This document shows, one piece after another, positions 1 to 64,000 of a stretch of DNA of 64,000 nucleotides (the stretch's first letter is position 1; each line of letters starts with the position of its first letter). The position numbers and the translations under genes are program-made. This DNA comes from an uncultured virus (IMG/VR IMGVR_UViG_3300024999_000087) (lineage: Duplodnaviria > Heunggongvirae > Uroviricota > Caudoviricetes): the IMG/VR virus record IMGVR_UViG_3300024999_000087, one strand, 5' to 3'. The notes below the pieces were generated by a model. The model was not told the DNA's origin and made no database searches. It saw only the letters and a list, made by a program, of their open reading frames with translations.

Positions 1-82
1 GGCAGATAACCGTAGAGAATGCCAAGGAAGCCATCAAGTATCAAGATGAGAGAATAAAGCATCATATGCTGAGGATTGCATT

Positions 83-367
83 ATGACGCCCCAAGAGATA
101 AAAGATATCCGCAAGGCCCTCAACCTCACAACCGCCGAATTAGGAGATAAACTAGGCGTAAGCAGGCGGACCATCGAAGGCTATGAGATGGGGCGTAGGA
201 AGATCCCGCGCCCTGTGGAGATGCTGATTAACTTACTCAAGGAGAAATGTGATGAAAGCACTGGAATTGTACGAAGCGGTTTACGACACAGCACGAAGCG
301 AATATGTACCCGAAGACAAAGCCGGGATGGTCCGGGACGTTATCGACTACGCAGATGGAGCATTTAA
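83..367 (+). CDS. XRE-family HTH transcriptional regulator
   Basis: IKDIRKALNLTTAELGDKLGVSRRTIEGYEMGRRKIP is a classic HTH_3 pattern; last ~38 aa overlap the next ORF and may be a non-functional extension. Confidence 0.85.
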   Translation: MTPQEIKDIRKALNLTTAELGDKLGVSRRTIEGYEMGRRKIPRPVEMLINLLKEKCDESTGIVRSGLRHSTKRICTRRQSRDGPGRYRLRRWSI

Positions 368-515
368 CCGGAATTTACCCACAGAACTTGCCGAGAAGAT
401 TGTCAATTGCCGCCTTGACTGGAAAGAGAAAACATGGGGAGACAGCGGAAACGGGCAGTATCAAAATAATTACTTCTACTGCGTCGAGGAACCTCTGTCT
501 GATATTGAAATATAA
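249..515 (+). CDS. hypothetical protein
   Basis: GGAG upstream of start, protein-like composition, same operon as the HTH gene. Confidence 0.6.
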   Translation: MMKALELYEAVYDTARSEYVPEDKAGMVRDVIDYADGAFNRNLPTELAEKIVNCRLDWKEKTWGDSGNGQYQNNYFYCVEEPLSDIEI

Positions 516-558
516 CCCTGCCACCCCATTGCCGCTGACCATCCCGGAAGGCGGCAAG

Positions 559-789
559 TCACCAATCCAGGCTATCGCGTATGCTGACAGCCTGGAGAAT
601 CCACGGATCATCACCCTTGTATTTCTTCCTCGCCTCTACCAGATCCACAGCCCGAGCAGCATCCCGCAAACACCGTGCCAGCCCCTTGCGCCTGTCGTGC
701 TGGAACTCCGTAACAACATCCCGGTTAATCCCCACTGTGTATGTGCATACGCCGCCTGCTGGTCCGCCTTTGTTTATGATTGCTATCAT
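559..789 (-). CDS. hypothetical phage protein
   Basis: Start (MIAIINKGG) overlaps stop of upstream gene, as in the rest of the operon. Confidence 0.55.
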   Translation of the reverse strand: MIAIINKGGPAGGVCTYTVGINRDVVTEFQHDRRKGLARCLRDAARAVDLVEARKKYKGDDPWILQAVSIRDSLDW

Positions 790-1052
790 TCTGCCAACGC
801 CTCCTTCGCTTTTTGGTCGGCATCGTACCAACTCCACCCCTCAATCGCCGGGAGAGTCATATACCCCACGTACTGCCGGGTTAATTCCATCGCCTGCCGA
901 TACTCATTTAATGCCGCAGTCAACACCCCTATCTTTTTTTCAAGGTCTTGACACGATGGACACCTTCTGTATTTATTACACGACCCAATAAACTCCCCAT
1001 CTGCCTTTTCCACATATCTAGCCGGTTTACCGCATCCGCATGTGTCCATCAT
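786..1052 (-). CDS. hypothetical Cys-rich protein
   Basis: CxC/CxxC motifs; 4-bp overlaps with neighbours. Confidence 0.55.
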   Translation of the reverse strand: MMDTCGCGKPARYVEKADGEFIGSCNKYRRCPSCQDLEKKIGVLTAALNEYRQAMELTRQYVGYMTLPAIEGWSWYDADQKAKEALAE

Positions 1053-1407
1053 TTCCGCATCCCCATCATCTTGAATAGATCATCAACCACCCCACAGGAC
1101 CGCACCTCAGCCGTCCCCTTCTCAATCCCCACCCGCTGCCGAGCGCACTCCCCGCAGAGATGCACCGCGTTTTTGTCGCGCTTCCCCTTGGCTATTACGG
1201 CTACGGTTGCATGGCAGTAATGACAGGCTAGTTCAATCATCCGGTTCGCCCTTCAGTTTATGCCCCAGGACAACGCCAAGGCATAGAGGCCACAGTGCAG
1301 CGATCATCAATGCCGCTCCCACCTCCTGATACCAGGGGGCATCATCTGTCTCATCCACCAGGCATAATCCCCACGTAAACAAAATCCCTATGGTCCAGAG
1401 TGTCATA

Positions 1408-1749
1408 TCATCTCTCCTTGGCACATCGCAACGCCACCCGTTTGAGCACCAGATACCCCATCAAATCATCCTCCACATCCTCGTCCTCATCTTCCTGCCC
1501 TGACATCAGCCGGGAAATTTTGTCATCGAGCCTGATATTGATTTGCTCAATAGGACTGGCCCTGCTGAAGCATCGTACCGGATGGATCGCACTGTCACCG
1601 TACTTGCGGTTCTTCTGAAGTAGCATGACCTTTATCCGGTCGCATTCCTCAACTATCATGCGCTGAGTTTCGGTTAGGTTAAACTCGTTGGCCTTGTCCC
1701 ACTCCAAATTCAGACAACCCATCAAATCGTCAAGCCTGTCATTCTTCAT
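1408..1749 (-). CDS. Nucleotide-modification-associated domain 1 (DUF1599-like) protein
   Basis: LLQKNRKYGDS...IRLDDKISRL...EDDLMGYLVL signature; start taken at MKNDRL. Confidence 0.75.
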   Translation of the reverse strand: MKNDRLDDLMGCLNLEWDKANEFNLTETQRMIVEECDRIKVMLLQKNRKYGDSAIHPVRCFSRASPIEQINIRLDDKISRLMSGQEDEDEDVEDDLMGYLVLKRVALRCAKER

Positions 1750-2038
1750 GCAAACACTCATCCCCATCCTCCCTGTGCCGCACACGGTATTCCATGTGGC
1801 CTCCGGTAATTTGCTTGCCAAATTGTTCAGCCGCAGCACCAGCAATCGACTCATCCAAATAGCTGCCACGCACCCGCCATTCGTCGTTGACCCAATCTGG
1901 GCAACAATTCCAACTGCTCATCTCTCCCACATATTCGTCGGTAAACCTTTCTTCAACAATCCACGGGCGATCTCGCTTCGGAGGTTTAGGCTGGGGGATC
2001 TGGGAGAATTGCTTGAGTTTGGTATTCCTATTGCTCAC
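1739..2038 (-). CDS. hypothetical protein
   Basis: Packed in operon with overlapping ends. Confidence 0.5.
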   Translation of the reverse strand: MSNRNTKLKQFSQIPQPKPPKRDRPWIVEERFTDEYVGEMSSWNCCPDWVNDEWRVRGSYLDESIAGAAAEQFGKQITGGHMEYRVRHREDGDECLHEE

Positions 2039-3167
2039 TCATCAACTCCTTTATGCCCAGTTCAATCCTTGACCGTTGCCCCCATTCCCGATGCCATAGG
2101 TTCGCAACAGTAGCCCGCACGTTGCTATACGCCTCTTCAGCCGCCCAAGCGTCAGCCGGGGCAAGAGTAGGGAATAACTCAACAATCACCCCATCCTCTT
2201 CAGTCAGCCCTGCCGGGGTAGTGCGTCCCCTCTTGTGGAGATGCCCCGCCCTGACATACATCCGCTCGATGCCGGTCAGGTTGTTCCTGATAATGTGGTT
2301 CATCATGTAGGATGCAAGGCGCTTCGATCCGGTATCGCCGTGCGAGGCCATGAAGAAATTCCGGCCCCAGCGATAGAACTTATGTTTCGCCGGGGACGTG
2401 TCCACCACAACCCGTGTCTCGTTGCGATAATGCGCTGCCAGGACCATGCACAGGTGTATTGCGCTCATAGGGTCATGGTTGCCTGATACGATCACCACAC
2501 GCACCGTTTTGGCCTGCTGGAGAGCTATATCAATCGCCGTTGTCCATGTCTCATAGCCTATCCATGCCGTCTTGGTGTACCGGCTGTCTACGTCGAGGAT
2601 ATGGCCTGATTTCTCCGTCCGGTTGCTGCGATTGTCAGAATGGAGATTATCACCTCCGCCGAATATAACCGCCTCTTCAACCGGACCGCAGTGTGAGAAT
2701 ATCGCCCTTGCCGCGTTGACCATCAGCGTCTTTGCAATCTTGAGGTCATAACTTGCGCCAGTCTCCGCAGCCCATGCCAGCAGCCCGAGATGATGGTCAG
2801 GGATTAGCCATTCCAGCAGCAGAGCAGAGTTTGTATCAGTGGGGGCAACCTGGACCGGCGCAGCAGGTATCCGCTGGTTGAAATACTCTTGCGTAATCTC
2901 TGACAGGATTGGTGACACGCGATCCCACCGCTGCACCACATCGCCGTCTCCGTTGATTTGCAAGGTGGATTTGGTGAGGCCAAACCCAACTGGGGCCTGC
3001 TCTACAAAGCGATTCGGCTCTACCGGCCATCCTGCCTTTGCGGCACCCCACAGCCTACCCCGCAACGACTTGGCATCAATGCCGATGGTCCGAGCCGCTT
3101 CGTGCTCGTTGTGATTGGATGCTTCATAGGCTTTCACGGCTTCGGTCTGTTTCTCTGTGAGCATCAT
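2028..3167 (-). CDS. Calcineurin-like metallophosphoesterase with N-terminal HTH
   Basis: Motifs DHHLG, GGDNLH, SGNHD, SHGD, AGHLH; HTH-like N-terminus. Confidence 0.85.
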   Translation of the reverse strand: MMLTEKQTEAVKAYEASNHNEHEAARTIGIDAKSLRGRLWGAAKAGWPVEPNRFVEQAPVGFGLTKSTLQINGDGDVVQRWDRVSPILSEITQEYFNQRIPAAPVQVAPTDTNSALLLEWLIPDHHLGLLAWAAETGASYDLKIAKTLMVNAARAIFSHCGPVEEAVIFGGGDNLHSDNRSNRTEKSGHILDVDSRYTKTAWIGYETWTTAIDIALQQAKTVRVVIVSGNHDPMSAIHLCMVLAAHYRNETRVVVDTSPAKHKFYRWGRNFFMASHGDTGSKRLASYMMNHIIRNNLTGIERMYVRAGHLHKRGRTTPAGLTEEDGVIVELFPTLAPADAWAAEEAYSNVRATVANLWHREWGQRSRIELGIKELMSEQ

Positions 3168-3475
3168 CCCTCCTTCGTGCAATCCCTAATCGACTTGGCA
3201 ATTGCGTCCGTAATACAGTGGTGCCCAACACCCGAGCGCGTAAGCCTCTCAGCAATCTCTGACCACGTTAGCACCTCCCCACACCTGACCTTAGTCATCA
3301 TGCGAAACAATGCGTTGACCAGTGCCTTGATATCCTTATTTTCATAACTGCCCTCAGCCGGGAAATGCGCTTGGATGGAGGTTTCGGCTATGGTCATATA
3401 CCAATTCTCGCTGTCGAACTGAAACCGGCCTCGCTTGCAATCCTCATGCGGTATCTCTGCCATCAGCACACCCAC
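3164..3475 (-). CDS. hypothetical protein
   Basis: Operon packing. Confidence 0.5.
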   Translation of the reverse strand: MGVLMAEIPHEDCKRGRFQFDSENWYMTIAETSIQAHFPAEGSYENKDIKALVNALFRMMTKVRCGEVLTWSEIAERLTRSGVGHHCITDAIAKSIRDCTKEG

Positions 3476-3756
3476 ATTGAGAGATACACCTTCGCATCAT
3501 GCCCCGTGACCTCCTTGAACTTATCCCTGAGTTTCTGCACCTCTACCTCATCCCACGTAAACTCAGCGAATGGGTCAGCCTCCTTGTACGCGAATCCATC
3601 TATGCGGTCATCGCTGTTGTCGTATTCAGGGTCGCACAGCGTAAACACATCACCGTCAATGTCCATCCCATCAACCTCGCCCGAATCAAACCCTGACAGT
3701 TCGTCCGCCCGCAATCCTACGATTATCCACGCCTCTCTTGATATTCCCATCACCAC
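3463..3756 (-). CDS. hypothetical acidic protein
   Basis: GGAGG RBS, operon packing. Confidence 0.55.
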   Translation of the reverse strand: MVMGISREAWIIVGLRADELSGFDSGEVDGMDIDGDVFTLCDPEYDNSDDRIDGFAYKEADPFAEFTWDEVEVQKLRDKFKEVTGHDAKVYLSMWVC

Positions 3757-4191
3757 CTCCGAGTTATAACCTTGGCATAAGCCACAGCCTCATCCCACGT
3801 ATCGCCCTGTAGCCAGTATTTGAGTGCTAGGATGTACGTTCTCATGGCAGGTTATTCCTCATCTTCACCCCATCCTTCTGGGAGTTCCTTGCCGGTTTCG
3901 TTCATAAAATCCCGGTTCATGTAATAAACCACATCACCATGAGAAGGACCGAAATCGGCATTAATTACGAACCATCGCAAATACTCCAACTCTGTCGCTT
4001 GCTCTTTCATTTTGTCACCTCTATAGGTTTTATGATATGCCCCAACCTAGGCCACCCCTGAGTATGCCATGCAATCTCAGCCACATCCGGGAATCGGTAG
4101 GCTATGGAGTAATGAGTCTTGCCATCTGGTACTTTGGTGCCTCGCTTGGCGCGGGTGAAGTGGGGCTTGTTCTGGATCATCTCGTAGTACA

Positions 4192-4446
4192 TTATGAGCT
4201 TTGAACCATCACATACCCTGGGAGAATCAATCCAATTGCCGACAGCCACCCGGCTACACCAGCAAAAAACACCTTGGCAATCCCGATAGCCACATTCATT
4301 GCCGACAAGTCAACCGCTCGTATCTCAGTAACCACATCAACAATACCGCCTATGAAACATACCCAAACACCAACGTAAGCGCCCAGACAAGCACCAGCGA
4401 ACATCAATAAAATACCGATTGCAAATTTCATTTCACCCTCCATCAA
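4192..4446 (-). CDS. small membrane protein (two hydrophobic helices)
   Basis: Two long hydrophobic segments; first gene after promoter at 4480-4508. Confidence 0.65.
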   Translation of the reverse strand: MMEGEMKFAIGILLMFAGACLGAYVGVWVCFIGGIVDVVTEIRAVDLSAMNVAIGIAKVFFAGVAGWLSAIGLILPGYVMVQSS

Positions 4447-4479
4447 TGAGTTAATGTTCTACTCCATCCATCATCCACG

Positions 4480-4529
4480 ACTCTACCACATTTTGTATGA
4501 TCGTGCAACTGTAAACACCGCATATGGTG
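4480..4529 (-). promoter_or_regulatory. sigma70-type promoter overlapped by two NrdR-like boxes
   Basis: TTGCAC-17-TAGAGT with TGn (4508-4480); boxes CCACATTTTGTA (4486) and acaCCGCATATGGTG (core 4518), 32 bp apart. Confidence 0.55.
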
Positions 4530-4547
4530 GTTATTTGCGGGGATTGC

Positions 4548-4862
4548 CTAACTGAGCAAGTCCAGTTGCCGAATCGCCTCAATCTGCTCGTCATCGCCAA
4601 ACACCAGTTTTTTCTTCAGACACTTTGGCTTGACCTTGCCCCGCAGCTTGTCTATCCACGGTTTGACCATGCAGCCTTTCTTGTTGTCCACCAGGATATC
4701 CATGATTTCCTTCAACTTTTCCTGGCCCTTGCCGTGCTGGTCATAGTTGTAGGTCATTTGGATATACGCAACAGGACACATCGCCTCTTCGTCAGTATGG
4801 ATGCACTCGCTGCATTGCTCGTCAAATACGTAGCCCTCTGAACTATTTGAGTAATATGCCAT
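4548..4862 (-). CDS. hypothetical Cys-containing phage protein
   Basis: GGAGG RBS; SNSSEG...QCSEC...CP pattern. Confidence 0.6.
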   Translation of the reverse strand: MAYYSNSSEGYVFDEQCSECIHTDEEAMCPVAYIQMTYNYDQHGKGQEKLKEIMDILVDNKKGCMVKPWIDKLRGKVKPKCLKKKLVFGDDEQIEAIRQLDLLS

Positions 4863-4864
4863 CG

Positions 4865-5392
4865 CTACACCTCCTTGACAGAGTCGATGTACTGTTTTGC
4901 GGATGAGGTGATCTCACAATCCTGGAAGCCTAAGCACTGCTCGGCTGCATATCGTGTGTAGGCGGCTTCTAAAATGTCATCATAATACCCGAGGCTATTC
5001 TCATGCCTTTCGACCGCTATCTGGACTTGCCACTTTCCTGCTATTTTGTGCCAATACACCCCCTTTATCCCAGAGGTGTTATCCATCCTCATCTTACTAT
5101 TCCTCGCCTGGCATTGGTGTGATGCCTCCCTGAGATTAACCCGGCGATTGTCGGCCCTGTCCCGGTTGATATGGTCAATTTGATTTTCCGGCATATATCC
5201 ATCGGTGTAGAGTATGGCGAGGCGATGTGCTTTGTATGACCTGCCGCCTATACTGATCTGACGATATCCTTCAGGGTTAATACAACCTGCCTCAAATCCA
5301 TTCGACCTTCCTGGCCCGCTAGTCCTCCGCCTAAATTTCCCAGTGTCTTGGTCATAATCCAAAACCTCTTTTAATCTTTCCTGTGTGATCAT
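4865..5392 (-). CDS. HNH homing endonuclease (copy 1)
   Basis: AHRLA...IDHINRDRADNRRVNLR and NTSGIKGVYW AP2-like tail. Confidence 0.92.
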   Translation of the reverse strand: MITQERLKEVLDYDQDTGKFRRRTSGPGRSNGFEAGCINPEGYRQISIGGRSYKAHRLAILYTDGYMPENQIDHINRDRADNRRVNLREASHQCQARNSKMRMDNTSGIKGVYWHKIAGKWQVQIAVERHENSLGYYDDILEAAYTRYAAEQCLGFQDCEITSSAKQYIDSVKEV

Positions 5393-5608
5393 GCCTCTAC
5401 CTCTATTTTTCTTCCCTCTTCGGCGCTTTCGTCGTAGAAGATTGCCCTGGCCATCCCGCTTAAATCGGAGATTGAGTAATACTCTGCCCCTGTAGGTACA
5501 CGCCGAACATCGCCGGTGCAGAGGTAGTAATTAGTCTCCTGAAAATCCTCCGCTGCCTCGCGGTTATTGAAGAATATTGCTTGGTTGTTCGTGATTATGT
5601 AGTACATC

Positions 5609-6538
5609 TTATACCTCCAATTTTACGCGATTGTTTTCTTCCACCAAAACATCGTTCCAATCCTGCCCAGGTTTCTCAGGGAGATACACCGTGACAGCAA
5701 TTCCGCCACGAACTGACAGCTTGTGCGCCAAGGAGTATGCCGCCTTCTGGCCCGCGTAATTCGTGTCGTTATCCCCGATTATCGCCAATGTCTTGACTCC
5801 GATAGGTGGCTCAAACCCTTCCAAGAGGGAAGAACTGAGCGCAGCCCATACCGGAATGCCGATCATCTCGGATGCCGCGATTGCCGTTTCAATCCCTTCA
5901 GCAACTCCAAGCATTTCGGTCTGTTCGTACAACCGCACCGCCCCTCCTGTCATTTTCTTTATCGCCGGGAGAATTTTCTTGGGACTTTCCAGCCGCAACT
6001 TATCCCCGGCAGCGTCGATGTATGTCCTGTGCATCGTCACCGCCACGCCATCGGCCCCGGTGAACACGGCAAGCATGGCTTTCTGGTTCTGCTTTGTCTC
6101 TGATTCCCAACAGGCCGGATGATAGCGCAATACCCCAGGTATCTTACTCAACCCCCGCTTGGTCAAATACTTGTACGCCGGGTCTGTCGTCTGAATCGGC
6201 ATGGACGAGGTGAAAATCTCCCTCAATTTCTCAGGAGTTATCGTGTTCTCTTTGGTTTTTGCCGATATGGGTATTGCACCGACAAGCGGGGAAACCTGTT
6301 CAATCGCTTCCATGAAGTTGCACCCGAGTACCTTTTGAACCAACTCCCATCCATCCCCGGCCCCGCAGGTACATATCCAGGTTCCCGCCCCGGCCTTGTC
6401 ATCGAACCGGAAATGCTTTTTGTCGGTCCCGCAGACTGGACATGCTGTATGCCGTCCGTCACCAACCTCAATCCCAAGAGAGGCATAAATCCCCGGCCAT
6501 CTCCCGATTGCGGACTCTTTTACTTGTTCTATATTCAT
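5609..6538 (-). CDS. DNA primase (P4-like Zn-binding domain + Toprim)
   Basis: HTACPVCG...FRFDD...WICTCGAGDG; VAEGIETA and IIGDND Toprim motifs. Confidence 0.9.
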   Translation of the reverse strand: MNIEQVKESAIGRWPGIYASLGIEVGDGRHTACPVCGTDKKHFRFDDKAGAGTWICTCGAGDGWELVQKVLGCNFMEAIEQVSPLVGAIPISAKTKENTITPEKLREIFTSSMPIQTTDPAYKYLTKRGLSKIPGVLRYHPACWESETKQNQKAMLAVFTGADGVAVTMHRTYIDAAGDKLRLESPKKILPAIKKMTGGAVRLYEQTEMLGVAEGIETAIAASEMIGIPVWAALSSSLLEGFEPPIGVKTLAIIGDNDTNYAGQKAAYSLAHKLSVRGGIAVTVYLPEKPGQDWNDVLVEENNRVKLEV

Positions 6539-8025
6539 GTTGTTCCTTTGGATTTTGCTTTTCTGATATTCGTGTATTTTATCCAGTTAAAGAAAGTCTC
6601 GTCAGGTTCAATCGGTGAAACGCTATCCATTCCCCTCGGCCATACGCCTGTTTTGTCCTTGTAACTCCATGCCGTCCATCCCGACTTGTACCCTTTCTGC
6701 CGTCGATACCATTCAAACATCCCGAACCATCGCCTCTTTTCAGCAGGAGAAAACGACTTTTTTCCTTTATGCTCAACCAGTTCCCCATCAACTGCCTCGA
6801 CCTTCCTGCCGAATTTCTTCATCTCGCTTCCGCAGTCAGGACAATGTGTAGTTGCCTCAAAGATTGCGTGACAAGTCGGGCACTTCATAGGCTGTTTGTC
6901 TTTCTTCTCCCGCTCCTTCTTCTTCCATGCCTTCTCATTCCCATCAAGAAACCATTCAACAGGGTCGGTAATGTACCCGTGTTCAGATATCACCCCGGCA
7001 AAGTCCAGCAGGATAAGGTTCTCTTTGCCAGGAGAAGGACGCAACCCACGGCCTACGCACTGCCTGAACAGGCCCAGGCTCTTTGTCGGCCTTGCCATGA
7101 CAACACAGGAGATATCAGGCACATCCATGCCCTCGATATACAAGGCGACATTACAGATAACCTTGATCCGGCCCTCATCCATTTCCTTGAACGCGTACTC
7201 CCTTTCGTCGTCTCCGCTCTTTGCATCCAAGTGCATTGCGGGGATTCCTGCCCTGATAAACTCGTCTCGTAAATGGATGGAATGCTTGACGTTGACCGCA
7301 AAAACGATGGTCTTCCGGTTCTCTGCCAGTTTCAGCCAGTTCTGCACGACATCCCCAACCAGTTTGGGTTTGTCCATCTTTGCGCCAATAGCCTTCTTGT
7401 CGTAATCGCCCATCTCCAACTTGATTTTCGACAAATCTATCTCAGTCGGAGCGTAATATTTGACAGGGCAGAGATAGCCTTTCTCAGTTAATTCGCCTAC
7501 ATCAATAATACTGATAAGGTCGTCGTATATCTCGCCCAGCCCTCTGCCGTCAGCACGTACCGGAGTGGCAGTGGTTCCGATGATCACCTTGTCCTGATAG
7601 GCGCTGTAAATATCCTGATATCGCTTGGATATTGAGGTATGACTTTCGTCGGTGAGAACGATATCGGCATCAATGAAGAAATGGTTGTATTGCAACTCGT
7701 CAAGCTGCATCCGGCGATGGTAGGTCTGGACAGTGGAGACATAGACCTGATTCCCTTGGATAAACTCTTCCCCTGCCATTATCACCCCTGCCGTGATGCC
7801 GAAATGCTTATCCAGGGTTTCAGCGAATTGCCTTACGAGGTTCCGCCGATGCACCAGGAACAGGCAGGTTTTACCCTTACTTACCGCCAGGTTGATTATC
7901 TCTCCGTAGATTAAACTCTTGCCACTGCCGGTGGGAAGGACGATCAAGGGCCGCTTATGGCCAGACACGATTGATTCACGGGCTGAGGAAACGGCTGTAT
8001 TCTGATAATCACGCAGTATGCACAT
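6535..8025 (-). CDS. SF2 DEAD/DEAH-like helicase (RadD/ResIII type)
   Basis: LPTGSGKS, DESH, TAT, QCVGRGLR motifs; C-terminal Zn finger; start at MCILRDYQ. Confidence 0.93.
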   Translation of the reverse strand: MCILRDYQNTAVSSARESIVSGHKRPLIVLPTGSGKSLIYGEIINLAVSKGKTCLFLVHRRNLVRQFAETLDKHFGITAGVIMAGEEFIQGNQVYVSTVQTYHRRMQLDELQYNHFFIDADIVLTDESHTSISKRYQDIYSAYQDKVIIGTTATPVRADGRGLGEIYDDLISIIDVGELTEKGYLCPVKYYAPTEIDLSKIKLEMGDYDKKAIGAKMDKPKLVGDVVQNWLKLAENRKTIVFAVNVKHSIHLRDEFIRAGIPAMHLDAKSGDDEREYAFKEMDEGRIKVICNVALYIEGMDVPDISCVVMARPTKSLGLFRQCVGRGLRPSPGKENLILLDFAGVISEHGYITDPVEWFLDGNEKAWKKKEREKKDKQPMKCPTCHAIFEATTHCPDCGSEMKKFGRKVEAVDGELVEHKGKKSFSPAEKRRWFGMFEWYRRQKGYKSGWTAWSYKDKTGVWPRGMDSVSPIEPDETFFNWIKYTNIRKAKSKGTT

Positions 8026-8029
8026 AGAA

Positions 8030-8653
8030 TCACCCGAACGGGGTTTCAACTACTTCCCCGGTTGCTGTGTTGATCCACCCCTCCCCACCAGAGGGAACAA
8101 CCCCATCCCCTATAACAAATTCTTCCTTGGTAGGTAGGATGGAAGGAGAAGGAGAAGGAGAAGGAGAAGGAGCCAGCGCGTCGCTTGCGTTTCGTTGGCC
8201 AATCGTTAACGACCGTTGAACGTCGTTAATTAGTGCCCCGTACTCTTCCGCCGTGATAGCCACATATCCCTTGCTTTTTAGCTCTAAATACAGGGCATTA
8301 TGTGTCTGAGCCATCCGGCTAAACCTGGCCTTGTCTCCCCTATTCTTGGCATCACTGGCCCACGGGTTATGCTGCTGCCAGTCGTGAATCACGTAATCAT
8401 CACCGTCTTTTTCGATCAATCGGAGGTCGGCAAGCACCTTCACGAACCCCTCGCAGTCGTCACCAGCCCATTCCGCTGCAAGGCAAATGTCTAACGCGTC
8501 CATGTTCGTCAGGCGGCCGTTAACGGCCGTTAACGAAACGTAGGTCCACAGGCAGATGAGGCTGTAAAACCCCTCGTACCCAGTTTGACGGATGAGCCGC
8601 TTGATTTTGTGGTGTTTTACTAGGTTGGTGGAAATGCGGATATCAGTGTTCAT
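8030..8653 (-). CDS. Putative replication initiator (lambda O-like position)
   Basis: wHTH-like N-terminus ending IHDWQQHN, PSPSPSPS linker, internal phased repeats, upstream of helicase/primase. Confidence 0.6.
   Translation of the reverse strand: MNTDIRISTNLVKHHKIKRLIRQTGYEGFYSLICLWTYVSLTAVNGRLTNMDALDICLAAEWAGDDCEGFVKVLADLRLIEKDGDDYVIHDWQQHNPWASDAKNRGDKARFSRMAQTHNALYLELKSKGYVAITAEEYGALINDVQRSLTIGQRNASDALAPSPSPSPSPSILPTKEEFVIGDGVVPSGGEGWINTATGEVVETPFG
8182..8230. repeat. Helically phased CGTT repeats (candidate iterons/origin)
   Basis: CGTT at 8193, 8204, 8214, 8224 (CGCT at 8182), 10-11 bp period inside the initiator-like gene. Confidence 0.4.
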
Positions 8654-9182
8654 TTTTGATTGATCTCCAACAGATACCACAGAAGTATTTTATTGCGTCG
8701 TCCTTGTCGTCCATTCTGCTGATTGCAAGGTCCATCGCATCTTCCACCTCATCTAGCGGCAGTAATTCCAAAAACTTTTTCAAACTTCTTTTTTTGAAAC
8801 CATCCGACAGTATCCATCCCGGAAATGAGTCCCTGTATATCTTTGCTACAGCTTCAACATCAGCCGATTCTCTTTCCTTTATTTTCTTGAGAAAGTCCCG
8901 ATAACCCTTGATCTGTGCTTCTTTCTCCTTTAATTGCTTTAGATTGTCTGCCATTGATGGGGTTACTGAAGATAACTGCACCGCACCATTCCCCCGGTTG
9001 CAGTCAAAACAAGACGTTATCAGGTTTTTGTCGTCATTGTCTCCCCCGGCAGAGACTGGTATCAAGTGGTCAACCTCAAGGATCACCTTCGGAGGACTGC
9101 TGCCGCAATACGCACACCTAAACCCATCACGCTTAAAGACCTCAAATCTCACCTTTTTTGATAACGCCTTTCTCTTAGCCAT
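8643..9182 (-). CDS. HNH endonuclease (McrA-like) protein
   Basis: RFEVFKRDGFRCAYCG...EVDHLIPVSAGG...NLITSCFDCNRG. Confidence 0.9.
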   Translation of the reverse strand: MAKRKALSKKVRFEVFKRDGFRCAYCGSSPPKVILEVDHLIPVSAGGDNDDKNLITSCFDCNRGNGAVQLSSVTPSMADNLKQLKEKEAQIKGYRDFLKKIKERESADVEAVAKIYRDSFPGWILSDGFKKRSLKKFLELLPLDEVEDAMDLAISRMDDKDDAIKYFCGICWRSIKNEH

Positions 9183-9191
9183 TGCCCCTCC

Positions 9192-9330
9192 AAACAAAAA
9201 AATGACTTCCCACCAGGATAAGCACCCACGGAGGCTAGACCGCCTCTTCCTTGCTTACCGGCCCCTGGTGAGAAGCCATTCTTTTGGAACAATTTTTTGT
9301 TCATTTCTGATACCCGTGGGTTTATAGGAC
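9192..9330 (-). promoter_or_regulatory. Structured leader/attenuator of the replication operon
   Basis: 17-bp stem 9264-9280/9201-9217 (two G-U pairs valid only on minus strand) followed by U-run; competing 8-bp pairing 9314-9321/9224-9231. Confidence 0.6.
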
Positions 9331-9384
9331 GCAACCGGATAGGTCAACGAAGGGGGCCATCCCTCCATTTTTGGTTGCGCCTAT

Positions 9385-9446
9385 ATTATACCAAATTTTC
9401 CTAACACACGCAACACCTTTTCGCCTACACACCGCTATATATTGTA
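9385..9446 (-). promoter_or_regulatory. sigma70-type promoter with upstream NrdR-like box
   Basis: TTGCGT-17-TATAAT with TGn (9413-9385); ccgCTATATATTGTA at 9432-9446. Confidence 0.65.
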
Positions 9447-9564
9447 CCTCGCTCATCCCCCACCCCCAACCCATTGTCCCCCGCCGATTTCCCAGCCGCC
9501 GACTGCAATCAGTTGTTCGACGGTCGGCGGGAAATCGGTTTGAATGTAGCGGCAGGTTAGGCGA

Positions 9565-9798
9565 TCAAAACGACCCCAACGGTAATTTTTGATGTAACAC
9601 CCTGGCCTGCCCAAAATGACCGGCGAGTTTCTGAGCGTCATTGGGGAACTTCAGCCTGAGAATTATCCGCCGCCCAGTGCTCTTGGAAAACCGCTCGGCC
9701 TGCTCGACATTCTCCCACGCTCTGACCGGGGGACTGATACCGCCAGCCTCAACGTACTTGCGGAGTTTGTTGCTGCTGCAAACGTGATAGACGACCAT
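9565..9798 (-). CDS. hypothetical protein, possible minimal ADP-ribosyltransferase/KptA-like fold
   Basis: N-terminal VYHVCS...YVEAGGI pattern and IILRL strand. Confidence 0.35.
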   Translation of the reverse strand: MVVYHVCSSNKLRKYVEAGGISPPVRAWENVEQAERFSKSTGRRIILRLKFPNDAQKLAGHFGQARVLHQKLPLGSF

Positions 9799-9831
9799 TA
9801 TACACCTAAATAGTTGATATTAACAGATAAA

Positions 9832-10215
9832 TCAAAAGGGCACATCCTCGCCAGTATCGTTTCCGCTAGGAGGATCGGGGAAGGTATTCTGCTCCTGCTG
9901 CTCGGACTTGGGACTGAGAAACTTCAGTTCCCGCACTGTAATTTCCGTCGAGTAACGATCCACCCCGTTGTTGTCCGTCCACTTCCGGGTATTCATCTCG
10001 CCCTGAATCAGCACCTTGCTCCCCTTGTGGAGATACGATACAGCCAGTTCCGCAGTCTTGGCCCAGGCCACGCACCGCACAAACTCCGTGACCTTCTTAT
10101 CCCCGTAGCCTGAATCGCAGCAGACGGTGAAATTTGCTACCTGTGTGCCGCTGGCGGTTGATCGTGATTCAGGGTCCGCCGCTAAATTGCCTATGCCAGT
10201 AAATTGATTGAACAT
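9832..10215 (-). CDS. ssb: Single-stranded DNA-binding protein
   Basis: IGNLAADPE...YLHKGSKVLIQG...RYSTEI and acidic EDVPF tail. Confidence 0.95.
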   Translation of the reverse strand: MFNQFTGIGNLAADPESRSTASGTQVANFTVCCDSGYGDKKVTEFVRCVAWAKTAELAVSYLHKGSKVLIQGEMNTRKWTDNNGVDRYSTEITVRELKFLSPKSEQQEQNTFPDPPSGNDTGEDVPF

Positions 10216-10841
10216 TATTCCACCTCTTCTTCAAAGTTTTCAAATTCAGTAACGCATTTCCAACACACCGCGCATCCATCCTCTTCCACATCACTTTCAA
10301 ACGTACTGTTCAGGCTTCCACATGCGGGGCATAGCCATTCCCTGACAACCCTGTACGTCACTATCATGGCTCCACCTCAGCAGGTATTACCTCAAGGATA
10401 TAGGACATCATACCCTCAACGCCATCACCCCCATCAATATCAACCCAGAACCCAGGTTCAAGCACCGTGGGATTCTCCCTTAATACCTCAACCACTTTGG
10501 CTGTGCCCACCCCATCGTCCTGATGCACACGTACCAATTGTCCTGCAACAATCTCAACTCCGTTCTTGTCCACCACTTTTTTCATACCTTCACCTCCCCC
10601 AACTCCATATCAAAGTTAGTCTTAGACAGGTCGAGCAACTCCTTGACATCCTGCTTGGACTTGTGGGCGAAGTGCAGCAGGTCTACCATCAACCCCAGAA
10701 CATCGGTATCGAGGGTGTTCAGGCTGAACCCATCCGTGCCCTTCGGTATCCACGCCGCCAGCGCCACCTTCGCCCGCTTGACCCGCTCCGCATTCGCCGC
10801 CTTGCGCCCAGTTGCTACGGTCCCCGGCATTGCGATAGTCA

Positions 10842-11447
10842 TCACGACACCTCTTGCAGTTTCGTGACGATGGTTCCAAGTTCCTCTGAAAACCTCACCA
10901 GTTCAGCTTTTAACGCAGCGTGGAACTTGGCATCAGGTTCGGCCTTGATCATCAGCGGTTTCATGCTTGGATAGTAGGAGACAAACCACCAGTATTCGCG
11001 CCCAGTGACGAACATGCTGCCCTGAACCTGCTGATAATATGTCGATGGAATTTTCCCGGTTAGGAGATAGTCAACCTGAGTAGCCAACTGAGGGCATTTG
11101 ATCTCAATCCCGCCGTTGTCACCAATCAACCCGTCAGGACTGCACCCCCATCGTCCATTATCCTCAATGCACAGTCCGACCTCCTGAACTTCTGCGTCAT
11201 GCAACATACAGAAGAGAAGCCTTGCCTCTGCCTCCATTTCGATTCCGCGTGACATCGCCGCTGACTGGTATGATTCTTCCTTGCTGCCGGTGATCTTCTC
11301 CCCTGCCAGTTGGTAGAGATATTTAGTCCGGCTCTTGCTTGGCTCCCCCTTGGTTGTGACTATCTCGGAAAACTTGCTTGCCGTCGGAAGACCGGCCCTA
11401 TACGACATCCATTCAGGTGATCCCTGATCGACGTTGATTATCTTCAT
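10842..11447 (-). CDS. YqaJ/lambda-exonuclease family protein
   Basis: QGSPEW..R.G..TAS, GCSPDGLI, IEIKCP, YYQQVQ. Confidence 0.92.
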   Translation of the reverse strand: MKIINVDQGSPEWMSYRAGLPTASKFSEIVTTKGEPSKSRTKYLYQLAGEKITGSKEESYQSAAMSRGIEMEAEARLLFCMLHDAEVQEVGLCIEDNGRWGCSPDGLIGDNGGIEIKCPQLATQVDYLLTGKIPSTYYQQVQGSMFVTGREYWWFVSYYPSMKPLMIKAEPDAKFHAALKAELVRFSEELGTIVTKLQEVS

Positions 11448-12409
11448 GCCTTGACCAGTGGTTTTTGCATGACAGCCGCCATGATAGTAGGAAGTTTGCC
11501 TTGAGGAATTTCACTCAACGCGCCGACTGCCGCTACCTTCTCGACGTACTCCATAAACTTTTCGAGGATGACCCCCCTTGCCCTCATTTCGGACTCTAAC
11601 ACGTCAAGCTGTTCGGATGTAACAGGGGCCATGTCGGAATTGCCATTTCCAGGGCCTACAATGCCACCTGGCGCGTCGTTCTGTGGATTCGGGTAGGGTG
11701 GCTTGGGTTCATCCGCTTTCGTCTCTGGGGCCACTCCTGCGTCCAAAAATGCGCCAAGTGCTTTTCCAGTGTCAACCGATGGAGTGAACCACTGTCCGAC
11801 AGGGAACAATCCGGTGCGGTCCTTGTCACCTTCGGCCTGATGCGATACGTCCATTTTGAGTACAGCAGTCATCTCATATTCAATTCCATCACGTTGCTGT
11901 GGGGCCATGCCGAGCTTTTTGACCTGCTGCTTACCGTTGCCGTCTGCCTCCTGCGTGTAGGATTGCTTGCTCCGCATGGTTGCGATGATGTGGCAGGGAG
12001 ATTTAAGCATGGCGTTCAGGAATGCTTCGTGGCGAGGATTACACTTCCCCCAGTTGATCCAGCTATTTCCCGGCATCTTATCGTGTATCTCAAGAATACC
12101 GCCTGTTCCAACCCACTCATGGCTCATGCTGTCGATGATGATGCAGTCGTACCCGCCCCTCTCTGCCATCTGAATCAGCGCAATGTATCGCTCCGGGGTG
12201 TACGGCTCATCGAGCGCGGCATGGTCGAATGGGGTTATATCTGAGTATAACTTTCCGCTGTCCTTCTCCGTGTCAATCAAAGCGATCTTCCCCTCTTCTC
12301 CGACCAGCCCCCGTGCGATGAGCAGGGATGATAGTGATTTACCGCTGCCGCTCGGTCCTTCGATTGCGAGGCGACATTTTAACTTCTCTTTCTTTGCTGG
12401 TTTGAACAT
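11444..12409 (-). CDS. Sak4-like AAA_24 ATPase recombinase
   Basis: GPSGSGKS, LIDTE, IIIDSMSHEW, QRDGIEYE, KDRT; next to exonuclease and SSB. Confidence 0.88.
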   Translation of the reverse strand: MFKPAKKEKLKCRLAIEGPSGSGKSLSSLLIARGLVGEEGKIALIDTEKDSGKLYSDITPFDHAALDEPYTPERYIALIQMAERGGYDCIIIDSMSHEWVGTGGILEIHDKMPGNSWINWGKCNPRHEAFLNAMLKSPCHIIATMRSKQSYTQEADGNGKQQVKKLGMAPQQRDGIEYEMTAVLKMDVSHQAEGDKDRTGLFPVGQWFTPSVDTGKALGAFLDAGVAPETKADEPKPPYPNPQNDAPGGIVGPGNGNSDMAPVTSEQLDVLESEMRARGVILEKFMEYVEKVAAVGALSEIPQGKLPTIMAAVMQKPLVKA

Positions 12410-12771
12410 TATTTCTCTCCATTGTTATCATCTGGCACATACTCAACCAGTTCTAAATCCCATCCGTCTACTATCCCAGATTCCCAATCCGTTGTTACAT
12501 TGCACATTCCAAGGGTGTACAGTTTCTGGTCTTCAACTTTATCCATACCCAATATCGGCCAGTCCTTATTTACTTCAGAGAGGGTATCATTTTCCCACCC
12601 GCAATATTTACAGCCTGGGCAGGACAACTTTTTAAGTTTGTTCAACTTTACTGTTTGGGCAAAGCCTCTTGCGGTAAGATAAAACGACACACTTGCTCGA
12701 TAGACTGTGCCGAGGCATTGCTCTTCGGCTGGCTCCACATCGAGCAACAGGTCATCAAGTAGATCCATCAT
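12409..12771 (-). CDS. hypothetical protein
   Basis: Operon packing; SCPGCKYC motif. Confidence 0.55.
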   Translation of the reverse strand: MMDLLDDLLLDVEPAEEQCLGTVYRASVSFYLTARGFAQTVKLNKLKKLSCPGCKYCGWENDTLSEVNKDWPILGMDKVEDQKLYTLGMCNVTTDWESGIVDGWDLELVEYVPDDNNGEK

Positions 12772-13022
12772 TTCCTCCGGGCCAGTAAGTTGACCACCTT
12801 CTCAATAGTTTGGGCGAGATATGCCCCTTCGTTCATCGTGTTATTGTGGATTGAATTTCGGCCGGTTCGGTGATGCTCAGGGCAGAGCGGAACTACTAGC
12901 CAGTTACTCGCCCGTTGCGCCATTCCCGCGAATTGCCGGATATGGTGGATCTCAGCCGGCCCGCCGCAGACCATGCAACCTAGCGATGCTACAGCGTTTA
13001 GATATTGCTTTTCCGTTACCAT
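12768..13022 (-). CDS. Ref/DUF968-like small HNH-fold nuclease
   Basis: LGCMVCG..AEIHHIR...VVPLCPEHHR. Confidence 0.8.
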   Translation of the reverse strand: MVTEKQYLNAVASLGCMVCGGPAEIHHIRQFAGMAQRASNWLVVPLCPEHHRTGRNSIHNNTMNEGAYLAQTIEKVVNLLARRK

Positions 13023-13250
13023 ATTTGCTCCGTGGGCATCCCAAAGCCCGGATTGACCAGCCGATATGTCCTGTAATTCTTGTACGGCATATCGTTCCAG
13101 CTTGCCCCCTTTCCCACATGCCCCTTGAACGCCGTCCTGATATGCTGTAGCGTCTCTTCCAGCGTTACGTGGGGCAATGCCTGCACTCGGTAGTAATTAC
13201 GCCAGAAGTGCGCCCACCGCCTACGCTCAACTTCATCGTCGAACTTGCGC

Positions 13251-13436
13251 TCATTCATCTATCTTCCCCCTGAGTACTGCAATTCCCCGGTCGGCTGCGT
13301 AAAGTTCATTACGCAATGTGTTTGCGAGGCGGACATAGTAGGAATTGCCCTGTGGCTCGCAGAGTATGTTTTTAAGTGTGGTGTATATTGCTGCTCGTTT
13401 ATCCAGCAGATATTTCAAATCGTCTGCGTCTGTCAT
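13251..13436 (-). CDS. 61-aa hypothetical protein (tandem paralog B)
   Basis: MTDADDLKYLL..., similar to 13456-13641. Confidence 0.6.
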   Translation of the reverse strand: MTDADDLKYLLDKRAAIYTTLKNILCEPQGNSYYVRLANTLRNELYAADRGIAVLRGKIDE

Positions 13437-13455
13437 TTGTCTCTCCCCTCTCTCT

Positions 13456-13641
13456 TCATCCATCTATCTTCTCTCGGAGTGCTAAAATCAGCCTGTCGAT
13501 GACGGCAATGTTTTCGCGGAGGGTTTCGGCCTCGGACACGTTGTAATTATTGGTTCTGGGCGCGTAGAGGTAGTCGAGTAGGGTTGTTTGCATTGCTCCG
13601 CGCCTTCGTAACAGGTATTCCAGTTCGTCTGCGTCTGTCAT
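13456..13641 (-). CDS. 61-aa hypothetical protein (tandem paralog A)
   Basis: MTDADELEYLL..., similar to 13251-13436. Confidence 0.6.
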   Translation of the reverse strand: MTDADELEYLLRRRGAMQTTLLDYLYAPRTNNYNVSEAETLRENIAVIDRLILALREKIDG

Positions 13642-13849
13642 CGCTAAACCTCCCCACTCAAAAATCTGATATACCATGGCGGTTCAGTTGTTATTGTCCC
13701 ATCGCTTTTCTCAACGACAGCAACAGTGTAATTACCAGGACCTGATTCAAGCTCTTCGTAATTAACACCCCAACAGTGGAACAATCCTTCATAGTCGTCT
13801 ACCCACTTAAAATGAATATGGGCGGTATCAAATTTCTTCTTCATCACCA

Positions 13850-14362
13850 TTACTTTCCGCATTTCATCCCCCCCTTGATCCCCATTGCTTCGTAGTATGC
13901 GTCTTCGGCCTTGGGCAGAACTATTCCCAACCCCTGAGGCAGGTTGTCAATCTCGTTCAGGTACTCGCGCATGTTGGTGATGCTGGCATCCATTATCGAC
14001 ACACTTGCCAGGATTGATTGATATAGGCCATCGTACAGGTCTGGTCGCGCATCTTTGACGATCAGCAAGTTTTTCCAGCCGTCCATGAGGGTGTAATGAT
14101 TGTGGTTGTCGAAGTCCCCAAGGAAGATGTTCAGGAGAAACCGCTCCTTGAGTATCAGGTGCTGCTCGTCCTTCGTATATCCCAGTTCCCCGCCGATGAT
14201 GCCGACCCATGTGAAATAAATCCGTCGCTGTTTATCGGATAGCGTCTCGTCATACTTCTTGACCGTGACAGATAGTTTGCCGTCTTTGTCCAGCATGGCC
14301 GCGCAGACGTTGCTGACGATTGATATGTCCTGCTGTGTTTGTACTGTGATTGTGCGGGCCAT
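13850..14362 (-). CDS. NinB-like recombination protein
   Basis: S.KQRRIYFTWVGIIGGELGYTKDEQHLILKERFL; S...M.EYLNEI. Confidence 0.7.
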   Translation of the reverse strand: MARTITVQTQQDISIVSNVCAAMLDKDGKLSVTVKKYDETLSDKQRRIYFTWVGIIGGELGYTKDEQHLILKERFLLNIFLGDFDNHNHYTLMDGWKNLLIVKDARPDLYDGLYQSILASVSIMDASITNMREYLNEIDNLPQGLGIVLPKAEDAYYEAMGIKGGMKCGK

Positions 14363-14365
14363 CGG

Positions 14366-14785
14366 CTACTCCAACTCTTCCTGGGTTGGTCTGCGCCATA
14401 CTGACCAACCTGTCCATTCACCGCTAGATGCCCACTTATCCGTCCCGTTTGCGTAGCACTTTAAACAACCAAGTCCAGTTAGCACCCCGCAAGAATACGC
14501 TCGTTCTCCACCCGGACCCACTATCACCTTCTCCCCGTCGGAGGGGATGTCGACGTACTTTACGAGTTTTCCGTTGATTATTTGGTGGAGGGAATCGGCT
14601 GGGGTGCCGAGGTCTGGAATTGTTAATATCTTCTGTGCTTGTTCCAACTCCCTATTGTCTACGAACCAATATCCAGCATCCGTCTTGTATCTTGGCATAT
14701 CTTCATAAAACCAGACTGTTCCGTTCTTATCGCTCGCCGCCCACTCCCACCGTGCATCAATCTTCAACTCTATCGGTTCGCTCAT
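14366..14785 (-). CDS. hypothetical phage protein
   Basis: WEWAASDKNGTVWFYE..P pattern common in phage early genes. Confidence 0.55.
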   Translation of the reverse strand: MSEPIELKIDARWEWAASDKNGTVWFYEDMPRYKTDAGYWFVDNRELEQAQKILTIPDLGTPADSLHQIINGKLVKYVDIPSDGEKVIVGPGGERAYSCGVLTGLGCLKCYANGTDKWASSGEWTGWSVWRRPTQEELE

Positions 14786-15117
14786 TCCATCACCTCATTA
14801 GATTGTTCATGCCATATTACAGGTTTTCTCCCCTTGCCCATCACAAGCCAAGATGAGGTTTGGGAAATCTTTGCCAGCAATAGCCAGGCATTTTTCTTGG
14901 CATTAGTCCGAGCTTGCGAAACGAAAGCCGGGATATTGATCATTTTTGTATTCTTGACTTCTACCGATACCACCCGCCCGTCCGGGGATTGGCAAACTAG
15001 GTCATCCGTGCTCAGTCCAGCGGTCGTGTCGGCCAGTATCGTCCAGTCGCGCCCGGTGAGCAGGTTCTTCGCCGCACGTTCGCCGCGTTTCCCTTTGTTC
15101 CGAGATTGTTTACCCAT
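14782..15117 (-). CDS. Holliday-junction resolvase (PD-(D/E)XK)
   Basis: SRNKGKRGER...DLV...VEVKN. Confidence 0.8.
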   Translation of the reverse strand: MGKQSRNKGKRGERAAKNLLTGRDWTILADTTAGLSTDDLVCQSPDGRVVSVEVKNTKMINIPAFVSQARTNAKKNAWLLLAKISQTSSWLVMGKGRKPVIWHEQSNEVME

Positions 15118-15658
15118 TGATAACCCTCTTCAATGCTCCACCACCCCCTTGTATAAACTGCTTGGCACTGGAGTGAATATCGCAGTCTTGAAAACCGAGG
15201 CATTGTTCCGCTGCGTAACGGTGATAGGCGGCTTCGAGAATATCTTCAAAATAGCCAAGATGTTTATCCTGCCGGTCCACTGCGATACGAGCCTTCCATT
15301 TGCCAGCATCCTTGTTCCAATAAACCCCCTTTACCCCAGAAGTATTGTCACCCCTCATGCCGCAATTCCTATTTTGACATTGCTGCGTAGCCTCGCGCAG
15401 GTTAATACGCCGGTTGTCGGACCTGATTCGGTTTTTGTGATCTACCGTGTTTCCAGGCATATACCCATCGGTGTATAAGATCGCCAAGCGATGGGCCTTG
15501 TAATTCTTGCCATCTATCCTTATCGCGATATACCCACCATCATCAACACCACCAGCCACACCCCCCTCAGCCCGAGTCCCGATAGATATCTTCCAGTTAA
15601 ACACCCCAGTGTCAGGGTTGTAGTCCAACACCTCTCTTAATCTTCCCTGCGTCAGCAT
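15110..15658 (-). CDS. HNH homing endonuclease (copy 2)
   Basis: AHRLAILYTDGYMP..VDHKNRIRSDNRRINLRE; paralog of 4865-5392. Confidence 0.92.
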   Translation of the reverse strand: MLTQGRLREVLDYNPDTGVFNWKISIGTRAEGGVAGGVDDGGYIAIRIDGKNYKAHRLAILYTDGYMPGNTVDHKNRIRSDNRRINLREATQQCQNRNCGMRGDNTSGVKGVYWNKDAGKWKARIAVDRQDKHLGYFEDILEAAYHRYAAEQCLGFQDCDIHSSAKQFIQGGGGALKRVING

Positions 15659-16467
15659 TGTACGGCCCTCGTCAGTTCCCCGATTGCGATGTACAAATAC
15701 TGGTCGATTAACTCCAAGTGCCGCTCGTAGTTCTCAACACAGTTCAGGGGCTTGTCAGGTACTCGTTTCGGGTTAGACTGGTTGGCCCCCTGGAGATGGG
15801 AAATTGTTCGTTTGATCGTCTCGACAAGTTCAGCGTTGCGCTGTGCGTCGGTCTTGACCTTCACCGTGCCTTCTTCCAACCCCAGGCAATGGATGCAGAC
15901 TGTTCTGCCGTCTGTTAAGATATACATCAATGAATCACTCCAGTCGTTGTTGCAAACTGAACACCTTGAAATTCCCATGTTATGCTCCAAGGACGTTTTC
16001 ACATCCGCCTGAGTGATAGATATGATCATAGATTCCAACCGGAGTGACCTTGTTCATGTTGTAGTCACGTGGTTTAGTTCCAAGTTTCCGCCATTCAGCA
16101 TTGCCGGAATCATCTGCGGTACACTCTTTATGCAATGGCTCCCAAATACGCTGCGAGTGCCACCCAAACCGCTCGACCCTGCCGCGCAGACCGTCTTTGC
16201 TAACTCCGATAATCTTCGCAAGTTGAGCTACGGTGTAGTAGCCTGCATCGGTGCTCACCAGGATTAAGCGTCCCGTGCCGTCGTCCTTGTTCGCCATTGT
16301 TGTGTTGATAACTTTCGTTGGGATCATGCCAGAACCTCCTTGATTCTGCTGATGTTACGCTCAAACATCGTGTTATTCGGAAGGGTCCGCAGAATCAGAA
16401 TGCGGACATGCTTCGTAAATCCACCTCTCTTCTTATCGCTGCGCCTTGCCTTCTTCATTGCACTCTC

Positions 16468-17304
16468 CTATTTATTTGCTTTACGCCGGTCGATATGTGC
16501 CTTATGGAGTTTTTTTATTGCCGCCTCTGACGAGTTGGGGATTGATAAAAATGGCGAGCAATCTATAGACTCATCGCTCATCATCAGATCAGACAACCGA
16601 TGTACTAGCGACCAATCTATCTCAACCCCGTCCTTGACTTTTTTGTCGAAAATAATGATAGGTTGTTTTTTACAGGACAAATACCCCGGACACTTGTCAG
16701 TTGCGTTCCCGTAGCCGGTGTTCCCGTAGCCGGTGTTCCCGTTGCCGGTGTTCCAGTCGCCGGTGTTCCCGTTGCCGGTGTTCCAGTTGCCGGTGTTCCT
16801 GTTGCCGGTGTTCCCGTTGCCGGTGTTCCTGTTGCCGGTGTTCCCGTAGCCGGTGTTCCCGTTGCCGGTGTTCCAGTCGCCGGTGTTCCCGTTGCCGGTG
16901 TTCCAGTTGCCGGTGTTCCCGTTGCCGGTGTTCCTGTTGCCGGTGTTCCCGTAGCCGGTGTTCCTGTCGCCGGTGTTCCCGTAGCCGGTGTTCCTGTCGC
17001 CGGTGTTCCTGCCGCCGGTGAATAAAATCTCTTCGATAAGGCGAATTTCCATAGCAACATGCTTCAAGTCTGCGCCTGGTCCTTCGCCCTTTATTACCCC
17101 CCGCGCCTCAACCTTGAAAATCCGCGTACCTTCGTTGCTGTAAAACGACCACGGGCCGGAGGGATACTCGCAGAAATGGAACCCGCTTTCACACATTGCG
17201 ATTTCGCCATTGTGTTTGTGCCATACACCCAACTCAAATTGGAACCCACGGCATTGCATGTTCTTGTCGGTTGCCTTGAAACCTTTTACTATTACGTCGG
17301 TCAT
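16468..17304 (-). CDS. DUF7666-like protein with NTGxx pentapeptide repeats
   Basis: KGFKATDKNMQCRGFQFE..C.SGFHFC N-terminus followed by ~21 NTGxx units. Confidence 0.8.
   Translation of the reverse strand: MTDVIVKGFKATDKNMQCRGFQFELGVWHKHNGEIAMCESGFHFCEYPSGPWSFYSNEGTRIFKVEARGVIKGEGPGADLKHVAMEIRLIEEILFTGGRNTGDRNTGYGNTGDRNTGYGNTGNRNTGNGNTGNWNTGNGNTGDWNTGNGNTGYGNTGNRNTGNGNTGNRNTGNWNTGNGNTGDWNTGNGNTGYGNTGYGNATDKCPGYLSCKKQPIIIFDKKVKDGVEIDWSLVHRLSDLMMSDESIDCSPFLSIPNSSEAAIKKLHKAHIDRRKANK
16705..17019. repeat. 15-bp tandem repeat x21 (GTTCCNGTNGCCGGT)
   Basis: Read directly; nearly all variation at two positions per unit. Confidence 0.97.
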
Positions 17305-17423
17305 TTCACTCTCCTAATGCTAATTCGGTTTGGGTTGGTGGCAGATGGTTGGCTAACTGCACCATTGCTGCGGGGATGCAGATTGCGAGACATGCCAGGA
17401 TGGTCAGGTAAATGGCGAATGCT

Positions 17424-17714
17424 CTAAGATTCATCTTCGCTCTCCCGCTCAGCCAGCGTAGCAATCGCCCCGGCTTTCGGACTGGTGATGAACTTGTTGA
17501 CATCCTTCAGCGCTGCCAGAACTTCGGGGAGGGTTTCACACACCCCAAGCGACCTGTCTATAATCGCGTTGCATACTCCCTCAAGCCCTGTGTAGTAGGT
17601 CTGACTCTCGCGGATGACCCTCTCTCCGTCCTTGTTCGCACCGGCCTTCTTCTCGGTTAGTGTCCAGCCGTAGGTGTCCCGTTCTGCTGAAAATCTGTCG
17701 TTGAATTTGATCAT
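17424..17714 (-). CDS. hypothetical phage protein
   Basis: Operon packing after excisionase. Confidence 0.55.
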   Translation of the reverse strand: MIKFNDRFSAERDTYGWTLTEKKAGANKDGERVIRESQTYYTGLEGVCNAIIDRSLGVCETLPEVLAALKDVNKFITSPKAGAIATLAERESEDES

Positions 17715-17962
17715 TATGCCCTCCGAAGTTTTTCTGCTGATTTACGACCCGCGTCGAGGTCGGCTACGTTGATCTCCGAATAGTCCCGGTTGGCATTGCG
17801 TTCGTTAAGCCATGCAGAGATTGCGGCCTTGCTGAACTTGTACGACCTTGGGCCTAATTTGGTGTACGGCAGCCCTCCGTCCTCCATGAACTTCCTGAGT
17901 GTCGGATAGGACGACTTGATGTAAAGCTCGCACTCCTTGATGCTTCCGATGACATCGTTCAT
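17714..17962 (-). CDS. Excisionase-like HTH_17 protein
   Basis: SYPTLRKF...GLPYTKLG..YKFSKAAISAWL; GGAGG RBS; near integrase. Confidence 0.75.
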   Translation of the reverse strand: MNDVIGSIKECELYIKSSYPTLRKFMEDGGLPYTKLGPRSYKFSKAAISAWLNERNANRDYSEINVADLDAGRKSAEKLRRA

Positions 17963-17971
17963 GGTGCCCTC

Positions 17972-18163
17972 CTAGTTGTTGCGGATGTACTGAGCAACCG
18001 CTTTGCGCCGCTTCTCTTTTGGCCCAAGGAAGACCTTGTACGATCTGCCGACAGTCTCAGCCATCCTACGCGCAAGGTCATCGGATGGCCTCTCACCCTT
18101 GAAAATCTGGCACAGCCATTGAGGCGTGATACCATGCTTCTCTGCGAAATTTTTGTACGTCAT
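17972..18163 (-). CDS. Cro-like HTH regulator
   Basis: FAEKHGITPQWLCQIFKGERPS; divergent from repressor. Confidence 0.8.
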   Translation of the reverse strand: MTYKNFAEKHGITPQWLCQIFKGERPSDDLARRMAETVGRSYKVFLGPKEKRRKAVAQYIRNN

Positions 18164-18214
18164 ATACCCCCCATTGTTAAACTAATTATCAAGCAACACG
18201 CTTTAATGTTTCGC

Positions 18215-18413
18215 ACATTAGCACCACTCGTTAATCGCCGCAACACTTTTTTGCAATAATTCCAAGTCACTTTAAGATTCACTTTAATGCCGTTGTGTAA
18301 AATATCGTAATAACTAATAATGTTTCTAGCATAAAAAATCATTTGACTTTAATAATATTAACCCGTACTGTTTAATTATAACCAGTTGACACTGGCCGGA
18401 TGTGGTATATATT
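18215..18413. promoter_or_regulatory. Divergent lysis/lysogeny control region
   Basis: Minus TTGCGG-17-TAATGT (18243-18215); plus TTGACT-17-TACTGT (18343-18371) and TTGACA-16-TATATT (18386-18413); AT-rich with repeated CTTTAA. Confidence 0.6.
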
Positions 18414-18469
18414 GGTCCAGATTTTATTTAATCCAATGAAACCAAAGGGGGCCTCTGGGAGGGGGAGAT

Positions 18470-19531
18470 ATGAGAAAGGAAGACAGGCTGGATTTTTTGA
18501 AGGGATTAAAAAAGAAGATGGCGGAAATGGAACTGAATCAGGTGAATTTTGCCAATTTGGTTGGGGTGTCGGCGGTTACCGTGTCGAGATGGTTTTCACC
18601 CAACACTGAAGATTTTCCCAGCGATGAGTCCCTAGAGAAAGTATGTTCAGCTTTAGGGATGACCGAGGATGATATCATTGCCATAGTCAATCCGCCCAAA
18701 CAGGTCAGGACAAAACCACCTACAGTGGTGTCAATCCCATCCGACTACATGGCAGTTGATGACGTTGTGCAAACCCTATCTACAGTATCAGCCTCATTTA
18801 TCAAGGCCGACGCTCGATTAAAGTTTTGGGGGCAACTAATTGAGGCATTACCAATGCCAGTGATGGTGGTCCGGGACGGAATTATTTACGTGCAGAACAG
18901 AGCCAGCAGAGCCATATGGATAGGAATAGGGAAACCACTACGCGAGTCATGCCATGACCCACGGTGCAAGGAAGTGGGTCATTGTGACATTGAAGTGGCA
19001 CTAGACAGCAGCCGGGATATTGAGAGATACAAAAAATTAGGAGATGATTATTATAAGGTTGTTACTGGTCATTTCAGCGCGAATAATCATAACTACAACG
19101 TGGTGGTGATAACAGAAATCAATGAATGTTATGTTAATTCTGAAAGACTAGCCACCATCCAGGAAGAAAGAAATTTCCTATCAAATAATTTATTCGAAAC
19201 CCCGGAATGTTATTTTAATACACATGGCAAGGTCAGTTACGTAAACAAATCGTTTATGAAGTTATTTGAAATTGATAAGAAAGATATACAGACATCGGAC
19301 GATTTACACATTATGTTAAGCAGAAAATTATTCTATCTCGGCCATGTCTCAAAAGCGATTGATGATGCCAGAGATAACGGAAAGCCTATTGAGGTGCAAG
19401 CCAAGTTGAAAAACAACAAGACGATTAATTTTATATTAACGCCGCATGTAGTAGACGGAGTATCACGCGGGGTGTTGGTCGTGTGCTTAACGGCGGAACT
19501 GTACGCATGTCTGAAGGAGGCGAATCTATGA
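18470..19531 (+). CDS. CI-position XRE repressor with two C-terminal PAS-like domains
   Basis: HTH (LNQVNFANLVGVSAVTVSRWF); PAS-like LIEALPMPVMVVRDGIIYVQNRA and FNTHGKVSYVNKSFMKLF; no S24 peptidase motif seen. Confidence 0.75.
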   Translation: MRKEDRLDFLKGLKKKMAEMELNQVNFANLVGVSAVTVSRWFSPNTEDFPSDESLEKVCSALGMTEDDIIAIVNPPKQVRTKPPTVVSIPSDYMAVDDVVQTLSTVSASFIKADARLKFWGQLIEALPMPVMVVRDGIIYVQNRASRAIWIGIGKPLRESCHDPRCKEVGHCDIEVALDSSRDIERYKKLGDDYYKVVTGHFSANNHNYNVVVITEINECYVNSERLATIQEERNFLSNNLFETPECYFNTHGKVSYVNKSFMKLFEIDKKDIQTSDDLHIMLSRKLFYLGHVSKAIDDARDNGKPIEVQAKLKNNKTINFILTPHVVDGVSRGVLVVCLTAELYACLKEANL

Positions 19532-20634
19532 GCGCAATCGTTAGAGAAAAACCGAAAGGTTCAGGCCACTGGTACGTTTTCGTCAATGACCAAGGCCACC
19601 GCCGAGCCGCGAAGATGCCCAATCGCAAGACCGCCGAGGTGATTGCCAAAGAAATCAACGCTGAGATGATCGCCGGGAAATTCAATCTCGGGGCTAAGGA
19701 GGCTGGCACGGTGCGTGAGTATGCTGAACGGTGGATGGAACACTCGACGGTAAAGCCTGCTACCCGCAGCAACTATATCTCTATCCTGACCACCCACATT
19801 TACCCCAAGTTTGCAGATAAGCCAGTAGATCAGATCAAGCGAGGAGATGTTAAAGACTTCCTGAAGAAGAAAATCAAGGACGGACTGAGCTTGTCCACAG
19901 CCAAGAATATCAAGGCGGCACTCTACAATATATTTGAAACCGCGCTGGATGATGAGGCTATCCCCTCAAACCCTGCAAGTCGGGTCGGTGAACTGGTAGC
20001 GAGGAATCAGAAGGCGCACACTACCGGCAAGGCTGGCTTCTTCGCCCCGGAAGAACTGACTAAATTGCTAAACGCTTTTCTCAAGTATCGACCGCAACAC
20101 TACTTACTTGCGTTGTTATTGGCACGTACAGGTATGAGGGTTGGGGAGGCTGTAGCGCTGCAATGGCGCGACTGCAACTTCGACACTAAGCAGATATCAG
20201 TGAGACGGGCGAAATCGAGGACGGTCATTGACACTACCAAATCAGGCAAGGATCGCCAGGTGGATATGTCAGACCAACTCTCCACAGAGTTGCGAAAGAA
20301 GCGCACCGAGGCCGTTTCTGAATCACTCAGGACTGGGAAAAGGTCAGATTATATATTCGTCGGAAGGACAAGTGCGACGCTCGACCCTACTGCATGGCGT
20401 AAGCGCAACTTCGATCCGATGTGCGAAAAGGCGGGACTGGGGAAAAGGTTGGTGAAGGATCTCCGGCATACTTATGCATCATTACTCCTGTACCACGGCA
20501 AGAGCCTGAAATATGTTCAGCAGCAACTCGGCCACCACTCGATCAAGATTACGGCAGACACGTACTCACATCTTATCAAGAACCCGGAGCATGGGACGGT
20601 TAATGTGCTGGACGATGTAGCGGAGGGGGAGTGA
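19528..20634 (+). CDS. int: Tyrosine integrase
   Basis: TGMRVGEAVAL, KDLRHTYAS, LGHHSIKITADTYSH; GGAGG RBS; adjacent att core. Confidence 0.96.
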   Translation: MSAIVREKPKGSGHWYVFVNDQGHRRAAKMPNRKTAEVIAKEINAEMIAGKFNLGAKEAGTVREYAERWMEHSTVKPATRSNYISILTTHIYPKFADKPVDQIKRGDVKDFLKKKIKDGLSLSTAKNIKAALYNIFETALDDEAIPSNPASRVGELVARNQKAHTTGKAGFFAPEELTKLLNAFLKYRPQHYLLALLLARTGMRVGEAVALQWRDCNFDTKQISVRRAKSRTVIDTTKSGKDRQVDMSDQLSTELRKKRTEAVSESLRTGKRSDYIFVGRTSATLDPTAWRKRNFDPMCEKAGLGKRLVKDLRHTYASLLLYHGKSLKYVQQQLGHHSIKITADTYSHLIKNPEHGTVNVLDDVAEGE

Positions 20635-20670
20635 ACTGCAATGCAACCTCCCGCGTCTATCCGCAACCGG

Positions 20671-20714
20671 AAAAGTAAAAAGGGTTCTCAGATTGCTCTG
20701 GAACCCTTAGTTTT
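20671..20714. terminator. Intrinsic terminator, probably bidirectional
   Basis: Stem AAGGGTTC/GAACCCTT (20680-20708) with A-run left and T-run right; lies 3' of both int and the tRNA fragment. Confidence 0.7.
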
Positions 20715-20716
20715 AC

Positions 20717-20761
20717 TGGAGCCAATATGCGGAATCGAACCGCAGACCTACTGATTACGAA
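20717..20761 (-). other. attP core = 3' half of tRNA-Thr(CGT)
   Basis: Minus strand TTCGTAA TCAGT AGGTC TGCGG TTCGATT CCGCA TATTGGC T CCA: anticodon loop, T arm, acceptor strand and CCA; no 5' half. Confidence 0.9.
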
Positions 20762-20790
20762 AGAGTTGTCCTCATTTTGGCTACTTATAA

Positions 20791-20803
20791 TATCAAGCGG
20801 TTA
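20791..20803 (+). promoter_or_regulatory. IHF site in attP arm
   Basis: TATCAAGCGGTTA matches WATCAANNNNTTR exactly. Confidence 0.6.
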
Positions 20804-20883
20804 CGTGTTTCGGCAAATCACTTATATTGTTAGGAATCTGCCACTTTCTTGACCAATCTGCAACTGGATGCGACCAAATTAAC

Positions 20884-21462
20884 TCAGGTTGACTTGTTAG
20901 GGACCAATGCGGCGATTTTCTTTTTTACCCAATCCTCACCTTTCTGCGAGACGAGATAATTGTATGCTGTAGAGTCTTCGTTGCACTCGTTCCACCCTAC
21001 TTCTACCTCACTCTCAAATCTGATCATTGCCGCAGTTATTTTGTCGTTAAACAGGCCAAGGTTTATACCCTTGTTGTCAACTTTTATTTGTGCGCCCCAC
21101 TTGCCGCTTCGCTTATCATAGTGAACGCCCCTAACCCCCGACGTATTTTTTGCAGAGACTTTTGAATTTCGGAGATTGCACTTCTGCGTAACTTCTCTTA
21201 GGTTCTCGATCCTGTTATCATCTTTTATGTGATTGATATGGTCAACCACATTCTCAGGGAGATACCCATGATGCCAGAGCCAGACGATTCGATGGACCCT
21301 GTATTCTTTCTTGTCAATCTTAACCAGCACATACCCTTCGTTGTGCCGTCTTGTTATGACCTCCCCTTTCCTCGCCGTGGGACTGGTACTAACCCTCCGC
21401 ACCAGCACACCATCCTCCCGATAATCGAACAACTCCCGTACTCGTTCCTGCGTCAGTTTCAT
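20884..21462 (-). CDS. HNH homing endonuclease (copy 3, more divergent)
   Basis: VHRIVW..HHG..VDHINHIKDDNRIENLRE; NTSGVRGV. Confidence 0.92.
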   Translation of the reverse strand: MKLTQERVRELFDYREDGVLVRRVSTSPTARKGEVITRRHNEGYVLVKIDKKEYRVHRIVWLWHHGYLPENVVDHINHIKDDNRIENLREVTQKCNLRNSKVSAKNTSGVRGVHYDKRSGKWGAQIKVDNKGINLGLFNDKITAAMIRFESEVEVGWNECNEDSTAYNYLVSQKGEDWVKKKIAALVPNKST

Positions 21463-21559
21463 TTCACCTCACTCGTTGAATTAATCTTGCAGCGCAACCG
21501 AGTACATTTTTGACCACCATCCGCACATATCTGCACACGAATGAACATGGTTGCGCATG

Positions 21560-21874
21560 TTAGGAAGCATCCTTCATTTTTCGCACATTTTTTATTATTG
21601 CCACAACTTCATCTTTGTCCTGTCCTGTCTTTGTCAGAAAATAGTCTATGATATCTGAGTCGGTTATTATTTCTCCTGAGCACAGGTCACACCTTACCGC
21701 AGCATCTTCACCATAGTCAGTTTCACCATCTTCCCCGACCTCACCGTTTTTCTCAACCTGTGCTTCATGGCATTCTTCACAAAGTCTTGCCCCGCAGTTG
21801 TCACACCATCCGAAATTTCCGCAGTCATTGAATATTACTCCGCATATGCTGCAATTGTAATAGTCTACCCCCAT
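21560..21874 (-). CDS. Cys-rich hypothetical protein
   Basis: MGVDYYNCSICG..., several CxxC. Confidence 0.6.
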   Translation of the reverse strand: MGVDYYNCSICGVIFNDCGNFGWCDNCGARLCEECHEAQVEKNGEVGEDGETDYGEDAAVRCDLCSGEIITDSDIIDYFLTKTGQDKDEVVAIIKNVRKMKDAS

Positions 21875-21875
21875 A

Positions 21876-22160
21876 TCACACCTCGCTCGTTGAATTAACC
21901 CCCATAATAGCCGCAACAACAGCATCCACCCCCACATCACCCCACCGCCCAGGCAGCAACTTCCGCACGGCATCGGCGCATTGCTGGCGGGTGGGTTCGG
22001 CGCGGGTGTTCCATGCTGAGATGGCCTTATCCGGTGTACTATCAATTGGCCCTTCTGCCCCACAACCCTCACAAGTTATCCAGTATATCCCTCCCCCTGC
22101 TGACACTTCGGTTTTTATATCATCACCGCCGCAAAACGGGCATTCCCTCAGTTCCATCAT
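21876..22160 (-). CDS. Lar-family restriction alleviation protein
   Basis: LRECPFCGG...CEGCGA...AISAWNTR. Confidence 0.8.
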   Translation of the reverse strand: MMELRECPFCGGDDIKTEVSAGGGIYWITCEGCGAEGPIDSTPDKAISAWNTRAEPTRQQCADAVRKLLPGRWGDVGVDAVVAAIMGVNSTSEV

Positions 22161-22725
22161 CACACCTCCGAAGTTAACTGGCTTTAATCTCGATGCCAAG
22201 GCACAGGTCTTTGTCGCTGTAGCCAATATCATCAAATTCTAAATAGGTGTATTGCGTTTGAAACGGGTAAGGGTAGGCCATTTCGGCCAATCTCTCCGGG
22301 GAAAGCCTTGTTCTTACACGCAGATCAATCTTAAAGGCATCATCAAGGCCATTGGTTATTCTTCTGAAATCACCAAGAGTTTTAATTATCATTTTGCCAC
22401 CTCCGAAGTTGTCCGGCATCACCGGGGGATGTGGGTCTTCCACCCACTTGCTATCATTGGTTATAACTTCCTCTTTCTCTCAGTCCCCTGTTGTAACCAA
22501 ATATCAATGCCAGGGTCGAAAAATGTCACCGAGCTATTGTTGGCAAAAAAAGAAAACTTGAAAGGATGAACCTTGCTATACTCCCATTCTTTTTTATTCT
22601 TGGGAAGTTCTGGGTCTTCTATGACATGCACTATCACAAGGTCGCCAGGATTTACAAAAATATTTCGTACCGCCATCCCATCCTCCGTTAAAGTAATTGC
22701 CATGCCCTTCTACTATTCACCTAAA

Positions 22726-22761
22726 ATAATACTTGCCTATCACAAAAAAATCAAGTATATT
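22726..22761. promoter_or_regulatory. Overlapping bidirectional sigma70-type promoter
   Basis: Plus TTGCCT-17-TATATT (22733-22761); minus TTGATT-17-TATTAT (22754-22726); inverted repeat ATACTTG/CAAGTAT. Confidence 0.7.
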
Positions 22762-22789
22762 TTACGTATGATAATAAAAAAGGAGGCGC

Positions 22790-22957
22790 ATGAAAAAGAA
22801 AGCAATCACAGAAACCACCTGCCTTGAGTGCGTATGCCAGCGCTGCGGCCACAGGTGGATAGCGCGGGGCACGACCGCTCCTAAACTCTGCCCCAATCAA
22901 CGCTGCCACAGTCCTAATTGGACTACGCCGAAGAAGGTTAAAAAGGAGGAAAAATGA
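22790..22957 (+). CDS. 55-aa zinc-ribbon protein (absent from the ORF track)
   Basis: AGGAGG RBS; CQRCGHRW...PKLCPNQRCHSPNW; ATGA overlap with next gene. Confidence 0.75.
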   Translation: MKKKAITETTCLECVCQRCGHRWIARGTTAPKLCPNQRCHSPNWTTPKKVKKEEK

Positions 22958-23186
22958 AACGCCTGAAGATAGCAAACGGTACGCACTGGCCCGACCCGTC
23001 CGACAAGGCATACCACGACATCGCATGGCGGATGATCCACCACCCTGAATCAGTCACAGCGGCAGACATGATGTGTGTTGTGCCGGTATTTGAGGCATAC
23101 GACAATCTCATCCTGCACCCTGCATTCACGCTGAAAGAGGTGGGTAAGATTGTATCGGGGATTCGCAAGGCTATAGGGGGGAAGAA

Positions 23187-23621
23187 ATGAACATCGAAGC
23201 AAGGGTTACAATATCACGCTCATCTGATAACATGATACGGATAGCCGTAGAGTGCGACAGTTCGCACACAAGGTTTGTCGAGGTAAAGATGGACTGTGAG
23301 GGTTTCGCCAAGGCTATTACTGGGCAGGGATTTATTCATTGCACGGCAGAGGTTCGGGGGCTTGATTTCGTCGGCAAGAAGAGGATTGTGGAGAGAAGAC
23401 GGGTGCAAGCGCCTAACCTTGGATATGGCCGTCAGGAGTATGAATCGTGGCTTGCTAACAATTACAAGGAAGAGGGATGGATTGTTAATTCGTATCTCGG
23501 TTCGCAGGGGAGTATATCGTATGATGGTGTAATGAGATTTCTGAACTTCTCTGTGGAGAGATATGAGGATGCTGTTGAGGGGAGAAGCCATGAAGTACGA
23601 GAAGAAAGGATGATGCTATGA
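23187..23621 (+). CDS. hypothetical protein
   Basis: ATGA overlaps at both ends. Confidence 0.6.
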   Translation: MNIEARVTISRSSDNMIRIAVECDSSHTRFVEVKMDCEGFAKAITGQGFIHCTAEVRGLDFVGKKRIVERRRVQAPNLGYGRQEYESWLANNYKEEGWIVNSYLGSQGSISYDGVMRFLNFSVERYEDAVEGRSHEVREERMML

Positions 23622-24550
23622 GTCAGGAATTTACAGGCAGCATTGTTCTGTATGCAGATGACTGTATACGGCTGCATGGCTGGAATATCAGCCGTGGAAA
23701 TCCAGTGCTCGTAATCCCTCCCCACGCTGGAAGACATGGGTGCATTGTCCAGCGATTGATAGATGCTGTGGTTTCTTGCAACAGGGCCGTATTCGCCATG
23801 GAACTGTTACCAGCGACCTATAAGACCTGCAAGTTGGATGTGGCTGGCCTGATAGAAAAAATGGAAACCTGTGTAGAAACGATAGGCAACGAGCCCATAG
23901 ATATTGTGGGGGTATGCCAAGGTGGGTGGCTGGCGGCTATCTTCATTTCTCTGCACCCTGAAACAGCAAAGTCCTTCTCTATGTTCGCATCACCCATCAA
24001 CACGAAAACTGGTGAAGATAACTCAATAGAAGACTACTGCTCTAAAGGGTCTTTGGATTACCATAAGATGACAGTAGCCCTTAATGGTGGAATACAATTA
24101 GGGAGCTTACAGTGGTTAGCCTTTGCTATCTCCAATCCTGTACCAACATTTTACACGAGGTATTACAATCTTTACGTACACTTTCTTAGGGGTGATTCTA
24201 AGAAAATAGACAAGTGGATTGCCGAAAATAGTTGGTACGACAGTCCCATTGATTTACATGGTGGATGGTTTATAGAGGCTTTGGATAATCATTTTTTCAA
24301 TAACCGATTGTATGACGGTACTTGGGTTCTCTCGGATGGCCGTGTACCAGAACTGAAGAATATCACGTGCCCACTCTATATCTATACCGGGGATGACGAC
24401 CAGATCACCCATCCGAAACAATCTATGGATATTATGAACAAGGTTTCCTCAAAGGATATTAGTACCAAGAGCTTCGAGAATGCCGGACATACTGCGGTAT
24501 TTACTCGCGGGGGGTGTATTGATTATTTTACAAGTGAGGTTCTTGGATGA
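23618..24550 (+). CDS. PHA depolymerase/synthase-like alpha/beta hydrolase
   Basis: VLVIPPHAG, Cys lipase box GVCQGG, ASPINT, GDDDQIT, AGHTAVF (Cys-Asp-His triad). Confidence 0.8.
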   Translation: MSQEFTGSIVLYADDCIRLHGWNISRGNPVLVIPPHAGRHGCIVQRLIDAVVSCNRAVFAMELLPATYKTCKLDVAGLIEKMETCVETIGNEPIDIVGVCQGGWLAAIFISLHPETAKSFSMFASPINTKTGEDNSIEDYCSKGSLDYHKMTVALNGGIQLGSLQWLAFAISNPVPTFYTRYYNLYVHFLRGDSKKIDKWIAENSWYDSPIDLHGGWFIEALDNHFFNNRLYDGTWVLSDGRVPELKNITCPLYIYTGDDDQITHPKQSMDIMNKVSSKDISTKSFENAGHTAVFTRGGCIDYFTSEVLG

Positions 24551-24828
24551 AAATCATGGCGGAGATTGATGTACCGGATGGGAATGAGTGCGATGGATGC
24601 CGACGACTTTACAAAGATCACTTCAACGGGGATCGGTGTTCGGTATTTAATGACCATCTCGGAAATCCATTACGTATCAAAGAAAGCTACAAATGCGCCC
24701 AGTGCCGCGCCGCAGCGGTTAAGGAGGATGAGGACAACATAATCGAGTGTCCAAGTTGTGGCGCTGATTGGGATATTGGCACTTACGCAGGGTGTAAGTG
24801 TGGGGCAAGTATAGTGAAGGAGTAAGCC

Positions 24829-25269
24829 ATGATAACCAGAGCCTTGATAGTCAAGAAGGAGTGGCTCGACCTCATCCTCTCAGGTGAAAAAACGTGGGAG
24901 ATGCGGAGTGCGCCTACGAAGATCCGGGGGAGGATTGGGTTGATTGAGTCTGGTAGCGGGCTGATTGTGGGTGATGTTTATTTAGTTGGTAGCACGTTCC
25001 CGCTGAATAGCAGGCGTGACGCAATGATGGCCATTAAATATCACCAAGTTTCCGACTATGGACTACTTGAAAAATGGAAATACCCGTGGATAATGATCAA
25101 TGCCAAGCGATACGACAATCCCATCCCGTACAATCATCCAAAGGGCGCTGTCGTTTGGGTTAAGGTGGAAATTCCAGAATGCAAGTGCGACCTACGCACC
25201 AAGTTAGTCGGTGACGGTTGCTCGGTATGCAATCCAGAATATTATGCTGATATGCTGAAGGAGGATTAG
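24829..25269 (+). CDS. ASCH-domain protein
   Basis: LILSGEKTWEMR...RGRIGLI...GAVVW. Confidence 0.88.
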   Translation: MITRALIVKKEWLDLILSGEKTWEMRSAPTKIRGRIGLIESGSGLIVGDVYLVGSTFPLNSRRDAMMAIKYHQVSDYGLLEKWKYPWIMINAKRYDNPIPYNHPKGAVVWVKVEIPECKCDLRTKLVGDGCSVCNPEYYADMLKED

Positions 25270-25634
25270 TGATGGTAGACAGATACAGGTTTAGCACAGA
25301 AGCCGAGGAATATGTTTTGGCTACAGACTATGATGCCCTGTATGAGAAGTATCGAGATAAGACTAAGGAGGCGCAACGGTGGAATAGCGCACATGCTGAC
25401 ATGGCAAGGCGCAATAGGTTATTCATCGAAAGGCTAGACATGCCGGTTGAGCGCATCAAGGCACACGGGGAATTGGTGAAGTTGCAGCAGGACTACGCCG
25501 CACTCCAATCATCGCGCCAGGAGTTACTGGCTGCGTTCAAGTCATACATGTACCACAGCCAGTTGCTATATCCAAGGATGAAGAAGGAATTTCAAGAGGC
25601 AATCGCCAGGGCTGAAGCACTGGGGGTGGAGTGA
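25269..25634 (+). CDS. hypothetical coiled-coil protein
   Basis: Operon packing; YV...DY pattern. Confidence 0.55.
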   Translation: MMVDRYRFSTEAEEYVLATDYDALYEKYRDKTKEAQRWNSAHADMARRNRLFIERLDMPVERIKAHGELVKLQQDYAALQSSRQELLAAFKSYMYHSQLLYPRMKKEFQEAIARAEALGVE

Positions 25635-26309
25635 TGAGCATACTAATGACAATCCGGCAACTCCTGTGCATCCACCATAAGTGGATTAATTATTCAGGGC
25701 ATGGCGGCCAGCATCGGGTCTGCGAGAAATGCAAGAAAGAGCAGGTTATGGTTAAACTGCCGGGGAGAGACGGGGTTTGGGTGGAGTATCGACGGGAGGA
25801 ATGGTGATGAGTGAATATTTTGCTTCGTATGAGAAAAGTGTTGAGGCGATAGTAACCCGCACTCGACACACAGTTAGGATGAGGATCAATGCGAGGGCTG
25901 TTGATATCAGGGCTGCGCTTTCCGAAGTGCCGGATAACGCCATATTGACAATCGTAAATGGCGATGAGGATACTGGGAGTGAGGATATTCAGTATGGTGA
26001 GATGTATTTTGATGAGGAACAAGCCCAATGATGGTAGCTATTTGGCTTTACATCTCATTAATAACCCTGCTTGGCATGTACTGCTTTTGGTTGTGGTGGG
26101 ATGCTGAGTGCCAAAATGTATGGGTTGGGTATCTCTGTCTTTCCCTTCTACTTAACGCCTGGGGCACGTTCTGTTTTACATGGGGGACGATTCTGTGAAC
26201 GACTGGAAGTGGTTCATCTGGTATCTAGCCGGCGTAACAGTGCTGACCTTGCTTGTCGCGGGGCTTGTTGGCTTGTCGAGGTTGATATTGGGGTGATCTG
26301 TTTGTTAGG

Positions 26310-26796
26310 CAAAGCTACCCCTACCCCGATTTTCTTGATGGTTCCTAGGGAGAGATGTTACACTCCTGTAGTCCCAAAAAGAGCCGCAAGAGGTGTAAGC
26401 GGCAACCATTGCTGGTGACTGACTTCGTTTATCGCGCCGGAGTATTTTTCGTGGACTATCCCTTGTCCCATATCCACCGATGATATCAATCGAACTGATA
26501 TCTGCCGTGGTCGCGTTCCCATCAAGTGCCAAAAAGCTTCTTTCGGCGGCGCGTGTATCGTGTGGGACCGGGGCAAGTCCCGAAGCCAATTCTTCTCGCC
26601 AATTGCACAGGTTACTTTTTTGGCTGGCGGGCCGGGGCAGATTAAGAACGCTGAATAAGAAAAACCCCTGTCGAACGACGCTTTCCAATTAATCCTGGCG
26701 GAAGAAATAAACTACTGGAAAATGTCGCCAACAGGGGCGTATATGATTCGTGTCTATTTTATCTTCCGCCAGAAAGAAAGTCAAGTATCATTTGAC
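26310..26796 (-). ncRNA. Candidate large structured non-coding RNA
   Basis: Own promoter; many nested stems with G-U pairs valid on the minus strand; no credible ORF. Confidence 0.55.
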
Positions 26797-26802
26797 CCTT
26801 AT

Positions 26803-26831
26803 ATTATAACACGAATAGAGAAACCTAGCAA
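26803..26831 (-). promoter_or_regulatory. sigma70-type promoter
   Basis: TTGCTA-17-TATAAT with TGn. Confidence 0.7.
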
Positions 26832-26859
26832 GTAAATTCAGCAGAAAGGTGAAAATAAA

Positions 26860-27180
26860 ATGAAGGATGAAATTAAGGTTGTGGTCTTCAGTGATGAGTC
26901 ATGTGAATACGATTTGCCGGGTAACCCGAAAGAGTTCTTGAAATGGTGGCAGGATAAGTTTGACTTGGTGCCTGCTGAATATTGGGATGTGGCTACAGTA
27001 GATTGCTCAACCACCGTCTCTTATGACTGCTCTCGGCTTGACATTGAAATTTATTACTATAGGACCGAGACGGACGAAGAGGAAGCAGCCAGACTAGAGA
27101 AAGAAGAGGATAGGCGCAAGTTTATCGAGGCACAGGAGTTGCGCCAGTTTGAAAAACTCAAGGCTAAGTATGGTGGATGA
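26860..27180 (+). CDS. hypothetical protein
   Basis: ETDEE...FEKLKAKY C-terminus common in phage proteins. Confidence 0.6.
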   Translation: MKDEIKVVVFSDESCEYDLPGNPKEFLKWWQDKFDLVPAEYWDVATVDCSTTVSYDCSRLDIEIYYYRTETDEEEAARLEKEEDRRKFIEAQELRQFEKLKAKYGG

Positions 27181-27187
27181 TAGATGA

Positions 27188-27676
27188 TTAATCACTATCC
27201 TCAGCACCATACCTAAGGTTACGCGCCATCCGTTTCATCCACCCCCGACCAGCACTGCCCCAGTTGCGGAGGTCGGTCATAAACTCTATCCGGTTGGCGA
27301 TGAGGATCATAATCAAATCAGATTCGCTCAGTGCCCCTATGCGAGCGATTGTGACCGGGCCGACTACTCCATCGTCTTTAACTCCTAACTCGCGCTGTAG
27401 GCGCTTTATGGCTGTTTTAGGGCCGGAATTGACACCGAAGTCGAACAACTGAAACGCCACTCCGTCATGGTATTTATCCCAGTGCAACGGGGTTAGGTAA
27501 TCGCGCTTGTATATCTCAGCGGCTTCCTCAACGGTCAGGTTGGCAATATCTAGGTGGGGGTAGGATCGCTTGCTTACCCCCCACCTGGTTTCTCCACCGG
27601 GGTCTGAAGGATCGTCAGAGTATCCGCCCTCGTGTCCCAGTATGCGGATGAGCCATTTCTCTACTGTATCAGCCAT
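27188..27676 (-). CDS. Endolysin, glycoside hydrolase family 108 with PG-binding domain
   Basis: HEGGYSDDPSDPGGETRWGV, FDFGVNSG, DGVVGPVT, GRGWMKR. Confidence 0.95.
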   Translation of the reverse strand: MADTVEKWLIRILGHEGGYSDDPSDPGGETRWGVSKRSYPHLDIANLTVEEAAEIYKRDYLTPLHWDKYHDGVAFQLFDFGVNSGPKTAIKRLQRELGVKDDGVVGPVTIARIGALSESDLIMILIANRIEFMTDLRNWGSAGRGWMKRMARNLRYGAEDSD

Positions 27677-27685
27677 CTATCACGC

Positions 27686-27970
27686 TCAGGGTATTTTTAT
27701 TCCAAAGAAGGTAAGCAGCAGGAACATAACGAAAGCAACCCCCAGGACCGCGCCGACACTTTTAAAAGTTGACCACTTCACTTCCTGAAGGCGTTTCAAT
27801 GTAGCAATCAATTCTTTCAGGAACTGGTGTTGCGCTTCGTGATCTTTCCAGTATTCCTCATCGTCGCACAGTTTACACACCCCGTCACTGTGCCTGATAT
27901 ATGATGCAATCGCCGCCCTCGCCGCCCTTTCCGCAATCTCGTCAATCTGCTCTGTGGTCATCGTGTCCAT
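27686..27970 (-). CDS. Putative holin/antiholin (C-terminal TM)
   Basis: Single C-terminal hydrophobic helix, directly upstream of endolysin. Confidence 0.45.
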   Translation of the reverse strand: MDTMTTEQIDEIAERAARAAIASYIRHSDGVCKLCDDEEYWKDHEAQHQFLKELIATLKRLQEVKWSTFKSVGAVLGVAFVMFLLLTFFGIKIP

Positions 27971-27982
27971 ACCGGAAGAGGG

Positions 27983-28219
27983 TTATTTCGTCGTCGTCTT
28001 GAACACGCCGTATTTGTTGGCTAAATCGACCAGCGTAGCAATTACTTTCTCGATGGTGGGCATGGCCTCTTTAGCCCCTTCGTAAGTCGATTCGATAATC
28101 TGGCGGATGACTGCGAGTTTGTCCTTGCCTGCACCAGACGCAGGAATAAACTCTTCCAGGGATTTGATAGCCGCGATGATGGAGGGGATTAGTTGCATTA
28201 CGAGCAGTAAGTATTTCAT
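27983..28219 (-). CDS. small lysis-region protein
   Basis: G.GKDKL motif, amphipathic N-terminus. Confidence 0.45.
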   Translation of the reverse strand: MKYLLLVMQLIPSIIAAIKSLEEFIPASGAGKDKLAVIRQIIESTYEGAKEAMPTIEKVIATLVDLANKYGVFKTTTK

Positions 28220-28490
28220 TTTTCACCTGTTTCGGTTGAGGTTCTTAGTGATTCTCTTTTCTCTATTTCCTTCTCTACCTCTGCTTTTAACGCCCTGAGA
28301 AAAAGAAGATTGCAATCGTCGGCAAGGTGATTCATTAACTCCCGCGCACCTTCTTCGGCCCATTCTTGGTGCGGCTTCTGGTATATAAGAAAGTCGCTCA
28401 AGGCAATATCAAGACAATCTGAATACTTGTTATATATACTGACCAGCGCAATGGCTTGATGGCCGAGATATATTGGGCCTCTTCGCTCTC

Positions 28491-28781
28491 TCATTTGCCG
28501 ACCTTCTTGGAAGTGGCAAAAGTCAGCACGATATTCACCAGCATCATCACCCCGACAACAGCCTCCGTAGCATAGTCAACCATGGTCTGCCACGGGATGT
28601 CGCTTTGGGGGATCTCCAAACCAGCGGCCCGAGCTGCGGCTGTAAGCGCGACCAGGATGATGCCGACCTTGTTTATTAGTACCTGCCGGTCTTTCCACGC
28701 TGCCGGATCTTTGATTTCCTTGCCTGCCTCCATCGCTTTCTGGAGTGCTGACAGTCCTTTTATTGCGTCAAAAATTCCCAT
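28491..28781 (-). CDS. Putative two-TM holin
   Basis: Two hydrophobic helices, basic C-terminus TSKKVGK. Confidence 0.55.
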   Translation of the reverse strand: MGIFDAIKGLSALQKAMEAGKEIKDPAAWKDRQVLINKVGIILVALTAAARAAGLEIPQSDIPWQTMVDYATEAVVGVMMLVNIVLTFATSKKVGK

Positions 28782-29197
28782 TACCGTCTCCTTTTATTTC
28801 AGCATCTCAAAAGGTATGCTCCGCTCATCGCATCGAAACCCATCATGCAGATGTACGAAATGGTCACACGATGGCTTAATTACACCTGACACGCACACGT
28901 AGCACTCCATACCCTTAGCCTTGCAATGCCGGTCCCTGACATGCTGAATACCTGCTATTCTTTCGGTTTCAAGTTCGTCGTAGTCAATTTTCCGCATCTC
29001 TTAGCCTCTTCCTTCCTTCTCGCCCACCGTTGCAGCAGTCTCCACACCTTGAACACATCCACCGTCACCGATATTATCTTGTCGCCGGGGGGAGGGCCGT
29101 AAGGGTCTTCGCTCATGCGTAGCCTCATTTGGCATGTTGCACACAGGGCATCTGCAACCATTCATCCCCCTGTGCTGGCAGTGGGGGAAGACGGCCA

Positions 29198-29806
29198 TTA
29201 GTCTTCGGATACCGTCAGAGTCTCATCTGATGTCTCAATCGGCTCGTCAACCACAGTGTCTACTGGTGTCTCCGAGTATCCGCCGCTAGTCGTCGCGGTG
29301 CCTTCTTCGCCCGTATTCGTTACCCTTGTCACCGTCTCAGTGTTCGTGCGGCTGTTGGAGATTGTAGAATCGCCGCCCTCGGTGGTCACGTTGCTGGTGC
29401 TGCCTGCGTTCTTCCCGATTGAATCAATGACTTCAGTTGCGCCCCACACGCCAAGACCGAACTTAGCAACCCCCGCCACTGTGCCGGTAATGCTGCGCAG
29501 TGATTCGTTACGGTTGTTGGAGTCGGCTATCAACACATCGTTGAGGTTCGTTCCACCTGAACATGGGTCAACGCTCTTACCGGTCAATGCGCTGACGAGT
29601 TGCGCCGTGGCTTTCTGCTGCTCGATCATAACAATTGCCATGTCTGACAACTTAGAGTAGTCAGGTTTGCTTTGTGCCTGATAGCAAGCGACCCTTGCAG
29701 CATCTTTGTCCATCTCGACTTGGAGAATGCCATCTCCTGCTTCAAAATTGTGAAGGCCGCAGCCGGTCAACATTACGAGTGCGAATAGTGCGATGAGTGT
29801 TTTCAT
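29198..29806 (-). CDS. Lipoprotein
   Basis: Signal peptide with lipobox LTGC; Thr/Glu-rich tail. Confidence 0.7.
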   Translation of the reverse strand: MKTLIALFALVMLTGCGLHNFEAGDGILQVEMDKDAARVACYQAQSKPDYSKLSDMAIVMIEQQKATAQLVSALTGKSVDPCSGGTNLNDVLIADSNNRNESLRSITGTVAGVAKFGLGVWGATEVIDSIGKNAGSTSNVTTEGGDSTISNSRTNTETVTRVTNTGEEGTATTSGGYSETPVDTVVDEPIETSDETLTVSED

Positions 29807-29810
29807 AATC

Positions 29811-30305
29811 TTACCTGCATGATATGTTTACGTACTGAGGATGGACACCATAGCGGCTGTGTATGTATGCCCCACCGTGAGACCCCTTCTTCCACACAAA
29901 TCCTTTGCGGCTTCGATTAGCCTTCTGCGCCCGAACGAAATACGTCCCGCCAGATGAGAACGTAACCTTGCATACCTTGCCAAATCGTGACATAGGACCG
30001 GGGATACGCCAGGCCGACCTTCCTCCGTTCCTTAGTCCATACGGCTTGAATGAACCAATACCGCGATAGGCATACGACCCGTATTCATCGCCCATGCCCT
30101 CATCTACGGATACCGCGTCGCCGTCAACGATACCATCCGCCTCGTAGTCGGAATCAGGCTCGTTGAGGGTTCGGTCATCGTCGTCCTGTGCGCCAGGGTT
30201 ATAGACCTGCGATGTGTCGGAGGCTGAAGCGCTGGGTTTGTCGCCGTCCGAGCATCCGCAGAAAATAAGTGTTAGGCATAATAGAAAAAATATATGGAGT
30301 TTCAT
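29811..30305 (-). CDS. Putative lipoprotein
   Basis: Signal peptide ending FCGC; acidic linker then basic domain. Confidence 0.6.
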   Translation of the reverse strand: MKLHIFFLLCLTLIFCGCSDGDKPSASASDTSQVYNPGAQDDDDRTLNEPDSDYEADGIVDGDAVSVDEGMGDEYGSYAYRGIGSFKPYGLRNGGRSAWRIPGPMSRFGKVCKVTFSSGGTYFVRAQKANRSRKGFVWKKGSHGGAYIHSRYGVHPQYVNISCR

Positions 30306-30682
30306 TTCACCACCGGAGTTTGTACCACTACGTCAACCACGACCGTAACCCGCAGATTACCCGGAGTGCCGTCAGGCGCAGGGTCGTAATGATAGCATGG
30401 AGAGTGTGGGGTTTCGTTGCCCCCTTTGTCAATTGCCGTCAGCGTGTAACAGGCATCGGCATCTGAGATATCAATATCCCCTGAGTATTTCCTAGCTACT
30501 GGATCATTGAAGGTGGCAAGTTTCACCCCGTCCTTGTACAGCACAAATCCTGCCAAGTCGGAAGCGGTTGAATCGTATCCCCACTCGACCGTTACGGACC
30601 TATTCGCTGCTTGGGCAAAGGGCGATACCATCAGTAGTGTGATTGCTAAGATGATTGCTAAGATTCTCGTTTTCATTTGCAC
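30302..30682 (-). CDS. Exported Fn3-like protein
   Basis: Signal peptide ending AQA; VTVEW...DLAGFVLY...YTLTAIDKGGNET. Confidence 0.7.
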   Translation of the reverse strand: MQMKTRILAIILAITLLMVSPFAQAANRSVTVEWGYDSTASDLAGFVLYKDGVKLATFNDPVARKYSGDIDISDADACYTLTAIDKGGNETPHSPCYHYDPAPDGTPGNLRVTVVVDVVVQTPVVK

Positions 30683-30772
30683 TCCTTAATTTTCACATCG
30701 GCCCCGCAATCAGCCACAGCACCGCCGCCAGTTCGATAGCGAGCACTACGAGCAGGGTGTTGATGATGCTGG

Positions 30773-31072
30773 TCATATCTCTTCCACCTTCATTTGTATG
30801 TCGTGCTCCCATTTATGGCCTGCTGACGTAGTACATCGGAATGTCAATTTATATGGACTATTCGCCTCAGTTCCTGCCTTGACCTTGACCGACACTGCCC
30901 ACACACCATTAGTCAGAGTGGTCTGGTCGGTCACGGTTGCCGTCGCATCTGTCCCTGACCGATCTGTCGCAGTAGCAGAGCACACAGTAATTGCTTCCCC
31001 ACTGGCGAAATTGGCCCCGAAAGAGACGGCAACCATAAACTCTTCATAAGCCTGCTTTGTAATACTTTCCAT
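30773..31072 (-). CDS. Putative tail-fibre adaptor protein
   Basis: Small beta-rich protein at end of fibre module. Confidence 0.5.
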   Translation of the reverse strand: MESITKQAYEEFMVAVSFGANFASGEAITVCSATATDRSGTDATATVTDQTTLTNGVWAVSVKVKAGTEANSPYKLTFRCTTSAGHKWEHDIQMKVEEI

Positions 31073-32040
31073 CAGCCGCCCCTTGCGAACTCTGTCATTG
31101 CTTTAGACTTTTGGTATTCAGTCTTAACTTTCTCTCGGTAAAACTCAGTATCGAGTTTTGACTTCGTGTATTCTTTTACTACCCCGATGATTGCCGTGTA
31201 GACCACTCCCCTCAATACCGCAGCGTCTGCACCTGATTCAGACGCTATGAGTATGCCGGGTATCTCTAGCGGGGAGAGAAAAACAGCGGTATCGTTGCCA
31301 ACTTCTTGCGCGGTCAGGGTGCCGACTACGGTTACAGTTCCTGAGAATGCTGCCGTGTCAGGGGATTCCTGCGCCTCGACCACTCCTGAAACAGTCACGG
31401 TCCCGGCGAATGCTACTGAGTCATCCCCTACCTCAGAAACCGTCAGCGTACCGGAAACAGGCGCATCCCCTACAGTCCCGGAGAAGATCACCGAGTCGGT
31501 CCCACTCTCGTCCGCGACCAGTGCGCCAACGACGAGAACGGTTCCTGAGAAGGCAAGTTGGTCCGCTCCCTGCTCTGTTGCCGCCGCAGTGCCGGAGATG
31601 TAAACGTCACCAGCGAATGAGGCGGTGTCGGGCTGGTCTGTGCTTGCGAGTGTGCCGGAGACAATGACGTCGCCAGTCATCTCCGCTGTGTCCGCCCCGA
31701 CCTCCTGCCCTGCCAGTGTTCCTTGATTGGCAGAAGTAACCCCCTCTCCAAGCATGTAGACAGTATCTGTACCTGTCTCAGTTGCTCCGAGTGTTCCGGT
31801 GATGAGAACATCGCCTGCAATGTCCGCCGTATCACTACCAGCCTCGGAGGCGACAACCGTACCGGAAACGATATTTGTAGCAAAAAGTATATCCGCCCCC
31901 GACTCAGTAGCAGCGAGTGTGCCGGATATACTTGCCTCAGCGAAACTGAAATCAGTAGCGTTATACGCAGGCGGGGTATAGGCTTCCTCGCCTTGGAAAC
32001 TGAAATCAGTTTCGTTATATGGGGGAGGCGTGTAACTCAT
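31072..32040 (-). CDS. Repetitive tail-fibre-like protein
   Basis: ~22-aa GTL...E.G.D...F.G repeats; duplicated YTPP.YN.TDFSF at N-terminus. Confidence 0.65.
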   Translation of the reverse strand: MSYTPPPYNETDFSFQGEEAYTPPAYNATDFSFAEASISGTLAATESGADILFATNIVSGTVVASEAGSDTADIAGDVLITGTLGATETGTDTVYMLGEGVTSANQGTLAGQEVGADTAEMTGDVIVSGTLASTDQPDTASFAGDVYISGTAAATEQGADQLAFSGTVLVVGALVADESGTDSVIFSGTVGDAPVSGTLTVSEVGDDSVAFAGTVTVSGVVEAQESPDTAAFSGTVTVVGTLTAQEVGNDTAVFLSPLEIPGILIASESGADAAVLRGVVYTAIIGVVKEYTKSKLDTEFYREKVKTEYQKSKAMTEFARGG

Positions 32041-33011
32041 ACAGGTGGGGTTTGTCTTAAAATGAGGTCGTTGTAGGTCGTACCAGCGGAATCGTCTAAA
32101 CAAACAACGTCGCACTCTCCGATAGGTCCAGTATTAATTGAGTACGCCCCAGTAGATCCGTCACTTACCGTTTCCCCGACAAACGCCCCTGTGTCTCTCC
32201 TGTAGAACCTGACGGTTCGTGCCGTGGGGGTGCCTGTCGTATCAGTGATAACGCCTGAAATAACCTTGGAGGACGGTGCTGCTGACTTGTACGGATGATC
32301 AGCAGGCAGATTGCCCTCAAGGCCGAAGCGCCACAATAACCACCCCTCAACACACTGCCTGTAGCCATCTGACAGTTTGGTCGTAATCAGCCAGTAAGCA
32401 ACATCGGCACTAAGATCAGCGGTAGTCCCAATACCACCAAAACGCATCGTGGTGTCAAGGGGTGTCCACGTCGGGCCGGTCAGTGTTCCTTCCTCCGCCC
32501 CGGCATCTACCCGAGACGTGGTCCGCCCAGCCCCGTCTGATTCTGAGTAAATAAGGTGCCAGGTCGAATCAAAGGCAACCGTTGTGCCGTGAACCGCGTA
32601 GGAAGTCCCGTTATTAAAAAAAACCCTGATCTTGTTGTAGGGAGAAACATCATCGGAGGCCAACAGTGCCATGCGTCCTGAAACAGTCGTTCCAGCGTGC
32701 TGTGCCAGAATGTTCTTATTGTTCTGGGCTGGGGCCTTGATAATGCAGAATACGGAAAAATTATCATCGGCCAGCACACGCGGGCTGGCCATCATCTTAG
32801 TGGCATCAAGCCGCATTATGTCGTAGCCGTTCAACTCGGCAGTAACCAGGGCGGGCTGTGCTGTAGTGGTGGCTTGGGTATAGTTGAGCGTCCCACCGAT
32901 CACATTGTTGAGCACTGAAAAACCTGTGACGATGGTCCGCGTAGCCTCGTTATCAGGGTCAATCTGCTGAATTATCTGCGTCGAAAGTTCAGCAGGAGTC
33001 CATAGTGGCAT
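32037..33011 (-). CDS. Tail fibre/receptor-binding protein (LamG-like)
   Basis: LWTPAEL start, VEGWLLWRFGL..NLPADHPYK motif, beta-sandwich composition. Confidence 0.6.
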   Translation of the reverse strand: MPLWTPAELSTQIIQQIDPDNEATRTIVTGFSVLNNVIGGTLNYTQATTTAQPALVTAELNGYDIMRLDATKMMASPRVLADDNFSVFCIIKAPAQNNKNILAQHAGTTVSGRMALLASDDVSPYNKIRVFFNNGTSYAVHGTTVAFDSTWHLIYSESDGAGRTTSRVDAGAEEGTLTGPTWTPLDTTMRFGGIGTTADLSADVAYWLITTKLSDGYRQCVEGWLLWRFGLEGNLPADHPYKSAAPSSKVISGVITDTTGTPTARTVRFYRRDTGAFVGETVSDGSTGAYSINTGPIGECDVVCLDDSAGTTYNDLILRQTPPV

Positions 33012-33026
33012 TAGCTTTTACCTCGT

Positions 33027-33401
33027 CTACGCGTGAGTGATGGTTGCCGCCGTGATGGTTACGGTCTGCCCTGCTGTGATGCTCACACTGTCGAGGATGA
33101 TGTCAGTTGCCGCCGTGCCAACCGTCAGGCCGGTGATGATGTCGGTCGCGTCGCTGGTCCTGATCCTGGCCTCCGCCGCTGTGCCAGTATTGTCCGCAGC
33201 CGTGTCGGAGTGTGGCATTGTCAGGGTGAGGACCGCGCCAGATGCCGAGCCGCAAGGGTCAGTCAACGGGATGGTGGCAAGGACCGAAGCCATGCCGGTG
33301 GTGCCAATCTCAATGTAACCAGCGCCAGTCCCTGCGTCGATGGCAGTGGCTACTGCGGTCATTCTTGCTTGCTTTACTGCCGATGTGTAGGTGACAGCCA
33401 T
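33027..33401 (-). CDS. Virion structural/fibre protein
   Basis: A/T/G-rich, GTAAEARI...GQTVTIT motif. Confidence 0.6.
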   Translation of the reverse strand: MAVTYTSAVKQARMTAVATAIDAGTGAGYIEIGTTGMASVLATIPLTDPCGSASGAVLTLTMPHSDTAADNTGTAAEARIRTSDATDIITGLTVGTAATDIILDSVSITAGQTVTITAATITHA

Positions 33402-33432
33402 GATTTACCTCAATTGTTTGTTAGGCTTAAAA

Positions 33433-33729
33433 TTAATCTGCGAGTTGAACCCCTACCGCATTAGCAGTGATGGGCTTGACGAATTGCAAAGTGATGGGAT
33501 AGGTGAGGACAAGTGGGGCAGCCGTAGCCCCCAGAGTAACAGCGGACCCGCCAGAGTAGAGAGGGAGCGCCGCGCCAGCCTCATCGACAACATTGACGGC
33601 GATAGTCTCAGCAACGAGTAGCCCGGATACAATTATTGTCCTTGGCAATGAACTGCGACCGATGACGATTGACTGGGTATCGGCAGCGGTCTGCTTATTT
33701 ATAATCATTGGCATCTTATTGTTCTCCAA
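33433..33729 (-). CDS. hypothetical (probable virion) protein
   Basis: First gene after promoter at 33774-33802. Confidence 0.5.
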   Translation of the reverse strand: MENNKMPMIINKQTAADTQSIVIGRSSLPRTIIVSGLLVAETIAVNVVDEAGAALPLYSGGSAVTLGATAAPLVLTYPITLQFVKPITANAVGVQLAD

Positions 33730-33773
33730 TTATTTGTTAGGCATAAATGACGTAGGAATCCATTAAATGATAC

Positions 33774-33802
33774 ATTATACCATGTTTCTCAATTCCTAGC
33801 AA
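33774..33802 (-). promoter_or_regulatory. sigma70-type promoter
   Basis: TTGCTA-17-TATAAT with TGn. Confidence 0.65.
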
Positions 33803-33816
33803 GCAAATAGAGCAGA

Positions 33817-36800
33817 CTACGAAAGAAAAGCCTGTATCATAGCAGTACGCCGTTTCTCGATATCATCAATTCGCTTTGAGTAGTCGCGGCCCGTGGTCTT
33901 CTCCAAATTCTTCAGTCGATTGACGATCTTCCGCCGCTTGTTCAACTGACCTTGCAGCCGGTCGATTCTCTTCAGCCTCATCAGGTCTGCGCGGTATTTC
34001 GGCAGCAAGGTTCTATCGGCCTCAACACGCTCCTTAATATCCCTGAGTTTGCTGCGCTCTTTGGCAAGTCTGCCGTTCCACAACTCTTCATTGCTCTTTG
34101 CGCCGCGCCCCATGTGCCAGTATGCCAACTTGCCGACGATGGGGATTGAGTCAAGCGACTTCAGCCCTTTGCCGTCGCCTGCTGACATGATATCGCGGCC
34201 TGCGCTGTCGATGAACTTAAACGGGGGGAGTATCTGTTTGGCGATTGCCGAGCCTACGCCCTCAGTCCGGGCCTTCCATGTGACGAACTTGCTTACACCA
34301 AATAATCTCAGCACGTTGTCAACCGTCCTATCTTCCAGCGATGTTTCCCTACTGAGCAGCAGGTCTTTCAACTCATCCGCCCCGGCATTAGCCAGTACCA
34401 GCATCATCGACAGATAGGCAAGGTTACGTATCCCTTCGATAACTTGGTTGCGCTCTCCGGTCTTGATCTTGTTGTATGCCTCATTCCGGTACACATCGAA
34501 CTGCTTCAGTGTGTAACTTTTGAGCATATAGAACAATCGCCCGTTGCCAGCCTTGAGGTATTGCTCTGACATTTCCGATAGTGCGGCAGGCTGGAAGTCA
34601 AGGAGTCGGCTGTAGACCAGGAGTTTTACGTTGTCGGTGATTGCCTTGTTTTGCAGGTCGATGATAACTGAATCGGTTTCTTCTTCAAAGATATGGTCAA
34701 TCTCCGCTCTCAGTTTATCCGGCTCAGATACGGCTCGTTTCTCGTACTTTTCCAGTGCCGCGTTAAGCAGAGATTCTTTACCGATAGCGTCCATCCTCTC
34801 AAGTTGTACTGCCTTGAAGACCTTGTTGACCACGTTGCTGAGTGTCCCTGCATCAGCGAACTCTTGGGCGATGCGCTCAATCCCTACGTCCTCCTTGGTT
34901 ATACGTGACTGTTTTGCCACCGACTTGTAGGCGTGTTTGATTGCTGAGGGCAGACCGTAAGCGTAGGCGGTCCATGCGAAGTCACCTATCTGTGTTATGG
35001 CTGAGGTGAAAGAACCCATCGTGTCGATGTAGGAGAGGTTCTTGTATGCCTGGACTAATCCCCTGGTGCCTGCTTCGTGGAACCTTGCCTTGAGGATATT
35101 CGTTACCTCTTGCTCCTGTGAACCGTCAATCTCGCCAGTTTTCAGAAGGTCAATGATATATGTGGCAATGTTGTCGTTATAGTCGCTCTGCGTTTTATAC
35201 CTGTCGAGGATAGCCTGATACGAGTCGATGTTATCCCTGATATCCTGCATCCGCTGTTCGTCGGGGTTCTCGCTTGCCTGAATCTCCCTCAGTTTCGCTT
35301 GCGCCTGGTGCAATGCTTTCTTCGCCTCGGAAACATTCTCAGGCATCCGCCCGAAGAACCTCCGCGCCTCGATATCCTTCCTCATGCTGTGGAGATAACT
35401 TACCAGAGCAGCATCCGACCCCATGTAATACCTGTTCAACTCCGGGGGGATGCTCTTTATCTTGCGCTCTTTCGTGTTGCTCGGTGCGTACAGTCCCGTG
35501 CCGCCGCCAAGGATAAGGTTAGCCACGATATCAGCCTGCATCTCAGGTGTCATATCAGCAACGGTAATCCCCATCTCCTTAGCCCGTTTCTTCAACGCAT
35601 CAGAGATGTTCGCCCGCTCCGGTCCCTTGCCGATAGCATCCAAGAATCCGCGTGAATCTTTGATGATACGGGGGGAATAGTCTTCGATGAACCCTACGTC
35701 ACGCCCTACGGCAATTGATTCATCGCGTATCCGCTTGAGCGTTTCCCTGTATGCCGCGTATTCATTCTCCATGCGGTACTTGGCAACCAACTCATTTATC
35801 TTGTCAGCGTCGCTGTTCTTCCTCGCCAGATCCCAGTCAGCGAAGTCGCCCCGGCTCATCTTCTTAGCCTTGTTCAGCAGACCCTGCACCGCCTTAACGT
35901 CCTTGCTATGCCCTGTGCCGATTGCAAAGTCCAACTCTCTAACCTTCGCCCGGAGTTTCGGATTGATGTTTCCCAACCGAGTAGAGACAGCACCAAGGAA
36001 CTTGTCAACTCCTGCGACCACCTGACGACCGACCGACTTGACGCTACGAATCGCCTCTGCCTTGCGATTTACGGCATAGGCTCGGTTCTGCGCGTATGCC
36101 TCTTCGCTGTTGGGGGTTGCAGATGCCGTGTACGACTTGGAGTACCGGATATCCCCTGCGTCCTCCATTATGTTGGGGGAGGTGCGATTATGTTTTGCCA
36201 CCAATTTATCAAACTCATCCCGCCCGTCCCGCAGTCCTTGGCTGGCAACACTCCTGACATTATCCTGTGCGTCTATTTCTTGGGCTGTATAATTTGACCC
36301 GTAGACATCATTGTATGCCTTGTATATCTCTCTTGGGTATTTGCTTCCACCCTTCAATGACGACGACTCACCCTTATACTGAAACTCACCGTTGGAGATT
36401 TCTACGTCAGAAATTGGCAATTCAAACCTGACTACGTTCTTGCCATATCCGCCAGCCCCCTCGTTGCCGGTGGCATCCTTTCCGCTCTCGGTTGCAGACA
36501 AGAAATCACCGTATCGTAGTTTCTTTATTACCGATTTTGATACATTTGCCCCGCGATACAGAATGATCTTGCCGTCTATTACTTCGGCCCCCATCGCCCT
36601 GAATGACTTTGTTTTATCTGCGATTTCTCTTCTCGACATGGACATCATTGTATCATTCTGCCCATTTTTATCAACACCAGACACCAGCACATCCTCAACC
36701 TTCTGCCCCGGTTTAAGCAACCCCTCCTTCTCCAGCATCCGCCGCAGTGTGACCCACGGCGGAATAGCCTTGCGCTGCGCCGGGGTAAGGTCGAGGCGGG

Positions 36801-39800
36801 CTTGTACTAGGCGGGACTCTGCTTCGCCGGTCTGCGTTAAATACGATGTAACCCTGTCTCCGGTGTAACCACTTGCATTGTCGAGCAACTTAATGACATC
36901 TAATGCCCTCTTCTCGTCTAACTCAAGAAAGAACTCACCATAAGCGGCAAACTCTGCTTCATTCATCGCCTTGTCGTACTTTACGCCAGTGCGCTTAGAG
37001 GCAACGTATCTTTCCCCCTTGAAGTCCTTTACGAAGTTGTCAATAAACTTCTTGTATTCTGCCGACTGCTTAATCTTTTCTTCCTGCTCGCGGTATCGCT
37101 TGTTAATCCTTTCTGCCAGTTCTGTATCGGTGGGAAGTGACTTATCGAATGGATTGCTCCCCTTGGCAAAACCTTCCTCGGTCTGGATAATATGCTGCGA
37201 TTCATGGGTTAGTGTAGACCGTTGCTCCTTGCTTGGAAGGCTTGAATTGATACGGACAATCCGTTTATTCTCGTCAAAGCTCCCCCGCTTAGTAGCCCCC
37301 ATATCCTCAAACCGCACCCGCACCTTAGCCAGTTGCGGATAGTCAGCGTAGAGTTTCGGATGGGTCAGTACGTCTTCCAGATACCCGTCCTTCATCTTCA
37401 CACTGGACAGGCTATCGTCTATCTCATACGACCACTGCCCTTTACCGGGGATTATCTCATACCACCCCGTATCGCGCCATATCTTACGCCGAGCCTCGCC
37501 GGATTTCTGCATCGCTTTGGCGCGGGATAGGGCTGAGGTGTCGGCTTGCTTGGCTTGGGGGCCTGCGAAGGATGCCAGAATGTCTGGGTTGGTGGGATTC
37601 CACGTTTGATTGAAAATGGATTTGATTTGGGTGGGGTCAAAGGCTACGTAAGAATCTCCTTCTCCCTCATCGTTGTTTTCGTTCTTATATACAAACCCGT
37701 CATAACCAGCATATTTCAACGCAGTAATAAGCCTTTGCGGGGTTGTTACATAATCCAAGTCTATACCTTTACTCTCCAATTGAGGTAAAAGTTCTGCTAC
37801 GCCAAAGTATCCTGGGTCTTCCACCCTGAGCGGGTTTTTTATTGCCAGAAATACCGGGATTAACCTTTCGCCATATTCAGACGCTTTGCCCTTCCCTGCA
37901 ACATGGTTAAGACCCCTGGTTGATTCTATTCTTCCGTTGGCTTGGGGGGAAGAACCAAAATGAAAACCTATGTCTGAGCCTGGCACTTGTTCAAAATGAT
38001 TAAAATCAGCCCTTGTAGCATGGTACAAAACTAACGGCGCTCCATCCTCGTCCACTATTTTACTTCCATCAAACCACTTCTTAAACGCCGCCATGTTCTG
38101 TATCTTTCTCATGGCAGAACTTAAACTCATCTTCGCATCCTGTGCAAACGAATTTACGCCAGCCTTGCCACTCGCCAGCTCAGCCCGCCCCTTCTCGCTC
38201 ATAGTCTGCACCATGAGTTTAGCCAGTGCCTTGCGCGTAGCCTTCAGGTCGGTGACGTATTGCTCTGAACCGAATCCCCGTGCGGAGAACTTGGCAATGA
38301 GGCTGTCAATCCATGCACGTATCTTAGCGGCAATCTTGCGAAACTTTCTGGGGGATTGTGCCGCTACCTCGTTCCAGAATGACGGGTTATCAAACGAATC
38401 ACCAAGGAGGTCGGCAATGATTTCCCGGCGAAGATTGATATCATTGCCAGTGAAACTTATCTTGTCACGATACTTGTCAACGTCCTTGAGAAGCGGAGAC
38501 ACGATATCGTACAAGTCTTGATACTGCTGCGGATGGGATGTTTCAAGGTGGTGCGCCAGTTCATGTCCATACACTGTATGCGGGGCAATGCCTGTGCGCG
38601 GGTCGATGAAGATGTATTCAGAGAGTTTGTTATTCGGGACTATCAGGCCGTTGGTACTGAAGACATCACCGAGATTAGCCCAGACTATTTTTCTGCCAAA
38701 GATTTCAGCCAGTCGCTCTGCACTTTCAAAATCGCTGCGCGGCACTCCGCCCATGTGGACTCGCCCGCTTCGATGCTTTTTAGCCAAGGTGTCAGGCAAA
38801 CGCCAGGGGGTGACTTTTCTCTCATCTCCGATAACCTTTTCCAGATCTCTTGCGATTTCGATTTGCTCATTGTTCACCTCTAATCCGAGTGGATTAAATA
38901 ACGATGTGTCAATTCCGCCAGACTGCTCCAGTGCCGCTACTACTCGGCGTTGGCCTGGGGTTAGGTCTGTCCTTCTGCCATCAGGCGGGATTGTGTCAGA
39001 GGCGTTGATTATATCAAATGCTTCTGTCTCAGGGGCAAAATATGCGGCGGCTTGGGAATACTTTATGCCCCCTGCACCCCTGACCTTCTTCTCAAAGTTG
39101 TCGAGGTGGTAGGCTGAGTTTGGGACTTCAAACTGATAGGTTTTCCCGGCGTTCTTGAAGATGTGCGGAAGTCCTTCAGGTTTCGCCCGACCGAGTAAAT
39201 ACTGTTCAGCGAACGACTTGGCACTATTCAGGTCATCATAAGCCTCGCCTATCTTCTCTTCAAAGCCTGATTCAACATGCCCTTCGTGCCGATACAGTTG
39301 CCACTTGTTCCCCCTCTTGTCGCTGACCAAATCATAATCACCGATGAGGCTATACCACTTCCGTCCTTGACTCGTCCGCTGCTTGGGCCATGCAATTGTC
39401 TTCGCGTTTTCAAACCCGTCTGCCGGTGCTGCTGGAGGAACTTGCTTCCGTGCTTCGGCAATAGCCTCAAGCATGTTGGCTTTCTTCGCGTCGTTCCCTA
39501 TCTTCGTGCGGTCGGCTACTATATGGGTCTTGCGCTCACGTTCCTCGTACTCCGTGTTCACTCCCGCAGCCTGTTCATCGGCCTTCGGGGGGGAGGGTTG
39601 AACAGGCGCGGTCTTCTCACTACTGGGCTGGGGGGATGCACCAGAGGTCACACTTTCCGTTACCTCCTGTGCAGCGGAAGAAGCCCCCTGCATGTCGACA
39701 CCGACATTACCAGCATTTATGTCGGTGTCGGCATGTACCACTTGTGCGGATGTGGTGACATCTTGTCTGGTTTTCCGGGCCTCAATTTCCCGATCTACTG

Positions 39801-42222
39801 CGTTCATTTTTCCGCTTACTTCAAAACTCGATTGCCCTCCAAGCTCAGGATTCACACGACCATTGATAATGTTTGGCGTTTTATTCGCCCAATCGTTTAG
39901 ATCATTCCTGGTCTTTTTCGCCTCAGCGGCCAGTTCCTTGTCGGAAAGATTGCCAAGATTTTTCACATACGGTTTTATAGCATCGCGGGCAGACAGCCAT
40001 GGATAATCTTTTAAAACCTTCGGCGATATTTTTTCACCACGATTATATGCTTCTTCTACAGAGTCCCGGTGAGAGCCTGAACCACTTGGGGCAGAGAAGG
40101 AAATATCCCCGCCATTTTTTGCATATTCTTCCCTGCTCATCTGCCAAGGCTCTTTTACACCCACCATCTCCCCACTTTCCTCAACCTTGGGAGTTAATGG
40201 GTTGGTTGGTGCGCTTATTCCAGCGTTCTTGTGGTACTGTGCAAGCGCTTCCGTTACAGTTTTCTTGGTATCGTAATCGCTGCCATTTGAAGCGTAATAT
40301 CCATCAGAAACTACTCGACCATTTTTACCCATGCGAGATGCGCTGATAATCATCCCCTTATCAAGCGCCTCTTTGCCAGATACCCCGAACCTCTCTCTAT
40401 TATCACCGTTGCCAAAGACCCCTTTTGTTGCTGCAATTACTTCCTTTTTCGCTTCTTTACTAGCAACCTTTTCGGTCCAATCCTTGTCCAATTTTTCAAG
40501 TCTTTTCTTGGCAACACTAACTACTTCGTCTGAATATTGTGCAAGACCGGGGACGTATTTGTATATCTCTCCACTTTCTATTCCAGAAAGGATAGATTTA
40601 ACATCACTTTCAGGCAGAACATTTTCCAACCTATAAAACCAGTCAGAAATTTCTTTTGGTTTGTCGTTTTCGACATTGCCCGGGGATATGGCGGATTCGA
40701 CATTGACCATCTCAGGACCAGATGTGCCGCCAGCATCCCGCAAGTTCCCCGTAACTGGTGCTTCCTGATACTGTGCGCCTGCCGACTCTCGGAGATTGCC
40801 CGTAACCTCAGCGCCAGCGTATGCGCTACCAGCAGCGTTGCGGACGGAGCCGGGTGAGGCGGATGGGTTGCGGGGGGGGATGGTGTCAGTTGTCCGGGTG
40901 GCCTCTGGTTCCGCCTGCTGATGCTCAGGCTGGATAGGCGTAGGATAGTATCGGTCGTCAACCTTCTTGACCTCGTAAGTCTCCTTCGTGCCGCCGAGTC
41001 GCTTAATCTCTTTGTTCGCACCGGAGACAGTCTTGTATCCCTTAGAAGGCTCTACTTGCCCCTGTGCGGTGTTTTCAGGCTGAAGGGTATCAGTGGCCGC
41101 GTTGACCTCCGGTTGTGCCGTGGGGGTATCCTCAGTGGCCTGAATCTGTGCGTTAGGCAATTCCTGTACTGGGGGTTCAATTGCCGGTTGGGGTATACTC
41201 TCAAGCGGGGGAGGCTGGGCAAATGATATCTCCGTGCCCGCCGCCGTGTTGCGAAGTGACTCAGGGGATTGGCTGCTCTGCCGTGCGCCTAGTGCCGGGG
41301 TGGTACGTGTGGCTTGGAGTGCTTTGCCTATCGGGCCGGAGGGGGGGGGGTGTGCCGGTTCCTCGCTTGGCATGTTCCGCGAAATTCCGCCCATTGCGCC
41401 ACCGAGTACGCCGCCGCCGACAGCACCCATCACGCCGCCGAATCCAGTTTCACTCAAACTCTCTGAGGTCAGTGGGTTGTCACCTGATGCAATCTGTTCA
41501 ACGGGACTCTGTACCAGTTCCTCAGCACCCTCAACCGCCGAACCTTCCAATGCGCCTCTTCCGATAGCCTTGGGTAAAGTCGTTGCGGCAAACTTCTCAG
41601 CCAGTTTAGCCCTGCCCTCTTTCGTCATCGCGGCAAGTGCCCAGTTCTGCGGGCCAAACTTGGTTTCTATCAGACCGACCGTACCGGCACCCAATGCGGC
41701 AATAGCCTTCGACTTAGCCGATTCCTGCGCCGTAGGATCGTTGATTATCTGCTTATCCCTGATACCGCCGAACGATGGGAGTGCTGCAATAGCCATAGGA
41801 CCGAGCCATGAAATAGCCTGACCAGCACCAGCGACTACCGGGGCGAGAGGGCCAGCGGCAGGAGAAAGAGCGGTGATGCCCTGTCCCAATGCACGGACCC
41901 CGAGCATCCCGGCCATTGACCCGCCAGCATTACCGACAGCCTCTTTAACCGTAGTCCAAGGCTTATCTGCGATATCGGAGAACCCTTGTACCGCTGTGGG
42001 ATTGGCATCAATGACAGACTGGCCGTATTGCTTGACTGCGTTGTCGGTGCCGATACCGGGGATGAAGTCAGCGGCGGCTTGACCGGCACCTTTGATGGTC
42101 GCGCCTAGTGCCTGCTTTGCAGATGCCTTGAATCCGCCTTCGGGTTTTACGTCAAAGATGTCATCAAACGCTCCAGCCTCGTCGCTCTTTACGCCAAATA
42201 TATCATCAAAATCGTTTGCCAT
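33817..42222 (-). CDS. Giant polyvalent internal virion/ejection protein (2801 aa)
   Basis: Gly/Ala-rich N-terminus; HELAH and HESQH zincin motifs; ART-PolyVal-like domain (FKKWFDGSKIVDEDGAPLVLYHAT...GYDG...VAFDPTQIKS); LPD23-like IWRDTGW...W.YEIDDS. Confidence 0.85.
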   Translation of the reverse strand: MANDFDDIFGVKSDEAGAFDDIFDVKPEGGFKASAKQALGATIKGAGQAAADFIPGIGTDNAVKQYGQSVIDANPTAVQGFSDIADKPWTTVKEAVGNAGGSMAGMLGVRALGQGITALSPAAGPLAPVVAGAGQAISWLGPMAIAALPSFGGIRDKQIINDPTAQESAKSKAIAALGAGTVGLIETKFGPQNWALAAMTKEGRAKLAEKFAATTLPKAIGRGALEGSAVEGAEELVQSPVEQIASGDNPLTSESLSETGFGGVMGAVGGGVLGGAMGGISRNMPSEEPAHPPPSGPIGKALQATRTTPALGARQSSQSPESLRNTAAGTEISFAQPPPLESIPQPAIEPPVQELPNAQIQATEDTPTAQPEVNAATDTLQPENTAQGQVEPSKGYKTVSGANKEIKRLGGTKETYEVKKVDDRYYPTPIQPEHQQAEPEATRTTDTIPPRNPSASPGSVRNAAGSAYAGAEVTGNLRESAGAQYQEAPVTGNLRDAGGTSGPEMVNVESAISPGNVENDKPKEISDWFYRLENVLPESDVKSILSGIESGEIYKYVPGLAQYSDEVVSVAKKRLEKLDKDWTEKVASKEAKKEVIAATKGVFGNGDNRERFGVSGKEALDKGMIISASRMGKNGRVVSDGYYASNGSDYDTKKTVTEALAQYHKNAGISAPTNPLTPKVEESGEMVGVKEPWQMSREEYAKNGGDISFSAPSGSGSHRDSVEEAYNRGEKISPKVLKDYPWLSARDAIKPYVKNLGNLSDKELAAEAKKTRNDLNDWANKTPNIINGRVNPELGGQSSFEVSGKMNAVDREIEARKTRQDVTTSAQVVHADTDINAGNVGVDMQGASSAAQEVTESVTSGASPQPSSEKTAPVQPSPPKADEQAAGVNTEYEERERKTHIVADRTKIGNDAKKANMLEAIAEARKQVPPAAPADGFENAKTIAWPKQRTSQGRKWYSLIGDYDLVSDKRGNKWQLYRHEGHVESGFEEKIGEAYDDLNSAKSFAEQYLLGRAKPEGLPHIFKNAGKTYQFEVPNSAYHLDNFEKKVRGAGGIKYSQAAAYFAPETEAFDIINASDTIPPDGRRTDLTPGQRRVVAALEQSGGIDTSLFNPLGLEVNNEQIEIARDLEKVIGDERKVTPWRLPDTLAKKHRSGRVHMGGVPRSDFESAERLAEIFGRKIVWANLGDVFSTNGLIVPNNKLSEYIFIDPRTGIAPHTVYGHELAHHLETSHPQQYQDLYDIVSPLLKDVDKYRDKISFTGNDINLRREIIADLLGDSFDNPSFWNEVAAQSPRKFRKIAAKIRAWIDSLIAKFSARGFGSEQYVTDLKATRKALAKLMVQTMSEKGRAELASGKAGVNSFAQDAKMSLSSAMRKIQNMAAFKKWFDGSKIVDEDGAPLVLYHATRADFNHFEQVPGSDIGFHFGSSPQANGRIESTRGLNHVAGKGKASEYGERLIPVFLAIKNPLRVEDPGYFGVAELLPQLESKGIDLDYVTTPQRLITALKYAGYDGFVYKNENNDEGEGDSYVAFDPTQIKSIFNQTWNPTNPDILASFAGPQAKQADTSALSRAKAMQKSGEARRKIWRDTGWYEIIPGKGQWSYEIDDSLSSVKMKDGYLEDVLTHPKLYADYPQLAKVRVRFEDMGATKRGSFDENKRIVRINSSLPSKEQRSTLTHESQHIIQTEEGFAKGSNPFDKSLPTDTELAERINKRYREQEEKIKQSAEYKKFIDNFVKDFKGERYVASKRTGVKYDKAMNEAEFAAYGEFFLELDEKRALDVIKLLDNASGYTGDRVTSYLTQTGEAESRLVQARLDLTPAQRKAIPPWVTLRRMLEKEGLLKPGQKVEDVLVSGVDKNGQNDTMMSMSRREIADKTKSFRAMGAEVIDGKIILYRGANVSKSVIKKLRYGDFLSATESGKDATGNEGAGGYGKNVVRFELPISDVEISNGEFQYKGESSSLKGGSKYPREIYKAYNDVYGSNYTAQEIDAQDNVRSVASQGLRDGRDEFDKLVAKHNRTSPNIMEDAGDIRYSKSYTASATPNSEEAYAQNRAYAVNRKAEAIRSVKSVGRQVVAGVDKFLGAVSTRLGNINPKLRAKVRELDFAIGTGHSKDVKAVQGLLNKAKKMSRGDFADWDLARKNSDADKINELVAKYRMENEYAAYRETLKRIRDESIAVGRDVGFIEDYSPRIIKDSRGFLDAIGKGPERANISDALKKRAKEMGITVADMTPEMQADIVANLILGGGTGLYAPSNTKERKIKSIPPELNRYYMGSDAALVSYLHSMRKDIEARRFFGRMPENVSEAKKALHQAQAKLREIQASENPDEQRMQDIRDNIDSYQAILDRYKTQSDYNDNIATYIIDLLKTGEIDGSQEQEVTNILKARFHEAGTRGLVQAYKNLSYIDTMGSFTSAITQIGDFAWTAYAYGLPSAIKHAYKSVAKQSRITKEDVGIERIAQEFADAGTLSNVVNKVFKAVQLERMDAIGKESLLNAALEKYEKRAVSEPDKLRAEIDHIFEEETDSVIIDLQNKAITDNVKLLVYSRLLDFQPAALSEMSEQYLKAGNGRLFYMLKSYTLKQFDVYRNEAYNKIKTGERNQVIEGIRNLAYLSMMLVLANAGADELKDLLLSRETSLEDRTVDNVLRLFGVSKFVTWKARTEGVGSAIAKQILPPFKFIDSAGRDIMSAGDGKGLKSLDSIPIVGKLAYWHMGRGAKSNEELWNGRLAKERSKLRDIKERVEADRTLLPKYRADLMRLKRIDRLQGQLNKRRKIVNRLKNLEKTTGRDYSKRIDDIEKRRTAMIQAFLS

Positions 42223-42266
42223 TTATTGCGCCTTTGATTTGTGTTTTGAATAACTTAGTTGCGATG

Positions 42267-42340
42267 ATTATAACATATATTTGGAGCAATTGCAACGGAA
42301 ACATTTATTGCTTGAATGATTCCCCATGTTATGCGATACT
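42267..42340. promoter_or_regulatory. Divergent promoter pair (giant gene / small membrane gene)
   Basis: Minus TTGCAA-17-TATAAT (42295-42267); plus TTGAAT-17-GATACT with TGn (42312-42340). Confidence 0.65.
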
Positions 42341-42356
42341 TCAGCAGGAGGTCGAT

Positions 42357-42599
42357 ATGAAAAACAACACACTTTATGCCTGTGCCGCCATCGTTCTGGC
42401 AGCAGTTGGGATATACTATTACAACCAACCGAGGACGTATGAAGATTGCCTACTGGCAAACATGGACGGTGCCGAAACTACACAGGCCGCTCTATTCATT
42501 AGAGCAGCCTGCCAGAAGAAATTCCCCGAGTCATTCAAAGCCACACAAGCGAAATACCCTGAAGGTGCCTTTGATGACATTTTCTTTCCGAAAGACTAA
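42357..42599 (+). CDS. 80-aa membrane-anchored moron-like protein ending in GAFDDIF
   Basis: AGGAGG RBS, own promoter, N-terminal TM helix, two Cys in the soluble domain, opposite strand to the virion operon. Confidence 0.8.
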   Translation: MKNNTLYACAAIVLAAVGIYYYNQPRTYEDCLLANMDGAETTQAALFIRAACQKKFPESFKATQAKYPEGAFDDIFFPKD

Positions 42600-44005
42600 A
42601 TAGCCATCTGCGCCAACCGCTCCCGTATCTTCGCTATCATCTCCTGTTGCTTCTCAGGAGTTGCCGCGTCGAATGCCGCTTTGTACTTGGGGTTTCCGTT
42701 GATGATACCTATCTCTGACATTGCCCCCTCGCCGCCAATCTCCACAGCCCCACCAGGATTGTCAGGGTCTACTGCGTAGGGTACTTCTGTCGTGATGCCG
42801 GTTATCGGATCGGTGGTCTTCCTCGTTGTCACGGTAGCCTTCGTGTCTTTCCCCTGCATTGCCAGTATCTGAGACTTGAGTATATTACGCTCTACTGGAT
42901 CTTTTGAGGCAATGAGCCTATCCTGCAAATCGTTGAGTTGCTGTTTCCCGGCAAGGTCTAACTCTGCCCCCTTGGTCTGCGCTCCACGTAAGGCATTCTC
43001 GCCAGTTACATTTATAGCGTCAATGGCATTCCTCTCTCTTGCAGCCGCTGACACTAAATCCTGGCCCCTTACGTTGGTCATGTTCCTTTCGTCTTCTTGC
43101 CTGATGCCTGCCTCTACCTTCTCCCTGCCCATCCGCTGACGGTCAACAATCATCTCGCCAATTGTCTGAGGTTGTGGTGTTTCATTCTTAATCGGTCTTG
43201 CTCCGAAGAACTGCCCTCGCGGGGTGTTCTGGTATGCCTCGTATCGTGCCATCTGTGCAGTCGGGGCAACGGGTTGAGCCATGAATGCTTTCCTTGCGCC
43301 GAGTGACACACTGGGGTCAAAGGATACGTCAAGGCTTGACCTCTTGTCTTGTCTTGCCCCAAGCATCTCCCCCGGTGCCCTAACGGGTTTGTCAATCGGC
43401 ACCCCGTCTTTTGTCCATGCTGTTTTTCCGCCCCTGAGAGAAATCATTTCCCCGGTCTGAGAATCCTTTATCCAACCCTCGTCTGCTTTTAGAGGCTCTT
43501 GCTGGACCGCTTGTTTCGGCTGGAAGGTGTTTTCCCCCGGCAACAAAACATCGTCAGGCTGCAACTTCGGCAACGACTGTACTGGTTCAGTGTTTACGAT
43601 ATTCTTCCTTTCCGCTTCCGGCACAACCTCGCCAGTTACCGCAGTCCTGACCAGATTTGCACCCGCGTTAATGGGAACACCAAGGAGCCTGTTTGTTGGA
43701 TCAATCACTCCCCTTTTAATGAACTGTCCAGTAGCAGAAGCGATATCCCCCGGCGCTCTCCTGGCAATTACGCCTAGCCCGCTTGAAACGCCACCTTTCG
43801 CCATTGCTTCGCTTGCCAGCCTGCCAGTCTCCGCACCCCGCACTCCACCGGGAATGGATTCAGCAGAAGGCATAGGCACTTGAGCGTTTGCGCCTGCCGG
43901 TCTGCTTGCAGTTTTCAGCGCACCGGCACTCGGCATAGTCCCGCCACGCATGGCAACTGTCCCTGTGCCAAGGTGGGGATATTTTCTTTTCTTATCTTCG
44001 GCCAT
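42596..44005 (-). CDS. Putative ejection/internal virion protein
   Basis: Position before giant protein; low-complexity helical; TNVRGQDL motif. Confidence 0.55.
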   Translation of the reverse strand: MAEDKKRKYPHLGTGTVAMRGGTMPSAGALKTASRPAGANAQVPMPSAESIPGGVRGAETGRLASEAMAKGGVSSGLGVIARRAPGDIASATGQFIKRGVIDPTNRLLGVPINAGANLVRTAVTGEVVPEAERKNIVNTEPVQSLPKLQPDDVLLPGENTFQPKQAVQQEPLKADEGWIKDSQTGEMISLRGGKTAWTKDGVPIDKPVRAPGEMLGARQDKRSSLDVSFDPSVSLGARKAFMAQPVAPTAQMARYEAYQNTPRGQFFGARPIKNETPQPQTIGEMIVDRQRMGREKVEAGIRQEDERNMTNVRGQDLVSAAARERNAIDAINVTGENALRGAQTKGAELDLAGKQQLNDLQDRLIASKDPVERNILKSQILAMQGKDTKATVTTRKTTDPITGITTEVPYAVDPDNPGGAVEIGGEGAMSEIGIINGNPKYKAAFDAATPEKQQEMIAKIRERLAQMAI

Positions 44006-44016
44006 ATCAATTCTCC

Positions 44017-44985
44017 TTATGCAAACGTGCTTTGTGCGGAAGAAACTACGCTATTCAGTGAGGCGAGTGCTGCCTGTGCCGTCTTGCCGAATACATCAGC
44101 GGCGGCGGCAAGTGCCTGGACCTTGACGCTATCGTTGTCTGTCGCATTCGTCCGACGATGTTTGTAAATGTCAATCCCTGCCTCAAGTTCCGCAAGTTTC
44201 GACTGCAAGACCATTTGGTCACGGTTCTGTCTTGCCCTGTACCAGTCAGCCGCTGCACTCATCATTTTCGCCTTGATATCGGTATTCAGTGCTGCGATTC
44301 TTGCCGCTGCGTCTGGTGCTACCGCCAGTGCCCTGATATAATCGACTGCCGCCTGCATTGCCGCAATGCGAGACTCAAGGGCTTTGCCAATGGCAAACTT
44401 GATTGTCTCGATTTCGATCTCAAGTTGTTTAGCTGCCATTGAGGTAGAGGCAATGCCGATCTTCCCGGCTTGCTCGTAGTCAACCCGCTCCATCTTTCTT
44501 AACATAGATCCGGCAGGAAGCATGATGCCTTTTGCGGAATACCCTGTGACAATCTCAGCCTTAACCCTTGCCCCATCTGCAATGTGCCGCTCTCTGTCAC
44601 GCTGCCATACCGCATCCTCAATAGCAGAATTAATGCCGGTGCCGCCATTGGTGATCGTATTTACCAGCCAAGTCGTAGCCTCGTCAAATGCATCGTTCGC
44701 CAATGGGTAGTAGGTGGCGAAGAACCCGGCGAGTTGGTTTGACAACAGCGCAATCAATGCGTCACGTTCTGCCTGGTAGTCATACTTTGAGTCTGCCGCT
44801 GTCGGTATTTCAGGTTCTTTCGCCTCAACGATGAACCCTGTTGCTGAGGTTGGTGGGGTAAGGTAAACCCCTGCGTTGACCCTGATAAGGTCTTCTGCCG
44901 CATCAGCCGCCGCTCCTGTATGCTCTGTCGCTGTGGCGAGTGCGTTGGTAATTACTTGGTCGATGAACTCTGATGCTTCAGACAT
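44017..44985 (-). CDS. Putative internal virion protein
   Basis: Ala-rich helical protein in ejection-gene position. Confidence 0.55.
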   Translation of the reverse strand: MSEASEFIDQVITNALATATEHTGAAADAAEDLIRVNAGVYLTPPTSATGFIVEAKEPEIPTAADSKYDYQAERDALIALLSNQLAGFFATYYPLANDAFDEATTWLVNTITNGGTGINSAIEDAVWQRDRERHIADGARVKAEIVTGYSAKGIMLPAGSMLRKMERVDYEQAGKIGIASTSMAAKQLEIEIETIKFAIGKALESRIAAMQAAVDYIRALAVAPDAAARIAALNTDIKAKMMSAAADWYRARQNRDQMVLQSKLAELEAGIDIYKHRRTNATDNDSVKVQALAAAADVFGKTAQAALASLNSVVSSAQSTFA

Positions 44986-46842
44986 TTATATTTTCCTCGA
45001 CAGTGCGACAGGCTCAAATGATATCGAATCAAGATCAATATCAGACCCATTCTGATTGAGTAAAGTGAAATTGAAATAGTTCCCGGTAAGCCCCTTGCCA
45101 ATGTCAATGCGGTGATTCTTTATGTCTGTGCTGGAACTCCGTGCCTCGTAAGTGTAGGCTTGCCCGTCAGCGTCAACCTTGAGATATACCTTGCTGTCTG
45201 AACTGACCCCGACATAGACATTGATAACCCGTTTCTTCTGCTGGATTCCATAACTTGAACGGCCAAAATCAACCAGTGCGTCAATATCTTCGCCTGCGTC
45301 GTCATCACCATCCAGCCGGTAAATCCCATCGTCAGCGACCCCGTAGTATTGCCCATCCCGCTCAAAGTATGAGTTAAAGCCGTAGTCGTCGTACTGGCTT
45401 GATGCCCCGGTGTCCATATTGACGACCCATACGCGGGAAGTCTGGTCAAGGATGGCAGAGGTTCCAAGACCGGCAACCATCGTGTCTATCGTGGAGACAG
45501 TTTCAGACAAAGGCGCGGTGAAGGTGCCAATCACCGTGTAAGAGTCGGAGGCGGTTATCTGCTCAAGGATCGAGGCAATGGCAATTCTCGTTGCCGAGAT
45601 GGTGTCAACTATCGTGCCTACGTTGTTGATAAAAACGATATGCTCAACTATAGTCTTGGAAGCGTCAAGAGCATACACACGTTCTATTAGATACTTCGTC
45701 CCGGTTGGCGGGCCTTCAAACATCATGCCCCATCTTACTGGGAAGGTCGCGCTTAGCTCTCCATACTCCGCTTCCTCAAAAATCCTTGCGACGAGTGCTG
45801 GAAAGTCGGCGTTAATTTCCCCTCTGCCGATTGTCGTCGTGGTCATCGAACAAACGAGTGCCGGGAACATTGCGAAGATAAATTCAGGCGTTGCCGGGGC
45901 AAAGGCAAATTCCTCAAAGTACGCAGTGAGTGCCGGAAAGGTCATATTAATCGCTCCGTACCCATCAACAGTCTCAAACATCTGGCATCCGAACGCCGGA
46001 AAGTTTGCCCTGATATAATCTGACGAACTCCTGGCGTACAGTGTGCCAACACCCGAACAGGTTGCCGTTGTCTTCTGGTATGTGAGTGACCCGATTCCTT
46101 CAAGAAATGCCTTGCATGTTCCGCCTTGTAAAAGTCCTGTGCCGCTCATCGTTGCCGTGCCGGTGGAAAGAACTTCCCCATCCTCAAATGAGGCGGCGGT
46201 TACTTTATCACCGCTGGAATAAAGGTATCCGTAGGCGTAAAGGTCGATGAACTCAGGGACAGGTGAAGGCGTTGTGCTGTGATAAACAACAGTCTCGGTG
46301 CCAGTGACCACCGCATAGACAATTGTGTTATTCTCCTGCCGGTAAATCCTGAACTCTGAGTCAAAACTCGGCACACTTCGCAGGCTTGCCTTGAACACCC
46401 CATTTTCGTAGACATGCACTCCTGTTATGTCTATCGCCATGCCATGCGAGAATTGAGTAATTGCCAGCCCATCCATCCTGGCAGGGCCGATCATCATGCA
46501 GGCACCGGAGATATCCCCTACGGTAAATCTCAGATATGAATTGAAAGGTGATATGCTCCTTGCGGTAGTATCCCAACCACTTGATAGAAGCACGGCGGTT
46601 TCCAGATTAGATATAACAACTGTTGATGGGACAGCAGTAGTATCCTGCGAAGGAGTTGTGGTAACGACTGTTGCTGTTGTTGTGGTAGTCGGAGATGTCC
46701 CAACCACACCTATAGGGACATAGACAGGGGCTCCGTCAGAAGATATTATATAGGGATTGGAGAAGTCTGCTGAACCACCGCTGTACCCACCACCAAGAAC
46801 AATGTCGGTTAGGGAGTCCCCGCCAGTATAGGTCAGGCTCAT
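44986..46842 (-). CDS. Virion structural (tail) protein
   Basis: Internal FPA repeats; C-terminal WVVN..TGA.S.Y..Y.FNS domain. Confidence 0.6.
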   Translation of the reverse strand: MSLTYTGGDSLTDIVLGGGYSGGSADFSNPYIISSDGAPVYVPIGVVGTSPTTTTTATVVTTTPSQDTTAVPSTVVISNLETAVLLSSGWDTTARSISPFNSYLRFTVGDISGACMMIGPARMDGLAITQFSHGMAIDITGVHVYENGVFKASLRSVPSFDSEFRIYRQENNTIVYAVVTGTETVVYHSTTPSPVPEFIDLYAYGYLYSSGDKVTAASFEDGEVLSTGTATMSGTGLLQGGTCKAFLEGIGSLTYQKTTATCSGVGTLYARSSSDYIRANFPAFGCQMFETVDGYGAINMTFPALTAYFEEFAFAPATPEFIFAMFPALVCSMTTTTIGRGEINADFPALVARIFEEAEYGELSATFPVRWGMMFEGPPTGTKYLIERVYALDASKTIVEHIVFINNVGTIVDTISATRIAIASILEQITASDSYTVIGTFTAPLSETVSTIDTMVAGLGTSAILDQTSRVWVVNMDTGASSQYDDYGFNSYFERDGQYYGVADDGIYRLDGDDDAGEDIDALVDFGRSSYGIQQKKRVINVYVGVSSDSKVYLKVDADGQAYTYEARSSSTDIKNHRIDIGKGLTGNYFNFTLLNQNGSDIDLDSISFEPVALSRKI

Positions 46843-47255
46843 ATCAGCACCTCCTGAGTCGGGTAATTGGTCGAGTCATAGCCAACGAAGACGTAGAAAC
46901 CAAGTCCACTTACCCCGTACCATGAGGCAATGTAATTACCACCAGTCCAAACATAGAGCGGCTTGCCCCAGTCTTGATAAAGTTTCTGGATAAATAAGGT
47001 AGTCTTCATTGGCTCCGCTGCCCAGCCAAACAATGTATCTTTCAGAAACGCGACTTCTGATGCTGTTGCAACTCTGATGTCAATGGCAAGGGTGGTGGTC
47101 GATTCAGTCGGATATGTTTGAATGACGGGCAGGGCATCACCAACATATTCTCCAACCGGGTACTCGACTACTGATACCGACCCTTCGGAAGATATAGTGC
47201 TGCCTGTGCCAGCCTGGACAACTATATATCGCCAATCTTTTGAAAGTATGCTCAT
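46839..47255 (-). CDS. hypothetical tail-region protein
   Basis: Operon packing. Confidence 0.5.
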   Translation of the reverse strand: MSILSKDWRYIVVQAGTGSTISSEGSVSVVEYPVGEYVGDALPVIQTYPTESTTTLAIDIRVATASEVAFLKDTLFGWAAEPMKTTLFIQKLYQDWGKPLYVWTGGNYIASWYGVSGLGFYVFVGYDSTNYPTQEVLI

Positions 47256-49066
47256 GGCATCCCTATTGCGTATTTATCGTATGGACCGACCGGGGCTTGT
47301 GGCAGGATTGGAGGACACTGGTATGCGGTGAGAGCGTCTGCCCGTGGGTCATCTCCGTAAAGTCCAAGCGAGAAGTTATCTGCATCACCGACCGCAAATG
47401 GCAGTTCACCCATTACTTGCCACGGATCTGTACTCTCATCCTCTGTCTCAGTTGCAGCAGTCCAGTTCAGCGAAGCGAAGGAATACTTCTCAACCCCCAC
47501 CGGCACGCCTTCAACGATTTCCTCGACCATGTACTTGACGACTCCGATCAAGAATATCCTCTCAGGTGTAACCATGCAGGGGCGAGCGCTGATAAGCTCT
47601 ACTCCTTCCGGGCAACCTGGCAATGCAGTCCAGCCAGTGAAGGGAGAGCCATAATGCACCGACCTGACCCCGACCTTGACCTTGTTGCTGACACACAGGT
47701 AGAGATGAGTCTCACCGAAAAGGTCTGCATAGGTAATATCAGGCCGTACCCCCTCTTCTTCTGTGACTTGGGCCGGGACAAGGACCGTAGCGAGGAACAT
47801 TCCTGTTGTGGTGAATTTGACTGCCCCATAGGCCCGCGTCCATGTGTAGATAATCCCTGTATGGTCGTGAAACATTACTGAGTCGTAGGGCACAGTGAAA
47901 TTCACATTCGGATATGCCCCTGCGACCTGCTCAAACATTCGCTTCACATCGAACCAACTTGCAGTGAGATCGAGTGTCGTCAGGCTATCGAGCGTTGCGA
48001 GAAACTGATTTGAATTTACCAGATGGACATTGCCACCAATGGTCAGCGAGTAGAATAACCGCCAGTTCTCATCTTCCGGGTGATCATCGTAATGCTCTGA
48101 GGCCTCGCACGTTTCCGGACCTGAAGAGAAAACATGACAGGAAGCGTTCACCGCATGGAAGAAAACATTATCAAAGGCATACGACCCAAGCGGTTCGCAA
48201 GACCCATCATTCACTGAATTGCTGAGGATGAGCCGTAAATCTTCCGGCATAGAATCATTCAGAATTTCGCTGAAATAAATGGTGTCCTGCGTTCCAAAGG
48301 TAACGTCGATGCCGTAGCCAACTGCTTTCCTTGGGGGATCGCCCACAAAGTCGTAAATCCAGGCACTGTGAAAGGAAGTGTATCTGTCGCCCCCGGTCTT
48401 CTGGTAAATCCGCCAGGGTGTGTAAGCATCCGCGTATTCAATATGCTTGGCTGCGCAATCAATCCGACTTGCCTGGCTGCCATTGGCGATGTAGAAGGAA
48501 GCGGTCTTTTCAAAGACCTGCCGCCACCAGTCGAATGTGCCGTCCCCAGCGATGTCATACTTCATCGAGTCGGAGACAATGACGTTGAAGGTTTCTCCGC
48601 GAAACGGAAGCAGAACTGGAGAGCAGGAGTAATCAGCGACAAGAACTGTCCCAGGCCCCACCGTGTCTCCGTTGATCAGCCCGAAATACGACTGATTCAC
48701 GGCAGGCAGGAATTTTACAGGATAATAGCCTGTATCAATTGATATCTGTCCATTAAAGAATGTCGTGAACTCCCCAGCGACTCCCAAATCCTTGAACATT
48801 ACATGCAGATCCTGCGCCGGATTGAATCCTCCCGCCCAGTAGTCGGCAACGGCAATCTTAATTCCGTCCTGCGTCGAGCAGGCCACAACTGCACCCATCG
48901 GGGACGTGACCCTGCCGCCGTCGATGTCTCCGAGTTGCCAGACCTTGAACCTGAATCCATCCCAGATCGGACAAGCGGATGGGATATCCATCTCCTTGAT
49001 CTGCGCGAGCTTCTTCTTGGCGAACCATCTGCGCTTCAGGCTGCGGTCGCCATCGAAAGTAATCAT
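47252..49066 (-). CDS. Putative tail protein
   Basis: 604 aa, beta-rich, in tail operon. Confidence 0.55.
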   Translation of the reverse strand: MITFDGDRSLKRRWFAKKKLAQIKEMDIPSACPIWDGFRFKVWQLGDIDGGRVTSPMGAVVACSTQDGIKIAVADYWAGGFNPAQDLHVMFKDLGVAGEFTTFFNGQISIDTGYYPVKFLPAVNQSYFGLINGDTVGPGTVLVADYSCSPVLLPFRGETFNVIVSDSMKYDIAGDGTFDWWRQVFEKTASFYIANGSQASRIDCAAKHIEYADAYTPWRIYQKTGGDRYTSFHSAWIYDFVGDPPRKAVGYGIDVTFGTQDTIYFSEILNDSMPEDLRLILSNSVNDGSCEPLGSYAFDNVFFHAVNASCHVFSSGPETCEASEHYDDHPEDENWRLFYSLTIGGNVHLVNSNQFLATLDSLTTLDLTASWFDVKRMFEQVAGAYPNVNFTVPYDSVMFHDHTGIIYTWTRAYGAVKFTTTGMFLATVLVPAQVTEEEGVRPDITYADLFGETHLYLCVSNKVKVGVRSVHYGSPFTGWTALPGCPEGVELISARPCMVTPERIFLIGVVKYMVEEIVEGVPVGVEKYSFASLNWTAATETEDESTDPWQVMGELPFAVGDADNFSLGLYGDDPRADALTAYQCPPILPQAPVGPYDKYAIGMP

Positions 49067-49998
49067 TCAGCAATCTCTGTCTGTCCAGAAAAGTTTGTCC
49101 AAAAGACAGGCGGCGCGAGGTCATAATCTTGCCACGTTCCGTCGGGAGATGTGGCAGTATAAACACTTTTAGAAATAGCCAAGAATATTTCCCCATTCCA
49201 AAATATTTCAGACCATACAGTAGATATTGGCATCGTAGTAAGTGTCCAATTTATTCCGTCTGGAGATGTGGCAGACGCGGAAGAATTGTAGGCAACGATG
49301 CAAAAAACTGACCCATTCCAAGCAATAGAAGCCCATGAACCAGACGAGGGAGTTGGAAGAGTAACCTCTGTCCACGAAACACCATCAGAAGAAATTATAC
49401 ATTTATGCTGATAACCAGATTTTAGATAATGAGAAAGAGCGCAAAAGATTGTACCATTCCAAACTATCTTTTTGTACGTCAACCCAGAAGGAGCGGTGGT
49501 GTAACTCCATGTTGTTCCATTAGAAGAAGTAGCTATCCTATTAGCCCCAACCGCACAAAATATGCTCCCATTCCAGGCGACACCATATAGAGACATTGCC
49601 GCAGGAAGACTGTGCTGGGTCCATGTAACTCCATCTACCGATCGAAGCATCGTAGATACTGCAACAGTATCGCCACCTATTGCGTAAAATACTCCATCTG
49701 CTGAGATGATAACAGAGCAGTTTATGTCTACAGGAAAAGCACTTTGAGTCCATGTTTCTCCATCCGAAGATGTCAGGACCATTGTTGCTTTATTAACTGC
49801 ACAAAAGACAGATCCATTCCAGGCAATAGATGAGAAACTGGTGAATACAGGAATGCCTACACCTGCCCAAGAAGATCCGTCTGCTGATGTTGAAAAAATA
49901 TTATATGAATCTATATTGGTAAGGCAGAAAATATCTCCGTTCCATGCTATAGAATCCCAACTTGCTGCAAAATTGGAACTAGATAGAGAGGTGATCAT
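49063..49998 (-). CDS. BNR/beta-propeller repeat protein (putative receptor binding)
   Basis: About seven W.SIAWNG..F...S.DG..W repeats. Confidence 0.75.
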   Translation of the reverse strand: MITSLSSSNFAASWDSIAWNGDIFCLTNIDSYNIFSTSADGSSWAGVGIPVFTSFSSIAWNGSVFCAVNKATMVLTSSDGETWTQSAFPVDINCSVIISADGVFYAIGGDTVAVSTMLRSVDGVTWTQHSLPAAMSLYGVAWNGSIFCAVGANRIATSSNGTTWSYTTAPSGLTYKKIVWNGTIFCALSHYLKSGYQHKCIISSDGVSWTEVTLPTPSSGSWASIAWNGSVFCIVAYNSSASATSPDGINWTLTTMPISTVWSEIFWNGEIFLAISKSVYTATSPDGTWQDYDLAPPVFWTNFSGQTEIAE

Positions 49999-50001
49999 CT
50001 T

Positions 50002-50466
50002 TTACTCCGCAGGGATGCCGAAGAAAGCTGCATCAATTCGCTGAGTATCGCCGAGAGTCTTGAGTGCGGTGGAGATAATCATCTCCTTGCCGACAGTCCC
50101 GACAGTCAACTGAAGGCGTTTCTCCGTGGTGGCAACTCCGCCAGCGTCAGTAGTCTCTACAATTCTGGCAAATGAAGGATATCCAGTAGCCACATAGTCG
50201 CCATGCCATACCTCAGCAGATGCCTTGGAGATAACTCCACTGGCTGAGGTTGTGGCGAGGTTGACTCCTGTCCCGGCACCGTTGAGAGACACGGTGCAGA
50301 GCAGTGTTGCCGACCCGATAGAAGCTCCCGCTGTCGCTGGGACGAAGGTCAGCGCCTCAGTAAGTGAAACAATTGAGCCGTAGATTTTGATAACCTTGCC
50401 ATTGATCAATGCCTCAGTGTCACCAGTTATATTAAAGTGATCCTGTGCTGCCGGAGATAATTTCAT
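50002..50466 (-). CDS. Virion structural protein
   Basis: Tail operon; A/T/G-rich. Confidence 0.55.
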   Translation of the reverse strand: MKLSPAAQDHFNITGDTEALINGKVIKIYGSIVSLTEALTFVPATAGASIGSATLLCTVSLNGAGTGVNLATTSASGVISKASAEVWHGDYVATGYPSFARIVETTDAGGVATTEKRLQLTVGTVGKEMIISTALKTLGDTQRIDAAFFGIPAE

Positions 50467-50473
50467 TGTGACC

Positions 50474-50872
50474 TCAATTAATTGCGGCGATTACCTCGCC
50501 AATGTTAAGGGAGTGGACCTGCGAAGCGACAAGCGCCCTGTTTGGGAGAAGCGGGCCACTTGTCAGGCAAGTCCCGGCAGACTCCGCTGTCCATATCGAG
50601 ATATGCGTTACTGTGTACCCTGCCGATCCAGCGGCAACCGTCCAGGAAGCCGCCAGGTCGGACAGGCACATCCCTGTGCCTGTAACTGGGTCGTCAAAGG
50701 TGATCGCCTTCCGCACATAATCTGCGTCAGTGCCGACAACTACCTCATTGGCTCCTGTCTCGCCTGGATCATCGGTGTGAAGCGCCACATACCATGCGGT
50801 CGGTCTGGTTACTGCCGTAGTAGTAAACATCCATGTGACGAGTAAGTCCTCGCCTGCGTTTGAAAAACTCAT
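50474..50872 (-). CDS. Tail-fibre-associated protein
   Basis: RPTAWYVALHTDDPGETGANEV...YVRKAITF motif. Confidence 0.65.
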   Translation of the reverse strand: MSFSNAGEDLLVTWMFTTTAVTRPTAWYVALHTDDPGETGANEVVVGTDADYVRKAITFDDPVTGTGMCLSDLAASWTVAAGSAGYTVTHISIWTAESAGTCLTSGPLLPNRALVASQVHSLNIGEVIAAIN

Positions 50873-50876
50873 ATTA

Positions 50877-51374
50877 TCACCCTACCAGTGTAAAGCCAAC
50901 CGGGACACGTAAGGCCCCGCCGTTGGAATTTATAGTTTCAGGAGACGGAAAGAGAACCCCTGAGCAGAGAACCCCAGTCGTCCCATCCCATGTCGGAGCA
51001 GAAGAAATAAAAGCCCCCCTGACAGTTACCCCTGCCGCAAACTCAAAGACGTTGGGATCGACAAGCGTAGTCAGGGTCGCATTGGCAACTGCCGGGAATG
51101 TGATGGTCTGCCGTGCCGTACCTGTATAGGATTTGACTTCCCCGCAAGAGGCAATCAAGGTGGTCATGGTATCGGTTGCAATAGGCTGATAGTTATTCCC
51201 AAACAACCCTAGATACCAAGCCGAATACTGCGCACCGCCTGTTAGTGCGGAGGCAAGCATGTAATTCAGGGCTACAGTCGGCATGATGTTGTGAATCCGC
51301 TGCACCGACAAAACCTCCCCGTCCGGCCCAAGGCGTTCGACGGTGTAGACAAACCCAACCTTCTGTATCTCCAT
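50877..51374 (-). CDS. Virion structural protein
   Basis: HNIMP..ALNYML...WYLGL...TVRGAF motif. Confidence 0.55.
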   Translation of the reverse strand: MEIQKVGFVYTVERLGPDGEVLSVQRIHNIMPTVALNYMLASALTGGAQYSAWYLGLFGNNYQPIATDTMTTLIASCGEVKSYTGTARQTITFPAVANATLTTLVDPNVFEFAAGVTVRGAFISSAPTWDGTTGVLCSGVLFPSPETINSNGGALRVPVGFTLVG

Positions 51375-52609
51375 TATGATCTCCTGATTTGTTCTGCTGT
51401 AATCCAACTTGTTGCCGCCATCGTGGAGATAGTCGGCGTTTTGAGTGTTGCGATGAACTGCCGTAATCCGTCCTGTTCGCGGATAAGTGACGCACCGTAT
51501 ACCGCAGTATCGACGGCTACGTTATCCTCGACCACATTCTTCATTTGTCCGTCAGGTGTACCGACCACCATCCCGCGTTGAGATTGCCAGCATACGTTTT
51601 GCGAGTTGGGGATTTTCTTGCCTGTGCCGTAGACTGCCCCGTAATTAACCGACTGAACAGCCTGTGGAGCGTCAAAGATGTCTCCCGCCCAGAACTCAGT
51701 CTTGTTCCCGTAGGCGAAGAAACACCCACCCGTTACAGGCTCCATGAGGTCAACGGTATCGGTGAACTGGATAAAGTTATCTCCCAACCTGAAATGATCG
51801 TACTGGTACGGGTCCGAGTACCAAACCCTATCCGCATCAGCGACTATTGCCCGACCATTGGCAAACCTGATTATGCGCCCTGCCGGTGCAGGAGAGACAA
51901 AGGCTAAGTCCAAAATACTTGAATCATCATAACGACCTGCAATAACCTGATACGACTGTGTGTTAGGTAGTACATCGGCAACGTGATACAAAACCTCGCC
52001 ATCCGGCATACTCAAGTACAGCCTGACGTAAACCGCTTGCGGATCGGTGACGGGGGGAATGTTGGAGAAGATAATCCCGCAATTCGCGCCAGCAGATACC
52101 GAGACAATCTGAGATGCCCCGGATTCTACCCCGTTCGCATCGACAAAAGAACACGCCGCAAGATACACCCCTGCACCGTAACTTCCCGATGTGGTGGACA
52201 GAACCGGAGGGGATGGGCGGGCCATGCCCCAGTTGTTCGCAACGCCGCTAACGATCTTCTTGCAGACAATCCCATCCGAGAAGTAGACCGCACCGTTGAA
52301 ACAGTCCCACGCGTAGGTTGTGCCGAGGATCCCTGAACAAAGAGTGGTCGCCGTATTATCGGAGTTGAACTGTTTCAGGCTTCCGTTTTCGACAAAGAAA
52401 ACCCCTTCAGCGCACGAATAGCCGCCTTTCGGAAAACCGGAATAGACCTTTGTTGCAGACCCCTTCCTTCGCCGTGCCTTGCCACTGTTGGTGAAGTCAA
52501 CATTGACCGCGTTCCGCACAGTTCCTTCAGGGAGGTCATGGTCAGAGGTCTTGTTATTCATCCCCCTTGGGAATGGTCCGAGCCTGACTGTTTTGTCTTC
52601 CTCTACCAT
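51374..52609 (-). CDS. Putative tail nozzle/stabilisation protein
   Basis: PRGMNN...NAVNVDF..SG..RRRKG N-terminus; follows adaptor. Confidence 0.6.
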   Translation of the reverse strand: MVEEDKTVRLGPFPRGMNNKTSDHDLPEGTVRNAVNVDFTNSGKARRRKGSATKVYSGFPKGGYSCAEGVFFVENGSLKQFNSDNTATTLCSGILGTTYAWDCFNGAVYFSDGIVCKKIVSGVANNWGMARPSPPVLSTTSGSYGAGVYLAACSFVDANGVESGASQIVSVSAGANCGIIFSNIPPVTDPQAVYVRLYLSMPDGEVLYHVADVLPNTQSYQVIAGRYDDSSILDLAFVSPAPAGRIIRFANGRAIVADADRVWYSDPYQYDHFRLGDNFIQFTDTVDLMEPVTGGCFFAYGNKTEFWAGDIFDAPQAVQSVNYGAVYGTGKKIPNSQNVCWQSQRGMVVGTPDGQMKNVVEDNVAVDTAVYGASLIREQDGLRQFIATLKTPTISTMAATSWITAEQIRRS

Positions 52610-53271
52610 ACCTTGTTCCTGTGTGGTCTGTTTGCGCGTGTTGAACGCTTCCTATCTGCGGTAGGTTTCTTCCCAAAATACCGAGTGAACCTGGCCTCAT
52701 GCTTTTCAGATTCCCCTGAGTCGTACATATCAGAATCAGGCTTTCCGTAGGCTCTATACAGAACCCAGTGATACAGGTATCGGTGATGGGATAATGCAAT
52801 TTCAGGGGTAGGTGTTGGAGTGCCAGTAGTCCCCATTGTCACCAAAGGAACCCTGTGAACCTCAAGTTTTAAGGTGTATGATTCGACGGGGGGGGGGACT
52901 ATCTGCACACTTAATTCATCAACAATGAGCGTATCGGGTGCTCCGTCTTCTTCTCGCCATGTCGGTCTGTAGGTGTCGAGCGAATCACGCTCCTGAATTG
53001 AGAGATACGTTATATTGCCACCAGTATCCACAAGATACGCAGCGTTTACCGTTGTGATTGCGGTATGCAGAGCATAGACAGCGGATGCTGAAGTTACGGC
53101 TATATCGCAAACGGCGGCGGTGGTATTGTCAAATATTAAGCCCCTGCGCCTACACGCCTCATCAACCGCCTCGTTGTAATACCCGACCACTACTGAGTCA
53201 GCCAGGAATGGAGGGATTGCTGAATCATTCGCCTCAGTTCTGTATTGAGAAATCAGGTCAACGATGTTCAT
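52603..53271 (-). CDS. Head-tail adaptor (DUF6682-like)
   Basis: YYNEAVDEACRR...PEI...HH..L..WVLYRAY.K.D. Confidence 0.7.
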   Translation of the reverse strand: MNIVDLISQYRTEANDSAIPPFLADSVVVGYYNEAVDEACRRRGLIFDNTTAAVCDIAVTSASAVYALHTAITTVNAAYLVDTGGNITYLSIQERDSLDTYRPTWREEDGAPDTLIVDELSVQIVPPPVESYTLKLEVHRVPLVTMGTTGTPTPTPEIALSHHRYLYHWVLYRAYGKPDSDMYDSGESEKHEARFTRYFGKKPTADRKRSTRANRPHRNKVW

Positions 53272-53645
53272 TATTCTATCCCGAACTTATCAATTAAATT
53301 GATGACCTGCGCTTTCATCTCGTACAGTTTGCCTTCGGTGATATCAAAGTTGAAATTCCGCTTGGCATACTCTGATAAAGCCTGTTTGCGAGGGACGGAC
53401 ATGATGAAATCCCTTGCTGACTGCAAGACTTCCTCCTGATCGCCTTCCTTCGTTTCCGTTTCAATCCCGGCCTCTTCAGTGACTTCACCGAGAACGAAAA
53501 CGTCAGGATGCTTGAGCAGGAGAACCGCTTTGTCGCTCTGGATCATCAGCGTCTGACCTTTCGTCCATTCGCCGCCAGAGTTGTAGTTTCCGTCCTTGCA
53601 TGTATCTCTGAAACCGACATACTTGACGGGAGTAAATTCATTCAT
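53271..53645 (-). CDS. hypothetical head-region protein
   Basis: Between decoration and adaptor genes. Confidence 0.55.
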   Translation of the reverse strand: MNEFTPVKYVGFRDTCKDGNYNSGGEWTKGQTLMIQSDKAVLLLKHPDVFVLGEVTEEAGIETETKEGDQEEVLQSARDFIMSVPRKQALSEYAKRNFNFDITEGKLYEMKAQVINLIDKFGIE

Positions 53646-53656
53646 AAGTCCTCACA

Positions 53657-53676
53657 CCCCCCGGCGAACCGGGGGG
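53657..53676 (-). terminator. UUCG-capped hairpin after capsid/decoration genes
   Basis: Minus CCCCCCGG-TTCG-CCGGGGGG; no U-tail, so may be a stabiliser or pause site. Confidence 0.55.
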
Positions 53677-53689
53677 AGGTTTGAGTTTA

Positions 53690-54172
53690 TCAGGGCTGTC
53701 CGGTCATTTCACCGATAACGGCGATATCTGCCTTGCCAACTGCATCAGCAGCGGCACCGGCCCAGGTAAGGGTAAGATAGGCGGCTTTCGGCAGGGTGAC
53801 GGGACGAACCGCAACATTGGTCATCCGCAGTTTCGCCTGAGTTGCCAGGGAGGTAGCGGCACAGAAATAATCTGCATCCTGCGGGACAGCGGTAGAATCA
53901 ACGCCGTCAACATAGGCAAAACCGATAGCTCCGGTGGTTGCAGCAGTGAACGCGTCACTGATGTTGAGCATGTAGTCATAAATCTTCAGACCAGCCGGGA
54001 GGATGCCGAGACGAAGCACATCGTTTACCTGAATGGCGGTGGTCAGGTCAGAGTCAGCCCACACGCCCGCTGAAGTGGTCTCAAGGGGGTAGTGCAGGAT
54101 GGTGGCGTTACCCCACGGCACCCCGCCGATACGGGTTTCAGTTGCAATGCTTTTCTTTGTTACAGTTGCCAT
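53690..54172 (-). CDS. Capsid decoration protein (putative)
   Basis: Directly after MCP; LPAG beta-rich pattern. Confidence 0.6.
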   Translation of the reverse strand: MATVTKKSIATETRIGGVPWGNATILHYPLETTSAGVWADSDLTTAIQVNDVLRLGILPAGLKIYDYMLNISDAFTAATTGAIGFAYVDGVDSTAVPQDADYFCAATSLATQAKLRMTNVAVRPVTLPKAAYLTLTWAGAAADAVGKADIAVIGEMTGQP

Positions 54173-54190
54173 AATAATTCTCCAGTTAGA

Positions 54191-55474
54191 TTACAGTGCT
54201 ACAACGGTATCAAGTGCGATAACGCCGAAGTCAGTAGGCTGAACAGACACGCCGTGGTCTACGTCAAAGCGGATTTTGGACTTGCCGCCGATCTGACCGC
54301 AGACGATTTCCAGGTTGTTCTTGAAATCTGTTTCTTCTTCCTCGAAAAAGTACGGTGCGCCGGAATGCTTGCTCTTTCCAAACGCCTCAGCAAGTGCCAT
54401 GCCGCCAAGAAGCAGGGCGCGGTCAACTGCGTAGGCGGTAGTGAAAGCTGCGGGGATCAAATCGCCGGAGATTTCCGTATCACTGGTGAGAGAAGTACAG
54501 TGTAGAAGCTCATTGCCAGTGTAGAAGCGAATCGGTTTCGGCAGTTTGACAATGAGAATGCCGCGCCACAGAAGGGAATCGTTCATGAACAGAGGATGGT
54601 TCTTAGCCATCTGCCCACGGGCAACCGCGTTAGCCATCAGGGTCCGGTAAGAAATGGAGTTCTGCGTGGATTTCACAAACGAGTTGTACTGTTTCGGGGA
54701 TACCAGCAGAACGCGGATAGGATCGTCAGCGGCCATCTGGTCATCCTTGAACACTACCGGAGGCGGTGCAAGAGCCATTTCCTCAATAGTCGTTGCCAGT
54801 GCATCAACAACGTCCATGTTGAACAGGTCGGTAGAGGCCATGGTGATCTCACTGCCAGCAGCAGCGACATACTCAATGCCCGTACCAGTGGACATATAAT
54901 GACGGTTGTAGGTCGGAGCCTTGACAGTGTTGACACAGACACTTGCAAAGTCAGCATCAGAGGCCAAAGGTACAACCCACTCGACATCATTGGCGAAACC
55001 ACGGGCACCGGCCAGGTGGACATGCTGAAGCTGGTCCTCGTAGCGGGTCATGAGATTGAAAGACTGCTCACGGGCCAGGGACCGAAGCTGCCATTTGGTT
55101 CTCTGCTGGTCCATAACACCACCGGCAGAAATCGGGAAACGGGCCTGGTCGATGTGCAGCTTGTCGCCGGAGAAGGTCAGATTCTTACCAAGACCCTGCG
55201 CGACCTTGTTGCCCATGATCGGCTTGCCGGTAATAGGATTGATCAGGTCAAACTTGATCTCATCGCCAGCACTTTTTGTCAAATCCATTGCCCGAACTAC
55301 CGGCAAAGAACTTTTCGACTGGAATTTCAGGTTATTCTCAGCGTCGGCCTGCTGCGGAAGATTGCCGGTCAGACGATTGAGTTTGGTCAATCTGGCCATT
55401 GATGCCGTAAACAGACCAGCGGCCTGAGTTACGAGCGCCTGGTCGGAGCCGTAGGGAATAGATGTTACTGCCAT
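54191..55474 (-). CDS. Major capsid protein (N4-gp56/DUF4043-like)
   Basis: DLTKSAGDEIKFDL, IDQAR, QQRT..LR..AR, HPLF, VDRALLLG, DFGVIALDT. Confidence 0.88.
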   Translation of the reverse strand: MAVTSIPYGSDQALVTQAAGLFTASMARLTKLNRLTGNLPQQADAENNLKFQSKSSLPVVRAMDLTKSAGDEIKFDLINPITGKPIMGNKVAQGLGKNLTFSGDKLHIDQARFPISAGGVMDQQRTKWQLRSLAREQSFNLMTRYEDQLQHVHLAGARGFANDVEWVVPLASDADFASVCVNTVKAPTYNRHYMSTGTGIEYVAAAGSEITMASTDLFNMDVVDALATTIEEMALAPPPVVFKDDQMAADDPIRVLLVSPKQYNSFVKSTQNSISYRTLMANAVARGQMAKNHPLFMNDSLLWRGILIVKLPKPIRFYTGNELLHCTSLTSDTEISGDLIPAAFTTAYAVDRALLLGGMALAEAFGKSKHSGAPYFFEEEETDFKNNLEIVCGQIGGKSKIRFDVDHGVSVQPTDFGVIALDTVVAL

Positions 55475-55493
55475 TGTGTTACCTCATTAGGTT

Positions 55494-56438
55494 TCATCTT
55501 ATAGTTCTGTCGAGAAACTCCATTATTTCGTTAGGCGATTTCCCGACGAATTTATTCATCAGTTGTACGGGAGTCATATTCTGCATCGCGCCAGCCTCAT
55601 CGTGATGTGCCGCCGTTCCAGCTGGGATATCAGACAGGCTTTTGGGTACAGACTTTCCGGTGGCTTTCTTCTCGGCCTCTGCTGCTTTCATGGCGACTGT
55701 ATCCGTTGTATCGCCAACGGGGGCAGGGTGTGCGTCCTTGAATGCGGTTACCATGTCAATCACATCCTTTGCGGTGCCATGCTCAATGATGTTCATGTAG
55801 GCTGCTTTGATCGGGCCGGGGTGTTTGTCCACCCACTCCATAATCTCAGGTGCTGCCATAATATCGTCAAAGTCCTTATGGGCATCCCTGATCGTGCCGA
55901 AGTGCTTCTCAGCAATCGTGTCGTTCGTGGTCTTCATTACCGGGGCGAGGTCAGCGGAGATTTGTTTCTTCAGTTCCGCCATCTCTGCCCGGAGTTCTTT
56001 GACCACACTGGCGTTGCTATGCTCCATCAACTCCAGCAATTCCGGGAAGTCCTCTTTAACCGATTCCCTCAATGAATCCGTGGCCTCGGTCGTGCCGGTT
56101 GCTGCGTCCTGTTCTTTTGCAGCCTTCAGACTTTCAAGAAGGGCTTCTCTCTCTGCAAGGGTATTTCTCAGAGATTCGACCTCTTCTTTCGCGGCCTTAG
56201 CGTCATTTCTCGCCTCGACCAACTTCTCGTATTCGATGGTATGAACACCGTCTTTGGCAAGAATTACCGGCTTGACTTCTTCCTTCTGTTCTTCCTCTTT
56301 GACCTCTTCAGTGTCGAGGGCTGGCGTTTCCTCGATTGCTGTATCGCCATTACCCGTCAAGAAACGGGCCATCTGCTCGTCGGTCAATTCTCCTTCCAAC
56401 TTCTCAAAATACTGTTCTGCTTCCATGCTACGCTCCAT
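55494..56438 (-). CDS. Scaffolding protein
   Basis: Acidic coiled-coil between portal and MCP; ILAKDGVHTI.Y. Confidence 0.7.
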   Translation of the reverse strand: MERSMEAEQYFEKLEGELTDEQMARFLTGNGDTAIEETPALDTEEVKEEEQKEEVKPVILAKDGVHTIEYEKLVEARNDAKAAKEEVESLRNTLAEREALLESLKAAKEQDAATGTTEATDSLRESVKEDFPELLELMEHSNASVVKELRAEMAELKKQISADLAPVMKTTNDTIAEKHFGTIRDAHKDFDDIMAAPEIMEWVDKHPGPIKAAYMNIIEHGTAKDVIDMVTAFKDAHPAPVGDTTDTVAMKAAEAEKKATGKSVPKSLSDIPAGTAAHHDEAGAMQNMTPVQLMNKFVGKSPNEIMEFLDRTIR

Positions 56439-56473
56439 GCCAGATATCGCCCTGGCAGCAAATAGAGATTAAA

Positions 56474-58639
56474 TTATCGTTGAACGCCTTCTGCCTCAAT
56501 GCCAGTCATAGCCCCCCCGGTCGGTTGCGTCTCTTCAAGTGCTGGCGCAACCGGAGTTGCTATCTCAGGTTCTTGTATTCTCGGGGGAAACATCGGTGAT
56601 GTGTTCTGCTGTACGTCAGTTGTCACAGGATCGACCGGAATCGCGCCTTGCTGCATTCCAGTGACAGGCGCGACAATCGGGTCTTCGTCCATGTCTTCAC
56701 CGCCAGATGACTTCAACACCTGATCGGCAACAGGTACGACTTGTGGCATGGTGACGATCTGGACACCAGCCTGGACCGCTGAGTAAATCGCCTCAATCCG
56801 GTCGATGACCTGTTTGGTGACAAGGGAAGATATCTGCGCGTCGGCAAGTTTCTCTTTGATATCCAACTCTCTTGTCTTCGCTTCAACCTCTGGATTGGGC
56901 GCATTGGTCATGTTTCGCACAGCCTCGGCCAGTTCCTTCTTGTTCGGCGCGTTGGTTAAGTCAAAGATATGGGGGAATGCAAGTTCCTGGTATTTCTCAG
57001 GCATCGACTTGACAATCTCCGCTAAAGAAGTCAGTTGTTGCGCCTTGTAAGACGGGGTACTCGGAACCTCTGAGAGCGTGACCTTCAGTTTCGTGCGCTG
57101 GACATCGTTGGTCAGGAAATCGCCTTCAGGTTTGTTCAGGACAATGGTCTTCGATTCGTTGATTGCGGTGCCTGGGATGGTGACCTCTTCCTCTTCCATT
57201 GTGTCTTCTATCAGCAATGACAGAAGAACGTCTCCAACTTCAGCTCTTGCAAAAGCAAAGTTATCGTTCAGGTCAGGAAGCCCCTGCACAGATTGCTCTG
57301 CAAGGCGGTTCAGGTCGCCCGGAGCCATGCCAGCCTTGTTCCCCTGCATGTATGCCTCAGCAATGCGAGAAACACGCTTCAGGGCCTCTCTAGCGTCCAC
57401 TAGGCGGTCATATTGCTGCTGGGTCAGGGCAGAGTTGTCTTCAATCTCAAACCTCGCCCCAGGTTTCGCCATTTCGGTCTGGTCGAGGATGATATCAGCG
57501 TCACTCCTGCCGACCATACTTCGGAAAACTTCGTCAGTATCGAAGACTGCGCCCTCTGTTCGGATGGTTCGAGTAGCCCCAAGCATCCATTGCATCTTGC
57601 TTGTCCTGGCGTTGATCTCGTCTTGCAGATACATCATGCCCCGTGCAAGCGCGTAAGGGACGGCTGTTCGGTCTTCTCGCTTGCCCCAAAACGGAATGTA
57701 CTTGAACTTGCCATGCTTATACGGACTAGGACCATCATAGAGTCTATGAGGCCCAAGAAACCAAGCCAGCCTGACCTTACTGATATTCGCTTCTACCAGT
57801 GGAACACCTACGGCAGCGGCCTGTAAATGAAGGGGATTCTTCTTGTCGTATTCCAAGATTCTCCCGTCTCTCATCTTCAATACCAACGCCCGCTCCCAGA
57901 CCCGATACCAGACCTCAAACAGACATGCCCTGCCATTTACCCCGTCCCGCCATTCCTGTTCCTCAATTGACCAGCCGCGCTCGATACCCATAGAAAGTTC
58001 TGTACTAGACCCCCCATCGGTCAAGTAAGAACTCAGCGCATCAACACTCTGCCAACTCGTTACCGCTCCCCTGATAAGCTTCTCTTTGCCGGGGAACATC
58101 AACACTGCCTGGTCAACTGGGGTCCATTTTCGCCTGACTAAGTATCTTGCATCAGATAAGTCGTCCTGTTTCGCCAGGAAGTCCCACCAGATTTCATTCC
58201 GGTGAATATGCAAACACCGATAAGGATACTTAAACGGGTCCGGTTCACGGTCAACCTCTACCCATCCCAGTCCTACTGAAATTTGTGATTTATACGCCTT
58301 GGAACATGCCAGGTCAGCCTTCGACATTCTTTCTGCCTGGTTCAACTTGAAAGCGAACGCCTCTGCTACCTGCTCCCCTTCATTGTCTTTTTTGTCAGAA
58401 CCTACCAGCCAATCCCGTCTATTCAACGCCTCAATCCCACACAGAGAGTCAATCACCCCCCCCATCAACGGTTCTATCGAAGGCGGAATACCTTTCTCCC
58501 TCTGTGCCAGCAGAACGGCAGCGTCTAACTGGTTGCCGTCTATGTAGTCCATCTCCTTGTCTGCTCTACTTCTCCATGCAGGCTGATTGAAGATTTCCTC
58601 TAGCCAACCTGTAAAGACTTCAAGCGTACATTCTTTCAT
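56474..58639 (-). CDS. Portal protein (P22-like)
   Basis: DYIDGNQ, GLGWVEV, YIPFWG; follows TerL. Confidence 0.88.
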   Translation of the reverse strand: MKECTLEVFTGWLEEIFNQPAWRSRADKEMDYIDGNQLDAAVLLAQREKGIPPSIEPLMGGVIDSLCGIEALNRRDWLVGSDKKDNEGEQVAEAFAFKLNQAERMSKADLACSKAYKSQISVGLGWVEVDREPDPFKYPYRCLHIHRNEIWWDFLAKQDDLSDARYLVRRKWTPVDQAVLMFPGKEKLIRGAVTSWQSVDALSSYLTDGGSSTELSMGIERGWSIEEQEWRDGVNGRACLFEVWYRVWERALVLKMRDGRILEYDKKNPLHLQAAAVGVPLVEANISKVRLAWFLGPHRLYDGPSPYKHGKFKYIPFWGKREDRTAVPYALARGMMYLQDEINARTSKMQWMLGATRTIRTEGAVFDTDEVFRSMVGRSDADIILDQTEMAKPGARFEIEDNSALTQQQYDRLVDAREALKRVSRIAEAYMQGNKAGMAPGDLNRLAEQSVQGLPDLNDNFAFARAEVGDVLLSLLIEDTMEEEEVTIPGTAINESKTIVLNKPEGDFLTNDVQRTKLKVTLSEVPSTPSYKAQQLTSLAEIVKSMPEKYQELAFPHIFDLTNAPNKKELAEAVRNMTNAPNPEVEAKTRELDIKEKLADAQISSLVTKQVIDRIEAIYSAVQAGVQIVTMPQVVPVADQVLKSSGGEDMDEDPIVAPVTGMQQGAIPVDPVTTDVQQNTSPMFPPRIQEPEIATPVAPALEETQPTGGAMTGIEAEGVQR

Positions 58640-59910
58640 GCAACTCTCCAGTTCACCGGAGGGGGGATGCGTCTCTGTCGCTTCATCTCGTTTCTCATGG
58701 ACCCCTCATTACAGGCTATGTATCGGAAACAATCGGCACCGTGACTGTGCTCGTCATGCAACGGAGCACCAGCGGTTTGTGTGGTGCGATTGATTGACCT
58801 CTTGTACCGCTTCAAATGCTCGACTAACTTGCCGGTCTTCTTCTTGTCGAAATACGTCCGGGCCATCATCATTCGGGCAAGTCGAATACCGCCCTCAACG
58901 TCAACCTCGATGATCGACTCTCTACCAGGCACAACCCATCCCAAAGCGGTAAACGTATCAGCGCAAGTCTTGCCACCTGATGCTATATTCCCTGAAAAAC
59001 CATCGTGAGGCAGGAACACCCCCCCCCAGTTGTATTCACGCTTCTTTAACTGGATCGAATACCAGTCCAAAGTCTTATGGTCGCCCTCAAGGTAGTCAAT
59101 GACCCTCACTTCACTTAAATTCCGCTGAACCATCGCAATCGAAAGAGTGTCGTTCCAGCCAAGGTCAACAACCACATGCACCTTCAGAATCGGGTCGTAT
59201 GGCACATTACAAATCCTGCCCTCGTCCTGTGCCGCCTGCATCTCATCGTAGTAAATCGCACCCTCGGCGGCTGGTCGGCATTTACCCTCCCAGATGTTCG
59301 GGTAGTCCTTCGGGTAGAATTTCTGGCAATGAAGACGCTCTGCTTCCATCACATCATTGAACCACGGATTGTCCGAGTAGTTCATGTGGACGATGATGCA
59401 ATTCTCCGGGGTGTTAATGGCAAACCTGACATGCGTCTCGTCAGTCTCAAGGTCAGGGTTATACGTGACCCATATCTCTGACCCATCTTTACGAATGGTC
59501 GGGATTAAGATATCCCAGGACCGCTTGCTTAAAGCCTGTGCCTCTTCAACCCAGCAGATATCGACGCCCTCAAACGACTTAATACTGTCTACCGTGTGAG
59601 ACGAAAGTCCTGAAAAACTAAATATCGTGCCGTTCTTTCCCCGGATCTCGGAGTCTAAGACCTCGTAGTGGTAGTACAGCCACATCCTCTCAATCTGGTC
59701 TGCCAGCAACCGATGAACCGAATCCTTGATCGACTTCTGGACTTCACGGGTACACAATACGCGGGTCTGTCTCGCCCTGCCTATTGCCAGCAATGCCCTA
59801 GCGTAACTCCACGATTTTGTTGAACATCTTCCGCCTTTTGCCACCTTGTAGCGCATAGGCTCAAAGAGGAAGGCAAGTTTGTCGGGGATGTCTACTGCTA
59901 GTTCACTCAT
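58636..59910 (-). CDS. terL: Terminase large subunit (PBSX-type)
   Basis: KGGRCSTKS, REVQKSI, WVEEAQ, TYNP, DLGWND, HGADCFRY. Confidence 0.93.
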   Translation of the reverse strand: MSELAVDIPDKLAFLFEPMRYKVAKGGRCSTKSWSYARALLAIGRARQTRVLCTREVQKSIKDSVHRLLADQIERMWLYYHYEVLDSEIRGKNGTIFSFSGLSSHTVDSIKSFEGVDICWVEEAQALSKRSWDILIPTIRKDGSEIWVTYNPDLETDETHVRFAINTPENCIIVHMNYSDNPWFNDVMEAERLHCQKFYPKDYPNIWEGKCRPAAEGAIYYDEMQAAQDEGRICNVPYDPILKVHVVVDLGWNDTLSIAMVQRNLSEVRVIDYLEGDHKTLDWYSIQLKKREYNWGGVFLPHDGFSGNIASGGKTCADTFTALGWVVPGRESIIEVDVEGGIRLARMMMARTYFDKKKTGKLVEHLKRYKRSINRTTQTAGAPLHDEHSHGADCFRYIACNEGSMRNEMKRQRRIPPPVNWRVA

Positions 59911-60208
59911 CTCTTTGCGGCCAACCCCAGGCAAGGACGGTGGGTCTGCTTCGCCGCACTATTGGCGGTTGATCGGCCCGAGAAGCTGCCATTTCTAAGG
60001 TAAAGGGCAGGTCGAAAATTGGGAGAACGGACGGATAGAGTCTCAGTGTGTACATTAGTAGTAGAGTATATTATATACACACTGAGCCTATTCCTTAATC
60101 CTGTCGGCCTGTTACGCACCACTTTTGCTCTCCAATCCGGGGTTTCTGCAATTCTCACTGTGTACAAGGGGCGAGTGAACTGTCCGCTAAAATCGGACGG
60201 TTGAAACG

Positions 60209-60460
60209 ACTCAGCGGAAATTTATATTAAGTTGCATCCTGAATACTCTGCCCATAGCCGTCTTGCTTTGGCCCAACTTCCCATGCACTGCTTAGTGGTA
60301 TGCGTCCGGGGTTCGGTGATTATCCCCATCGCAGCCTCTTCAAATGCCAATGCCGCCAACCTGATCGGGTGGTCGAGTGGCAAGTTGTCCGCGTCGGCCC
60401 TGGAAATCATCTCTTGCGCTAAGGGTGTCTCGGGCATAATTCACTCAGCGGAAATTTATA
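60209..60460. repeat. 18-bp direct repeats flanking a 71-aa gene
   Basis: ACTCAGCGGAAATTTATA at 60209-60226 and 60443-60460. Confidence 0.9.
60222..60437 (-). CDS. hypothetical protein in repeat-bounded cassette
   Basis: Fills the interval between the two repeats. Confidence 0.6.
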   Translation of the reverse strand: MPETPLAQEMISRADADNLPLDHPIRLAALAFEEAAMGIITEPRTHTTKQCMGSWAKARRLWAEYSGCNLI

Positions 60461-60759
60461 AATCGCTCCCTATGATACGAAGGGGCGCAACCGGCAACCG
60501 ACCACCCCCCCCTATCGACTTTTGGCCCATCATCCTGACCCATACATGCCCCCGAATCCGGGTGAAAACCACCTCGACAGCCATTTTTGCAGGCTACCGA
60601 TTTCACAACGATTAATGCCACTCTCTCAGTACAGATATACCGACAATAGCGGGCAACCTGAGAATGCTTCCTGTATATGTTAGGCAGTACGACCCTGCAA
60701 CATGGACGACTGATATATAATCAGTTGCTCTATTTGCGCCATGCCTTGATAATACTGAG

Positions 60760-61368
60760 CTACACGTCATCACTGTCCTCGGTGGTTGCGGATATTTGCG
60801 GCAATGGGGCTCCTTCGCACTCGATCACCGGCTGAACAGGAGGCAGGGCACTGACTAGGCGGATGGATATGGCCTCGATCTCGGTGCGACCTGAGTTGCG
60901 ATTGTCATTTTTGCTTTCAGTCCGGGTGTTTACGTGGTTGTGATGGTTGACTGCATCGAAGATATAGACGCTCCGGTCCATCGCTCCTGCTGCTGCCGCT
61001 TGGAACTTATAGTCCTGCATTCTCAACTGTGTGCTTTTTGACACACCCGAAAACTCTTCGCCGCGTCTCTCAATCTCATTCCATATGTCCTTGGAATACA
61101 TACCGATGTGGTATTGCAGTCCTGCTACCGTGGGGAGGAACCCTTTCACCTCGCACTGGTCGAAGTAGGAGTCAACCGCATCCTGTAGTTCATCCGGTGT
61201 CTCATATATAGGTGGTCGTCCTCTCCTGGCGCATGAGCCGATGTTCTTCAGCGTCTCGCGCCGTGCGTCTAGCTCTTCTGGTGATATAGCAGGCTGGGGG
61301 CTTGGCTTGCGTAGGCGTGGTTGTTTGGATGCCTTCTTATTGCGCCGTGCCGTCATGGTCTGCATCAA
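60760..61368 (-). CDS. terS: Terminase small subunit (P22 gp3-like)
   Basis: GRPPIYETPDELQDAVDSYF...PTVAGL; upstream of TerL. Confidence 0.8.
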   Translation of the reverse strand: MMQTMTARRNKKASKQPRLRKPSPQPAISPEELDARRETLKNIGSCARRGRPPIYETPDELQDAVDSYFDQCEVKGFLPTVAGLQYHIGMYSKDIWNEIERRGEEFSGVSKSTQLRMQDYKFQAAAAGAMDRSVYIFDAVNHHNHVNTRTESKNDNRNSGRTEIEAISIRLVSALPPVQPVIECEGAPLPQISATTEDSDDV

Positions 61369-61733
61369 TCCTTACCCTGGGGGGTATACACACGCACTAT
61401 CTGTGGCATCTTGTACCATGCGCCGTACTGTGGGTTCTTTACCCTGATTGTGTGGGTGTAAACCTTCAGCGAGGGCGTAGGGGCGTAGCCGGTTGTCCAT
61501 GTGGGGCTGGCGGTGGTCGTCTTCGTCATGCCTTCACTCCGTAGCCCTGAGCGTTCATCCACTCACCGGCCTTGAGCATTGTCTCACTGTACCGTTCTGG
61601 CGGCATCCTCAACCCACACTCCACACAATCGCCAGCAGTGTAGAGGGGAGCCATGCAGCTTGGGCACATCAGTGTCAGTTCTACCCTATCAGGGGCGACT
61701 GTCATCAAAATGTCTATCAGTTCTTCTACCATA

Positions 61734-62228
61734 TCAGTCCTTGTCTATCAGGTCTTCGTATCGTTCGGAGAGGATCGCGCCGGGGTCGTGGTCATCCCAC
61801 GGATTCTGGCTATAGGTGAGGTCGAATGTCTTCTTGCTCATTGCCTTGAGGTAATCGGGGTGGCGCTTCACATTGCCAGGGACCATCCCATAGTTCTCAT
61901 TGCCGAACACCACAGGACAGGCAGAGAACAGGTATCTACTCCACATTGCCATAACCTTATCCTCGGTCAGCGTATCACCAGCCTTGAGTATCCCTATAAT
62001 TGAGTGGTCGCATCTACCCTCACCAGCACATGCAGCATCTTCGCCCGATTGTGTGCGTATGACTGTCTCAGCGTTCAATCCTTGGTTGGCTGGTGCATCA
62101 CTCATCGGGATATCGCACGTAGAATATACCTGGCCGTACCATCCCGGAGCATCTACCCTATCGAACACATCCTCAACCCAGGCGAGAGCCTCAGCAACGG
62201 TCATTGTCTCATTGAGGTCCGGCCTCAT
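61734..62228 (-). CDS. hypothetical protein
   Basis: Operon packing upstream of terS. Confidence 0.5.
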   Translation of the reverse strand: MRPDLNETMTVAEALAWVEDVFDRVDAPGWYGQVYSTCDIPMSDAPANQGLNAETVIRTQSGEDAACAGEGRCDHSIIGILKAGDTLTEDKVMAMWSRYLFSACPVVFGNENYGMVPGNVKRHPDYLKAMSKKTFDLTYSQNPWDDHDPGAILSERYEDLIDKD

Positions 62229-62910
62229 AGTCTGTCGTCCTCGTATCCATCAACATACAACCCGGCAATCACGCTCCACTGCTCATCCCATGCCTCATCA
62301 TCACTCAACCCAGGCATACTGTCACTCACAATGGCGGCAGGGGTCTGTTCCTTGCGCCCGAACGTCCTCTCGTAATTGTCCCGGTAGGCATCGTTGGGGT
62401 ATCGTGTATAGATTGAGCCTTTACCTATCTGCATCAGTCCTCACGCTCCCAGTCATTCCTAAACCGGGTCCACTCGTCACCGTCTACATCGTCCAACGGA
62501 TCATGAGCATAGTCCCGGCCTGTTTCATTCATTGGTTCGTCAGGCAGGTCGCTGAATATATCGACTAAATCTTTGATGGTCTACCGCCGATACGTTCTGT
62601 TCTTGATTTCCCCATCAGCCAGCATAACAGGGGCGAACTCCACCTCGCAGGCAGAGCAGTCGATATATGTGGAGTGACCGGGGGATTTAAGGATTCCCGA
62701 TACATCATACTTCTTGCCGCACTTGGGGCATGCCGCTTCTTTCTTCGCCATTGTCAGCTCGTCTGATTCCATCGGATTTTTTGCTTTCTCGGCCAGTCCA
62801 CCTTGTATATCCTGGTAGGCTTGACCCTATCGAATCTGCCGCACATCTGGCATCGCCTACCGGCGGCATCACAGCAACAAATTATCGTCGCTTTTCGTTT
62901 CATCCCTATT

Positions 62911-62939
62911 ATTATACCATAACCTAACTATCTATGCAA
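62911..62939 (-). promoter_or_regulatory. sigma70-type promoter ahead of the packaging operon
   Basis: TTGCAT-17-TATAAT with TGn. Confidence 0.7.
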
Positions 62940-62978
62940 TACCTTTATTTGCTAGGCAGCAAAGAAAAAAATACTCAA

Positions 62979-63515
62979 TTAAACAGAACAACCTTTATGC
63001 ATATCAATATACTGCTTGGCGGATGAATAGATATCACAGTCAGGGAACCCAAGACACTGCCCTGCTGCAAAACGAACGTAGGCTGCTTCTAAGATGGAAT
63101 CGAAAGACCCCAGATATTTTGCGCGGCTGTCAACTCTGATCTGAGCGTACCATTTTTTAGCCCGCTTGTGCCAGAGAACGCCCTTTACACCAGATGTATT
63201 GTCCTTCCGCATTCCACAGTTTCTGTTTTGGCATTGCCGCGATGCCTCTCGGAGATTCACTCGGCGGTTGTCCGTCCGTATCCTATTGATGTGATCAATT
63301 TCATTTTCCGGGAGATATCCATCTGTATACAGAATCGCTAGACGGTGTGCTGGATACATCTTCCCATCAACCCTAATTCTGATATACCCACAAGTATCCC
63401 GGCAACTAGTCTCAAACCCTGCCGGGGTGTTCCTAGCAGGCGATATCTTCCACCGGAATTTTCCTTCATCCGGGTTATAGCCCAAAATCTCGCGCAAGCG
63501 TTCTTGTGTAATCAT
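62979..63515 (-). CDS. HNH homing endonuclease (copy 4)
   Basis: AHRLAILYTDGYLPENEIDHINRIRTDNRRVNLRE; paralog of copies 1 and 2. Confidence 0.92.
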   Translation of the reverse strand: MITQERLREILGYNPDEGKFRWKISPARNTPAGFETSCRDTCGYIRIRVDGKMYPAHRLAILYTDGYLPENEIDHINRIRTDNRRVNLREASRQCQNRNCGMRKDNTSGVKGVLWHKRAKKWYAQIRVDSRAKYLGSFDSILEAAYVRFAAGQCLGFPDCDIYSSAKQYIDMHKGCSV

Positions 63516-63524
63516 CTCGTTATC

Positions 63525-63761
63525 CTAATTATCGCTCTCAGCAAGCCCATCGCAAGCCTCAGCCCTATCCACCATCACCCGCAGGAACCGAGCACACTCC
63601 CCAAATAGCACATCCTCGCCCACCATTTCTTTCAGCAGGGCAAACTCCACCTGGGCATACCGTTTGATTGCCTCCATCTCGGCATCCTGGGGAGACTCAC
63701 GCTCTATTTCCTCAGCTTCTAGGATCATATCGACCTGATGACTATCAAGTATCGTTGGCAT
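63525..63761 (-). CDS. hypothetical acidic protein
   Basis: GAGGTG RBS; follows promoter and structured leader. Confidence 0.55.
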   Translation of the reverse strand: MPTILDSHQVDMILEAEEIERESPQDAEMEAIKRYAQVEFALLKEMVGEDVLFGECARFLRVMVDRAEACDGLAESDN

Positions 63762-63888
63762 CTCACCTCATTCTGCAACCCCGGCTTTTACACCGGGGCG
63801 CATATAGCGGACCAGGCTATCGAAGACGACCCAACCCCGGACCACCCGGAGCAGGATCAAGGAGTCTACACCAACTCCTAATCACCCC

Positions 63889-63938
63889 ATTATACAACAT
63901 CTGGTAGTATCGTGCAACACAAACCGCTATATATTGTG
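63889..63938 (-). promoter_or_regulatory. sigma70-type promoter overlapped by tandem NrdR-like boxes
   Basis: TTGCAC-17-TATAAT (63917-63889); CAACATCTGGTA (63895) and CTATATATTGTG (63927), 32 bp apart. Confidence 0.7.
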
Positions 63939-63940
63939 CT

Positions 63941-63973
63941 ATGAAAAATAATTCACACGATGAAAAATAATTC
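63941..63973. repeat. 14-bp direct repeat upstream of a plus-strand TTGACA
   Basis: ATGAAAAATAATTC at 63941-63954 and 63960-63973; TTGACA at 63984, -10 would be outside the window. Confidence 0.75.
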
Positions 63974-64000
63974 GCATTTCTTCTTGACATCGCTACGCCA

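Follow-up and report, generated by a model that had tools for sequence, protein, structure and literature searches.

The tail of a small phage protein with export signals copies the duplicated N-terminal tag of a neighbouring giant polyvalent protein: a possible case of superinfection exclusion by peptide mimicry

Introduction

SieA of phage P22, Imm of phage T4 and gp15 of phage HK97 are small phage envelope proteins encoded by extra genes in or near the structural genes, and it is the ejection or tape-measure proteins of the incoming phage that determine whether it is sensitive. To our knowledge, a copy of an ejection-protein peptide is not described for any of the three. The Ltp protein of Streptococcus phage TP-J34 presumably recognizes the tape-measure protein of an incoming phage via folded repeats and not by peptide mimicry. 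The locus presented below bears on two questions, how exclusion proteins recognize their targets and how huge polyvalent proteins are positioned for ejection. SieA is described as a superinfection-exclusion protein blocking DNA entry (PMC10883804) and Ltp as a surface-exposed, lipid-anchored and prophage-encoded exclusion protein (PMC3952083), while Iyer et al. (2017, PMC5512222) propose packaging and injection for polyvalent proteins. The consulted text of PMC5512222 and of the paper on phi24B gp47 makes no mention of a duplicated N-terminal tag, of a link to an upstream C-terminus or of an exported mimic, and PMC5512222 has 0 instances of the term 'extreme N'. A literature search on exclusion by decoys or mimics, on VF_A0006 and on exclusion by F116 or LKA5, with subscription journals outside its coverage, yielded no description either.

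Here, a locus is described in which the C-terminal tail of a small protein repeats the N-terminal motif of a giant polyvalent protein. It lies in a stretch of 64,000 nucleotides from an uncultured tailed virus, the whole of which is referred to as the window.

The giant protein and the small gene beside it

The giant polyvalent protein of 2801 amino acids is encoded on the minus strand (33817-42222) within the virion module, where portal, capsid and virion protein genes flank it. It has Pfam matches to ART-PolyVal, LPD23 and an M78/DUF6782-like peptidase; in its relatives, the domains LPD38/39, LPD5, LPD1 and LPD3 are present. Its translation starts with MANDFDDIFGVKSDEAGAFDDIFDVKPEGG, and this leader (residues 1-29; 42136-42222, minus strand) contains two motif copies, DFDDIF (42196-42213) and GAFDDIF (42154-42174). 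Such internal repeats are present in 52 of 87 short leaders of homologous giants versus 2 of 87 after shuffling. A sigma-70-like promoter match (TTGCAA-17-TATAAT with TG; 42267-42295, minus strand), a consensus match only, points at the giant gene. The giant is probably packaged in the virion and ejected, by analogy with gp47 of phi24B (2811 aa, LPD domains), which has been detected in the phi24B virion proteome. The phage itself is temperate, as shown by its integrase and its repressor-like gene; among the annotated parts of the window there is a tyrosine integrase, and no invertase was seen in them.

The small gene (42357-42599, plus strand) runs antisense to the virion operon and encodes a protein of 80 amino acids, which comprises a signal anchor, a two-helix domain with Cys31 and Cys52 (PF28034, the VF_A0006-like kind) and a C-terminal tail ending in YPEGAFDDIFFPKD. 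The first-pass annotation had given 42154 as the start coordinate, which really is the giant's second motif copy. Its description of a hydrophobic N-terminal transmembrane helix, a cysteine pair and a ribosome-binding site agrees with the sequence, in which AGGAGG (42346-42351) is located 5 nt ahead of the ATG at 42357. The promoter that it had assigned to the small gene was not recovered, as a consensus scan gave neither a sigma-70-like site on the plus strand ahead of the gene nor a terminator; by eye, a weak TTGAAT-17-GATACT accompanies the strong ribosome-binding site. An AF2 model of the protein has a mean pLDDT of 90 with helices at residues 2-22, 28-36, 42-55 and 57-66. The protein contains one Cys-pair repeat (two cysteines) and not two, and the pair follows the export signal as in PF28034. 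No PHROG or Pfam match was obtained in local libraries, the Pfam copy of which did not include the PF28034 model; a precomputed PF28034.1 assignment exists for P0004, a protein 99% identical to that of the window. Within the same local libraries, no sequence relation to SieA, Imm or gp15 was found.

The tail motif GAFDDIF (42564-42584, plus strand; 6 residues from the C-terminus) copies the leader motif of the giant, and both translations bear this out. Rereading the codons gave exactly those written earlier, GGT GCC TTT GAT GAC ATT TTC in the small gene and GGA GCG TTT GAT GAC ATC TTT in the giant gene, which differ synonymously at four of seven positions. The degenerate coding pattern for FDDIF, TTYGAYGAYATHTTY, has three occurrences in the 64-kb window, two of them in the leader of the giant and one in the tail of the small gene, compared with an expectation of 0.00 (100 shuffles of the window, no match in any). 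The same relation, identical in protein and synonymously different in DNA, holds in all four pairs examined, which come from four phages with four different motifs and thereby uphold the earlier view that the likeness exists at the protein level and does not stem from a recent DNA duplication. A near match, DFDDIM, in a scaffold-like protein of the window (55494-56438) was judged to be due to chance, and so was GIDENDFEGA in a scaffold-like protein of locus L128. In 8 further whole giant-phage contigs, no convincing other carrier of the leader motif was found (maximal-segment score, with a noisy background of 33-44). FDDIF resembles the C-terminal tail of SSB; mimicry of this tail was dropped as an explanation, since the phage's own SSB ends in GEDVPF and the small protein is predicted to be exported.

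Family, export signals and distribution

An exhaustive search for the family of the small protein gave 116 representatives at E<=1e-3. All 40 sequences of a family alignment share C31 and C52, a hydrophobic N-terminus is present in 74 of 79 short members, and a lipobox-like site was detected in 16 of 117. In the two-domain forms, the signal peptides are of the AxA type and the cysteines number four to six, and in some members extra cysteines flank the motifs. Signal peptides or anchors together with the conserved cysteines thus indicate that the small proteins are exported to the cell envelope; the window's protein is placed there in silico by the signal anchor in helix 2-22, and its relatives by signal peptides and lipoboxes.

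A family member is present in only four of 43 giant-bearing records searched, which marks the gene as dispensable. Of 401 genomes sampled from the order of G002, 1 has the N-domain of the giant, which is seen in 0 of 11 re-searched genomes carrying members of the small family, which itself occurs in 13 of 400 genomes of the class of G002 (the unpublished genome G327 included). In the 11 giant-free genomes, the members are mostly two-domain forms ending directly past the last Cys domain. The published LKA5 and E220 genomes have no annotation for the small gene, which was recovered as a missed gene; in phiC725A and F1Pa, the family match lies under no annotated feature. Neither the small gene of the window nor the N-domain of the giant gave a useful hit when cultured phages were searched at the DNA and protein level, and locus scans with single proteins returned only near-identical contigs. 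For scanning loci, the alignment of 40 sequences proved too diverse; a narrower family alignment gave 3 viral and 17 metagenome loci, mostly short contigs without the giant.

Co-variation of tail and leader

One scan of the two-domain subfamily yielded 25 loci, 15 of which show the full small gene and the N-terminus of the giant. In all 15, the tail copies the duplicated leader of its own phage. The match is also seen in the window, in one Nitrosospira prophage and in the cultured Pseudomonas phages LKA5 and E220, where the tail reads KPWEEY and the leader contains KPWEEF twice. Altogether, the matching pairs fall into seven motif classes. For 14 de-duplicated pairs, the cognate scores sum to 532, whereas permuted pairings average 303 (sd 31, maximum 474), and a sum as high as the observed one did not arise in any of 200,000 permutations. 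The co-variation of the tail with the N-terminal motif of the neighbouring giant, on which the first-pass annotation had staked its reading of a membrane-tethered mimic of the giant's tag, is thus borne out and supports this reading. Co-variation demonstrates a shared specificity; the direction or purpose of the interaction is not given by it.

Near-isogenic phages exchange the leader, the tail and the C-terminal ~45 amino acids of the upstream protein in concert. Between L181 and L178, the 300 amino acids of the giant past the leader are identical at 297 positions, the body of the small protein at 83 of 98, and the first 150 amino acids of the upstream protein at all 150; the last 45 amino acids of the upstream protein are unrelated, as are the two leaders and likewise the two tails. 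L173 and L174 show the same kind of swap (294/300 for the giant past the leader, 91/98 for the body of the small protein). Some tails (L186, L187, P0195 and P0203) contain two different motifs, one of which is that of the own phage and the other is not, and they fit a widened exclusion range.

The upstream protein and its C-terminal module

The operon gene directly preceding that of the giant (42596-44005, minus strand) encodes a protein of 469 amino acids, which has no PHROG or Pfam family match and occupies the same position as gp57 of LKA5 (phrog_11341 in relatives). Its C-terminal 50 amino acids (42599-42748, minus strand), the stop of which overlaps that of the small gene, are proposed to form a motif-binding module. 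In related phages, the C-terminal modules of the upstream proteins form types that track the motif class. Across 31 loci, leader and module similarity are correlated (Mantel r=0.45; r=0.43 when neighbouring sequence is controlled for), and in both tests 0 of 20,000 permutations were at or above the observed value. In A1-type loci that lack the small gene altogether, the module type still follows the leader class (L037/L014; L013/L011/L024/L035; L023). L012 and L025 are a counterexample, with similar leaders (0.63) and modules that are dissimilar as parsed (0.09). The leaders most similar to FDDIF, FDDLIP and FDDIP, belong to L037 and L014, and the window's 469-aa module scores only 0.09-0.12 against the modules of these two loci; for the window's phage, the 469-aa protein is therefore a candidate docking partner by analogy. 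The earlier suggestion that the partner may be another ejection protein, encoded at 42596-44005, hence stands insofar as the module co-varies in relatives, and for the window itself it is carried over from them.

Proposed mechanism and alternative explanations

It is proposed that the short duplicated N-terminal tag of the giant, here FDDIF, docks on the C-terminal module of the upstream protein, here the 469-aa protein, probably at the stage when the proteins ejected into a newly infected cell come together in its envelope. The small protein, which would be expressed from the prophage, exported, signal-anchored and braced by its disulfide, would display the same tag in the periplasm on its flexible C-terminal tail. 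In a lysogen or an already infected cell, the tail could then compete with the leader of an incoming giant for the docking module, thereby keeping phages with the same type of tag from delivering their DNA, which would amount to superinfection exclusion by peptide mimicry. The probability of this docking-and-decoy model as a whole is put at roughly 0.5.

The same mimicry could also be directed at a host envelope protein that is engaged by the giant; the decoy would saturate this host factor, and the module would co-vary only as the neighbour of the tail. Indeed, the convergent gene ends that encode the tail and the upstream C-terminus share one stretch of ~250 bp and could therefore be transferred by a single recombination event, and the motifs are short, acidic and aromatic; colicins use comparable linear motifs on Tol and Ton proteins. 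However, near-isogenic phages with unrelated motifs are hard to reconcile with this idea if their hosts are shared, and both the partial Mantel test and the A1-type loci without a small gene tie the module type to the leader class, which makes a host partner unlikely. Similarly unlikely is a role of the small protein in the cycle of the resident phage, be it as a periplasmic sensor or regulator of a sibling's ejected proteins, akin to a lysis-inhibition signal, or as a guard that keeps progeny virions from ejecting into the debris of lysed cells. The same envelope location and matched specificity would be expected, and both in the window and in most of the loci with a visible small gene and giant N-terminus, the gene runs opposite to the virion operon that encloses it; a sensor, however, should bear a complementary surface instead of a copy of the tag, and tails with additional non-self motifs are better explained by the exclusion of other phage types.

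The three-way co-variation and the position in the virion module would equally be accounted for if the small protein were a cytoplasmic placeholder or chaperone, which covers the docking module during assembly for as long as the giant has not yet entered the capsid. Signal peptides, lipoboxes, conserved Cys pairs and the extra cysteines flanking the motifs argue instead for export, and the absence of the gene from 39 of 43 related giant-bearing records means that it is not needed for assembly, so that such a role appears highly improbable. The least probable reading is that of a chance match or of a DNA-level repeat without protein-level function, arising from recent duplication or from the inverted repeats of an invertible segment. 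The two motif copies in the window do form an imperfect inverted repeat, ~400 bp apart, but DNA inversion between them was rejected, since the orientation of the two genes varies in other phages and their spacing ranges from 0.1 to 7 kb. With the chance expectation, the synonymous differences, the lack of an invertase in the annotated parts of the window and the co-variation across seven motif classes also against it, this reading is already largely refuted.

Returning to the docking-and-decoy model, a broader generalization can be put forward tentatively and at somewhat less than even odds. Temperate podophage-like viruses with giant polyvalent ejection proteins may share an exchangeable peptide address code, which would consist of the duplicated N-terminal tag of the giant, a matching C-terminal receiver module of the preceding ejection protein and an exported decoy with the same tag. 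Such a code would define many mutually exclusive types of entry compatibility that diversify by cassette swaps, and decoys with two tags would exclude two types.

Implications and comparison with known systems

The relation can be read from sequence as a rule, according to which the exported protein has in its tail what the giant has in its leader, and these two vary along with the C-terminal module of the protein next door; the rule spans groundwater phages as well as cultured F116-like phages of Pseudomonas. The rule predicts which two ejection proteins touch and where, and which prophages exclude which phages, with natural tail variants switching the specificity. If the address code holds true, exclusion specificity would be legible from sequence and could be re-targeted by swapping ~8 residues.

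Compared with SieA, Imm and gp15, the specificity here appears to reside in a short terminal tag, which is identical in the putative excluder and the ejected protein and is exchanged as a module. Some members of the small-protein family resemble Ltp in having lipoboxes; however, fold and host type are different. The body of the small protein corresponds to one repeat of the four-cysteine family PF28034, of which the two-domain relatives have four cysteines, and unlike the chromosomal PF28034 members in giant-free genomes, which mostly end at the domain, the phage members add a variable mimic tail. Like the polyvalent proteins of other phages, the giant combines several unrelated effector and LPD domains in one polypeptide within a virion gene context. 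Colicins and their immunity proteins are encoded by tightly linked genes with matching specificity, occur in many types and undergo cassette exchange. By analogy only, the system described here shares with them the linked, matching specificity, the diversified types and the cassette swaps; in contrast to the complementary surfaces of colicin and immunity protein, however, its matching parts are identical peptides, which would compete with each other.

Genomic context of the giant and the small gene

Judged from its sequence, the window is the genome of a temperate phage; its annotation places an integrase gene at 19483-20634, and repressor-like, replication, recombination and endolysin genes are also present. 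The virion module on the minus strand encodes the terminase, portal, major capsid protein, head-closure and virion proteins, and the gene for a giant protein of 2801 aa (33817-42222, minus strand) is placed near its end. The giant contains ART-PolyVal, LPD23 and M78-like peptidase domains and was therefore classed as a polyvalent protein sensu Iyer et al. 2017, a group for which packaging and injection have been proposed (PMC5512222). A relative by domain type, gp47 of phage phi24B (2811 aa), was found in the phi24B virion proteome and is a proposed ejection protein (bioRxiv 10.64898/2026.04.10.717836). The small gene, which encodes 80 aa (42357-42599, plus strand), is located on the opposite strand between the giant gene and the gene preceding it, which encodes 469 aa (42596-44005, minus strand). 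It has a strong AGGAGG site, and its stop codon overlaps that of the 469-aa gene. The first-pass annotation had assigned the small gene a promoter of its own; a consensus scan found none, and the sole nearby match points at the giant gene. This sigma-70-like match (42267-42295, minus strand) is strong (10/12, extended -10 TG); it immediately precedes the giant gene, within what is otherwise apparently a single long late operon. HNH endonuclease genes are also present in the window. Four are paralogs assigned to one PHROG (phrog_99, E 1e-56 to 1e-62; 4865-5392, 15110-15658, 20884-21462 and 62979-63515, all on the minus strand), and a fifth (8643-9197) is of another family, a load of homing-type nucleases that is unusually high for a phage of ~64 kb.

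The tail of the small protein copies the leader of the giant

The small protein ends with YPEGAFDDIFFPKD and the giant starts with MANDFDDIFGVKSDEAGAFDDIFDVKPEGG; translation thus bears out the first-pass report of a motif shared between a small membrane protein and the N-terminus of an ejection protein, which had been read as a candidate case of decoy-type superinfection exclusion. The reported synonymous differences in 4 of the 7 shared codons were likewise found, and the coding pattern for FDDIF is present three times in the 64 kb, with 0.00 occurrences expected. KDFDDIM in the protein at the scaffold position (55494-56438, minus strand) also agrees with the first motif copy of the giant over 5 residues; this was put down to chance, since in a related phage the corresponding part of the homologous protein does not track that phage's own motif.

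A search with residues 1 to 300 of the giant retrieved 125 proteins (E<=0.001). The N-domain is conserved, with 31-78% identity among the best 120 of the 125 matches, and is preceded by a short leader, which differs among relatives and is usually duplicated (e.g., FDDIF, LFDDLIP, FDQFD, LSDADVFG, FDFDxxGN). Within 52 of 87 distinct short leaders, a 5-mer recurs with no more than one mismatch, compared to 2 of 87 after shuffling; the start codons of some giants were set by eye.

Tail and leader co-vary in two sets of phages

The first set comprised 36 loci with the giant's N-domain and 12 later contigs, whose records were then searched for the small family. It was found in 4 of 43 records and in 2 of the 7 virus records that are at least 90% complete. 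In all four carrier records, the tail matches the leader of the same phage: GAFDDIF is found on both sides in the window type, EVDWESG faces DVDWESG in L031/G018, NYFDQFD faces NYFDRFE and NYFDRFD in G017, and EFFADKYGG faces NLFAKKYGG and GFFSSKYGA in the Nitrosospira prophage G002. Best ungapped scores in the 4x4 matrix are 38-44 on the diagonal and 14-22 off it, and the cognate leader ranks 1st, 1st, 3rd and 1st against 86-87 other leaders. Synonymous codon differences occur in all four pairs. The small proteins of L031 and G017 have bodies that are 59% identical and unrelated tails.

A scan with these two small proteins yielded 25 viral loci, mostly on contigs of 58-63 kb. The leader is copied by the tail in all 15 loci in which the small gene is full-length and the N-terminus of a giant ORF is visible; of the other 10, eight lack the giant's N-terminus in the fetched DNA and two have a shortened small gene. 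Examples are the tails NFFDQFDG (leader MANFFDQFD...NFFDQFDG), C-SALATEFGLN-C (KLADEFGL...SLAQEFGL), PGPWCAY (MAGPWDDY...EPWRQY), DLFDEFGI (MADLFDEFGI, twice) and ENPFKRFHE (NQFAKFH...ENPFSKFH). The giants of this set are polyvalent, with LPD38/39, LPD5, LPD1, LPD3, ART-PolyVal and ddrB-ParB, yet their N-domains are unlike that of the window's giant; the correspondence of tail and leader therefore extends past one lineage. The cognate scores of 14 de-duplicated pairs sum to 532; permuted sums average 303 (sd 31) with a maximum of 474, and 532 was reached in none of 200,000 permutations. The cognate leader gives the row maximum in 9 of the 14 rows, and in the remaining five the top score belongs to another phage whose leader shares a motif with the tail.

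The small proteins form an exported family with a Cys pair

An exhaustive search revealed 116 cluster representatives (E<=1e-3). Their shared architecture is a signal peptide or hydrophobic stretch at the N-terminus, then a ~35-aa domain in which two Cys are invariant, then a C-terminal tail that varies. The N-terminus is hydrophobic in 74 of 79 short members, and a lipobox-like site is present in 16 of 117 members. For a protein 99% identical to the small protein, PF28034 (VF_A0006, four-cysteine protein) is the precomputed assignment. The AF2 model (mean pLDDT 90) has four helices, namely a membrane helix (residues 2-22), two that bear Cys31 and Cys52, and one more; the FDDI residues form a short turn. 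Among 400 sampled genomes of the class to which G002 belongs, the family was detected in 13, a count that includes one unpublished genome (G327), which bears on no other result.

The tails share their motif repertoire with the leaders of the giants: when 59 tails of 6-45 aa were scored against 87 leaders, 22 beat the best of 10 shuffles, with ~5 expected by chance. The other 57 of the 116 representatives lack the domain pattern (4) or have tails shorter than 6 aa (18) or longer than 45 aa (35). Some tails contain a second, non-self motif, and some motifs are flanked by two extra Cys. Tandem two-motif tails (e.g., LFDDLEP + PGPWCDY and NFFGQFD + DLFDEFDI) are found at loci L186 (10001-10408) and L187 (10001-10381) and in proteins P0195 and P0203; one motif alone matches the giant of the same phage. 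The small genes of L188 (9815-10105) and L189 (10001-10108) are shortened, one to 36 aa and one cut within the first domain, and may be decayed copies; both phages retain a giant with a duplicated leader.

Among cultured phages, tblastn detected the small gene in 10 records, all of Pseudomonas phages; the three examined, LKA5, E220 and Atpa001, belong to Hollowayvirus. In LKA5 (L190, NC_073675; 8956-9351, plus strand) and E220 (L191; 8908-9303, plus strand), gp56 and gp57, or their equivalents, flank an unannotated small ORF in antisense orientation, and in LKA5 only predicted promoter and terminator features are annotated at this position. The ORF is conserved, and its ~115-aa product carries a signal peptide as well as four Cys. 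Its tail, ...KKPWEEY..., resembles the start of the 3863-aa giant gp58, MADTSKPWEEF...EKPWEEF. Atpa001 has an annotated large ORF with a different start.

The C-terminal module of the upstream protein is a third co-varying element

Near-isogenic phage pairs serve as natural swap experiments. In the alignable portions of 20 kb, the DNA of L181 and L178 is 88-96% identical, with 297/300 identical residues in the giant after the leader, 83/98 in the body of the small protein and 150/150 in the first 150 aa of the protein encoded just upstream of the giant, whereas the leaders, the tails and the last 45 aa of the upstream protein are unrelated. L173 and L174 show a like pattern (294/300 in the giant after the leader and 91/98 in the small protein body). 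The 2-3 kb from the giant's start to the small gene (L181, 7168-9923; L178, 7700-9960) hold different sets of small genes, one of which includes a DnaJ-like membrane protein, in genomes otherwise 93-96% identical; on this comparison, the interval is an accessory-gene hot spot.

In relatives, the upstream protein is phrog_11341, and the 469-aa protein of the window occupies the same position. Across loci, the C-terminal ~45 aa of the upstream protein fall into types that follow the motif class. The module ...ALK.NP..AAEFD.KYG... accompanies leaders of the class N[FY]FD.[FY]D (5 loci), ...SR.EVE.AAK..G...D..I..L...GV.VS the class L.[DQE]EFG[LI] (7 loci), ...GGYEFLGGDPAD.KNWRKV the class PW..[YF] (4 loci and LKA5), ...G..Y.....G...VW.G.G... 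leaders of the [YL][LI]S[DE].[DE].. type (L013, L011, L024 and L035) and ...SMG[ML].P.D[YF]GL the class G.FDD(L)IP (L037 and L014). Over 31 loci, leader and module similarity are correlated (Mantel r=0.45), also when the giant's N-domain and the 120 aa ahead of the module in the upstream protein are controlled for (r=0.43); neither observed value was matched by any of 20,000 permutations, and both tests are subject to noise from 45-aa leader slices that take in some conserved N-domain in short-leader phages. Two exceptions were found: L012 and L025 have similar leaders and, as parsed, dissimilar modules, and the window's module is unlike those of L037 and L014 (0.09-0.12), whose leaders are closest to FDDIF. 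By eye, the window's module seems to be a distant form of the NP..AA.FD type. In the giants P0016 and P0022, residues 1-65 hold duplicated leaders (DGFRF.GGDPS...SWE) that resemble the module type GGYEFLGGDPAD.KNW of other phages; here the two sides of the pair seem to have changed places.

Possible role in superinfection exclusion

That the matches are due to chance or to a DNA repeat is scarcely credible. Tail and leader are identical rather than complementary, which suggests that they compete for a single binding site, and the best candidate for this site is the module of the upstream protein, since it swaps together with tail and leader. A host target as the shared partner is improbable. 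From the export signals and the disulfide-type Cys, the tail is assigned to the periplasm; a cytoplasmic chaperone role of the small protein is very improbable. Together, the accessory nature of the small gene (4 of 43 records), its frequent antisense position in the late operon, the temperate lifestyle of the phage and the motifs of other types in some tails fit exclusion by mimicry. A role as a sensor or in the protection of progeny is about as improbable as a host target.

We therefore favor superinfection exclusion by peptide mimicry, to which, as a full model, we assign a probability of about 0.5. The leader of the giant would bind the C-terminal module of the upstream protein when the ejected proteins of an incoming phage assemble in the periplasm. 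The small protein, if expressed, would expose its exported tail there and compete with the leader for the binding site of the module, thereby excluding the superinfecting phage. More tentatively, leader and module could constitute an exchangeable address code, which would define entry-compatibility types.

In the literature searched, mostly outside subscription journals, no description of an excluder with a copy of an ejection protein's tag, or of a leader-module code, was found. T4 Imm and HK97 gp15 are envelope proteins that block DNA entry. The same has been described for P22 SieA (PMC10883804) and Ltp (PMC3952083). Whereas SieA, Ltp, Imm and HK97 gp15 represent the known kind of DNA-entry-blocking envelope protein, the candidate excluder described here carries the ejection protein's own tag.
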